From the NCBI RefSeq assembly GCF_026571515.1, contig NW_026852439.1:62001-126000 (forward strand): DNA of 64,000 nucleotides, given 5' to 3'. How positions within the stretch are numbered: position 1 is the stretch's first letter; every line of letters begins with the position of its first letter. Under the pieces are notes generated by a model. The model was not told where the DNA came from and searched no databases. It worked only from the letters and a program-made list of their open reading frames with translations. This document shows, one piece after another, positions 1 through 64,000 of the stretch. Source of the DNA: Ruditapes philippinarum (Eukaryota). The translations under genes were made by a program, and so were the position numbers.

Positions 1-2950
1 AATGTTTAACGAGTAACTTGCTGGAAACTGTAACAGCACATAACAATTTTTTTAGATAAGTGAAAGGCAGTCAGAAATGAGTCTGTTTTCCTAATCCATT
101 TAGTCTTTTTCAAATAACGATGTGCAAATTTAGCCTTCTACACTCAGTATAATATTGTTGGATAAATTTCTTTAACTGCTTTGTAAAATTGAGTATATTC
201 TCCCGCCTCATTCCTTTTACAACTGTCTTTTGTCTAACCTCTGAATTAAAGCTTCACGGCTGCACAATAAGAATAGATTTATGCTGTTTATTGTTTGTCT
301 TTGAAATATACATTTATTAAAATAAGATGAACGCGAAAAAGTCTCATACATTGTTGAAACTCATGTCTGCATACAGTCTGATTTCTTGCAGGCGATATTT
401 GTATTTTGAGTTTTTCAAGAAAACGCCGAGACGATATGAACGCCTAGAAAATGATTAATCACGCTTAATACAAGCTAGAAAACGTATGAAATAAGTGTTA
501 ATATCTATATATGTAAACTAACACACTACAAAAAATCTAGTTCTCTACTGCAAGAGACAAATAGTCGTGTTCTGGCAATTTGTGCTCAATCAATTTTGGT
601 TATTCACCTTACTTACCTTACTTACGTCATAGTCTACCGGTTAGTTGCCATAAACGATATCAATGCCCCCAACATTGATAAAGTCAACGACTCATTATGT
701 GTGTTGCATTTGAATTGTCTTCAAATTTTCTCATTGTTCAGTATGATAGATTACAGTATTTTATTAATTTATTTGAAGTACAAACATGGAGAAATATGTA
801 GAGATATATCTTAAGCGCTAAAATTAACTAATTTGTTTTGCAAAAATGTAAATTAAGTCCTTTTAAGACGCTTTGGTTCATTTTGACAGGAAACACAATA
901 ATACGTGTTTTTCTGACAAAATAATCCTTTTTAAAGTCCGCTTTTATTAACGAAATGATTTTCAACATTTGCATACATTATCAATGTTCTCTAAAAGAAT
1001 TTGTTGATGCTATCAGAATCATTTGGAATAAAAGGACATAGCAGCAACATGCGAGAATTTTCTTGTGCAATTTTTAAATATGTCCGACAAAAAAATGCTC
1101 TTGTTGCTTACAAAATAAAAAATAAAAATAAAAAAGATAAATGCATGTTCTTAAATTTGCATTTGAGGACAATTAATGACACCTAAATGCTCCTGTATGT
1201 GCATAATTTGAATTAACTTAAACCATCGTAGACGAAGCCAAACTATGACAATTACATAATTATATGCGATAGTTAATGACAAGCGCTCAAGGTAAATAAA
1301 ATAAAATAAAATAATTTATGTTTGTCCTAAATCAAAGCCGGGGAGAAATAACTAAATTACGCAAGTTTCTGTTCAGCATTACGAGTCTCTTTTATTTGTA
1401 ACATTTTTAAACAATCTATTGGAAGTTAAGATTTGTATGACTATACATGTAGTAATAGAAGTTTAGAATATTGTTCAGAAATATAACAAATTTGTCTTGT
1501 AATTTTAAGTTTATATGGCACATAGTTTTATGTAAAGCAGAAAAAATTTTTGGCTTGAAACTGAAGAAAACCTGTAACTGATCTATAAAGTATGTTGAAT
1601 TTCATTATAAACATTTTCTGATACATGACGTAAGAATGATGCAAAAATCTCCGTGTAAAATAGTTTTACTCGCTTTTATTAAATAAAATGATTTCTTTAT
1701 ATGAAAAATGTAACTGTCGGCAACAATAAGTTAACTATTTAGAAAACACATCAGTTTGGTATATATGAGGCCACATTTAAACTTACTAAAAGCAGCAACC
1801 TTCCAGACAAGAGTAAATTGAGTAAATTGAGTGATAAATTACATAAATTCTATTTCTGTGAAAGTATATCTCCATGGAAATTGCTTATTTCCTTTTTTGT
1901 CTGGTGTAAACATGCAACAGCAATTATCGAAATTGAAATTCACAGTAGTATATGTGCATGCCATTGCAAAGCTTCCTAAGAGTTCCGGTAAATAAGAAGT
2001 GGAACTCATTTTGATTAAAATTTCCGCCGCCTTTTATGCCACTTTTTGCAAATATATTTGTAAAGTTTTGTTTTATAAAAAGCTAAATATTTAAACGGTG
2101 TTGCTTAATACTCTGTACTTAGTTAATATTACGTCATTTCCTTTTATTAATATAATTGACATATTAGACTCATGCCAGACCATGAAGCTTGTGCACTTAC
2201 ACATCTTTTAGAAACTGCTAAAAATTATAAATGTGATAGTATTCAATTAAACTGATTCACCATTGCGGCTATTTTTTTAATTGGTTGTTACTTTAATATA
2301 AAGATCCTCCCACTTTTCAAGTACATAATTGTATTATACATTAGTTAAAGAAAATGCACTGCAGAACATATTGACAATCTAATTTCATTCTTGGAATGCA
2401 TCTTTCCGTTTAAGTAAATGAAAACTGGCAGCACAATGGAGCTGATTACAGGCCTTCGTATGATGATTTGTCTGCAAAAAAAGAGAGAAAAAAATGAGGC
2501 AACAACAACAACAACAACAACAACAAAAAACAAAAACAAAACTATATACAATGTATATAGGAAAAAATAAAATATACTTCTAGGAAATAAGCATTATATA
2601 ACAAGTATTGCATTGCATTGCATCTCCTACAAAGATACTTTATAGCTTTGCGAAAAACCCCTTGTATTCGTAGGATTTAAATAGAAATATAATGTGCACT
2701 TAGCCTTTGGAATTTTGTAAAATATGTCAAACAAGCAAGTATATCAACAATAAATAACAAAAAAATGTCTTTTTATTTTGATTGTCAAGGAAGGCTATGT
2801 ATATGTGGCAGTCATAAATTACTTATTATAATGACTTTCCATAACTACATACTACTTAATCTAGAGAAAAAGTATTAAAAGCGATAGGTTATTTCTGTGG
2901 CATGCATCTGGAAACAAGTCTATGTCACTTTCAATACTTTTTCAATGTAT
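1..2950 (+). pseudogene. TLR pseudogene A1 (5' end at or beyond the window edge; TIR 3' part inverted)
   Basis: LRR-like KLETYEISVN (~473-505); LRRCT-like FCESISPW (~1855-1878); post-TM YN*HIRLMPDHEA (2151-2189), matching the bivalve TLR motif RWHIRLxLYEA; TIR box1-like YKCD...KILPL (~2226-2315). The rest of the TIR lies inverted at ~2640-2950. Many stops and frameshifts. Confidence 0.75.
2500..2526. repeat. (CAA)n microsatellite
   Basis: Direct reading. Confidence 0.95.
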
Positions 2951-3449
2951 ATACTAATACTATATTTGTTAGTATTGCGTATATTAGGAATACTGTTCCT
3001 CGTTATTTTTATTGATAATACATGTATAAGTAATTGTCGATGACTCTCATATAAAAAAGCAATTAAAAGGTAAAACAGTTATGTCATCTTTGAATATTTC
3101 CAACATGTTTATTCCCATTGAATTCGTTTCTGTTAACATAAAAAAAAATGTGAATTGGTTTCCAGGTTTAAAAGTAAGGATTATAGGAAAGGAACCGACG
3201 TGTGATGATTTTCTGTCACATCTTTGGAAGTAAAACACATGTTCTTGTTATATGAAAACATGTTTTTGCCAGGCACAATCTTTAAATGCATTTAGGCATT
3301 GCCTGAATAAGTCTCTTTTTCACTTTGTTCGAATAATTTAATGAGTTTATTGCTTATGACAGCTCTATCTCTGAAATAAATTGATGTATTTCTGTTCCGC
3401 TGATAAAACTGACACGATTGATTAATATTGGCAATAACATTTATTAAGA

Positions 3450-6400
3450 TATATTCCAATATTTGCCTTGAAATTAATATATTACATTAGAACTTCTAAA
3501 TAGCGCCACGCACGCTCTGGTTTGTTGTTTACGTAAGGTCTATGAATACAGACATAGAGACGCCGTGTGTTTTTGTCTGAAATAGTATGTTTAGAGTTAT
3601 ATGTAATAACATTTATACATAATCTATTTAGTTTAACTGTGTAGGGAGTTATGAGCTTACAGGCTTGAATCAGTTCAACGAACACACCTAGACTGAATAA
3701 TAAATGTAAAACATGTAAAATGTTTACTCAAGGAAGCGATGGCTTGTCATTCCAAGTGACTTGCGATTTGTGCTGGTGCGCCGTAAAACCAAACAAAACA
3801 AAACGATCCTTACATTACTGACTGGACGCGTTAAACTTTCGGCTATAATATTATATTTCATTTTAAAATTTAGTATTTTAGTATTTTTACTACAATTTGA
3901 GAATATAAGAACATTGTTGTGGTTCGTGAATTTGTCACGTGGCAGTATTTGCGTTTTAGATATACTTACATATAAAATACGCCGATTTTTGTAGGAACTA
4001 CCGAACATAAATATGCAAAACATAATATTTATTGATCTCGCCGGCTGTATTCTTTTCAAACGTTTCTTTATTTTACTTTCAAATTGCATTACATTTTATT
4101 TTTATAGAATAAGCAAATGACTGTATTATGTTCGAAATCCTGTCAATGGGCGCGGGTAATTTAATCTTAAACAATTCTATCGTGAAAAGCATATTTAATG
4201 AAACCACCCAGGTATTTTATCTCATTTTTGAAGTGTTGAACATTTTTATCGTTGCACACATAGTCTTTTTATAATTTGATTATCTTTAATTTTCAGAAAC
4301 TATTTCTGGAGGGCAGGAATAGTTTCCACGAAAGGTCAGACATTTCTGTTTGAATTAACACTTTGGCTTTGATATTGTTTCTACTCCGACAATGATATGC
4401 TCATTTTTGCCAAATTGTAGGAAGATTACATCAGGTTAAATTATGTGAAATTTACTCAAATTCAGCTGAAGGTGATCGAATGAACAACGTTGTTAAGAAA
4501 TCATCAATATTACACACTTTGTTTATGTTAAAATATTGCATTTTGTCATGTTTACGTCAATGTATATTAATAAACTTTGGCATTTGATTGCTTGAAAACA
4601 AAAGTCTCGATAACGTTCTTTATATTAAGACATTAATTATATATTTAATGTATAGGTATGCATAAAGCGATTGGACAGCTTAATATACATGCTGCTTTGG
4701 ATCAATTAGTTGTACATGTATTCTAAGACTTTCAAATTCAATATGACAATTTAACTTGATGTTCAATTTATTGACTCCTGTCATCCTCATTAATAGTGTA
4801 TGTATTGATATGATATCATGAAGACAAAGGCAACAGTCTTGAATAACATGTACATAGAAAAAACATATTGCAGCAGAGTTGTATGATTTATTGGATATGG
4901 TTTAGAAGTTCACATTATATTGCCGCTATAGATAGAATTCTTTTCTACTTCAGACTTTTTAATAACAACACATATTAATAGAAAATGTCGGTCATAAATG
5001 TAACTTGCATATAGTTCATTTTATCATGTTTATATTTTTTGAGGCAGTTGTACCGTTGTAGGAATCAGTTTAACATGCTATCATGGCTATTTATAAACAA
5101 AAATTAGGTGTTTTAAATAATATTGAGTTTTTATTTTTACGAATTTATTTTATTATTTGATCATTTTTGTTTGTATTTGATAAAATCCTATAATATCATC
5201 ATTTTTATTCCTCAAAGGATTTAAATATTAATTAAGTTCAAACGCAAATACATGTATAATGTACGGATTGATTTGTTCTAAACATTATAACATAAATTCT
5301 TTTCAAGTTGCAGTCATTAAAACTCTCTTTTGTTTGTAATTTTCATATTCGACGTAATGAAATTATTTGCATAATTTATTGGCCCTTCGAGACTTACAAT
5401 TTGGACTTGAAAACAATATTTTCTTTTCATCAATCAAAACTACGAACACTGTAAATATTTGTTTTGTAGGAAGCTAAAAGTTGTTTGATCGTTTGAATTA
5501 TTGAGAACAATTGAGCAATTTACAAAAATCACAATTCATGCATAATTCAGTAAAAAAGAACTTCAGTAGAATAGTTGTGTTTAATATTACAAGGGAATGT
5601 TGTAATTATTTCTCCTTTATTTTTGTACATTACTTTTGGTTTTATAGGAGGTATTCAAGTATTTTTTCTGTATTTTACAAGTAGCAATAGAAACGAGTGA
5701 GAAATGATAATTTTTATGCAACCAGATGAAAATAAATCTCGTATTTACAGGTAAAAACTTTAATTTTCTGTTTATTATATACTTTTTTACATTTGAATGA
5801 CTTCTCCGAAATTTGTGTTAAATTCTTACAGTGGCAATGCAGAAAATGAAAGTAATGCATCAATATTACAATTATAAGTTTATAATCAATAAGGTTATTC
5901 ACATTACCTAGATTTAATTAATAATTGTACTTAACGAAATATATAAACAAAGATAAGTTCAAAACTTTATTGCAAAATTTATTTCAACTCTACAACTAGG
6001 TATTGTTTGTGTAAAAGAAATCATAAGGGTCATAAGACTTATAGAATTGTTAGCTCAGCTAGCACAACAATGACATAATACTGTCTCGTAGGGTTATTTA
6101 TCTTGAAAAATGGAACACATTAAGATGTATGTGTTGCTAAACGAACCTGTCTTTTTTTCGGTAAGTGAACTCAATTTCTAACACCAACGTTAGGCAATTA
6201 TTTTTAAATAATATTTGATTAATATGTAAAATTATGAAAATTATAAATTATTAAACACATCAACTGAACTCATCAATAATCATACAGTATATTAGACACT
6301 TTTGAACATAATAAACTTGATGTACCTGATAAGTTTTGATATTTTTCTCGTTATTTTTGACAAAATTTAAAAATTCAGACTTTGTGTAAAATAAACTCAG

Positions 6401-6740
6401 TAAGTTGTTACGTAAAATAAACAGTTCACTAGAAAATGTAATGTAATGTAAAATGTTTTGTGAGAGGAAGTTTTGTTTATTTTTTTTTTAAATATCTAAG
6501 CAATTTAACTAGAAAGTCAAATAAATTTCCACAAATACATTTTATTTTAGAAATATCCTTTACATTTTATTTTATAGTAATAGCAAGAACTATATTTTAC
6601 ATTTTAGTGAAGAACTATCTTAGAATGACAAAAACTATCCTTTACATTTTATTTTAGACTGGCCAATGAGATTTCTAGATTTTTCTTTTCATTTTACAAT
6701 GATTAAAGAAAACTCTTGTAGTGTTCAGTTCTTGCCTGTC
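3450..6740 (+). pseudogene. TLR pseudogene A2 (paralog of B2)
   Basis: Collinear with 39700-43050; post-TM HIKMYV (~6118); TIR box3-like LDWP at 6654-6665. Confidence 0.65.
3730..3803 (+). mobile_element. SINE 3' end fragment
   Basis: Ends tgtgctggtgcgccgtaaaaccaaacaaaacaaa, like the 3' tails of the other SINEs here; absent from copy B. Confidence 0.45.
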
Positions 6741-6774
6741 AATTTTACAAGAAGTCAAGTATATTTTAGACCGG

Positions 6775-7050
6775 TGTAACATTGTAAAGTGACCCCCACA
6801 GAATAATGATCCTAGGTCATTATTTTATATATAATAGTGACCCCCTTCGATAAAATAGTGACCCCCTTATATATAGGATAATGACCCCCTACTTTATCTA
6901 TAAAATATTGACCACTGACTAATATACTCTGTTAACGTCATATAACAATTGCGTATACGTGTTGTTGTTGTTGTTGTTGTGGTGGTGGTGGTGGTGCCTG
7001 TTGCTGCTTTTGGTTCTACTGCTGCTACTGCCGCGACAACAGCTGATAAA
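6775..7050. repeat. TGACCCC-motif minisatellite element followed by (GTT)n(GGT)n microsatellite
   Basis: Repeated (a/g)tgacccc units at 6789-6915 and simple repeats at 6960-7040. Homology to copy B stops here. Confidence 0.7.
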
Positions 7051-7410
7051 ACAACAGTAAAACAGATGTTCCGCTAAGAATAAGCGAACATTTTATAAAA
7101 ATGAAATTTAAAGTTCTTAATGCTAAATGCAAATTTTCCTATCTGAAAGAGTGTTCAATTTCAGTGTGTCTCGGTAAAGTTTAAGTTCAAAGCCCAGAGC
7201 AAAGCAATCTTATTTTCTTCATATTTTTCTGTCATTTAGGCATTTCAGCTATAAAGGTAATCATCTGTTTATAGGTAAATTGGTATTTTGACTGAAAGAA
7301 GTTAGTTCTTTATCACATAATTTTTAGAACTAAAAGTACCAAATACCGTGCATATAAAGAAACCATGTGTCACCTGAATTTTCTCTGAGCTGCACTCTCA
7401 CTCAGTGCGT

Positions 7411-7460
7411 ACTGGCGCAATGATATATCGTCCGCTTCGTAACTGTTCGAATCCCGGAAA
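7411..7460 (+). mobile_element. tRNA-derived SINE head remnant
   Basis: A-box-like tggcgcaatg and B-box gttcgaatcc; no complete cloverleaf. Confidence 0.45.
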
Positions 7461-7699
7461 AGTCGTTTAATCAAATATTTAGTTGTTGTGCTTAGTTACT
7501 TTTCAATCTTATAAATGTTATATTTCATGTAAATAGAGCTACTTGAGAACATGCAGTTTTACACTGATTTGTATTCAGCATAAATCCAGTCAGCTTAAGG
7601 AGATGTACAACTGATCATAATGCACTCAAAAGCAGGTTCGAAATTGAAATACTGTTCTTATAATAACACCATATTGCCAATAATGTAAGGTTATGTAAC

Positions 7700-8950
7700 A
7701 TATAAATTAAATTATCATACAGAGTGCATTCAAGGAGACGACTTTATAGCACAGAAAGTGTAGTGTTTTGGCATATTCGTGTTGCATGCAATCTGTTTAT
7801 GATCTTTTTTTTATCAGACACATTGTTTTCCAGTCTAGTTTGTGCTTATTTTCTATGACATTCAAATTCATGAGAAAGGCAATGATCCATTAAAGTATAT
7901 TTTATTGATAAAAAGGAATTTAAGGTTTTTAGACTAACAGCATATTTTACACGTCATAATATTTTATTTCTATTTATCTCATGATAATGGACGAATTAAA
8001 ATTAATGGTATATTGCATTGTTTTGCCTTCTAAATCGGTATTGATACTTTAAAAATGTATGTATATGCAGTTTTTACTTCCCTTCGCATTTTAGTATGTT
8101 GGTTGTACACAAACAATTTATAAAATTGCCATTAGTATACATGTATTATAAAACCAAAATATGTTATTAAGATCTATAAAAATATTTAAACTCTATAATT
8201 TAAAAACATAATAAACATATCATTAAATTTTATATGCATTTATCTCTTGAATAGCATATTTTATTGATAAATGTTAGAAAATTGTTATAATGCTACCGCT
8301 ATATAACAGTATTATTTGTATTTCTGTTGATGGAAACATAGCGATCTATTGATTTCTTTAATGCTTTTTTTGTAAGAAAGGAAACCAAAGCTCAAAATAT
8401 TAATAATTGCATAGTAGGAATTTACAACTAATCTTCTATTTAATACAAATATCAATTATTGACATACATCTTGCAGCAAGTCAAGCTAATATTATTTCTT
8501 GTAAAGGGAATACAAACCATTAAGTCAATACCTTATTATATCTCCTAACGAAAAGTGTACTTTCTACATTCTACTTTTGAACTAAGTCAGCGAAGAATTA
8601 TCACTTTTGTTTCTGGAGGGCTTCTGTCAGACGAACAATTCTAAATTTCGTCAGAAGATATCATTCAATAGAAATTCATGCTTAATTGCAGAGTTTAAAT
8701 GCAAAATTTATCCGTTGTAATTAACATTCTTTGAAAGTTTTAAGAATAAAATCGTTAAATCAACACTAACGAGAAATTTTGCAAGGCACGTGTAAGCCTA
8801 TTACGCCAGCACAGCGTCACGGGCTGGCTTGATCATATTTTAATTTATGCAATATTTTATTTTTAACCAAGCTCTGTGAAACATTTATATTATAAGCACA
8901 AAAACAAGTACATTGATAATTGTTCTCACAAACGTCATGTTAAGAATATA
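7700..8950 (+). pseudogene. TLR/LRR ectodomain fragment T2
   Basis: KLKILIIA (~8388); LSLLFLEGFCQTNNSKF...FKC...NKIVK (8598-8760). 8140-8510 is homologous to 9560-9950 and 8510-8790 to 11305-11600. Confidence 0.55.
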
Positions 8951-8964
8951 AAAGCAACAGTTCA

Positions 8965-9186
8965 TTTTGGGGTTTGGGTTTTACTTTGAGACAACATAGT
9001 ATAGGTCATATGGCAACTTTCCAGCTTTATACTAGTGGAGAAAGGCCTCAGGTGCCCTTTCTGCATTTTTATCAGGCACGAACCTCCCTGAGTAGAACAA
9101 GCTACCTGGATAGCTTCTTCATATGAAAGAGTCCAAAATTTCTGTGTATGGGACAACGACCTTAACAACTCGGTCGGGGACGCCCC
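8965..9186 (-). mobile_element. tRNA-derived Meta-domain-type SINE
   Basis: Reverse strand reads gaagaagctatccaggtagc...gtgcctgataaaaatgcagaaagggcacctgaggcc...aaagctggaaagttgccatatgacctatac, like the copy at 44935. Imperfect TSD aaagcaacagttca / aaagcagtcgttca. Confidence 0.85.
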
Positions 9187-9199
9187 AAAGCAGTCGTTC

Positions 9200-11280
9200 A
9201 GAACCAGTGCTTTGTTTTGTATACAAATGTAATTGTAAGTGAAACTGACAATGGTACGGAAAGTCATAGGATAGGTCGCAAATGCAACACTAATGCAGAC
9301 ATGGATTTTATGAAAACGAACATAAGTCACCTTTGTGTCAAAATATATCTCAAAGGAAATTAAATTACTCCAAACCCTACAGTGAAATGCAGTAGCAATT
9401 ATTTTGATTAAAATTTCTGAAGGACTTAACACGGTAAATAACGTGAAGATAATTGGAATACTGTTAAAAAGTCTACTGTATGCGTCAATGGATTTTTGCT
9501 TTTTCAAATAATGTCTCTCCAAACAAAACTGATAATTGCCATGATCATAAAATGTTTATTAGTATTATAATAAAACAAAATTAGGTTATTACGATCTGTA
9601 AAAATTTACTTAAACCCTATTTACTTAAATTTAAATCTTAAAAGAAATAAAAATATCATAAGCTTTTGTATGATAATCATATCTTGAATAGCATCTTTCA
9701 TGGTTTAATGTTCAAATGCTACCGCTACACAGTATATAACAGTATTATTTGTATTTCAGTATATGGAAATGTAGCAATCAATTTATTGATTTCATTACTG
9801 CATTTTAAGTTGTAAAAGATACCAAAGCTTAAATAATTAATTATATAAAAGGAAGTCAGACCCAAATCTCATTGTTTTTAATACAAATATCAATAATTGA
9901 CATACATCTTGCAATTAGTCCATTTAAAGTTATTTCTCGTAAAGGGATTCATATACCAAAATAATAAAAAAAGCTTTCACTGAAAATACATTGATTTGTT
10001 TTAGCTTGGCATTAGATTCTTTGCTATTGATTTCAATGTTAATAACCTTTTGCAGCTCTTCCCAGTGGTTGCAAAATAATAGTTTCCAGTCACTGTTATG
10101 TGAATTTATCTCAATTATATCTTAATGGGTAGGATAATGATACACTTAGCAATATTATTTGAGAAATCAATTTCACGTTATTGTTATTATTCCATTTAAT
10201 AGTTTAGTATTATAGAACTCAATTCCAGAAATATATTTATTTAAATAAATATAAAAGTATGCGACTGAATGTTTTTATTTGTGAACATTTTTTTTTCAGG
10301 AAAAAATACAGAATAATTAGCGATTAATATTTCATTAACACTAAGACATCTAAAAGAGTTTTGATAACATTTCACGATTTGAACGCCTTATTAGCATTAA
10401 AAATCGTACTTTAAAGTTGTAGTGTTAAACTATAAAATTATTGATTAATGCAATCTATTTCCAAAGGAGACAATTTTGTAGTTTTACACAATCAAAATTA
10501 CACCGAAGGCAAGCAAAAACGATGTGTTTACTATTCATAAGTTTTTCAATTTAACTAAAATCATAAGATAAGCTTACTAAACTCCATCGCTGAGTATAAA
10601 GGAAAAGAAATGCAAATTGTCCAACGGTTATTGGTACATTATTCCAAATTTAGTGTTTTTATTTTCATTCTTGAAGCGTGGAGAGATAAGGGAACTTAAA
10701 TAAAGACTAAAAAAAAACCTTACCACACATTCATACTATCTTTGTATCGGATGTTAATATTTATTTTTCATTTATAACATTTATAATGAGCAATGATATT
10801 GAAATGTCTATTTACTTCATTTACTACAGTTACTTTTATTCTACCTTTCCAATGTTAAATTTATAAACCACTTAATAAGTAATTTTGAAACGATGAAAAA
10901 ATGCTCCAAATTACTTTTTACTCAAAATTAAATACAAATTGTCAACATGGTGCAGACGGTTCCAGGAAATACAGTTCACTTATGTTTGCAAAATGTGTTT
11001 ATTCCAAACTATGTGTGACACACAGACTTCTCTTGTCAGCAAAGTAATGCAAAATCACTATATTATTGTTTGCGCACTCAGGATATATCGCAACACCTCT
11101 TAGATGTTAGACATATGTCAGACTGCATCGAAACATCATGTTCGACTATAATAGAGAAACGTGTTTTGTGGTATTTTTGTTAATTTCAATCTGAGAACAT
11201 CATTTGAAATATCATTCATGCATCATTTGAAATATTATTCAAGAAAACCTATGCAGACAAGGGAAAATAATAAAAAAAAC
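9200..11280 (+). pseudogene. TLR pseudogene T3
   Basis: NISHLCVKIYLKGN (~9319-9360); AIDFNVNNLLQLFP and NLSQLYLNG (10023-10130); weak TIR-like KLCV and MFDYN (11006-11152). Confidence 0.6.
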
Positions 11281-11299
11281 CAAGTTAACTGACTTTAAA

Positions 11300-13300
11300 T
11301 CTTTTACGTAACACACCTATTTTAGTCAAAACATTATTTTATCTACTTACGAAAAGTAAGATAAGTAAGCGAAGAATTATCACTTCTACAGCATACAACG
11401 TAGCTTATCCCAACAACTCGTTTTGGCTTATGGGATATGAGTTTCTGGAGGATTTCTGTCAGACGAAAATTTCATCAATAGAACTGAAATTCCTGCTGCA
11501 GAGTTGATGCAGGATTGATCCGCTGTAATTCATTATCTGCCAAAGATTTAAGAGTAAAAGCACTAAATTATCCTTAATGAGAAAGATTCGAGACATGAAT
11601 TAAATATCTAGATAATGTAGTTAATACGGCGATGATCAACTGCTGAGTGTTGATGTTTGCGATATATGTTACGAAAACATTTGATAACACACAATTTTAT
11701 CTTTGACAATTTAATATAATGCACGTGAGTATAATGCTCAGTGGTGTAAACATATTTTAGCACAATGCAATTTAAGAAAGAGATAATTATCATTTTGATG
11801 ATATCAATCTTTGTAATAAAATTTCATCACCAAATTCATTCTACCAAACAAAAAGTACTTTTTTGCTGTTTTCAATTATTTGATAACTATCGTGAACGGT
11901 AAAAACGAAACACGGAAATGTGTGATTTTATCTTGTATTTTATCTAATGCCTATAAAATTATGCTATTTTTTAGATCTAAAGATAATTCGTTAAAGTCGT
12001 TTCTAGCATACAGTTGTGATAAAATAGCGTTTTAAGTAGCGATTTAAAATATTATATAGTTTAAACAGAAATATATTTTCAGATATAAATTGCGTACAAA
12101 ACAACACAGCACCACTTACAACTTCAAACAAAAAAGTAATTAAATGCTTCTCAATCTGACATAGTACAATAAAATTGTAGTATCTAAAATTTACTTTACA
12201 CTTTTTTTTTAAAATTATATTTAAATTGTATTTGTTCTACGTACTGGTATATTAAGGAGCTTTTCTTATATTTTACAATGTAACATATTTAAGGTGATCA
12301 ATTGTGAAGATTAAACGAAAGGCATTTCTGTAACCTTGAAACGCCACTTACGCCTGTTATAAAACGCGAGGACAACAAATTTCGAAATAACTACCTTACA
12401 AATAGAAAGTAGTTTCAAAATCTGACTTAAACATGCGATTTTCTAATGACATTACAAGTATTAAAGGCCAAAAAAATGAAATACAGTAGGTGTTTTAATG
12501 CTATTATTATAAGGGATAAAATCAAACTTTAAATTTTTGCTGAAATTCGATAATGCATAACGTATAGACATGCATCCGATGTACATGTCTTTGTTGTAAG
12601 TACCTTTTGAACAAAATAAAAAAATAATATAATATATGAGAAAAAGTGATCAATTAATCAGAGGACCGTTGTAGTAGCTATCTAATTTTTAAAGGATAAA
12701 AGCTTTAAGGTTTTTTAATGTCTTCTGCATATATTTTGCAGTTCCGAACGTTTAGGCAGAAATTAAATGCTTTCAGAGACATGATATAGTTGAATGTCTT
12801 TTCACAATTTCTCTGGTGCCGACATGTTAATGTTACATCAACAATAAATTGTAATTTTAAGCCGAGTGTTCGCGGCAGACGAATTTATAACAAGTAAATA
12901 AAAACCGTTTCAACTGCTTTACGACCCGTATCTCCATAGTAATAGACAACGTTCTTGGTTTTTTCTGGTTTAATTGATTCCGTAAAAGGAAGTTTCTGCG
13001 AGGCTTATATACATGATGGCTGCATTGTTACGCAACTAGGCTACGGATGATCTCTCCATTAACATTTAGACTTTTAAAAACTTATTGTAATGAATAAACC
13101 AAACAGTATCAAAACCTTACATTTTAGAACAATCATTTATGCTAAAGAATATCTTCAAAAGGAAAGGAGAATCCAATTAGATGACACAGCTGTCAATAAC
13201 TTCAATGATATTTCTCATTTTGAACTTATATATACATAGCAAAAATGATTTTATTCGCATCAAATGGACATCAAATAAATATTTAAGCTATCTTGTGTAT
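11300..13300 (+). pseudogene. TLR pseudogene T4 (5'-truncated)
   Basis: LRR stretch homologous to T2 and to the minus-strand copies at 33100-33350 and 53350-53600; INLCNKISS (~11803); TIR box1-like YDPYLHS...W (~12920-12960). Confidence 0.55.
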
Positions 13301-13399
13301 AATCTCTCGCATTTGCTTTTATAAACTTTTGTTTTATGTTGTAAATTTTGCGACATAATTACAGTATGTAAACTGTAGCTTTTCAATTACTTAATTTTC

Positions 13400-15200
13400 T
13401 AATGTTTATTTATATCTTTAACATTATAAAACACTCATATTGACTGAATTACTTTCAAAAATACTTTTAGTTATACTTGTGTCTGCTTTAGCAATTTAGC
13501 TTTGCTTTATTTTTTCATTTATCATAATCTTATAATTCATTAGAAATTTAAAACTTTGTTTACTTCTCTGTTTTATTACTCGGTTTTACCATTTGCATAT
13601 CGAATGTCAGTTAACAGGTACAAATGTAAGTATCAAACATGTGATCAGATGTAAATATATACCAAATGGAAAAGCCGAAATACGACAATCGGGTAAAGAT
13701 TAAAAGACAAGTCAATAAGTCTTACAGATGTTTTGAAATTCATTCTGGGCTTGTCTCGTATCTCTTTAAATTTACGTTATTTCATGACTTAATTAAAGTA
13801 TTTAATGGCATTTCATGTTCAGATGATATAACAAATCTATCGTAATCAGAAAACAATTATATATTTCGGTTCACTTTGTTTACCATAATGCTTCAGACAA
13901 ATATATAATTTTCTTAAAAAAAGAAATAACTTTAAGTTCAATATAACGACAGTTGTGCATTATCATTTAAAATCAATCCACACATTCAGTTTGTTTTTAA
14001 CGAAATTGGGAAGAATATCTTAGGAAAATAAGAAAAAAAGTTAAAAGTTTGAATCTAAAATTAACATTGCATTAATTTTTCGATTTAAATTATCAACAAG
14101 TATGTCGGTCAAACATTAAAATTGTTTTCAATACGAAAACAACATCAACAACAACATCAACAACAAAACATTTCATTTTGTGATAGGTATGTTATTATTG
14201 AGCACATAATATGCAACTGTAAAATTCATAATTAAGCATAGCATGAAATATATAACACTTAAAAAAATAACAAATCTGATATAACCTGTTAATCAATAAC
14301 GATAAACCCTGTCGATTATTCATATAATATTTCTAGACAGTCTGTTAAAGTCAGAAAAAATGTTTTTTATTCATTCTTAAGAAAGATAAAAATGTAATTT
14401 ATAGTGTTTACATAATGGTTTTTACAGCATATAAGATGCTTATTAACTGAAGAAAGTGATGCTGAAATTACATGTCAAAAAGTAGGAAAATGTATAGAAA
14501 GCATTATTTTGACTTCCTGACAAAATACTAAATCACTATAACTGTACAGCAAAAGGAGCAATAAGTTTCAATTTGGAAACAATGACGGACACCAATACAG
14601 CTTTTGCAAAATAAGATTAAAAACATTTCAGGGGTATTATAGGCCTTTAATATTTGGACAATTTATGACTCTTAATTAACAAACACGCAGTAATAATTTG
14701 AAAAGCTTGCGTGCATCAAGGTGTTTCATAGAATTTAATATAATGCTTGATTTTTCATTGATAACAAAAGAAACGAATGATGAAGTCTGATTTTTATGTT
14801 TAAATAAAATACAATAGTTCCGTCCTGCAAAATAATGATCATCAAGGTACTTACTTTGTGATAAATTCATATGTATATTGGTAATAGTTTTAGATTGTCT
14901 GCACCAGAAAATTTAATCAGATAAAAGTGTAGTTCAAAATGGACGATTTACTTATTGCTGAGAAATCTTCATCAAAGATTTGACAAGTTAATTAGACTTC
15001 TATTGGTAGAGCATCTATTAAAAAAAAATTCATATACATGCTACATAGAGACGTTATCTAATAATTGATTAAACAAAATCGACAAGGACTATAATTGTAA
15101 AAAAAGAAAGTACATATCTTAAAATCATTCCGATTTGAATAAGATCTGGACAGAATACATGACACAAATGTGTTTGTGTCGATGAAATTTTCATGAATTT
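13400..15200 (+). pseudogene. TLR pseudogene T5
   Basis: LKKITNLI..NQ and FLDSL (14259-14345); LRRCT-like segment 14370-14520; TIR box2-like FRL/LHQ..SDKSVVQN (14889-14940). Confidence 0.55.
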
Positions 15201-15788
15201 CATCTATATAAAATTAATACTTTGAAAAAACCAATATAATTCGTATGACGATTTTAGATGATTAACAGGATTAACTAAAATCTTATTAAAACAAAATGAC
15301 AATATTACACTTGTGACACAAATCTTCTGCAAGGGATCAATGCGCATTTTATATTCACAAGCTAAATCAGAAAATGCATCACTTTTGTCAAATCTGATTT
15401 AAGTCCGCTGCAAGGAATAATTAATTTTGTTTGCAAAACGAATCCTTGTTTCTAGATTCTTCCAAGCGAGTAATTCACAATACCAAAGCGAAGCTAGTGA
15501 TTAATGGCATTACCGGAATTAAATCATCTCTTCCTTTGTCATTCTTTACAAGACATTTAAAATGATTTAAATTTATTAACTTAAAAGACGAATTCAAACA
15601 AAATGATTTAGATGGACTAAAATTCTGATGTTACTAAAATTCTGTAAGATTTTACTGCTCAAATCTTGCAAATTTTTCATTTAAGAAGATCATTCTTTAT
15701 TTTTTCTTGTTTCTGTTCGGTGTACTACTAGATTCCGTATCGATATTTTTGTGTTGCTGGATTGGGTATGTGTGTGCGTGCCAGTGTA

Positions 15789-15824
<36 letters not shown>

Positions 15825-17500
15825 GTTGGTTCAAGGCTACGTTCATTTAATGCCGCATACCTTTTTTGATTTTTGTTTTCATATTTTCAAATATTTAAAA
15901 CAACCGTGCTTCAGTTTTTGTAGGAAGTAGGAACACTGAACGTTTATTTTTCTTTATCGTGCATGACTGTTATATGTATAATAACTGTTTTATGATGACT
16001 GTTACATGTTTGATAAGAAGACCCAATGACAAATGTCTATTTTTAAAATACCTTTATAAAGAGATTTAAGTATGTGCTTGTGGAAACTATGCATTTTTTA
16101 TTATATCAAGACACTGTATATGGAAGCAACAGTCATCGAATTACCCGCATACTCCCGCATTTAATTCCAACAATGTGTTGCTGTAACATACATTTCTGCT
16201 TTAAATTTTCAGTCAAGTTGTATGCAATTGCAACACTTTGATTCTATAATATTTTATGGCCATTCATGTTTGATAAAATTAAAAAGATGATTAGAACAGT
16301 GATTGCTCTCGTTCCGTTTCAATATTGATGTACTACTAAAGCTTGAATGAATCATCTGTCGACATGCTCGTCAAAATGAAATTTTCATTTTAAAAGCTAC
16401 AACGACACAATATATAAAAGAGAAAAAGTAAAACAGAGAAAAACAGAATCCATAAAAAACGTCTAAAATCGGAAAACTGGAAATGTTGCAAGGTCGCTTT
16501 GATTGAGCCAGCCTTAACATGGACAGTTCTAGAACAACGGCTGCTGATTTCTCAAATAACACTTTTTCTGATTTTTTTGCTTAATCATAATGATTTAAGT
16601 AAAAGAAACAATTCTTATTCAGTACAATCTGCAGGACAACACACTTTGGAAAACAATTATTTTTTTGTTATTGAGAAGTGTTGCTCTAGAGAAGTTGTGA
16701 AGTTGTGAACTTTAGAAAGATTTGACTGTTGTTGTAACGAGATGATTGCTCTACAGACAGTCGCAATGTAGAGGTTACACTGTAAATATTATTTGCTGTT
16801 GTAAATAAATGAAAAAGTTACTGTACAAGTTTAAATGAACATCAAAATGTGATATAGAAAATGCTCATTTTCTACATAAAATTACTAGCGTGCATCGCAA
16901 TAATATATAAATAGAAAATCGTTACCATCTTCTAATTAGTAAATGATATACGCTTGGAACGTTTTGTAGAATATTATATTGTCCAATTATGCAAAATCTA
17001 TCTCTCTTTTAATGAACAAAAACATCATAAAATGCTGCAATAAAATTTCTTTTACAGGAGACAGCCATCTATAAACTGTAACAAACTAAACAAACTAATA
17101 ATTTAAGAGCACAATATAACTATATCCGTAAACCCCATGATAACAAGGATTTAGCTGAACAATTTATTGAATAATTAATATAATATGTTCCTGGTAATCT
17201 GTTTTAAGGTAACACAAATGTTTCATCAGGAATGAGAATTTTATCTTCTGGAATAGTCTAGCTAACAATCTCGGTAGTTGCAAATAGTTTGGTCTGCTTA
17301 AGAAGACATGAAGAGTCGGAATCAAATGCATTGAAATAGTCGAGTTTAAAAAATGTTTCAATTATTCGATCATGGTGAAAGCTGAAAATGTATCTTAGCC
17401 ACACTCGAGAAATGTAACAGTACCGGTGTCATATGAACCAGACATATTTTATTCTCGAGATGGATTTTCAATTGTATGGTTTTCTTTTGTTTTCGTATCA
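15200..17500 (+). pseudogene. TLR pseudogene T6
   Basis: KLVING...LPLSFF (~15491); NNTFSDF and FLLNHNDLSK (16555-16603); LRRCT-like FDCCC (16721); TIR box2-like KCFIRNENFIFWNSLANNL...KKT (17216-17310). Confidence 0.6.
15770..15822. repeat. (TG)n microsatellite
   Basis: Direct reading. Confidence 0.95.
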
Positions 17501-18049
17501 TTAATACTTTCTTATTATATAACTTATCAACAACAACAAAAATATATATATAAAAAACACAAAAAAGGAAACAAAACAAAAAACAAACAAAAAAGAAGAA
17601 CAGTTTTCTCATTGCCACCTTTATTGATTTGTTCCAGGACATTGTCTCAAGAGTTGATCAAAATAAGAGAAAAACTTAGTTTAAGATAGAGATTTTATAC
17701 ATAATGTTTTAAGTTAATTTGTTTTAACATTTGGATTGTTTTTTGTAAAATTTGCAACTTAACTATAGCTCGTTAAAAGAATGTTTTACGGAATAATTAG
17801 TTATAATTAAATACTTAGTAATACAAAGAGTATTTTTCTATATACTTTTAATGTAAAAAACACACGCATACGAATGACAGTTTCCTTTTTATTAATAGAT
17901 AGTTTATTAAAACTAATTAATATGCCCAGCCTATAAAATGTTCAATTATAATGCTATTGTCCTAATTTGTTGTCATACATTTTTGTCTTAAGTGATTGAA
18001 GTGATTGTAATTTCTGAGAGAAGAAAGTCCGCCCAAATTTTGTTAGCAC

Positions 18050-18900
18050 GTTTTTTTATTTATACGTCACTTGATTGAATACATGTTAGTAAGTGTTGAT
18101 ATTTTTAAAAACGAAAACTACACCAACAGCCAAAGATGGACATAATGGACAAAACTTCTTTAATTGAGACAGCTAATGTCTTAAGTTAACTGTTTTTCGT
18201 CACGAAAGATGCCAGAGTAATAGACTCTATCTTTACTTAGATTTGACTAGGTTAACACCTATAAAATAAAATCTTTCGGTGAACTATCACACCCAAGCGA
18301 CTTTTTTAAAAGCAGTTTATCTAATTTAAAATATAAATGTATTGCTCTTAACGTTGAAGTTTTAAATGGATAAATCTCATTTATTTATCATTTTGAAAGT
18401 GAACTTCTACATTTTCCATTGTTTTAAATTCTTACAAATGAACAGTCTCTTTCTTTTTACTCTGTACATCTACCATTCAATTGAATTTGGTTAACATGTT
18501 CCAGGCATTTCAGCAGCATCAGAAAAATCGACTGTCTGCAGATCAGTAAATTCTCGAAATAGCCTGATTTTCTTTTCTATAGACGTGTAACATCACTAAC
18601 AACACTTATAATTGCTTGATTTTTTCTTTCACAATTTAGAAACGAAATGTGTAATTAGAAAATGCATGGTTTTGTCATTTGCTGAAAGTATAAAGGCTAA
18701 TCAAATCAGCGGAATGTAGTTCGTAGGCTATTAACCAAGTTGGATAGGCTGTCTCAACATTAATTAACTATTTAAGAAAACTATGTGCCGGGAAAAGACC
18801 GTAAATAGAATTAAGGAATCTAAATATTTTAAAAGTAGGCGACTGTGTCTAGAATAAAAACGAAAAAAAATAAGATGAAAAATCTAAAACAGTATTGCTA
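18050..18900 (+). pseudogene. TLR N-terminal LRR half T7a
   Basis: KDARVID..KSFGELSH (18205-18292); LLTKLDRL (~18728); LRNLNILKVG (18811-18840). Confidence 0.55.
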
Positions 18901-18949
18901 GAATTTACGCTAATACTAACGCGATTGCCTGAAAGGAAATTATAATATT

Positions 18950-19950
18950 TAGTCACTTACAATACTATTATATAAAAACAAACAACAAAAAACCTTTACA
19001 TAAAATCAATAATACAATCTGATATTATTCATTTGGAAAAAATATCATTTTCAACATAATATGATAGCTCCTTCAAAAAACAGTTTTATTCACATTTTAG
19101 TTACATTTATGATCTTGACTGACGTCAACATTTTCCTTCAAATAATATTATTTTAATTATGTTCTCACTAGTAATTATCTTTTTTGTGTCTATATATAGG
19201 CACTCTAAGCTTTCTATCAAACAACCAAAACAAATGTATTACAACGCAGACTGTATATGAACAGCTAGGAAAGTAATATCCCATAAAATAAATCCAATCA
19301 CTGACTATTTAAAATCGCTGCCAACTGCAATGGAGACACAAATCTTAAAATACTTAATACTGCTTTTCTTTAAATGAAATCAATTATTCGTTTCTCGAAA
19401 TACGTCTTGACTTAAATCACAATTTATAGTTGACATGACCTACATTTTTAACACTAATATGGCGATGCATCAGAACATTTTCCCGGATAAAGGAGAAAAA
19501 TATAAGGGTTTTGTTAGTCTTATTTTGATATCGATTATAACATTTTTACATATCTACGAAAATAGCTTTTTCGTTTAAGAATTATACTGCAAATTGTAGA
19601 AAAGCAACATATAAACCTGAGCATTATGACAAGAAAAAAATATATTACAATGAGTTGTATGCTTAATTCTTAAATGAGCCTTTTCTTTATTCTGTCCATA
19701 TTCCTTACAGTTCTTGAGGATTTTTATTGTGCTTATCATATGTTTAAAAGCGAGACGTTTGTTAGTTATATGATGACCTTAATAGTGCAATGGTTTAAAA
19801 AATGTCGTTAATAAAATTCCCAAGTCCAATATAATCTTTAGGAAAGCCTTAAGCACGTTGAGCATTATGCTTGAATTTATAACTTTTTCATTTTGAACTG
19901 AATATCTTTTATTTAAAATTATTTGATGGATAGGCAAACTTACTTTGAGA
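18950..19950 (-). pseudogene. TLR C-terminal half T7b (last LRR, LRRCT, TM, TIR)
   Basis: ORF 19779..20000 contains QNEKVINSSIMLNVLKAFLKIILDLG...KPLHY. 19290-19480 is a reverse-complement homolog of the post-TM/TIR box1 region of T10 (25830-26010), including SDWIY. Confidence 0.6.
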
Positions 19951-19979
19951 AGAAAATGTTGCTGACTTGAAAAAAAACA

Positions 19980-21500
19980 CACAAAAAATACATTCATCAA
20001 TGTACGAAAATGCGTTTTATGATGAAAGTGCGTCCAACATTCAGGAAATCAGTTTATGGTAAAACATCACTCTCAATAACATTCAAAACGGAGGTTTGTT
20101 AACACCAATTGATAGAAAAGGCACTTCGTTGTCTGCAAAAGCTCCTAAACTGACAGCATGTTAACAATTATAACACTTCAAAACCTTCAGTTTCAACTAT
20201 TTGTGTCAAACATATCTTATTTCATAACAGTTCATACGTGTTGTTCACGTCATAATATTTTTTAATAAATGTTGTGTTATTAAAGCTTTGATAGCATTGT
20301 CAAGGAAGTAACAAGACAAATTAATTTTCTAAATATTAAGAAACTTGATTTCTTTGTACAAAAATATTTTTGTTGAAAAACCCTTTTGAGGCATACATGC
20401 ATGTATTTCATTTAATATTTAAAAACTATTCTAACAGTTAAGGTCATAATGAAGCAATGTAAAATCAATGTTTTTTTTATTTATATAAATGTAGTTAACC
20501 TCTCTCCCTACTAGAAAATTGGAAATAAAACGGCAAAATATAATCTGCTGCAAATATATTCAGACAAATGTATCAATTTATATTTAATTTATTGTTTCTT
20601 ATACAAAATTGATAAAAACATTCAGGACTTTCTAGTAAAAATAAGTTATTCATGTTATACTAGTTCCATAAGCAGCGTAATTGGCATTATTTTAGAGTCT
20701 TTGCTAATATTGTTTTAATAGCTATGCCGTTCATAATAATTTTGTTTCATTTTATATACTGATAGATAAAACTAGGAATAAACCTGTTTACTTGTATATT
20801 GGTAAATGCAATACTGGTAAAAAAGAGAAATGAAAACACTTAAGAACGTCCTAAACATGATACAGGCTCGGTTTGATTAAAGTCTATTCATTGACAGGAC
20901 TGGAAAGTGCAAACCATCGCCCACGCCCTTCAAAGCAGAAATCAACATAAAACATAAATTGGTAAAATTTTGATTTTTGACGGACATTATCTCGCTAGAC
21001 TAAGTCCTTTTTTATTCATGAAAAGCGGCAAAAACAGTATTTGTGTCTTAAACTTTACAACAATGGGTGAGACTAAGTATAATAAATTTGGAAAAGGAGA
21101 AATCAAACGCCTCGTTTGATTGCATAAATATATCATTTTCTGTCCGGGTTTTGTCACACCAACACTTTCATTGTCATAAGGTGTTTTTCAGCTATAACTG
21201 TTTGGTACGACCTCTGATGTCCCTTCTTGAATTATTTCAGGCACGAACTAGATTTACGGACGTTCCGTAAGCAAGCTGGTTATAAAATTCATTACATGTG
21301 TAAAACAACTGCTGTTTTTTTCGTATATTATGTAAAATGTGCTAATCTATTTATTTTGTTGTCATTTTATAACGGAAGTTTCAAATAATGCTATTTAAAT
21401 AAATCATTAATTTACATGGCCAAAGTATATTAACCAAGACTTCAATACTTGTACATATATAAAAGTAATGCTGATTTTTGTTTGATTATTTTTCTTTGTT
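19980..21500 (-). pseudogene. TLR pseudogene T8 (5'-truncated, SINE-interrupted)
   Basis: FPNLLYL, QILFLPL..KGLSL and NFTNL (21100-20950); TIR-like LHYDL, CYEI and LNVIES (20450-20060). Confidence 0.65.
21140..21300 (-). mobile_element. Meta-type SINE fragment
   Basis: Reverse strand ccagcttgcttacggaacgtc...cgtgcctgaaataat...tgttggtgtgacaaaaccc. Confidence 0.75.
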
Positions 21501-21549
21501 TTTAAACTTATTTTAAATTTCATAACATTGTAGTAGATACATAGGTGAT

Positions 21550-23913
21550 TTAAATATAATGTCCTACGCAACGTGTGATAAGAACTCGTCTTTGTTTATC
21601 TTTGAATATAGTTTGTCGAACAAATGTCTGGGAATGTGACATATTTTCGATCATAATCCCTTGGCGGTGATTTATATGTCAGATAATTGCAAATGTGTTG
21701 TCTGATATTATGATAAATGTAATCATTTCTGACTGTTATAGAAAATTAATGTTAAACATCAGGAGAACACTTGAATTGTCGTTGATACTTTTCGGTATAT
21801 TGCAAAATAAAGCCTTTTGCTTTCAAAACAGTGTAACTAACGTGAAGTTTTCAATCTAATTAAAGTTGTCTTTTCTTTATTTGGCCGTAAAACATGTTAC
21901 ATCAGCTAAATGATATCCTTGTCCGAAATTAATTTGTAATTCTACACAGTAACACACAAATTTTTAAATAACACAGGCAAGGACAAAAGCAGAATCTTCC
22001 AAAACATACGAAATTCGGATGAACATCCAAATAATTATGTAAAAATCTTAAAGTTTGTAAATCAATATATTAGAGTGCATGTATAGTATAGTATTCGTTA
22101 GCAGATTTTTTTGTTTATTTGTTATTCTTAAATAAAATATGACAGTTCTACAGTCAGCATATTAATACAGTCGTCTTGCATACTTGTTATGAGCGGAATT
22201 GTTTGGAGACATTCCATTCCGTTTAATTATAGGAATAACCTCACTAGAATTATTTTTTTCAATATCTATACAACATCTATACATTTAATGATATGAAAAG
22301 GTAAATTGAGTAATAAAAAGTACTTAATGCATTTTTGGCACGGCATGGCTGCTGTGTTAGTAAACCATTTTGATTTTATGGTGGTAATAACATTTCTCGT
22401 TGGACTGAATTGATTAATGACATGAAAATAAGGGTATTCACCAAGGACAACAATTATAAACACACAAAAAAAGTATTGTATCGATGGAATTCTATGTTTG
22501 TTTGCCGTTTACTGTTTATATTTGTAGAAAATGAAATAATTTATAAGGGAAATGTTTTTTTGTCATTTGTAAATTGATTATATATATTTTAAACGAACTT
22601 TAGTTTTGAAATAGTGGTCGAAAGCGCTGCATATTAACATTGTATTATTTTTTCAGTGTTGAAGCGCTAGCTATCTTAAAAAAGAGTCGATTCAAGTTTC
22701 AACATATTTAAACTGAAGACTTTTATATCAGAATTTTTGCTTCTTATAAAATAATAACACATTCACTAACGTTAAAGCGGACACCGCAGTCAAAATCATC
22801 GCTTGAAGTAAATGAAAACAGGTTGAATATTTAGTTCGGAAACGTTTTATTTGGACACGTTTATATACTTCATACACGATAAATAATACTTCCTCAAGAT
22901 ATATAATTAAAATATTCAAACAACGTGGTGTTTTATTGTTGGACATATAGTAGTGTATATTCTGCAAGTTTTAACAATCATTACTGTAACAACAACCATT
23001 GTTACCTCAAGTTTGAAACAAACGTTACCACATATCATTAACAATTGTTTCAAAATGATTTCTCTTCTTATCTTTAATCTAACTACTTCAAGAAATCCTC
23101 CTAATGGATGTGGTATTCCTGTTTTATTTAAAACCATCAAACGTCTGATCGTTCAGTCCGACCAATGTACCATGCTTGAAGTTATGAAACATTCAAACTT
23201 TATATCAATATAACATGAGTTCCAAAGTAATCGTTTTAAAGATAAAATGAGCAACGTTTTTAAAGACCTTTTTCCCCTATATAAGAGATGAAATAATAAA
23301 CTGGAATAAAAAAATGTCTTTTTTATATCCCATTCACTTAACAGTGTAAGGGTAATATATTTGAATACACTTGTCTGTAGTTTTAGCAAATTTAACACAG
23401 ACTGAAAAGCTATCAAAGCGGCTACATCTTACAAAGGAAATAAGCAGTTCATTGCAATAAACATTTATTTTTTGTTTTACATAGCTGATGATATATTTAC
23501 ATATTTTTATATTTATCCAGGCATAAAAGCAAAATTATGAATAAAATATTTTAAAACGTTATACGTGGATAGTTGATTTTCTTTAAGATTTATTCCCCTT
23601 TATAAATATTTTTTCTTCACACAAATCAGTAACTAAACCTGAAATACTATGCTCGCAATAATTAATACTCCCCAGACAAAAGATAATTCGAGGGATATTG
23701 TAACTTTGAGAGTGTCCCTTTTCAATACGATATTCATGAATTTGTTCAAGATGCTTTGAACAGCATAAAGATATGTCAGGTACAAAAGTGGTTGGCCTAA
23801 GCATAATCAACAACTCGTAACAAATGATATGTTTGAAACAGTTGTTAAAGTTTCACCTTCAGGCATCAGTTTAATTAGAGAAACATCCCGAAAAGCAACA
23901 ATGCGTTAGACAT
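21550..23913 (-). pseudogene. Full-length-size TLR pseudogene T9
   Basis: ATG at 23913 followed by signal-like MSNALLLFGMFL*; LRRNT-like VVD...TFVPDIS; LRRs IGEKVFKNV, GLNDQTFDGF (~23160-23131) and NDKKTFP; TIR box1 ISYVLEDSAFVL (22014-21979), box2 NFGQGYHLAD (21930-21901), box3-like YVTFPD (21643-21626). The ~2.36 kb length fits an intronless TLR. Confidence 0.8.
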
Positions 23914-24169
23914 ATGTCCTTTTATACTTGCTGTTTTAATAATGTTGACATTTAAGTGTTACTTTGCCTAGATGTTGTAGATGTAGTTATCTTAAATGTC
24001 AATGTTTGAAATGCGTTTTGCGACCTTTACGTAAATGATGCTGAAATGTATCAACATTTATCATATCGATATATTGTATCTAGGAAGGTAAACTATATAA
24101 ATGAGTAAAACAAATGAATTTTAAATAGGTCATTTTTTAAAAACTATATGTTGCAATATTTTCAAATCA

Positions 24170-26330
24170 CCACATGAGTGTATCTATTGTTTTATGAACT
24201 CCTGTTACTGTATGAAATATCTCTCTACATGTACATCCCTTTAAAATCTGTGCATATATTGTTTTCAAAAGATTACAATTTATAACTCACCGAGGTTGCT
24301 ACGTATATATACATCTCTGTTTTTCATTGTATGTTTATGTTTCAATGTAATTGAATTTTGTAAGGTTACGCAATTAATAACATTAAATTTATATGACATA
24401 TTACCCAATGAAGAAACTTCTTTGATAATGCTGATTTCTGATATTTATTTAAAGTATACTTTACATTCGATGTAATCGCCATTGACAGAAAATGAAAAAA
24501 AAAAGTTTTCGAACATTATACTGTGTAATATGATATTCTATTGTTTACAAATAAAATATAAATATTATATTATGATAGCATAATGATAATGTTCCATTTA
24601 TAGTCTCAATTGATGTTAATGAATCGTAATGACCATAAAAAAACCGTTATATGATATATAAATACCTATGGTCTATTTTTATGATCATTGCATTTATCAA
24701 TTTTATTATTTTTGGGGGGAGATATAAGCTGCAATTGAATTATACAGGCACCATATCAATTTTGTTTTAGTAGGCAAAAAGCAATGCCATGCTCTATAAA
24801 GATAACTTCTTCAATTATCATGAAATGAATAGAAGATGATACTGATAACTGTTAAATAAGAACATAATACAGAGTATAATTTGTTCTTTTCTCAAAAAGC
24901 ATTGGATCCAGTTTTATCAAATGCAAAATTAGGACTTGTTTTACCCTGTAAAATTGAATGTAAAAGTTATATATCTGATTCGTTTGTAATAAGTTTAAAG
25001 CTACTAAATCTGACATCTAAATATATTTCAATTATTAAAAGATTTGAAGAAATTTTGATTAAATACTGGTTATACAATTGGGCATCCTTAAAAAATAATA
25101 AATATTATGATAAAGAGTGTTGGTATATTTTGGCAAAACAACGTCTACAGGGAATTTGATAAAAGCAATTATATAATACGTCATAAATCAATATTAAACT
25201 TCTCAATTTCCCTTTCCTTGATTTGTTGAAATCTTCAATATTTGCAATTAGCAATAAAAAACTATGAAATAGAAATTTGGCGATATTTAATTTACAGAAC
25301 ACCAAGATAGATTTATTTTCAAAGGTGAAATACCAAAGGATAATAAAATGATTATGATATGAACTATGTGGGTTCAGTTCTAAACACTTCCTTTGAACAG
25401 ATTTGTGAACAATATGAACTATATGACAAATGAGATAATAAAACTTTCAAATATCATACTACGTATGTGAAACATGCGACTGACACAACATTATTGAACA
25501 TTATGTCTTACAATATAATATCTAATATTGTTATTGTAACTTCTCGGTTTAAATCCCCTGTAGAGGTAAAAGTATACACTGCTGTTAAGTCATGTGTCTT
25601 GTTCCAGATGTGTACTTAGATACTCTTTATACCAATTACAAATGTTAAAGGTAAAACTACTCTTATATATTACAGACATTGTCTAAATATAACTATTGTT
25701 TGTGCTTACACAGCAGACATTATCAGAAATGTTGCCTTGTCTACTGTCAGACATTCTATTTTTGTTGACTATTTTAAACAAATGATAAAATCGATTTCAA
25801 AATGAGACCTACAAACCATTTAATAATGTGGGTAGATATTCTGATGCATCGCCGGGTAGTTAGCTGCAAATTGTCTACTAATATTTTTGATAAATTGTAA
25901 GTAGTATTTCTTGAGACGAATGTATTGTAAATAAATCAGAGGAGTTTCATTTATTTTGTGATGCGTATCTCCATAGCGCTTTTTGATATGTAGTAATTGG
26001 ATTTACTTTGAGAGACTGAATGGGATAACGTGTCTGTGTTGCAGCAGATTAGGATAAAAAACAACTGCAACTTCTAAGTAACAAGTATTGACTTGTTCAT
26101 CAATGATGAAACTATTTGAATTATGTTACGACTGATGATGGGTATGACGTGCATTTCTCTCTATGATTTAGTATTATTCTAGACTACGACTTTGTTAATA
26201 AAGTGTTCGCATTCTATAAATCCTTGATCATGCTATGGATTCAGAAATGTGTGCAATATTAGTTATGAGTTAAAATAAATAAACTCTTCAATGCATACCA
26301 TATTTTAGAAACAAATACAAAACAATGTTA
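24170..26330 (+). pseudogene. TLR pseudogene T10 (head-to-head with T9)
   Basis: LRRNT-like SCYCMKY..TCTSL (~24199-24240); LNKNIIQSI; SLKLLNLTSKYISII (ORF 24881..25159); NLAIFNLQNTKI; TIR-like CDAYLHS, SNWIY and Q**/LFEL (26101-26123). Confidence 0.7.
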
Positions 26331-26594
26331 TGCATCTATTAAACTAAAAGAAAACAAGAAACAATGAAAGGCAATAAATCAAAATGAAGCATGATGATTT
26401 TAATCATTAAAAGTTTAAAGACTTAAGGCAATGTGATATATATTTATAGAATCAGTTAAATAAACTACTTTTCACTTAAACAATGAATTTGAAGAATTTG
26501 TAGTCTGAAATTAATTGTGATTACTGTTTCTCTGATTATCATCTAAACAAATAATGTTCTTATTTCCCAATTTTTGAAAGTTAATTATTAGCAA

Positions 26595-26830
26595 TTCCTT
26601 TTTTGTTTGGTTTTACAAAACACGAAGACAATTTAGGACATATGGCGTTGAAACAGGAAAAACGATTTTGACAATTTTCAAAGCAACCACAGGCTTTAAA
26701 ACAACCTTACCTGCTTGAACTAAGAGATGCATAGACTCCTGTAATTCATAACCATTTAACCGCTACTTACGAACACGCCGGGATTAACGGTGGCTACAAT
26801 TCTGATGCCTCAACCATTGAAGACAACCTC
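26595..26830 (-). mobile_element. Degraded SINE
   Basis: ttttgtttggttttac...acaatttaggacatatggcg is the reverse complement of the SINE 3' tail seen elsewhere. Confidence 0.5.
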
Positions 26831-27632
26831 TCAGTCACAAGGGTATAAAGCGTTTGATACTGCAGTAAACGTTAAACATGATTTAGTTCGCGTACTTGCC
26901 CGATTATCTTAAAAGTTTTAAGCCGACATATTCTGTAATTTTACCAATTTCTTGGCTTCGAAATTTATCATGATGTTTTCAATGTAATTGAAACTACAAA
27001 GTTCATAAATTTCGTTTTTTCTCTCAACATTTTCTGGTTCCCAAAATAAGTATTTCTGTTTTCAAAGTAATTGATACTTCAGAGTTCAGCAACTCCTAAA
27101 TACTGAATTGCGAATTATTAAGGTCATGTCAAAATATACACTTCTGAAATCTGGAATTCTATAGAACGTGCAAAATGTCGGTATCTCACAGTTAGCGCTG
27201 ATAAACCTAAAATCATAACCTGTCAAGAAAAATACCCGAATATTACGAAAGTAGCTAAAACGCTTATGTTACATCAAACATATTCAAGAGTCAAATTGTG
27301 ACGGTAACTTTATACTGTTTGATCCGCAATGTAAGTTACACTTATCCAAAAAAGATTCTAAAATTGTGTCATTTTATATAATTGCACCACTTTCATTTTA
27401 TTATATTGTTTTTATGTACCACTGTCATAACAAGTTGTGAATTGCAGTTACTCCGGTCCAGATACTAGTATCTGAATTCGAGAAACTTTAGAACCCGCAC
27501 TTTTTGGCTTGTCCTAATGATGGTCATTTTTTCAGAAAATACACAGTAACTGCAATACAATCAAGCGTGTAATGTCCGGAAACCAATAGAAATCGGCATT
27601 TAATTTAGCAAAAAAAATATGAAAGTGTTTAC

Positions 27633-28080
27633 TACGGAAGCTTATCAGGGCCTACAGTTGATGAGATGTTTTGCGCTAAGTCGACTTATTTTTAAACGCT
27701 TTGATAATATGTTTTTGCATTTCTCAATAAAATTTACTGACAAAGATGAGAAGCTTTTAGGCATTGCAATTGATTTTTTTTCGATATGCTTGAAGCTTTT
27801 GTCTCTTCGATAGATATCCTGTCGAAACTTCGTGATTTCATGACTTTGCTGAATTATTTAGTAAGACGCAAAGACGCTACTTGCATTGACAAATAGCTCA
27901 CGTAATTCAAGAAAAGTTTTTGGCAATGATTAAAAACCTTTACGTATTCTTCATGGAATGTTTTATGTATTACGTATTAATCATAACAGCTTCATGGAAT
28001 GTTTTTGGTCAAAATGAGAAGAAATAAGTTGACATGACGTGAAACTTTAAGATAAGTGGAGGCCCTGATAAGCTTCCGTA
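27633..28080. mobile_element. Non-autonomous DNA transposon (IS3EU-like MITE), copy 1
   Basis: Perfect 21-bp TIR TACGGAAGCTTATCAGGGCCT; 6-bp TSD GTTTAC (27627-27632 / 28081-28086). TAY..RTA ends with a 6-bp TSD are IS3EU hallmarks. Confidence 0.9.
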
Positions 28081-28267
28081 GTTTACAATTTTAAACGACA
28101 TTGGTGAAACTTAGTAAACAGTATGTTACCGGTTGGAAGTTACCAATATAATGCAGGATAATGCGGGTAATTCAAATTTGCAAAGGTGTTTCATATTATG
28201 CTCTTTTTAACATGACATGGCAAAACTCTCCATTTCTAAGATAATCATTTCACAAACAATAGACAAG

Positions 28268-29898
28268 TACGGAAGCTTATCAGGGCCTCCACTTATCTAA
28301 AAGTTTCTCGTCATGTCAACTTGTTTCTTCTGGTTTTGACAGAAAACATTCGATAAAGACGTTATGATTAATACATAAATCATAAAACATTCAATGAAGA
28401 CGTAATGATATAGAGGATATTTGTTTGTTTGTGTGTAAGATGAAATTTTATTTCATCGAGTGGGCTTTAAAAACAGTATTCTCGCGAGTGGCGTAGCCAC
28501 GAGTGAGAATACTGTTTTTAAAGTTCACGAGATGAAATAAAATTTCATCTTACACAACAAACAGACAAATTTTCTTTTTATTTTATGCTTAAAAACAAGT
28601 TAAAACAAAATTTCCATAATTTTAACGTTAATATTAAAATCTGTTTAACCCATTGAGATCCCCATTTAGACGGAATTTCTCATTAAAAACAAGAAGTCTT
28701 GAGCTGAAAAATAAGTCCGCCAATAAAGGTTAAATGACGGTGATATTTATTCATTTTATTAAAAAAATATGAATGATCGCTTGTTTTAATAATAAAAACA
28801 AACAATTCTTGTAGGAGAAAAAGTCCAACCATCCATCCATATTTCTGTTACTTACTGCGAATTTATATTAGACCTGGCTTTGTAAAATGTAAGCAGCAGC
28901 CATTTTTTAAAGTTGTGTATTTCATGGGAGGAAAATAATTGTGTAAGATTCAGAGGGATATAATTTGGATTTGTTAGTCATACACCTTTTTAAAAGAAAG
29001 AAAACTTATTTGAGGATTGTAACAGACAAACAATAAGTGTTGACAGAAGTGAAAACATTCAGAAAGGGAGCTAGGAAAATGGAAAACTTGGAAGCTTGCT
29101 AAGGAACGCTGGGTTGTTTTACTTATTCTACGAGTGATGGCTGTCAATGCTTTTCAATTTTTCATAAAGCATACGGCAGTTATTGCTCGTAGGATACTTT
29201 AATATGCCCAAATGTCATGAAGAGCAGTTTTGCATGGGGAAGGAATGTATTTTTCAGACTGCAAAAACGAAACAAAAAAAATTAGAGACGAAATTTGGTG
29301 ATTGGAATTTGAATGAATAGAAGTAAGTTTTCTCTCTTTATTACTTTTGACATTTAAGTTATTTATCTATTTCAGCTTTGCTATTTCTTTTAACAGCCTG
29401 ACATTGTCAGAATTGTCAGTAAAAATAAAATTGAGGTACCACATGGGGAAAATCTTAAAAAAGTAGTTTCGTCATTGAAAAAAGTGAAATTATATTTTGA
29501 TAATTTTCACTGTGAAATTATCAAATATAATTTTCACGGATAAATCAGTAATCCACTGAAAAGCATAAAATAAAAATACATAATATGTAGAAGTTTTTAA
29601 TCATTGCAAAAAAGCTTTCTTGAATTACGTGAGATATTTGTCAAAGCGAGTAACGTCTTTGCGTCTTACTAATTTTTTCAGCAAAGTTGTGAAATCAAGA
29701 AGTTTCGACAGGATTTTTGACGAAGAGACAAAAGTTTCAAGCATATCGAGAACAATTTATGTGCAATGCCTAAAAGCTTCTCATCTTTGTCAGTAAATTT
29801 TATTGAGAAATGCAAAAACAGCATATCAATGCGCATAAAAATAAGTCGATTTCGCGCAAAACATCTCATCAAACTGTAGGCCCTGATAAGCTTGCGTA
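28268..29898. mobile_element. IS3EU-like MITE, copy 2 (opposite orientation, with nested insertion)
   Basis: Same TIR with one mismatch at the right end; 6-bp TSD GACAAG (28262-28267 / 29899-29904); body is the reverse complement of copy 1. Confidence 0.9.
28408..29575. mobile_element. Nested hairpin-bearing non-autonomous element (Crypton-like?)
   Basis: Absent from MITE copy 1; ~150-bp palindrome at 28419-28570 centred on gtggc-gta-gccac; internal IR tttattttatgctt (~28577-28590) pairs with terminal aagcataaaataaa (29561-29574). The family assignment is inference. Confidence 0.75.
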
Positions 29899-30058
29899 GA
29901 CAAGAGCACTCTTAAAAATGATTTTTAATCCTTTAACTTGAGAAATCGTTATGCGCCTTTAATTGGTTTCGTATAATTTAGATAACTATTTGCTCCGATG
30001 TAAAAGGACTAATGCCCCAAAACATGAGTTAAACACACTGAGCATGAAACTAGGTATT

Positions 30059-30235
30059 TCCGTGGCAGATTGGTCATGATCGTTCACTTAAAACCACTAG
30101 CCCCTGACCTCTGCGAGTTCAAGACGCGCCTGGAACTATGGATTCATGTTAGAAAACTATCAAGCTAGCCTACGTCGATGGTTCTACTCAAGGATCCGTT
30201 TCGCCTGTAAAAAGGCATGGAGTAGTCATGCGTCT
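30059..30235 (+). mobile_element. Meta-type SINE (degraded)
   Basis: tccgtggcagattggtc...accactagcccctgacc...gagttcaag...gaaaactatcaagctagcctacg...ggttctactc. Confidence 0.7.
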
Positions 30236-30249
30236 CATAAGGATAAAAA

Positions 30250-31520
30250 TCGATACAAATACACTCTGCTAATATGATTTTATTTGCCTTCATATTTTCT
30301 TAAATAATAATTTATAAATACACAAATGTGTTAGAATTGGCACAGAAAAAAAGACTAAAGGTTCCGACTAGTCGATTGATAGTGGCGATATAATGATAAT
30401 TGTAAGTTGTCAAAGATATTCTAACATGACATTTTTACACTTCAGTTGAAATTGTTAAGCAGAGCTTGTGTGTTGTTACCAGCCTTAGTGAGTAAACAGG
30501 TTTTTTGGATTTTTTCATGAGAACATTTTGTAACGAACAAAATATATTTATAGCCTGTTTGTCAATGGATGAAAGTTATATAAGAAACTGTGAACAGACA
30601 TTTAACTATACCAGTCTTTGAAACATTTGACTTTTGAATCGGAACATGTTTTATGTTATGATATAATATATAGTATGATATTTTTAATTGCAATATGATA
30701 TTTTTTTATTTCAATACAAAAATGTTTCTCTTGCATTTAAAAAAATATTTGCATGCAATTTATGGTTGAAAAATAAAACATGCTACACATTTACACAGAT
30801 GCTAAAAAACAATGCATTGTACATGTGTACGTTCTTGTAAATTAAAATAAAGTAGAACAATGAATAAATAAACAAAGAAATTGAAATTTTATTTACAAAT
30901 GTAATTCAAAATATAAGTTAAATGTGAATAGAACTTCAACATACATTGTATGAATGCAAAAGTTTTTTAAAAGTATAAAATTGCTCTAAAAATGCAATCT
31001 AAATTTCCGAAAAAAAACAACAACAACAAAATTATAGGTTACAAAATGTTTTTTCACGTTTAAAGTTCACAAAAGTAAAAATATGTCCTCGATATGAATT
31101 TTGCTTTCAAGATATGCTGCTTACCTATGACAATACAGATAGTTTCTAAGTATACTAAATGCTTAAATTCTAGTTTAAAAAAGGATTCAATATGGTTCAT
31201 CCTTGAAGTATGTAAATTTAATTGATTAGATCAATCAAGATCAATCCTACATCTAATTCACAAACATTCTTAAAAGCGTTGCAATTGTCTACACCTAATT
31301 TAGTGATTTAAGGATTTAAACTTTTCACGTACAATGATTGCTTTAAGGCTTTAAGGAAAAAATGTAATTTCCTTGGAGATATATTTTGACACAAAGAAGA
31401 TTTATGTTTTTTATTAAATTTAACCATGTCTGTAACAGTGTTGCATTTGTAACCTTCTGAACATTTGTAACAGCTTCACTAAAAGTCTAAAATTAATAAA
31501 CCTACATTACTAAAAGTGTT
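30250..31520 (-). pseudogene. TLR LRR ectodomain fragment (paralog of the T3 5' part)
   Basis: 31460-31360 minus is homologous to 9275-9370 plus (NINLLCVKIYLQGNYI); MNHIESF..FKHLVYLETI; FHPLTN; IATIN. Confidence 0.6.
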
Positions 31521-31849
31521 CTTCAGCTTGCAGCTAGCTACAATATGAGTACATACGTACCAAGCTGGGTAAGGGAATTGTATTTTCCTTGCTGATGTGC
31601 TTGTAGACCAATGGTCGCGAGTTCAAAACATTCACATGGGATGGATTTCTTTTTACAGATGTATTTTCATCTTTATGTAAGGAGTTAATTTTCGTAAAAT
31701 AGAGAACGCCCAAAGCGGTAAAATTGATATTGCTGCAGGCTCGGATTAATCGAGCATGTTCATGAACAGTTATGTGAAGTGCAATCTACCGTCCACGCCC
31801 CATAGCACCGTCTTTAGCAGAATTCATCATCTAACATAAAAATGTAAAA

Positions 31850-32700
31850 ATTAAATGCACCCGAAGACGTGTTTAATTTACCTATTAAATTCTATCATAG
31901 TTTACCACAAAGCAGTTGTAAGTTTTTTTTTAATTTGTACAAGTGTGAACCATCGAAAGCAAAATTACACGAAAATTGCAAATTCGGTTTAAAATTTCTT
32001 TGGTTGACAGATCAGTGAGTTGACACAACACTCATTATAAGTATAGGAATACGTACATTTTTATATACTCGAATGAAATGAAACAATTGTTTTGTGATAC
32101 GTGTAAACAAGATTTTGACCATATTTTCGCTGTGACTCAGTACATCAATGATATTATTTTTCTTCGACTATTATGTTATAACAGACTCCATTAAAAATTG
32201 ATTGTTTTCCTACACACGCTTATCACATGATTTTGTTTGAATAAGACACAGTCGGTTTCTTAGTAACACTACTTTCAATGATATCACCTTGATTAATATT
32301 ATTATTAAACAAATCTTCTGGGATGTGTTAACGTTGCAACGGCACGTCACAATTACTATGCAATAAAATAATTTATTGTTAATCATTTTGAGGATTATAC
32401 CCAACATAATGAGGGATGTTGCTCATTTTTTTTCAAATATATTTGTCACAGCTTAGACATTTATAAAGGAAACAAAACAGACTTGGTCAGTCCATGAGAG
32501 ACGGAATGTGCAGAAATCTCTCACGCCACCTAGCACCTGCTTCAGCAGTTTGCAGCATATATTCAATCACGCCAAATAGTATCTAGTTTGATACTTAAGA
32601 GTCGTTCAATCCTGTCTGTCGTGAAAATATTTCAATATAACAAATTATATTTCAGTATAACAAAATATTTCATTACTATGCGATAAAACAGTTACAGTAT
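31850..32700 (-). pseudogene. LRR fragment
   Basis: HIPEDLFNNN / KVISL (~32327-32275). Confidence 0.4.
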
Positions 32701-32769
32701 ATTGGACAAGGCACGAACTTATTTCGATTTCTGCAACGAAAGATAAGCAATAGTAAATCTTTTTTCGAA

Positions 32770-34000
32770 ACTCTAGATTTTCATTTTCTCACATTTTAAG
32801 AACATTTGTGTTTCTTTTAATGAATTTTTTTCTAACAAACTGCTATTCTCTATCAATATGTCATTGGAGTCAGAAACCAGAAAAAAAATAGAAATGATAA
32901 TGTTCAATGTTTGATTTTGGGCCTCTCAGTGATCATTATTAAAACATTATTAAAAAAGTGTGCTTTTCTCAAATCAAATGAAATAAATGAACTGGACGAC
33001 GTTTTAAAAGTGTTCTGTGCAAAAGGCTTTCACACCCCTTTCTAATATATTCAGCCCTATGAAAATCGCATCCTCAATTGTTTCCATACAATATCTCGTA
33101 CACAACAACTTGCACATCAATAATGCTGTAAATCATTGCCTTGCCATATTTAAGTACATTATCTAGATATCTAAGTCATGTGTCGAATATTTCTCGCTTT
33201 CGCGATGATTAGCGAATCTTTTCCAGAAGCTTTTGCAGAAAATACCTTACACTGCATAAATTCTGCATTAAATCCTCAGATAATTATTTCATCTGACAGA
33301 AGTGCTCCAGAAAGTTAATATCTTACAAACCTAGAAGAGTTGCTATCTCGTGCTATGTTTTAGGAATGATCATTATAATAATTTTTTTTTTTTTTTGCAA
33401 TTTCGGAAAAAAAACAATAAATAAATAAAAAAACAACAAAACATAATAGAATAAAAACAAAAAAACAACAACCCTTTGTCATTTAAAAATAAAAAATGAG
33501 TTGACTAAAATGTCATTTTTTTCATTAATCATTCTGGTAAGAGGTAGGTTATTTTAAGACAGTTAAATATCTAAATTGTGTTGACTGATGTGTTTCCAAA
33601 TGTTTTGGAAAAATATTTCAAATGATCGTCGTATGAGTAATTGCAATGGCGTGTGTTTCTCAGCCATATCAAACAATCGCCTGAAGTTTTACACATGGTT
33701 ATTTTAAGACAATTTATTTTATGTAAATTGTGTTGACTGTTGTGTTTCCACATGTTTTGGAAAAAAGCGTGTGTTTCTTTACAATCAAACAATCACCTGG
33801 AGTTTGACATATGACAATCAACATCGTTATATTCCTTACGTATATAATGCAAATATCTGGTTTTATTTTTAAAACCAAATATAAATTGTGAAATTTCAGA
33901 CCGAAAAGTGTCGTCTATGTGTTAACATTTGAACAGAAATAGGCACGTCAGAGTAATCTTTTTTTCTGAAACTGTCTGCATCAAATTGACAATCATTTAT
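32770..34000 (-). pseudogene. TLR LRR fragment T12 (block B; TIR lost)
   Basis: Homologous to the T2/T4 LRR stretch (FLEHFCQM, LRYLDN) and collinear with 52990-53613 plus 57429-57770. Confidence 0.55.
33547..33815. repeat. 150-bp tandem duplication
   Basis: ggttattttaagaca...aaattgtgttgactg...tgtgtttcca starts at both 33547 and 33697. Confidence 0.85.
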
Positions 34001-34129
34001 AATTTCAAATCAGAACAAAAGGAATATGCATTATGATCATCTAATAGTAAATACATAAATTAATAGCCTATTATTGGATAATTTTTAATTATATCAGAAC
34101 TAGGCATATTGTTTTGTACTTCAGAACTT

Positions 34130-37100
34130 ATATTCCAGCCTAATGGTCTCATATTGAGCACATGCATTATTTTACTAAATGATTGTATTTGCTTTGAGTG
34201 CAACACTTTAAATTTGGCCATCCCATCTTCTGCTGAACAATTCACTATTCCAAAATGCATTTTGTATCTCAACTCAATAAATTACAAACTGTCACATCAT
34301 GTTGCAAATTTGATTAGCAGAATACATTACTGACTTTAAATCTTGTTACAAGTAATATTTATGACTTTAATAGAGTTAAATATCCATATATCACAATCCA
34401 CGGATGTTATCCAAAGGCTTTCAGAATAACACTGATCGGAAGTGACATAATGTTTAAGTATTTTTGAATTATATTGCACCTAATCTGAATATGAATTTTG
34501 ATATTCATGAAAAAAGGTATTAGGTGACTTGACAACATTACAAATAAAAAGTATGTTTCTTTTCGCAAAAAAAGTTTAAGTACAACTATAAAGGCTCCTA
34601 GTAAGGTACAATGATCGGAAATTACATGCGATTGTTTTCGCAAGACAGGGTAAATATAGGATTGCATTGTAGGTTCTTAAGACAGGGTTACAGTGACTTC
34701 GTTTATCTACTGTGGACAAAATACCCCCCTCCCAAAAAAATATAACAACCAATTGTGTTATAACTGAAATACATTTAAATATTTTATGTAACTTAAGATG
34801 GCTGAGAGGTTACGACTTCAAATCGCTTTAATTTACTCACCGCTCGTGGGTAGGTTATAATATGCTGCATATATTTTCATGTGAGGAAGCTATCTTTGAG
34901 TTAGCATACGGACTTATTGTGCGGTTACTCAAGACGTCCGAAACTCAAAATTAAGCTGACATAAAGCAATATAATGAGAACAATATCGACGTGACTTACA
35001 AACTTATTAAACAACATATTTTGTGTGCATATAATACATAAGCGTGATACTGCATTGTTTGAAAAGTACAAGTATATTTTTAGCATTTCTTTCTTCCAAG
35101 ATTCGTTGCCACTAGCAGGCCGAGTTTACGATGTTCCAGCTAAACACTATACCTTACGACCTTTATTTCTACTTTTCTGTGACTTACCGTCAGAATGGCT
35201 TTCACAAGATTAAGATCATTGTGAAAATACAATAATTAAAAGACAAACAAATTCAAATTGCATGAATGTTTGGAGATCTTAAGAAAGTAACTGATTTGTT
35301 TGATATTATATTATTATTATGACGTGAAACTACATTACTTTCTTGTATTGAAGAGCAAAACATACCTCTAACGCAAAGCTAAAGGAGTTTAACAAGCAGA
35401 TTTGCAAGTAAGACAGTTTCTTTCTTTTAACATCGTAAATTCATCGAATAAATCCTTCCAGTGATTGGAGATTATAAACCATGAGTAATTTCTTGTCGGA
35501 TCGGGGCAAAATAATCCATGTACAATATCCTGTTTTAAATTTAATCAATCATCTGGAACAAGAACATTTGAAGAATTATTTAAACTAAGACATTTTTATC
35601 AAAGAAATACATTCTTTATGAAAATACGTGGTTTCCAAAATAAGCTTCAGGTATTTACAAACTCGACATATTGCAATGAGTACTGATTTCAACTTCTGTT
35701 AAAGTATTCGCATTGCTCGAAGCATGCATTATGTATCATTCCCATTGCTGTTTTCAGAGAATTGCATCGGTAAAATGGTGTGTATTGATTTCATTAAACT
35801 GTAACTTGAGCTCGCTTGATTTTTATGACTGGCGTAGAAATCAAATTATAATTTATGTCTTGTGTTACGACATTTTTATAGAATTAATCGGTGTTTTAGT
35901 TGATATCCTATCTAATTTCATCTCCGGTTTTATTGTTTTCAGACAATTACCTTTGGTAAATTACCTATTGTGTAATCTTGTAACAGTTTACATTATTTAT
36001 TCATCTATTTATAGACGTGCGAATATGTAAGCATGTTTAATCAATTTTTAAGTTACTTCTCTGAAGTAAATGCACTGGGAAGGGCTTAATTTAATGTTGT
36101 AAGAACTTGTTGCCCAACCTATTTGCATTTTGATAAATACTCATTATTTGTATGATATGTTTTTTAAACATGTTTTAAATAGAAATAGAAATTTTCACGT
36201 AAAATTATCATGTATTATTGAATATGTTTTGTTCACAGACAAAAAAACAAACAATTTCTCTATGAAAACGGATACTTGTTATAACAATTCCTGCTATTTT
36301 TGTTCAGTTGAAAAACATCTTCGAAAAAAAAAAAGAAAGAAAAAAAAGACATTACAAAAATATTTAGGCATATCCGGCATCAAACAAAAACAACTTGTTT
36401 CTTTCTGCAGAAAGGGTAAACATGCTATTTATAATATCTAATGGTGTGAGAACATGTAAAATGCTTAACACTTGATGAAAATAGCTCTTGTTTGAATAAA
36501 TGTATGGCAATGAAGAAAAGTATAAAGAAATTTATATTTTGACTTCATAAAATTTACTTAATCACAATAACTACACTAACTGCCAAATGCGAAAGAACAA
36601 ATGTTGGCTCATCTGTATGACTTATACGTATTGTTTTAAAAACTATATCTGGACACAAAATAGCTTTTAAAAGATAAATAATACTTAGTTACTGTAGTAT
36701 TAACGCACTTTTGACAACATTATTATTTTAAAGAGTATTGCTTGTATTTGTAAAGGTTATCTTCGTACCATAACGGACAAACTGTTGTTAACAAATATAT
36801 CGCAATATTTATAAAATAATAATAAATTTATATACATGCATAATCTATTAATATTCTTCTTCTTTTTTTGTCAAAATAACTGACAAAATGATCAAACACG
36901 AATGGTATTATGAAACATATAAATTAAAAATTAATGTCGAATAAGTATTTCATTTGACAAGCAAACATAATTTACGAACGTATTTATACTTGATGATGGA
37001 GAAATCAACAACAGAACGTAGGATTATTTTACAAATCATGTTTATATCATATATATTATAATCAATTTCTTTTTGGAATATTGAAGTAAAAATGTGACGG
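34130..37100 (+). pseudogene. TLR pseudogene B0 (possibly two fused partial copies)
   Basis: ORF 34109..34333 has LILSTCIILLNDCICFEC...IPKCILYLN (signal/LRRNT-like); PKAFR; MFGDLKKVTDLF (35266); RTFEELFKLRHF (35561); hydrophobic TM-like stretch in ORF 35713..36030; TIR-like FVP* (36761) and EWYYE (36900). Confidence 0.65.
34790..35015 (+). mobile_element. Meta-type SINE (shared with copy C)
   Basis: gatggctgagaggttacgacttcaaatcgc...catgtgaggaagctatc; equivalent copy at 60470-60690. Confidence 0.75.
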
Positions 37101-37399
37101 TTGAAAACAGTATGCATGTCTTGTTGGTTGATCTAAAATTATTAATATAATAATAGGCACAAGCCTCTTTCTGCAGAAATGACAAACATATTTTATAATG
37201 TTATAATTTAAATCAACTTAGAACATGTGAGATGTGAATAATTAAGCTGAAAAAAATAATGTGAACTATTTGCGATGAATGTAGCAAAATGTAGACAAAA
37301 TAGTGTTTTGACTTCATTTTTGTTCTAATTGCCAAAGCTCAAAGTAGCAAAAGGTATTCAGCTTTATGTTTATTGTGTAACTTGCCGGAAAAGTGTAAC

Positions 37400-39520
37400 A
37401 AAGCATGAAAAACTTTTGAGAGGTTAAGATGATGAAATGTAAATTGTTACATCGTAAAAAAAAGAATATGGTTTAATATTTTTTTTTCTCATTTAGAACA
37501 TGTGTGTATACTCCTGTTTGATAATTCATACAAGCGGATCTACTAAATAGCTAGATTAGCAAAACAATTATTTTATCGATGAAATACAGTGAGAAATACA
37601 TATGTTTCCGTAGTCTTTCACATTTTTAAAACAGCAAAAAAAATGCAAAATTGGCCTTTCAACTCAATATGATATTGTTTAGAATTTTCTTTATAAAAGT
37701 GTTATCTCCTCACGTCCCATTCCCGTTTCAAATGTCTTTTGTCTAACCTCTTGATCAAAGCTTCACTGCTGCAAAATAAGAATAGATTTATTTTGTATAT
37801 TGTCTTTGAAATATACATTATTAAATAAGATTACCGCGAAAAACCTCTCATATATTATTTAAACGCATGTCTGCATACAGTCTGATTTCCTGCAGGCAAG
37901 ATTTGTATTTTGAGCTTTTCAAGAAAACGCCGAGACAATTCTAGGGACTCGAAAATGATAAATCACGTTTCAAGCTAGGAAACGTATGAAATAAGCGTGA
38001 ATATCTATCTAGTATATAAATAAATAAAGTATAATAAATATATATATGTATAAACTAACACACTACAATAAATAAGAATTATAGTTCTCTCCTGCAAGAG
38101 GCAAATATTAAGTCGTGTTTTGGCAATTTGTAATCAATCAAATTTGGTTATTTACATTACTCACGTCATAAACAACCGGGTACTTGCCATAAATGTAAAA
38201 AAAATAAAATAAATGTGTATCTGTCTCTTTTATTTATAACATTTTTAAACAATCTATTGGAAGTTAAGATTTGTAAGATTATAGTAAAAGTTTTGAATAT
38301 TGTCTAGAAATATAATATATTTGTCTTGTAATTTAAGTTTGTATTGCATATAGCTTTATATCAAGCGGATTACAAGAATTTTTGGCTTTGAACTGAAGGA
38401 AACCTTTAACTAATGTATCCGAAATGTTGAATTTCATTGTAAAGCTATTTCTGATACATGACGTTAACACAATGCAAAAAACCCTACATGTATAATATTT
38501 TGGTAATGGTTTTACTCGCTGGCAACAAACTGTTCAATAATTAATAGGAAAAATGTAAGTTTCGTCAAAAATATGTTAACAACATTGATACGTACTTTTT
38601 GGAAAACACATCAGTTTTGTATAAATGAGACCACATTATCACCAAGATTCCAGACAAGAGTAAATTCAGTGATAAATTACATAAATCCTATTTCTGTGAA
38701 AGTATATCTCCATAGAAATTGGTTATTTCCTTTTTTGTCTGGTGTAAAAATGCAACAGCAATTATCGAAATTGAAATTCACAGTGGCATATCTCTATAAA
38801 TTAGGTGCATGCCATTCAAAAGCTTCCTAAGATTTCCGGGGAATAAGAAGTGGCACTCATTTTGATTAAAATTTCTGCCGCCTTTTATGCCACTTTTAGC
38901 AAATATATTTGTGCAGTTTTTTTTTATAAAAAAAAGTTATATTTGAACGATTTTGCTTATTAGTTTGTACTTTGTATGATTCAATTGTTTAATATTACTT
39001 TTTTACCTTATATTAAAATAATTGACATATTAGACTCATGCCATACCATAGAGCTTGTGCACTTACACATCTTTTGTAAACTGCTTAGAATTATATACGA
39101 ATATTAAATGTGATGACATTCCATTATAATACTGATTCACCATTGCGGCGATCATTTTATTTAATTGGTTATTATTTTTTAATAAAGATCCTATCACTTT
39201 TCAATACATTGTATATAAAAGTATTTTAAGTGAGATAGACTTGTTTCCAGATGCATGCCACAGAAATAACTTATTGTTTTAATATTTTTTCTCCAGATTT
39301 AGTGTCATGCAGATATAGATAGCCATAATAATAAGTATAAGTAGTTTATGTCTGTCACATGTACATAGCCTTCCTGTGAAAATCAAAAAGAAAATCTTTT
39401 GTTTGTCATTTATTGTTGATATACTTGCTTGTTTATGAGGTAAAATAAAGAAAGTGTGATCGCACTTTAATCGTAAAATTTGTTTTTTTATACAATCATT
39501 CAACATAATGACAACATAAA
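37400..39520 (+). pseudogene. TLR pseudogene B1 (paralog of A1 and C1)
   Basis: INETTLSP and NP..CE (ORF 38573..38830 region); FRG..THFD; *HIRLMPY (39023-39046); box2-like EIDLFPD; LCLSHV (39346-39363). Lacks the segment equivalent to A ~655-1385. Confidence 0.8.
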
Positions 39521-39699
39521 TTTGTCAAAAAAAATTACCAGACACAATCTTTTAATGCATTAAGGCAATGCCATAAGACATACAAAATAAATCTTTTAAA
39601 AACTTTGTTCAATTAATTTAATGAGTTAATTGCTTATGACATGAAATGAATTGATGTATTTCTATTCCCCTCATATAACTGATTAATATCGGCAATAAC

Positions 39700-42600
39700 A
39701 TTTATTAAGATATATTCCAATATTTGCCTTAAAATCAATCTTTATGATTAAAAGTTCTAAATAGCGCCAACACGCTCTGGTTTGTGATAAATTTAAGGGT
39801 TATGAATACAGACATAGAGACGCCTTGTGTTTTTGTCTGGAATAGTATGTATAGAGTTATATGTAATTATATTTATACAGAATCTATTTTAGTTTAATTG
39901 AGTAGGGAGCTATTGGCTTATAGGCACACCCTCGAATCAGTTTAAGGAATACACCTAGTCTGAACAATAAGTTTAAAATGTTAGCTCAATGAAACAACTG
40001 CTTATCATTAACCAGCTTTGAAACAACTTGGCTGCTATCCTTAGATCTCTACAGGCGTTAACATTTCGGTCATAATATTATACATGTATATTGAATATCA
40101 TCTCAGAACTTCCGTACCAAAATTTGTTTTGTAACAATTTGAGTATCAAAATTACGTATATCAGTGCATTCTTGTCCACCGCCTTTTCGAAGAATAAAGG
40201 GGGATATAGAAATAGGCCGTCCGTCCGTCCGTCCGTTTGTCCATCCGTCTGTCCGTCACACTTTCGTGTCTGGTCCATAACTTTGTTATTTATCAAAGGC
40301 ATTTGACATAACTTGGCACAAGTGTTTGTTATAATAAGACGATGTGTCATGCGCAACAACCAGACCCCTACCTCCAGGGTCAATGTCTCACTTGCTCATT
40401 CAAGGTCAACATTATCTTTTTGAGGGTATATGTCGTGTCCGGCCGATAACTTTCTTATCTTTGAAGGGATTTTGTCAATATTTGCCACAATTGTTCATAA
40501 TAATGAGACTATGTGTGACAACTAGTCACCTACCTCCAAGGTCAAGGTTACACTTGGAGGTAAAAGATTGACATAGTCTGTTATAGAGTATATTTTGTGT
40601 CCGGTCCATAACTTTTTCATAGATCAAAGGATTTTGTAAATACTTGCCACAAGTAGTCATTATAATAAGACGATGTGTCATGCGCAACACCTGCATCCCT
40701 ATCTCCAAGTTCAAGGTCACACTTAGAGGTCAAAGCTTAACATGATAGCATGGTTCATTTTATTTCTTTAATAAATTTATTGTTGCATTTGCAGATCTAG
40801 CATTGATCATAATTTTGAACTGAAAGTCCTGAGATCCATACCTCAATCTTTTGATATATAGCACAATTTTTTGTTTCATGTAAAAAATCCTCGGGGCGGG
40901 GGACGTTAGTAACTCTGTTACTTTAAGCCTCTAAGCTTAAGAATGATTAATGATAATTAACAAAAATAAAAAAAAGAAGAAGAAGAAGAAAAACCCAAAA
41001 ACATCGATTTCCCAAGCATAAATGTGCAGAAAAAGAATTATATTTATTTAGTTTGCCGGATGGAAACTTTGCAAACGTTTCAAGTTTCAAGATTTATTTC
41101 TTTATTTTTCTTTCAAGCATTTAAATTTGGGTACTATGCTTAAGCTTCCGCGTACGGGTGCTGATAATTTAATCTTTAAGTTAACAATTCCATCGTATAG
41201 AAACATATTTAATGAAACAGCCGAGGTATTTTGAAATGATAAACATTTTCTTTAAAGTGACATCATGCTCATATTTTCATTGGCAAGGTGAGCTGACTAT
41301 ATACTTCAAGTTATTGACTGTTGAAATGGTGATTGACCAACAGTAAAATATATTGGAAAATGTTTAGGATAAAATTTTAATCTGCCTAAAATAGAAAAAA
41401 GACTGCCACTTTTTTATGAACTAAACGTTACAGGTAAATTCTAATGTATATTAACGAACAAATCTTGTTTATTGTTAATGTAAAATATTTTTATATTATT
41501 ATATATAATGAAAGGAATTATAGCAAAATGAAAACAGGCAGTTTCCTATAATATCATCATTTTCAATAAAGTTCAAACGCAAATATAATGTACTGATTGA
41601 TTAGTTTTAAACATTATAACATAAAATTCTTTCGTTTGTGGGGCATTTTGTTTGTAATTTTCATATTCGACGTAATGAATTTATTTGCATAATTCGTTGG
41701 CCCCCTGGGACTTACAATTTTGACTTGAAAACAATATTTTCTTTTCATCAATCAAAACTACGCACACTGTAAATATTTTTATTGTAGGAAGCTAAAACTT
41801 GTTTGATCGTTTGAATTATTGAGAGCAATTGATCACAATTCATGACTCATTCAGTAAAATAACTTCAGAAGAATAATTGTGTTCAATATTACATGATGAT
41901 TTTGTAATTATTTCTCCTTTATTTTTGTACATTTATTTATGGTTTTATAGGGAATATACAAGTACAGTTGTATTTTTTCTGTGTTTCAAAAGTGACAATA
42001 GAAACGAGTGTATATTGATAAACTTTATGCAACAAGGTGAAAATAAATCCCATTTATAGATAAAAACTTTTCTGTTTATTATATACTTTTTTGACATTTG
42101 AAAGACTTCTCTTTAAATTTGTGTTAAATTCTTACAATGGAAATGCAGAAAATGAAAAAATGTATCAACATTTCATTTATAAGTATATAAGCAATGAGGT
42201 TATTCACAATACCTAGATTTAATTAATAATTGCACTTCCTATTATTAACGGAATACTAGTATATGAACAAAAATATGTTCAAAACTTTATTAAAAGATTT
42301 ATTTCAACTCTACAACCAGGTATTGTTTGTGTAATAAGACTCATTGAATTGATTATTGTTAGTAAGTCGTATAGAAATGTTAGCATAGCTAGCACAACGA
42401 ATATAACATGGACATAATAATAGTTGTAGGGTTATTAATCTAGAAGAATGGAACATATTAAGATGTATGTGTTTTGTAAATGAACCTGTCGTGTTTCGCT
42501 AGTGAACTTAATTTCTAACACCAATATTTACCCAGTCTGTAGGCAATTATTTTTAATGAATATTTGATTGATATGCAAAATTATGAAAATCATAAATTGA

Positions 42601-43050
42601 ACACATCAATTGAACACATCAATAATCATATAATACAAATGTATATTAGACACTAATTGAACATAAAAAACTTAGGGTACCTCATAAGTTTTGACATTTT
42701 TCTCGTTATTTCTGACAAAATTTAAAATTCAGATTTTGTGTAAAATAAACTCAGTAAGTTGTTACGTAAAATAAACAGTTCACTAGAAAATGTAATGAGA
42801 TCAGAATACAGTGTAAAATGTTTTGTGGGAGGAAGTTTTGTTTAACAAAATTTAAATATCTGAGCAATTTAACTATGTTTTATTTTAGAACTATCCTATA
42901 CATCTTCTTTTATAGTGGCAAGAACTATCCTTTACATTTTAGTTTAGAGCTATCTTAGAATGGCAAAGACATTTTATTCTAGAATGGCCAATAAGATTTC
43001 AAGATTTGATTTTTCATTTAACAAAACTTTTCTTGTATTCAGTTCTTCCT
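39700..43050 (+). pseudogene. TLR pseudogene B2 (paralog of A2) with HINE insertion
   Basis: LRNTPSLNNKFKML; IKITYISA (~40145-40168); HIKMYVF (~42454); TIR box3 LEWP (42979-42990). Confidence 0.7.
40169..40924 (+). mobile_element. Non-autonomous Helentron-type element (HINE/pearl-like) with microsatellite and internal satellite array
   Basis: 5' subTIR gtccaccgcc plus an adjacent IR; (TCCG)n at ~40218-40257; three ~165-bp repeats starting at 40266, 40435 and 40597; 3' ggcgggggac and palindrome agtaactctgttact; TT flanks; absent from copy A. Confidence 0.85.
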
Positions 43051-43449
43051 TGTTATTTTTACAGGAAGTCAAATAGATTTTACCCCGGCCTTCGGAAAAA
43101 AACTTACACGTGTGTTTATCAGTTGATTTCATAGTTAAAACGTAATAATTAAATCTTAATGTTCTTTATCGTTCAGTTTCATTCATATTGTCAGTTTTAT
43201 TAAGGGAGTAAAGAAGTTCGATTTCCTTAGTAGATTGAACTGACATAAACAATTAAGTTATCACATGAATCAATCAAAACATAAGAGTAACGGCAACGCG
43301 GGTGTATTTTATATATTCTCATGAAATGACGATTTATTTTGAATGAAAATAATTGAATAAGATACAAGGAATACTAAAAAAAAAAAGTTACATAAGATCG
43401 GATCCGACAATGAGGTAGCTAGAAAAAATGTTATGATTTTTTTATATTG

Positions 43450-43622
43450 TGTATGGGTTGGATTCCTACCAGGTACCTTGAAAGTTTTTGTGAAAGGAAG
43501 CTGTACAGCTAGGTTATGAAAAATCGGTGGTATTACACGGACATCCTCTCCTGCCTAAAATAGAAAGGTTTTAGATGCCATATGACTATAACAATATCAA
43601 TGTGATGAAAAACCCAAGCAAA
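43450..43622 (+). mobile_element. Meta-type SINE fragment
   Basis: gggttggattcc...aggaagctgtacagctagg...tcggtggt...gccatatgactataac...aaaacccaa. Confidence 0.7.
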
Positions 43623-43679
43623 ATTCTCACCTACACCATGCTTCATCCAGAGAAACAGCAACATAACACTATTATAATA

Positions 43680-45620
43680 ATTGATAACAAATTGTGCTAA
43701 AAGGAAATATTACTGTAACCAAAACATGTAAATGAAATTGGTTTTAAAATATACATTTTGAACAGCATTTTCATAATATTACACAAGAAAGTGTTTGAAT
43801 TTTCGATATAGAAATTACTTATTTTTATCGTTGCACGTGGTTATTAATAAAAGTTAAAAAAAGAACTTGAACAAAGTATAGAATACGAGATATTCACTTG
43901 TATCAAACTAGCAATGTTTTTAATTAAATTTATGATCTGTCTCACATCTTCTCAGACAGGCGTAATTTGCTGCTTTGTTTAAATCCTAAATATATTTCTT
44001 AATCAAGCAAATGCTGCATCCGATATAGTCAAAAAGTCGCAATAAACACTCTAGGTAATAAGTTTATTTATGGCACTTTAACATTCCCCCATATCCGACG
44101 CCATTTTTGTAATATAATGTCTGCAGAGGACGGCCACAATAGGAAAGGTTATGAAGAACATATGATGTCTTCGGAAAATGAGACAAATAAAGTATTCCGC
44201 TCATTTGAACGCACTATGTGACCACACCATGTGAACGCACTACGTGAATCACATTCAATTTTAGCAAATTCAAAGAAACGTTTAGATTCACTGTACGGAT
44301 CGAAGGCATGTCACGGAAAATTTAATTGTTAGAAATGTAATATTCCTCGAAATTCAAAATGAAATGTTTCTTTCATTTCACGCAAGCATTAAGGGCATTT
44401 TTAAAAAGATGACATAAAATATTTACATTCTTTCACTTAAGAATCATGAAACATTATGTAATGTATATTGGTTTAGGAAAATACTAAAATATTTCTTTTA
44501 ATTGAATATTTTTTATTAAATTACTTTTTCTTTCTAAATTCTAAAAATTATTGTATCATTTACTGCATTATTTTAAAAGAATTGTAGGTACATTTTAGTG
44601 AAAGTAAAATAAAAAGGTTAAAGAAATAGAATAGAAATATTTTATTATACGAAACATAAATATGTATGGCAAAACAAGTCTAAATTTATAACCTAATTTC
44701 AGTGTTACATCTTATTTGTAGGATTTGTTTTCATGTGTATGCACTTTATTATCTATCAGATTTTGCTACTAACTATAATTGCTGGTGCATTTAAACATCA
44801 CAATTGGTTTCCATAGAGATGATATTTTGACAGCAACGGAAGTTATTCCATTTATAATCGAAATACCTTTTGTTTATTATAATATTGTGATTTCCATGAA
44901 AAGAAATTTAATCTAAAACACCCAAGATAATGTGAATAAAAGCGTTGACTTCAAACCACTTGGCCCTCAGCCCTGTGGGTTCGAATCCCGACAGAGGTTT
45001 TGAATTTTCTTTATGTGAGGAAGCTATCTAGCTAGATTGCAGAATGTCGGTAGTTCTATTGAGGTGTCGGTTCGAGCCTGAAATAATGCACGGAATGACA
45101 CATGAAGTTTTCTACTACCATTTAAGCTGGAAAGACTTCATATGCCCTATACTTTGTTTCGGCGATGTAAAACCCAACATAAAAAAAACCAAAAAGAAAA
45201 AAATAACGATAACGAAAGTATTCCAATGATCATTACTGCAGGTAACTAAAAGAAGTAAAACCCACAATCCTATATGACTATGTACTTTTTTAGAAAATAA
45301 TCATTTTCTTTGGTCATGTTTAGCATGTTAATCAAAATTTGTTTAGCATATAAGATATATATATATATTAAACATGGATTTATATTCAGAAAACATACAT
45401 GATTTAACACTGTTTTCTTATATACAAACACTTATTTGTTGCAGAACATAAGTTAAAATAATGATATCATCTTATCTTTATTATGAACACAACTCAAATT
45501 TTCCAATATATGTTGCCACACAACTTATGCATAATCCATTGAAACTTGAATTTCAATAAAACATCATAATGACATTTTTTATAATAAGATTAAACTAAAT
45601 GTTTAAAAGTTTTCTTCTGA
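43680..45620 (+). pseudogene. TLR pseudogene T13
   Basis: AALFKS; LEIQN...GIFKKMT*NIYILSLKN (44347-44445); TM end LTIIAGAFKHHNW (~44768-44808). 43935-44870 is homologous to 45935-46850. Confidence 0.65.
44935..45185 (+). mobile_element. Meta-type tRNA-derived SINE (best-preserved copy)
   Basis: ttgacttcaaaccacttggccctc...gggttcgaatccc (B box)...atgtgaggaagctatctagctag...gcctgaaataatgcacgga...aagctggaaag...gtaaaacccaaca followed by an A-rich tail. Confidence 0.9.
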
Positions 45621-45649
45621 AATCATATTCATGAAATCATGAGATGATT

Positions 45650-47330
45650 AAATTTTATTGCAATTTTCTCACAAGTGGTTTGCAATAAAACAAGTTTTTC
45701 AATAACATATGACATTGTGTTTTGTAGATTTGAAAAAAATGTTAAATCAAAAATGTTTTCTGAATTTTCTTTAACAGTCAGTTATTATCCTTCTTGACAT
45801 GATGTATTTTATTTCTAAATCAGACTTATAAATTTGCAAAACTTTCGTTATTATTAATTAAACGCATTCTCCCATTAAAATCTACTGCCCCCAATAACCG
45901 GCTATATTATTGGTTATTAAATTCATAATCAGAGAGGCGTTCTTAGCTGCTTTGTTTATATCCTTAACATATTCTTAATTAAGTAAAATGCTGCATTCGA
46001 TATAGTCAAAAGTCGCAAGAAACTCTCTAGGTAATTTGTTTATTTAAGACCTCACATGAGACGCCGTATTCTAAATACAATGTTTGGAGAGGATGCCAAA
46101 AAAAGATTGTACAGAACATGTCGAGATGTCCTTAAACACTGACATAAGAATTCCGAGCACTTGAAAGCACTTTATGAACCATATTTAAATTTGACTTTTT
46201 TTTTTTCAAAAAAAATTTTAGTAATCACCCAGATTGACTTTACGTAAGGTCATACATCTGAAAATTTTAAATGTATAAATTCGAAATAAAATAATCATCA
46301 AAATTCATAAGCAAATTTCATATTATTGACTGAATCAGTCTTTCACTTAAGATTGAAACATTATGTGATTGATTTTGTATTAGGAAAGTAATGAAATGTT
46401 TTTGATATACAAAATGTAATGTAATAATAACACCAAACGTGTTTGTATTTCTAAATCTTAAAAATGATAATATCCTTTAATGCAATATCTAACACATGTG
46501 TACATGTCTTCATTGTACATTCTTGCTCATAAAAATACATTTTAAATAAAAAATATCAAGGTTAAAAAACAAAATGAAAATTTCATTATATGAAAACATA
46601 AAGACAAAGGGCGAAACTAGTCCACAAATGCAACCTATTTTAAGTGCTTGCTCATTATTTCCAGAAATTATCTTCATTTGTCTGCACCTTATTTATGGCC
46701 ACAATGCTTTTCGTTTTGTTCTTTTCAATTACGATAATTGCCGGTGCATTTAAACATCAGACCAAAACGGATAATGGAATTTATTAAGGATATGTCCTTT
46801 TGACAGCAATGAGATTTATTTTTTACCATCAAATTAACTTTTGTCTAGAAGAATGCTACTTTTCATTATATTAGTAATTTATTCCTTAAATATCTTCATC
46901 ACTAACCTCTAAAATTATTGTGTTAAATCGACAATTGAAGTTTTGGCGTCCAATTATAATTTCATATAATTATATTGTAACTAGTGCTATAAAGATAATA
47001 GCCCATCAGTTACATTATGTATACATACTTTAGAAGACATACATGTAAAGGTTTGTCGGATGTTTTGCATTGTTTACAATGTTCAACATGTTTACATTAT
47101 TTTATGTCTGATAAAATGGTTAAATTATCTGATTTGAAAAATATTTGCTCCACAAAATTAAACACATAAGATCATTAGTTTTAAAATATAAACCAATCTA
47201 ATGGTTAAGTTTTAAACAAGTTGTAAGACATTTAGTGAACAAATAACCAATATGAATAGGAATGAAGACTTGCTTGTACTAAACGTGCACTTCAGATATT
47301 AAAAACATCAAAAGTATAAATCAAGTATGA
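45650..47330 (+). pseudogene. TLR pseudogene T14 (tandem paralog of T13)
   Basis: Homology to T13 at an offset of ~2 kb; LAALFISL; TIR box2-like TLCIH..ED (47012-47040). Confidence 0.65.
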
Positions 47331-47449
47331 TAATAAGATATTCTGTATTTATCAGGAGATTAATCACAAAATTATCTAGAGACTTTAAACAACTGAATAA
47401 CTTTGTCTCAGACAAAATTACTTGAACAGTGCTATCAGCAAGCATAATA

Positions 47450-49850
47450 AAACAAATATCAAGATAAATAAAGTAGACATTCACAATGCATAATTGTCAC
47501 CTAGCATTTACCGATGAAATATAACACAAACGTAGGTTTTTTTTACGTCTGAAACACACTTAAGGCCTTTGCAGCTATTTTTTGCCCATTATTCAATTAT
47601 TCAAACATTGTTGTTAAAAAAATCTCTTGAGCGTCATGACTAGATTTTGTTTTAAATATGTCGGTGATTTGTATTGAAGTTTATCTGACGTTTGCGTCAT
47701 TTCATTAACAGGCACTTTCAGGTACACGTAAAGGTTTTTAAATCATCATATTAATATGATTTAATTTTTCAAAAACCTTTACTTTTTATTTATGTACAAT
47801 TTCCAATGGAAGGATGGGGTAAAGGGACAGGGCAACTTTTATAAAATGGTCAATCGGTCTGTTTGTACAAATGTGCGTATTATTATGCTTGCAAAAGGGT
47901 ATAAGCTATGGTTTATGTTAACTGGTAGGAATGTTGCGTAAAAATCTTTTCCGGTTTTATACCATGCGAGTGGCTTTGTCCAACTAAATCAGGACATTTT
48001 TCATTGCAATTGGAGAACCCCTATTGATACTGAGGTCGTTAGTTTGAAGGTAAATACATGATGAGATTTTGTGTCATTGCTCCACCAATGATTAAGAAAA
48101 TAATAAACTTAATAAATCTTAGTAGTTTTGTCATAGCTTATAGCCAGTTGGTTTTGAGATTAATTCGTCGATGTGAAACGTGAACGTGACATCCTTAACC
48201 AATCAATAACTAGAGTTTCTGTCGTCAAAAATTTGTGAAAATTATAAGTTATGTATTTTCTACATGCAACATATTGATATAATGTAATTATGATACAATA
48301 GAATCATTTTGCATGCACGTGTGCATATGCAACTGTGCCAGGCAAATGGAGTCAGGGCAAAAGTGCCCATAAAAAGTGTCCTTGGGATAGAAGTATTTGT
48401 TTTAATTTCCTTTTTTCCTTATGCAAGTCTTATCCTATATTGAAAAATAAATACCAAAGTCTTCATCGATATTTGCACGTTGCTAGAGTAAACATTAGTT
48501 TATCTGTGTCTGTCTACATCAAAACGACACGATGGGCATTTTGTAATAAACCAATGTTTAATGTAAATCATTATTCATGTTATAGGCAAATGATATTGAC
48601 CACAATAACATATTAACGTCTCCAAAACAGGGCTAAGTCAAAATATTAGTTTAGAGAAACAAGTTTGTATGAGAGTAAACTAATATTGAGGATTGAACCA
48701 TGTCTCCTTACGTCAATATTTCCAATACAACAAACAGCAGAGCAGGCCACAATTACCTACCGGTGATTAAGAGAACACTAAATATATCTTATATTGTTCA
48801 AGGTATAACATTATTGACAAGTTGTAATTAAGGTTTATTATTCATTATTACATTATTCAATGAAGAGAATTTAAGCCACCAAAGAAAAGAAAACATCACA
48901 CAATCAGCGATAAAATTTCTATAGTCTTAAAGGATAGTTATGTCATACAGTCATTAAATGGCCATGAATATCTAAAAAATATGATAAATTTTCAAGATGT
49001 ACATTTTTATAAATACAAAACGTTTTGTTTGATAATTGATTGGTCGACACATGACACACGATGTACACTTACTTGAAAAAACTGAGTAGTGAGACAGAGA
49101 TTAGAAACATGTTTCATAATATCAAAGCCTGGTTTGATAATACATTTGAAGAACTATCGATTAAGCTGTTTCATAAACTTACGCTATAAGCGTTTTTTTA
49201 TTTCTTAAAATTATCGCCGCAATTTCTTTAACATTGGGAATTATGATATGATTATAGTTTTACTTGAATACTTTGTTAATATATGTTGAATTGACATATT
49301 ATTTGCAAATTCGATATCTTTTAGTTGAGTTTACATTACCAAGTATATTTATTTATATCCTGTATTTATTATAGTTTCAGAAGAATGGATCTTAATGATA
49401 CTTAATATTTTTACTACAAATTTGATTCAGAAATACATATATTTTCGTAAAATACACACACGCAATCTATCCATTAGAAAACGTATTTCGGCACAGTCGT
49501 AAAAAGTAGAATATTAGATAACGCCACAAAAGAGAAAGAATCTATAATAAGCAATGTTTATGTTCAAACCAAAGTCTGTAAACGTTTAATAAACTGTTTA
49601 AATTTGTCTAGAGAAAACTGATGAAAATGATGTGACTCGGTCGAAGTAATGTCAGTGGTTATATAATCATAGTAATGGTCGTAAAAGATTTAACCAATGA
49701 AATTCTAAACTCTTGAATTTATATTCACCTGCAGACACTTCACCAGTAACTTAAATGTATTTACTGACAATTTCTGTATTTTGAACATGTAACTCCTCTG
49801 AAAAATAAAGCCTTGACATGTTTTGGACTATCGTTACCGACTTGCACTAG
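47450..49850 (+). pseudogene. TLR pseudogene T15 (different subfamily)
   Basis: VQLNQDIF; NL..AY/VGF..NVTSL (48115-48200); TM followed by YSFR/WIL (49370-49396). Confidence 0.5.
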
Positions 49851-49949
49851 TAATAATATCTAATTACCTATCGCACAGTCGCATAAAATATATCATAAGT
49901 TCAGTAAGACATAAAGCGTGATAAATTCATCTTTACTTTTTAACATTGG

Positions 49950-52200
49950 AACATTGCATGAATATTTGTTTTACCTGTCAATATTTTTAGGCATCATATT
50001 TCTGGTTTAAATATCTCTTTAAAAGATTTTAAGCCAGATTTTGTTTGCAGAATTCTGGCTGAAAATCTATTTGTCAAATTATGAAATAAAAGAAATTACC
50101 AAAAACGTTATAAAACCACTTGTTAAATACAATAAATTACACTCTCGACTCAATCCAGTAAGTTGTGTTTCCCTACCGTAATTTAAATTGTTGCCTCCTT
50201 GTCTGTTCATGTTTGATAAAGTTAACTCTAGCATATGTCGTAGAACAGAACAAGCAAGTCTGTGATAAATTTACCGGTTAAGACGAATTTTAAAACCATG
50301 AAATATTTCATGTTTTCAGAAACGAAAACGCAAGCTGAATCCCCATAGAACGCCAAATGGCAACATTTAAATTTGATTGAGTCTGTTCTTGAAAACTTTA
50401 TTTGCATATTTTTTCTTGTTAAAGCAGTGCTGAATAAAGTAAACAATAGGTGATTGAAAACAATAAAACACTCACGAATCGAATTCTAATAGGGAATTAA
50501 TTAGCAACACACACTGGTTACAACAACATAAAATCTAACAATGCATGAGTTTAAATGAGTCTTTTATTGTATGATTGTCATTAAATTGTGAAACGAAATA
50601 AAATAACTACAACATTTTATTACTGGTGCACCTGATTGTAAGCTAATTAAAAGCATACACTCTGAATGTTACAATGTATGATATGACAGACATGCCGCTG
50701 ATTGAAAAATCAATATCAGTCTTCTACATTTAACAAAAAGCCCTAAATTAACACTATATCCCTTGTTTTGCTAATTCTTATATCGTTTACATGTATTTTG
50801 AGGACATATCCATTTCGGATGAAAGCTATAAACTCTTGAAAATTTAAATATATAATGATACGATTTCATGCATTTTTTAAAATATCTATTCAAACCTTTG
50901 TTTGTTCGTTTGCCGACTTCATCATCGCCAGATTATAAATATGTTACCTTTTCGAAACATAGGTCTAGGCTGTCTAGATACATAGGCTGTAGACTATTTA
51001 TGTCTGAGTAATAATGCAAGATTTGTGATGTTTTGCACCACGAGTAAACATAACATAACTGTAAGTGTCAAAAATATGATTTAACATGACTGTATGATTA
51101 CTTTCTTAATAAAATTCTTTTATCAAGAACTTCGAAAACATGTAGTCACGATTGATATATTACAATGTGTATTTTCAAATTTTAAAATAATTCCTGTCAA
51201 ACAAGAAAAAAAAACAAAGTAGAAGTAGGAAAATTCTTGAATTGACTCTTTCTTTACTGCTTTTATATGCTTAACAAGAAATTTACCATAAGAACTAATG
51301 CCCATATCGTGTATTAATTTATTGTGCAGCATTGAGACACTTCCAATCTGGAATCTTAATCAGAGTTTGATGCACAGGTCCAGACATCTTAATTATTGTT
51401 GCATAAACAATTACGAGATAATGTCTGATTTTGGGAGACATAAAATTGTTTTAAGAACTGCCACAGTTTAAACAAATGGAGACACAAATAATACATTCAT
51501 AACACCTCGCTTATAAGTCTCAGGATTTACAAAGATTTAATGTTGTTCTACTACTTGACTTTTGATGATAGAAAAACAAGCAGCCGTAATATTTGCAAAT
51601 ATACTGTGTATAAAACATTTATAAATGCAGAAAGTAAATATCGTTTACCTTTTATACGTTTATTAAAAAAACGCATTACAAGGGAAAGATATTTTCTGCT
51701 TTTCCCAGCAACCTGTTTTATATTCATTTATACTAGAATGAATCAATATATTTAGCACCCAACAAGTTTCATTTCTTACATGTCTTTTTTATGTTCTAAA
51801 ATTTTATCCGCTTTCTGATGCATTGCATTTTACATTTTATCTTAAAAAAAACACACAAAAAAACAACGTTTTACACTGCATACAAATAGTCCTTAAATTC
51901 TAACTGCAAAACTCGATAATTATAGTGACACTATTATTATCGAGGACTTTCCCCTCGGATATTAATGTAATAAATATAACAAAAAAGAGCACCCCAACGT
52001 TCATTGTGATTTAACAGGAACAAATTAACCTTACATAATGAATATCTGTATTTTGAGTCTCCATGCCTCCTAGGATATTGCCAATTATACTTAATATAAA
52101 CTCGGTGATGCTACAACGGTTATATTAAAACATGCATTTGTCATGTCTGTGGTAAAGTGATCCATAATACCATTAATAATTACATGTATTAGCTGATGTT
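49950..52200 (-). pseudogene. TLR pseudogene T16
   Basis: TLSRNCL and LRCLDLCIKL (~51424-51363); ORF 50228..50446 contains TIR-like FYGDSACVFV...LTGKFITD. Confidence 0.55.
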
Positions 52201-53613
52201 CTCTTACAGCAGTGGACTATATAAATTTACTACTTTATATTTCACAAATGAACATGAAGAGCAAGCTCGCTCCCATCGTGTGGTTTATTGTCATATTTAG
52301 TTTAATACAGATTTTATTTCAGCAGCTATCACATGTTCGATAAGTATTGTTCCTGACATTAAACCACGTAAGAACTATATATGGATTTTGTTGGTAAATG
52401 TGAGATACATGGTATCTCTTATAAGAATATGTTAATGATTCCTTTCTATGTTTATCAGCGTTAAACTTTGAAATTTTAAAGGAATTTGTGCCTATATATA
52501 ATGTAACTTGATTGCAGTAACTAGTGTATTCTTCTTGAACTATAAAACTGATACATAATTGACAGTCAACATTCACTTCTATCCAACTTATTTGTTAGCG
52601 GTTTTCATTTACATCAGAACTGAAAGCATTATATCAAATTTATATCCAGAAGCTGTATCTTGTGTTTACTTTTATCTGATACATGAACTATATGTGTGTA
52701 TTTTACAGTTTACTAAGTACATACATTGTATGTAGTATACAGTCTATAAAATGTGCATTATTTTTCAGGTTATTAATACAATTGGTTGATATTGAAAAGT
52801 ATTATATGTGTAATGATATCACCATAGAACCATGAAAACTATCGGTATAAAAAAATTTGACAGCAAACTGATTCATTATAAAATAGTATGATTATAGGAA
52901 AGTTTATTTATTAACGTATATATGTTTTTGGAAATGTCTGCCTCTTGATACGAAATATATAATTATATTCTTTCTCAAAGACATCTTCTAGAGCATGAAC
53001 ATACAGGAAATCAGTGAACACGTATTTAAGATCACATCTTAAAACCTTATCGCTTTTAAGAAATGTTTTCTGACAAGTTGCTGTTCTCTTAAATTGGAGA
53101 CAGAAACTAGAAAAAAAACAACAAGAAACAGAACTATTAATTTATTTCCGTATTTAATTTTTGCCCTTCAAGTGAACATTATTAAAACATTACATTATTT
53201 TGTCTGTTTGATGAAAATGTTGAGAAGTGTGTTTTTCTCAAAGAAAATGAAATAAATGAAATGGACGAGTTTTAGAATTGTTATGTGCTAAAGGTTTTTA
53301 ACACACCATTCTAATATTTTCTGCCAAACCCGCATCTCCAGTTGTTTTTATAAAACAACTTGCACATCAATAATGCTGTAAATCATTGCCTTGCCATATT
53401 TAAGTACATTATCTAGATATCTAAGTCATGTGTCGAATATTTCTCGTTATCGATGATTAACGAATTTATTCCAGAAGCTTTTGCAGAAAATGCATTACAT
53501 TGGATAAATTCTGCATTAAATCTTCAGATAATGATTTCATCTGACAGAAGTGCTTCAGAAATGTAATATCCAACAAGCCAAAAAGAGCTGCTATCTCATG
53601 CAATGTTTTAGAA

Positions 53614-56600
53614 TAGTCCGATTAAAGTAAAATTTAACGTCAAACAAATTGCAACACAAGCTTTTTTATATTTTTGGTCTGTTATACACATCATGTAAAA
53701 CAGGTAAAAACCCTAAAAAAATCTAACCTTGGCAAAGCAGTAAAAAAGGCAATTCAAATTTTGCATTTGTTTCGAGTTTTTATATGGCTCTGCATGTACA
53801 CCATACACAGAGTTTTATACTGTAACCGGTGTCGACGTAAACAAAAAGTTATGAGGCCGCGCGATTTAAATAAATAAAATAAACACACTTACTACCTAGA
53901 GTTGGATTTAGAAGCTGTTGTGCGAAGTATGTATAAATTTTCATATTATATTTACGTGTATTTACAACTTTTAGCCTCGTACATGCCCAAATATCTAATA
54001 CAATGAATGAATTGTAATGGGTAATGCGTGTATATAAATCAGCGTTTGTCGTTTAAAACAGTAAAGATTTTTTCAATTTTCATGAGATATAACTAATCAT
54101 TAGTCTATATATTAACATTCATTTTGGTAATAAGATGTTTATGAAGTAGGAAAAACAAAAATAAACTATTTTAAGTTTATCCAGGGTAGCTTCAAAATGT
54201 AACTACGGAAGCGTGTTTGGGCAAAAAATGCACAAAATCTAATAAATGTATGATATTAATTAACAGATTATTAGTTTTTGGTATAAAAATGTCATTGTGT
54301 ATGATACATACTAAGTTTTCATTTTAATAACATTTGGAAGATAAGAATTGAAAGGTTATCTGTTTTACGTACTAGTGATATATGAGATGTCAGGGGAGTC
54401 AAAAACAGATACAGAATATACAATGTTCATATTGTTGTTGAGCTCCATGGTTTAATCAGAGACATAGATTACATGTTATCTATGTCTCTGGTTTAACTAA
54501 ATTGTGCTCCAAATATTGATGAGGAGCTATATTCGGAGTTAACTGTTGATTTTGCAGTGGTAATAGATCCCCATTTTTGAGTGTTAAATTCGTTGTACAA
54601 TTTTACAAACACATGACCATAAGGTAGTTTCGATACAAACGTAATGAGTTTAATGATGATGTTTGTGCTAATATAGATATCTGTATGTCCATCTACACCG
54701 TCTGTCTTTCTGTTTAAAAACATGTCTATCTGCCTTTCTGTCCGTCTGGCTCTGAGTTTTTTTGTCTTTACCAAAAAATAAAATTTGATAGTTGTAAAAC
54801 TTGATTCTGAGATACTATTAACTTGTGTAGAACATCTGCCTATCTTTAATAGGGTATGTCTATCTGTTTGTTTTCCTTTCCTTATGCTGTCCATCCTATA
54901 TTTATGAAAACTACAACATATGGTCTGTGAATCATATTGAAAGTATTGGCCTAAACGAACAGATAACTCATTTATATGGATATATATTAAAAGTGATTGA
55001 TAAATAGTTCCAGTGCTTTGTTTGATAAGCCAAAAATGAAAGCCCTGTCATACCTACAACCATGTGACCACAGGGGAAATGCCTCCTTTTATTGAATTCT
55101 GTTTCTCTCGTCAATATCAGTTACAGATGTTATTTAAATATCTGGTAAAAAAGTGATCCATCAAATGCATTAAAAAAGCAAATTTACATGAAAATTGCTG
55201 AGCCAGTTTAATTGAGTCTGTATATGAGGGATAATATAATGAAAAAGTGCAACATCCCTCATGCCCATAGAACCGGATTGGGCGGTACTAAATTCTCAAC
55301 ACTTAAAAGTGCTGGACTCAATGATCCCGAAATACCAGAAAAATATCATAACACTGAAGTTAAGTACGGGGCAACATTTTACGGCTGCCACACAGCACTT
55401 CACATCTGCTGTTGTGATGTATAAATATCTGGTAAAAAAGTGATCCCTCGGAAGCATTAAAAACAGCAAATTTACTGAAAATTGCAGACATGGTTTGATT
55501 GAGTCTGTGATCATGAAAGCTGTATTTGACGTTGACCATACGTTTATCTCTATCGTGCAACCAAATGTATGCATTTCTCTGAAGGACTCCACTTTTTGAG
55601 TAAAATTTATTTCTTTATTTTCATATGATGAACAGTATTATTTTTTTGTAATCTCTTTTTAATTCCATTTTAGATGACTGTATGTAAAGCCGAAATGTAA
55701 GAAAACAGTATTGTTATGAATACGACAAGAAGAGAAAACTGCAAGAGACCATAATATGATTAGAAAGTTTTCTTGTTTCTGAACGCCAACGCCGCCGATA
55801 GAGATCGCTTTGACGTCATAGTAACGCTTTTTTACAAAATAATGCTCCGGAAGTAAAGCTTACATTTTTAAATGTTTGCATACTAAAAATCATCAAGATC
55901 TGAGCTGTTGTCAAATTTCGGTCGGAAAGTATCGTCAGCTACCTTAAGACAATTGTGTAAGTTGCAGAAAGAACTTATACTTCGTGGCGATGTTGTCAGT
56001 AAAGTTGAAAACTTCGACTTTCATGTTTTAATCAAATCTTTGTGTAAAACAAGACACTTTAAGCGTAAAGTAAGGTCCTAGGAAGAATCAAAGGCGTAAA
56101 TGGCCTCCTGACAGCTAAAATACGTTACCATCATTGTTGTAACAGTAACAGTTGAACATTTCAAGACGTTCTTTTCATGAAAAATGCGAACACACAACTT
56201 GCAAATCTAGTGAAAAAGACCATCGAAAACAGCAGGAGAAGGCTTTTCAACCACTATTCAATACTTTGAAAGTTATTAAAAGGACACCATTTTTTTTAAT
56301 GTGACTAGGTGTAGCCGAACTAATGAGCATTATGAGAGACATATTATGTGATATGTGGAAATCACTCTTATATCTCTTTATATAATAAGGAAGAAAACAT
56401 AAATAGGTTGAACAAGATGTGATGGCATTCAAAGGTGAAATATTTTTTAAAGCAACTTAAATGATACATGACATAACATTGACATTTTGTACATATAAAA
56501 TTCTAATTTTGAACCATTACTATAGACACTACTACAGCTCATTTTCAGCATTATAAACGAAGATTTATTCTTAACTTACTTAAGTGTTTTGCAATATAGA

Positions 56601-57428
56601 TAGTTGGACAATACTGGCGATGATAAATGGAGTTATTTCTACTAAATCATGTTAAAAGTGATAGTTTGCATAACATTTATGGGTGATATTTGGATGGATG
56701 AGACTTTGGTAACGTACAAATACGTTAAATGACACAGCAAAAGACTATATAACGAGTTACTTTCAGAAGTTGAGTATATTACCAGGTGCAGTGTTTGTTC
56801 CTACGGATTTTAGGAAAAATAACTGAGTTTGTTCTCTTTATTTTCATAAATCTTTCAAAAATAATTAAAAAATGCTAGAATAATGTCAATGTAATTGATG
56901 TAACGTATGTTACATTTTGCTTTTAAAATGTCTTAAGTGATTAAGTTTCTTTATTTATATAAGCTTATGTGATATAAATATTATTTGAACCTCTTTTCAA
57001 TTGTAAATATTAGGTATTTTTAAGATAATGCAATTTGAACGTTTTGCATTATTATTATGAGTGGGTGGGGTAATAATCGTGTGTGTCACAAGTGAATAAA
57101 TAATAAAAAAAGGCCAAACCTGTTATTATTCATTGCAAATTTTATTTTTATGAACATCAAATACATGCTGGCTAAAAAACTACCAATCTATAACATAGAA
57201 AGACAAGACAGTCGCCACATATTAAACATAGAACGATATTATATTACGATTTGTATACCTGGACAGGTTCTCTTAAACTACTTGCCATAAGTCAAGTTTC
57301 CGAAGGTATATTTTTTAGGGTTTTACTACAAGGTCCATGCATATATATTGATTGCAAAATACTAAAGAAAGCTTGTGTTGCAATTTGTTTGATGTCATGC
57401 TACATATACTCATAACTTTAGTGGCCTA
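53614..57428 (+). mobile_element. Academ-like DNA transposon, decayed
   Basis: TAG...CTA termini; ~120-bp imperfect TIRs sharing tcaaacaaattgcaacacaagcttt and aaaaccctaaaaaa; 3-bp TSD GAA; empty site in copy B (~33360); transposase-like remnant KVLGRIKGVNGLLTAKIRYHHCC (56072-56140) and EKAF. Confidence 0.8.
55126..55512. repeat. ~100-bp direct repeat pair inside the Academ-like element
   Basis: taaatatctggtaaaaaagtgatcc...gcattaaaaa..gcaaatttac...attgagtctgt at ~55135 and ~55422. Confidence 0.85.
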
Positions 57429-57789
57429 GAACTGATTATTCTTCGTTTGCAATTTCTGGAGAAAAAAATTTTGTCATTAATTAAAGAAGATAAAAATGAA
57501 CTGTCTTAAATGTAATTATTCATCATTACCATTCTGCTAATAGGTAGGTTATTTTAAGACAGTTTAACTGTTTATTTCCTGTAAATTGTGTTGACTCTTG
57601 TGTTTCCACATGCTTTGGAAAAATTATTTTAAATGATCGTAGTATAAATAATGTATGACAGAAAAGTGTCGTCTATATGTAAACAAATGAACGGCAGAGA
57701 AATCGTTTTTTCCGAAACTGCCTGCACCAAATTGTCAATCCTTTACACTTTCAGGCAATTTCAGACAGAAAAAAAATGCAGGTAAGAAT

Positions 57790-58150
57790 TATCAATTCAA
57801 TACTATAGGGACGAAGGAAATTGCTACTTTTAGCAGAAATGTTAACCATAATGAGACAATGTGCAGAGCGCAAGTTTGTCCAACCTCAAATCAAGGTTAG
57901 GACCACAGTCATTATGTATGAGTTTTAAAATTGTGCCTCCGCTTTTTTAACCGATACAAGGGAAAGTTAAGCTAATTGGCAGAAAGTTCACGGACCATTG
58001 GATTTTGTCATGAATAACAAAACCACGATGGTTGAAGGTCGAAAGTACGGTCCTGAAAACACGAAGTTATATCGAGTTTTAACCATCGTTTTAGTTCGGG
58101 TGCGTGGATGGTAACTTGCCTTTTCCAGTACCGTCCACTACAGTCAATAA
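57790..58150. mobile_element. Degraded HINE-like remnant specific to copy C
   Basis: Absent from B; cataatgagacaatgtgcagagcgcaa...tcaaggttaggaccaca resembles the satellite unit of the element at 40169. Confidence 0.45.
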
Positions 58151-58652
58151 AACCGATCGTATTTAGTTTCCAGTCTTATTTCTCCAATATGTTATCATAT
58201 TAAGCACATGCATTATTTTACTTACTAGTATTGGTGATATTTGCTTTTATAGTTGCACACTCACAGTTACAAATGTCACTCTGATTCTATGAAGCCGCAA
58301 CACTTTGAATTAGCCATTCAATTCACTATTCCGAAATGCTTTTTGTATTCAACTAAATAAATTACAATCTGTTAATACATTAGTGAATTTAAGTAAAATT
58401 AATGACTTTAAATGAGTTAAATATCCATATATCACAATCAACGGATGCTATGCAAAGGCTTGTAGAATTATACTGATCGGAAGTAACATAATGTTTAAGC
58501 ATTTTAAAATAATATTTTACATACACATGTATTTCTGATAATGAAATTTTGAAACTCAAGAAATATATAGCGTGACTTATAACATTGTAAATAAAAAGTA
58601 TGTATCCTTTTGCAAGAAAGGTTCAAGTAAAATTATATTAGCTCCCAAGTTA

Positions 58653-60288
58653 TGCCTACGTCACATTACAAGCGGGGACCGGCCGATATAGAGGGATCGA
58701 TGGGACACCGTTGATAATTTGAGATTGGAGAAAAACATTTCAATCATGTCCGGGAAGAAGTGGGCGGTCATTTTCCCTCTGTGGTCAGTTAGGTATTCGG
58801 ACGATTTCCGAAGGGTACTCACCCAGTCACCCGGTGAAAACCCTTCGCGTCTTCTTTCTGGACACCGGTCGATATTCTAAAGGTACTAGTACCCGGCAGA
58901 CTACTGTACGATAAATGTCCAATTGCCTTCCGTTATTTGGCCTGTTTGCAACAATCGTACGGTCACGGTAAAGTATACGTGCGATATCTGGTCGGCTGTC
59001 GGACGGTATTCGTATGGCATGCTATACCATTTCACACCCCCTCTTTAGTTGGCATTTTTCCGTGCCTTCTTCTCCTCTGATTTCTCCCCCACCCCTTCTT
59101 TGCTTTCTGTTTTGGAAGGTAAATTACACTCTGAAATCAAAGTTTTCCATAAAAAATTGTAAATGAAACTTGTACACTTTTATAAACCTCCATGGAGTGT
59201 GTGAAAACTGAGAAAATATGTGTGTGTAATTGAGTTTCTAAATACTCTACGTCGGTTGCCCGTATAGGCGAGTCTTCCAGGAGAGTATTAGTCGTTCTAG
59301 TTGTTTGGGGACAGCGCAAGATACAGATAGCAAGATGCCCTAATTTCAGAAAAATATGAAAAACAAGATCAATAAGGAAGGCGGCGTTCAATGAACGCAA
59401 CCTCGACACTATCTAGCAACACAGAATGACCAACGTCAAAGAGCCAAGCAGAACCCCAAACAATCTTCTCCTTCTTTTGTACCTATCCAAGTGTTTAAGC
59501 ACTCATAAAGGGAACCTCGTCTGAAAGATTCCTAGTAATTTCAGTTGGTCATCCCGGGATTCGAACCCACAATGTTCAGATTACAAGTCTAGCGATTTAA
59601 CCAATAAGGCTCTGCACTCTGAGAATGATGGTGTTATCTATGATTTACCCTGAGGTTTTTGGCAGTAAACAAACTTGAATATACATACCTGAGCACAGTT
59701 CAGCCACCGCATCGTTCCTGGACAGTCTGTCAAGCAGTTAAACAGTAATAATCTCTTTCACTTTCGCAAGGTACTGATAACATCTGTACAACGAAAGTGA
59801 CCTTCACCGTCGTCCGAGAATTGAACACGGGTCAAAGTCATTGCCTGCCGTAAGGTCTATTTAATAACCCCCAACGCTATCCTTACGATCATTTTAGGAC
59901 CATACGTGCGATGTACTGAGTCCATCCGGGTCCCGGTCAGTAACCTGCCGAGACGCCTTCGGTAACCGCTCAGATACCGCTCGGAAACTGGAGGAATATT
60001 TGTTTCCCAGGAGGTAAAAATTCTAACCGGTATGTAACCGATAACAAAAGGTTTCCGGCCGGGTATCGGAGGTATTTTACCGTGTCTGCTACGTAGCGCT
60101 GGCAATGTACCGGATGCCGGAAGAAAATAACTCTGCATTAAATCACCGATTACCCGTACGGTGTCCCACCGGTCACTTGACACCGGAGGGTCGACGGCCG
60201 GAGACCTTTAAAAAAATTGTCAATTTCAGCCCGTTCAGGCATCGGTACTCCATCGTAAACCTAATCGGAGAGTAATGTGACGCAGGCT
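58653..60288. mobile_element. PIF/Harbinger-like non-autonomous element
   Basis: TIR gcctacgtcacattac / gtaatgtgacgcaggc; TTA/TAA flanks; empty TAA site in copy B (ctagTAAggtac, ~34600); GC-richer interior. Confidence 0.8.
59100..59620 (-). mobile_element. tRNA-derived SINE (Deu/Nin-like core?) nested in the Harbinger-like element
   Basis: Minus strand agccttattggttaaatcgctagacttgtaatctgaacattgtgggttcgaatccc (A/B boxes), then tctttcagacgaggttccc. The 3' boundary is uncertain. Confidence 0.55.
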
Positions 60289-60469
60289 TAAGGTACAGTG
60301 ATCGGAAATTACATGCGATTGTTATCGCAAGGCAGGGTAAATATTAGATTGTATCGTACGTTTACAATGATTTCGTTTATCTACTGTGGACAAAATAACC
60401 ACCCCACCAAAAAAAAATATAACAACCAATTGTGTCATAACTGAAATATATTTTAACTTTTTTATGAAC

Positions 60470-60690
60470 GGTGGCTTAGAGGTTGCGATTTCAAATCGCT
60501 TTAATTTACTCTCCGCTTTTGGGTTGCTTATAATACTGCTTGTATTTTTATGAGAGGAAGCTATCTTTGAGTAAGCATACGGACTATTTGTGCGGTTACA
60601 CAGACGTCCAAAAGACAATAGAAAACGAAGGCACTTTAATAAAGCAATATAATGAGAACAGTGTCGCGCGACTTATAAACTCACTTAACG
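60470..60690 (+). mobile_element. Meta-type SINE (duplicate of 34790-35015)
   Basis: Same position and sequence as in copy B. Confidence 0.75.
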
Positions 60691-62419
60691 AATTTTGTGT
60701 GCATATAAGACATAAGCGTGATATTGCAGTATTTGAAAAGTAGATACATATTTTAAACATTTTTTCCAAGATTTGTTGCCATCGGCTGAACGTGGATTTA
60801 AATACGATTTAATTGATTTACACTATAACTACTAGCCCAATCATTCTGTTTCCATTTCAGCCAGAATGGCTTTAACGAGCTTTAAATAAAGGTGTACAGT
60901 TATATAATTATTAAATAAAAGACAAAAAATCAATTTGCACGAATGTATGGAGAGTTTAAGAAAGTTACTGATTTGTTTGATATGATAAGATTATTATGAC
61001 ATGAAACATGCTTTTATTGACGAGTAAAACAAAACACATTCGCAATGCTAAAGGAGTTTAACAAACAGATTTCCAAGTAAAGAAGTTTCTATCTTTTAAC
61101 ATCGTAAATTCATCGGATAGAAGATTACGAACCATGAGTAATTTCATGTTAGACCGGGACAAAATAATCCCTGTAAATATCCATTTCTAAATTTAATCAA
61201 TCTTGTGGAACATTTGTAGAATTATTTATACCAAGACATTTTAACCAAATGAATACGTAATTTTTGAAAATATATTCACGTGTTTTCCAAATTAGCTTCA
61301 TGTATTTACAAACTAAACATATTGTAATGACAACACCTTTCAACTTCTATTTAAGTATTTGCATAGCTCAAAGCATCTATTATGTATCATTCACATTGCT
61401 GTTTTCAGACAATTGCATCGGTAAAATGATGCGCATTGATTTCATTAAAGTGTAACTTGAGCGCGCTTGATTTTTATGACTGGCGTAGAAATCAAATTGT
61501 AATTAATGTCTTGAGTTACGACATTTTTATATAATTAATCGGTGTTTTAGTTGATATCCTATCCAATTCCATCTCCGGTTTTATTGTTTTCAGACAATTT
61601 CCTTCGGTCAATTACTTATTGTATAATCTTGTTATAAAACTGTTCACATTATTTATTCATCTATTCATTGACGTGCGAATGAGTAAGCACGTTTAATCAA
61701 TTTTTTAAGTTTAAGTTTATGTCATTACAAAAACATTTAGGCACATCCGGCATCAAACATAAACAACTTGTTTCTTTCTTCAGAAACATGCATTTTATAA
61801 TATCTAATGGTGTGGGAACTTGTAAGATGCTAAGACTTGATGAAATAGCTCTTGTTTGGATAAATGTATGACTATGTGCATGTTATAAATCATAAAGACA
61901 TTGATTTTGACTTTAAAAACTTTACTTATTATATAATCACAATACCTAAACGAATCGCCAAATGCAAAAGAAAACATGTTGACTTAGCTTTGTGACCAAT
62001 ACGTATCTTTTAGAAAAAATATAAATGGACATAAACAAGCTTTTTAAAAATAAAGAAATACTGGGTTTTTAGGATTAACGGACCTTTGACAACAGTTCTT
62101 TTAAGGAGTATTACTTGTTTTTTTTATTGGTTATAATATCTTCTTACCATAACAGAAAAACTGTTGTTTGCGAATATATCGCAATATTCATGGAATATCA
62201 ATAAATTAATATACATGTATAATCTATTTTTATTCTTCTTTGTTTTGCCAAAGTTACTGGCAAAATGATCAAACATGAATCGTATTTTGAAACATATAAA
62301 TCATATAAATATCAAATAAGAATTTCTTTCGACAAGCATTTAACTTAATACATAATTTACGAATGTATTTATAATAAATGTTAAATGTTTAACTTGCTTG
62401 GAAATTGTAACAAAGAATG

Positions 62420-64000
62420 AAAACTTTAGAGAAATTAAGATGATAACATGTTTACGACTTAATGAGTAAATTGGCATCATCGAAAAAATAAATTAATATG
62501 ATTAAAAATATTTTTTACTTACATTTGCATATTGTGTGTACTTCTGTTTGATAGTTTATACAAACTGATCTACTTAATAGCTAGATTAGCAAAACAGTTC
62601 ATCAATGAAATGCAGTGAGAAATACATCTGTGTCCGTAGTTTTTCACATTAATTTTTTTAAAACAGCAAAAATTATGCAATGTTGGCCTTTTACACTTAA
62701 TATAATATTGTTAGATAAATGTCTTTTACCATTTTTTTTGTTAAAGTGATATCTTCTCCCGTCCCATTCCCATTTCAAATGTCTTTTGTCTAACTGCTAG
62801 ATCAAAGCTTCACTGCTGCTGTAAAATAAGAATAGAGTTATCTTGTTTATCGTTTGGCTTTGAAATATACATTATAAAAGTAAGATGAACGCGAAAAAAC
62901 GTCTCATTTATTATTTAAACTTGTGTGTACATACAGTCTGATTTTCTGCAGGCAATGGTTGTATTTTGAGCTTTTCAAGAAAACGCTGAGACAATTCCAT
63001 GGTCTAGAAGATGATTTATCACCTTACAAGCTAGGAAACTTATAAAATAAGTGAATATCTATAAATAAACTATGACACATCAAGATGTATAGTTCTCTCT
63101 TGCAAGAGGCAAATACTTAGTCGTGTTTTGGCAATTTGTGATCAATCAAATTTGGTTATTCATCTTACTCACATCATAATCTACTGGTTAGTTGCCATAA
63201 ACGATATCAATGCCTCCAACATTAAAGAAGTGAAAGCTTTACTGCTGTAAAATAAGAATATATTTATGCTGTTTATCGTGTCTTTGAAATTTACATCATT
63301 TAAGTAAGATGAACGCGAAAAAGTCTCATATATTATTTTAAATCATGTCTGCATACAGTCTGATTTCCTGCGGGCAATATTTGTATTTCGAGCTTTTCAA
63401 GAAAACGCCGAGACAGTATCAACGGCCTAGAAAATAATTAATCACGTTACAAGCTCGGAAACGTATGAAATAAGTGTAAACATCTACTAAATACCTGTTA
63501 GTGGACATAAACGATACCAATGCCTCAAACATTAATAAAGTCAACGACTCATTATGTGTGTTGCATTTGCATTGGATAAAGCTAGTTCTTTAAAAAATTT
63601 CAGTGTGATAGATTACAGTATTAAATAAATTTATTATAAGTACAAACGTGGAGAAATATGTACAGATATATCTTTAGTACTATATGATTCGCAAAAATGT
63701 CATCTAAGTCTTTTTAAGACGCTTTGATTCATTTAGACAGGAAACACGATACTACGTGTTTTTCTTTAAAAAAATCCTTTTTACAGGTCTGTTTTAAAGA
63801 AATGATTTTCAACATTCGTATAAATTATCATTGTTCTCTTAAATAATTTTTTGATCATGATGCAATCAGAATTATTGAAATAAAAAAGACATGACAGGAA
63901 CATGCGAGATCTTTCTTGTACAATTATCAAATATGCTCTCGTTGCTAACAAAAAAAACAACAACATGAAAATAAAAATAATAAATGCTGGTTTTGAGCAC
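62420..64000 (+). pseudogene. TLR pseudogene C1 (paralog of A1 and B1; runs off the window)
   Basis: Collinear with 130-1150 and 37480-38190; has an internal tandem duplication. Confidence 0.7.

Follow-up and report, generated by a model that had tools for sequence, protein, structure and literature searches.

Tandem units and repeats in the window

The window, by which we mean the whole 64,000-nucleotide stretch of Ruditapes philippinarum DNA analysed here, has a GC content of 30% and, as revealed by blastn comparison of the window with itself, contains three collinear units, A, B and C, arranged head-to-tail in tandem:

39-6774, + strand: unit A, 73-79% identical (gaps included) to 37560-43088 and 62606-63987 by blastn; its upstream part precedes the window
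32814-43088, + strand: unit B, the only unit that is complete within the window
53053-63987, + strand: unit C, with aligned pieces at 53053-53611, 57470-58645 and 60289-63987, broken up by insertions that it alone carries and truncated where the window ends
58650-60291, no strand assigned: insertion private to C and missing in B, with 20-base inverted repeats at 58650-58669 and 60272-60291 that are 90% complementary

The ten aligned pieces between units have diverged at 12.7-18.2% of aligned sites and contain 129 internal indels. The three-copy segmental duplication proposed in the original prediction is borne out with respect to the tandem array of three units, but not with respect to its parts, i.e. 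segments A1 (in A and B) and B0 (in B and C) are each present in two copies within the window, and only ~61-690 is present in three. Over the 552 columns of this three-copy piece, the distances are 0.167 (A-B), 0.190 (A-C) and 0.139 (B-C).

Several further rearrangements and repeats accompany the array. The 1.6-kb insertion in C is of higher GC content, has TTA/TAA-like flanks and looks like a non-autonomous DNA transposon. A 220-base piece (2729-2941 versus 39217-39434), lying just 3' of the HIRL stretch described below, is inverted between A and B. Another piece, of 260 bases, occurs four times (248-507, 37757-38007, 62804-63067 and 63233-63486), the fourth copy arising via a local repeat in C; its CpG words are kept and an acceptor-like TGCAG is present in three copies. 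Older local duplications are found at 8120-8509/9547-9947 (73% identity) and 44426-44800/46336-46759 (65%), and nested inverted repeats of 318 and 136 bases, at 88%, occupy 27632-29899, which is probably one miniature transposon within another. At 40200-40760, where read depth is very high, a CCGT microsatellite is followed by tandem units of 165-169 bases, which we take to be of the Helentron-associated type.

Dispersed sequences were identified as follows:

1788-2018, no strand assigned: element K, the 'LRRCT' of the original prediction, an old sequence dispersed as distant copies that lie in either orientation
9238-9486, 31231-31480 (inverted), 44773-44861 (inverted), 46643-46868 (inverted) and 38643-38868: copies of element K
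33289-33313, 53537-53561, 11442-11466 (- strand) and 8610-8634 (- strand): a 25-base motif
~34795-34945, + strand: decayed SINE-like relic in B0, truncated on its 3' side; it is 15% from its C0 counterpart and 47-57% from other copies in the window
60466-60620, + strand: the SINE-like relic in C0, in register with that in B0 by alignment of the two

The distant copies of element K are ~65% alike, those at 9.2 kb and 44.8 kb being followed by a SINE; the bins containing K do not have high read depth at 88% likeness, and pairwise comparison of the K copies revealed no codon periodicity. Four copies of an old element, up to ~38% apart, retain the 25-base motif, where 0 would be expected by chance. 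A metagenome scan with this motif returned one locus (L001, 56% GC), which has no blastn match to the window and was rejected as a chance occurrence.

The SINE claimed for corresponding sites of B0 and C0 was found in both, in register; the nhmmer E-values for the relic (0.018 and 0.22) are those of weak matches. By eye, it aligns with six other copies in the window, and its core word is common to SINE-derived reads. The B0 and C0 relics were compared over 80 columns in which three or more of four other SINE copies are in agreement; 26 departures are common to both relics, and 13 columns differ between them. These shared and private changes imply that the relic decayed mostly before the duplication, having aged ~4 times longer before than after it, with the proviso that few copies served for comparison and that these may be of other subfamilies, which would inflate the pre-duplication age. 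The SINE of the window is presumably of the bivalve type. Its likeness to the bivalve tRNA-derived SINEs with highly conserved domains (PMC11481361) would lie in the apparent tRNA-like head and common core word of the relic, in the window having six or more copies and in the high read depth of the best-kept copy; two short words have no match in eight text supplements of that source.

Codon structure and the sharing of stops

The copies have diverged with no sign of coding constraint. Mismatch pairs at 3n distance are not in excess in any of the ten aligned pieces (0.299-0.345, versus 0.322-0.327 expected), including those of A1/B1 (0.310 versus 0.325) and B0/C0 (0.332 versus 0.327), and 28 of the 129 indels are multiples of three; for A1/B1, 12 of 16 are not. 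The absence of codon-position bias between copies, which the original prediction anticipated, was thus observed, with indels that are blind to frame. When applied to simulated pairs, the periodicity test detected 59/60 at a dN/dS of 0.2, 32/60 at 0.4 and 14/60 at 0.6, and 10/60 when half of the divergence was neutral. None of 12 older paralogue pairs manifests codon periodicity.

The cheapest open path through the shared stops is equally costly on the two strands (+ versus -, 7.0/7.5 and 9/9 for A1/B1, and 11.5/11.5 and 14/14 for B0/C0), in keeping with a non-coding reading. Some observations run against that reading. The A1/B1 path is slightly cheaper than in shuffles (p ~0.03 on +, 0.06-0.10 on -). 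For piece 39-654, 0 of 150 shuffles gave as cheap a path on the + strand at one setting, with p 0.05 at the other. There are 146 ORFs of at least 60 aa, compared with 127 in Markov simulations. Piece 39-654 has few shared stops on the + strand. The longest ORFs, at 8962-9555 (- strand, 197 aa) and 54493-55047 (- strand, 184 aa), have no Pfam match; the former spans element K and a SINE, and no homologue of it was found.

The lesions on which the original prediction was based lie in the following features:

1385-2326, + strand: segment A1, the first 'pseudogene' of that prediction, 14.6% diverged from 38223-39209, with 16 indels
2145-2171, + strand: Y*YN*HIRL stretch in A1, with TGA at 2157-2159, four base changes from the TLR juxtamembrane motif
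39011-39037, + strand: Y*NN*HIRL stretch in B1, with TGA at 39023-39025, five base changes from the same motif

Segment A1 has 13-34 stops per frame over 314 codons and came out as non-coding in every test. That the TGA is common to A1 and B1 was confirmed, the aligned positions being a match. As to its proposed identity as the W codon of RWHIRL, the literal match is to HIRL alone, with N (AAT) as the residue preceding the TGA and a second stop three codons upstream. At the site of the supposed LRRCT frameshift, the alignment of 1845-1880 with 38683-38718 is gap-free and contains two substitutions, of which one creates a TAG private to B1 (TGG in A1); a shared frameshift is undefinable there without a reference ORF, none of which was found.

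With respect to the proposed catalogue of shared and private lesions, the stops in the three + frames of A1 are mostly shared with B1 (43, versus 23 private and 9 unaligned), but many lesions are private and the sharing is at chance level. When the pieces are pooled, the copies have in common 337 of the 511 stop triplets of the + strand and 310 of the 470 of the - strand (~66%), compared with 4495 of 7191 triplets of any kind (63%); for A1/B1 alone the corresponding values are 43/66 for stops and 578/874 for any triplet. TGA is common to copies in 90 of 150 cases on the + strand, i.e. the prior for one shared TGA is ~60%. Because any triplet is shared at an equal rate, on both strands, the shared TGA says nothing on the order of events. 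Shared 'lesions' are, indeed, the default, since all copies inherited the ancestral content, of which the SINE relic and each TGA triplet were part.

Evidence bearing on possible former TLR genes

Mussel TLRs are single-exon and often in tandem duplication, according to PMC10279657, the mollusc TLR sequence table of which contains RWHIR 13 times and WHIRL three times, e.g. in LYKYRWHIRL. This precedent, along with the few base changes that separate the A1 (four) and B1 (five) stretches from the motif and the LRR-like words seen by eye in B0/C0 (LFSDNF, CDCYRK), favors an alternative in which the units were single-exon TLR genes, long dead, that were then copied as passengers. We consider it unlikely, although it is the best placed of the alternatives. 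Sites at four changes from the juxtamembrane motif number two in the window (A1, which is tied best, and 1504), compared with 0.3 expected, and those at up to five changes number five, compared with 3.0 expected; as A1 and B1 represent one event, the likeness is suggestive at best. The A1 HIRL stretch lies ~94 codons after a YLHGN word, the spacing being ~85 residues in one real TLR row of the table in PMC10279657; five of six window words are absent from the same table, which counts against a TLR origin.

Motif searches around the HIRL stretch gave values at the level of random sequence. The best match to the LRRCT motif (NPxxCxC) upstream is at four changes, equalled by 0.63-0.64 of random regions, and across the upstream LRRCT motif and four downstream TIR motifs the fraction of random regions that do as well ranges from 0.46 to 1.00. 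LRR cores scoring >7 are neither enriched nor biased in strand (A, 0 on + and 2 on -; B, 3 and 2; C, 3 and 0; controls, 5 and 6, and 3 and 2). The 'LRRCT' stretch itself, i.e. element K, is also present at four distant locations, in either orientation. Such tests weaken with decay, in that 8% of LRR cores are left after 25% decay and 1% after 40%, such that a TLR decayed by more than ~25% would escape them. If, however, the SINE relic is younger than the death of the gene, the latter would be ~40% decayed and its motifs unreadable by eye.

Database searches also argue against former TLRs. No LRR or TIR domain was found by Pfam in 57 stop-read-through frames (covering A 1-3800 on +, A 1300-2500 on -, and parts of B, C, K and the 33-kb copies, with A 3800-6800 and B 40200-43100 outside this scope), the only matches being weak and below cut-off; a TIR is absent from 2100-3800 and 38950-40200 by the same criterion. 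The 146 ORFs of at least 60 aa gave no LRR or TIR match, and four Pfam matches with E <0.01, all below cut-offs. Three C0 frames searched against the PDB returned 0, 0 and 1 match (E 0.79, chance). A phmmer search with one A1 frame against 1.84 billion proteins returned no TLR and a single match, a 47-aa 'hypothetical protein' that is 81% identical and derives from one contig; we read it as another allele of the window DNA. Word-based protein searches with 8965-9555 (-), 53353-53613 (+) and 35680-36027 (+), which constitute weak evidence, found nothing, an Atlas search with 38507-38827 had no usable match, Rfam gave 0 matches, and 'RWHIRL' was not found in the main texts of the relevant literature. 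For 35680-36027, Atlas gave a hypothetical cluster at 0.90 and nematode GPCR leads that fall below recognition level; these were set aside.

The likeness to the single-exon TLR tandem clusters of bivalves (PMC10279657) thus consists of the tandem layout and one YKYRWHIRL-like stretch, whereas, in contrast to those clusters, no ORF, LRR/LRRCT/TIR signal, protein homologue or transcript-level RNA peak was detected here. The blocks as former TLR or other genes are unsupported, and neither Pfam, PDB, phmmer, motif nor LRR-core tests sustain the 'dead genes' of the original prediction. Its proposal that duplication followed pseudogenization holds in the weak sense that the DNA was already non-coding when copied, but former gene status is unsupported; in the same way, its reference to selection for receptor dosage lacks a demonstrated gene to which it could apply.

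Identical tracts, transcription and origin of the array

We favor the interpretation, with a probability of roughly three in four, that the units arose long ago as tandem copies of DNA which by then was non-coding. Two tracts are of note in this regard:

33104-33196 = 53354-53446, no strand assigned: 93-base tract identical in B and C; among 2000 shuffles, no run was longer than 80
6381-6443 = ~42735-42797, no strand assigned: 63-base tract without a mismatch between A and B; the 95% point of shuffled maxima is 53

Eight identical runs of at least 35 bases were observed, compared with 1.8 expected (2000 shuffles), which is a poor fit to plain neutral drift. The 93- and 63-base islands, which may stem from gene conversion or from constraint, are an unexplained residue. 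The 63-base tract contains GTAAAATAAAC twice, a sequence that we take to be forkhead-site-like.

These perfect runs, together with the 25-base motif kept across four divergent copies, AG- or GT-like words seen by eye at some island edges and RNA at ~1-5-fold depth over non-repeat bins, are what would be expected if the units belonged to live paralogous genes and consisted largely of introns or flanks, with the islands being small exons or cis-regulatory elements under selection. This possibility is, in our assessment, somewhat less probable again than that of dead TLRs. Whichever of the six frames is considered, replacement changes exceed silent ones in the three most conserved islands, i.e. 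there is no silent-site excess, and a strict scan for acceptor-donor pairs kept in both copies gave one 21-base candidate; the micro-exon idea was rejected, as the candidate is unsupported by the read joints listed. Position 33182, within the 93-base tract, is G in both B and C of the assembly, but C in all aligned reads and contigs of three other runs (4/4 and 5/5 RNA reads, and 4/4 DNA contigs) and in the distant copy at 11.4-11.9 kb. The G is compatible with this haplotype having undergone conversion recently, or with an effect of the assembly, and its presence in both copies of the assembly only fits recent copying better than constraint; read/assembly differences are known from 40 of the 1448 listed, so the rest of the 93-base tract is uncovered.

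RNA depth was derived from two RNA runs and two contig sets over 30000-49900, a range that has unit A outside it. Per direction, depth is ~12-550 in repeat bins, 1.2-2.8 in B0 bins (32656-35975), 0.5-1.8 in B1 bins (37968-39959), where it is not above that of the neighbours, and 0.1-2.2 in the unique bins at 45272-49255. No RNA start or end peaks were reported over 30000-49900, where the two directions are similar overall, and the 15 read joints listed (433 more exist) are all in high-depth repeat bins, with no GT-AG skip in unique sequence among them, which argues against live genes; at a bin width of 664 bases, weak small exons could escape. The RNA pattern over B fits intron or background and speaks against an expressed single-exon gene in B1.

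On the preferred interpretation of old non-coding copies, ~10 kb of DNA that lay between genes or within an intron, and was made up of a patchwork of decayed repeats, would have been duplicated twice head-to-tail, most likely by unequal crossing-over. Unit A probably split first, with B and C separating later, as the three-copy distances weakly indicate. The copies would then have drifted by ~8% each, gaining the private indels, the inversion and the transposon insertions that are observed, and a few short tracts were most likely homogenized afterwards by gene conversion between copies. The array shares with tandem duplications of non-coding DNA by unequal crossing-over the head-to-tail units, the even neutral divergence, and the old shared and later private insertions; it differs only in the few tracts whose identity exceeds what drift would leave. 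In such genomes, neutral tandem duplications of DNA rich in repeats are commonplace, and the duplication reported here, although real, is ordinary.

Least probable of all, in our view, is that a long-dead TLR cluster was triplicated as a passenger and that its copies, ~15% apart and 20-37 kb distant, still exchange short tracts by gene conversion in living populations, the 93-base tract with its G being the case in point. Were it true, the locus would provide a readable record of immune-gene graveyards that grow without selection; if intact TLR relatives were to align here, part of the apparent receptor expansion would be passive copying of dead loci. As it stands, the finding is of little significance beyond its use as a caution. 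In AT-rich DNA, copies that are 15% diverged share two thirds of their stop triplets, and LRR-like words turn up in any frame; as both are to be expected, an independent reference gene is needed before shared 'lesions' can date anything.
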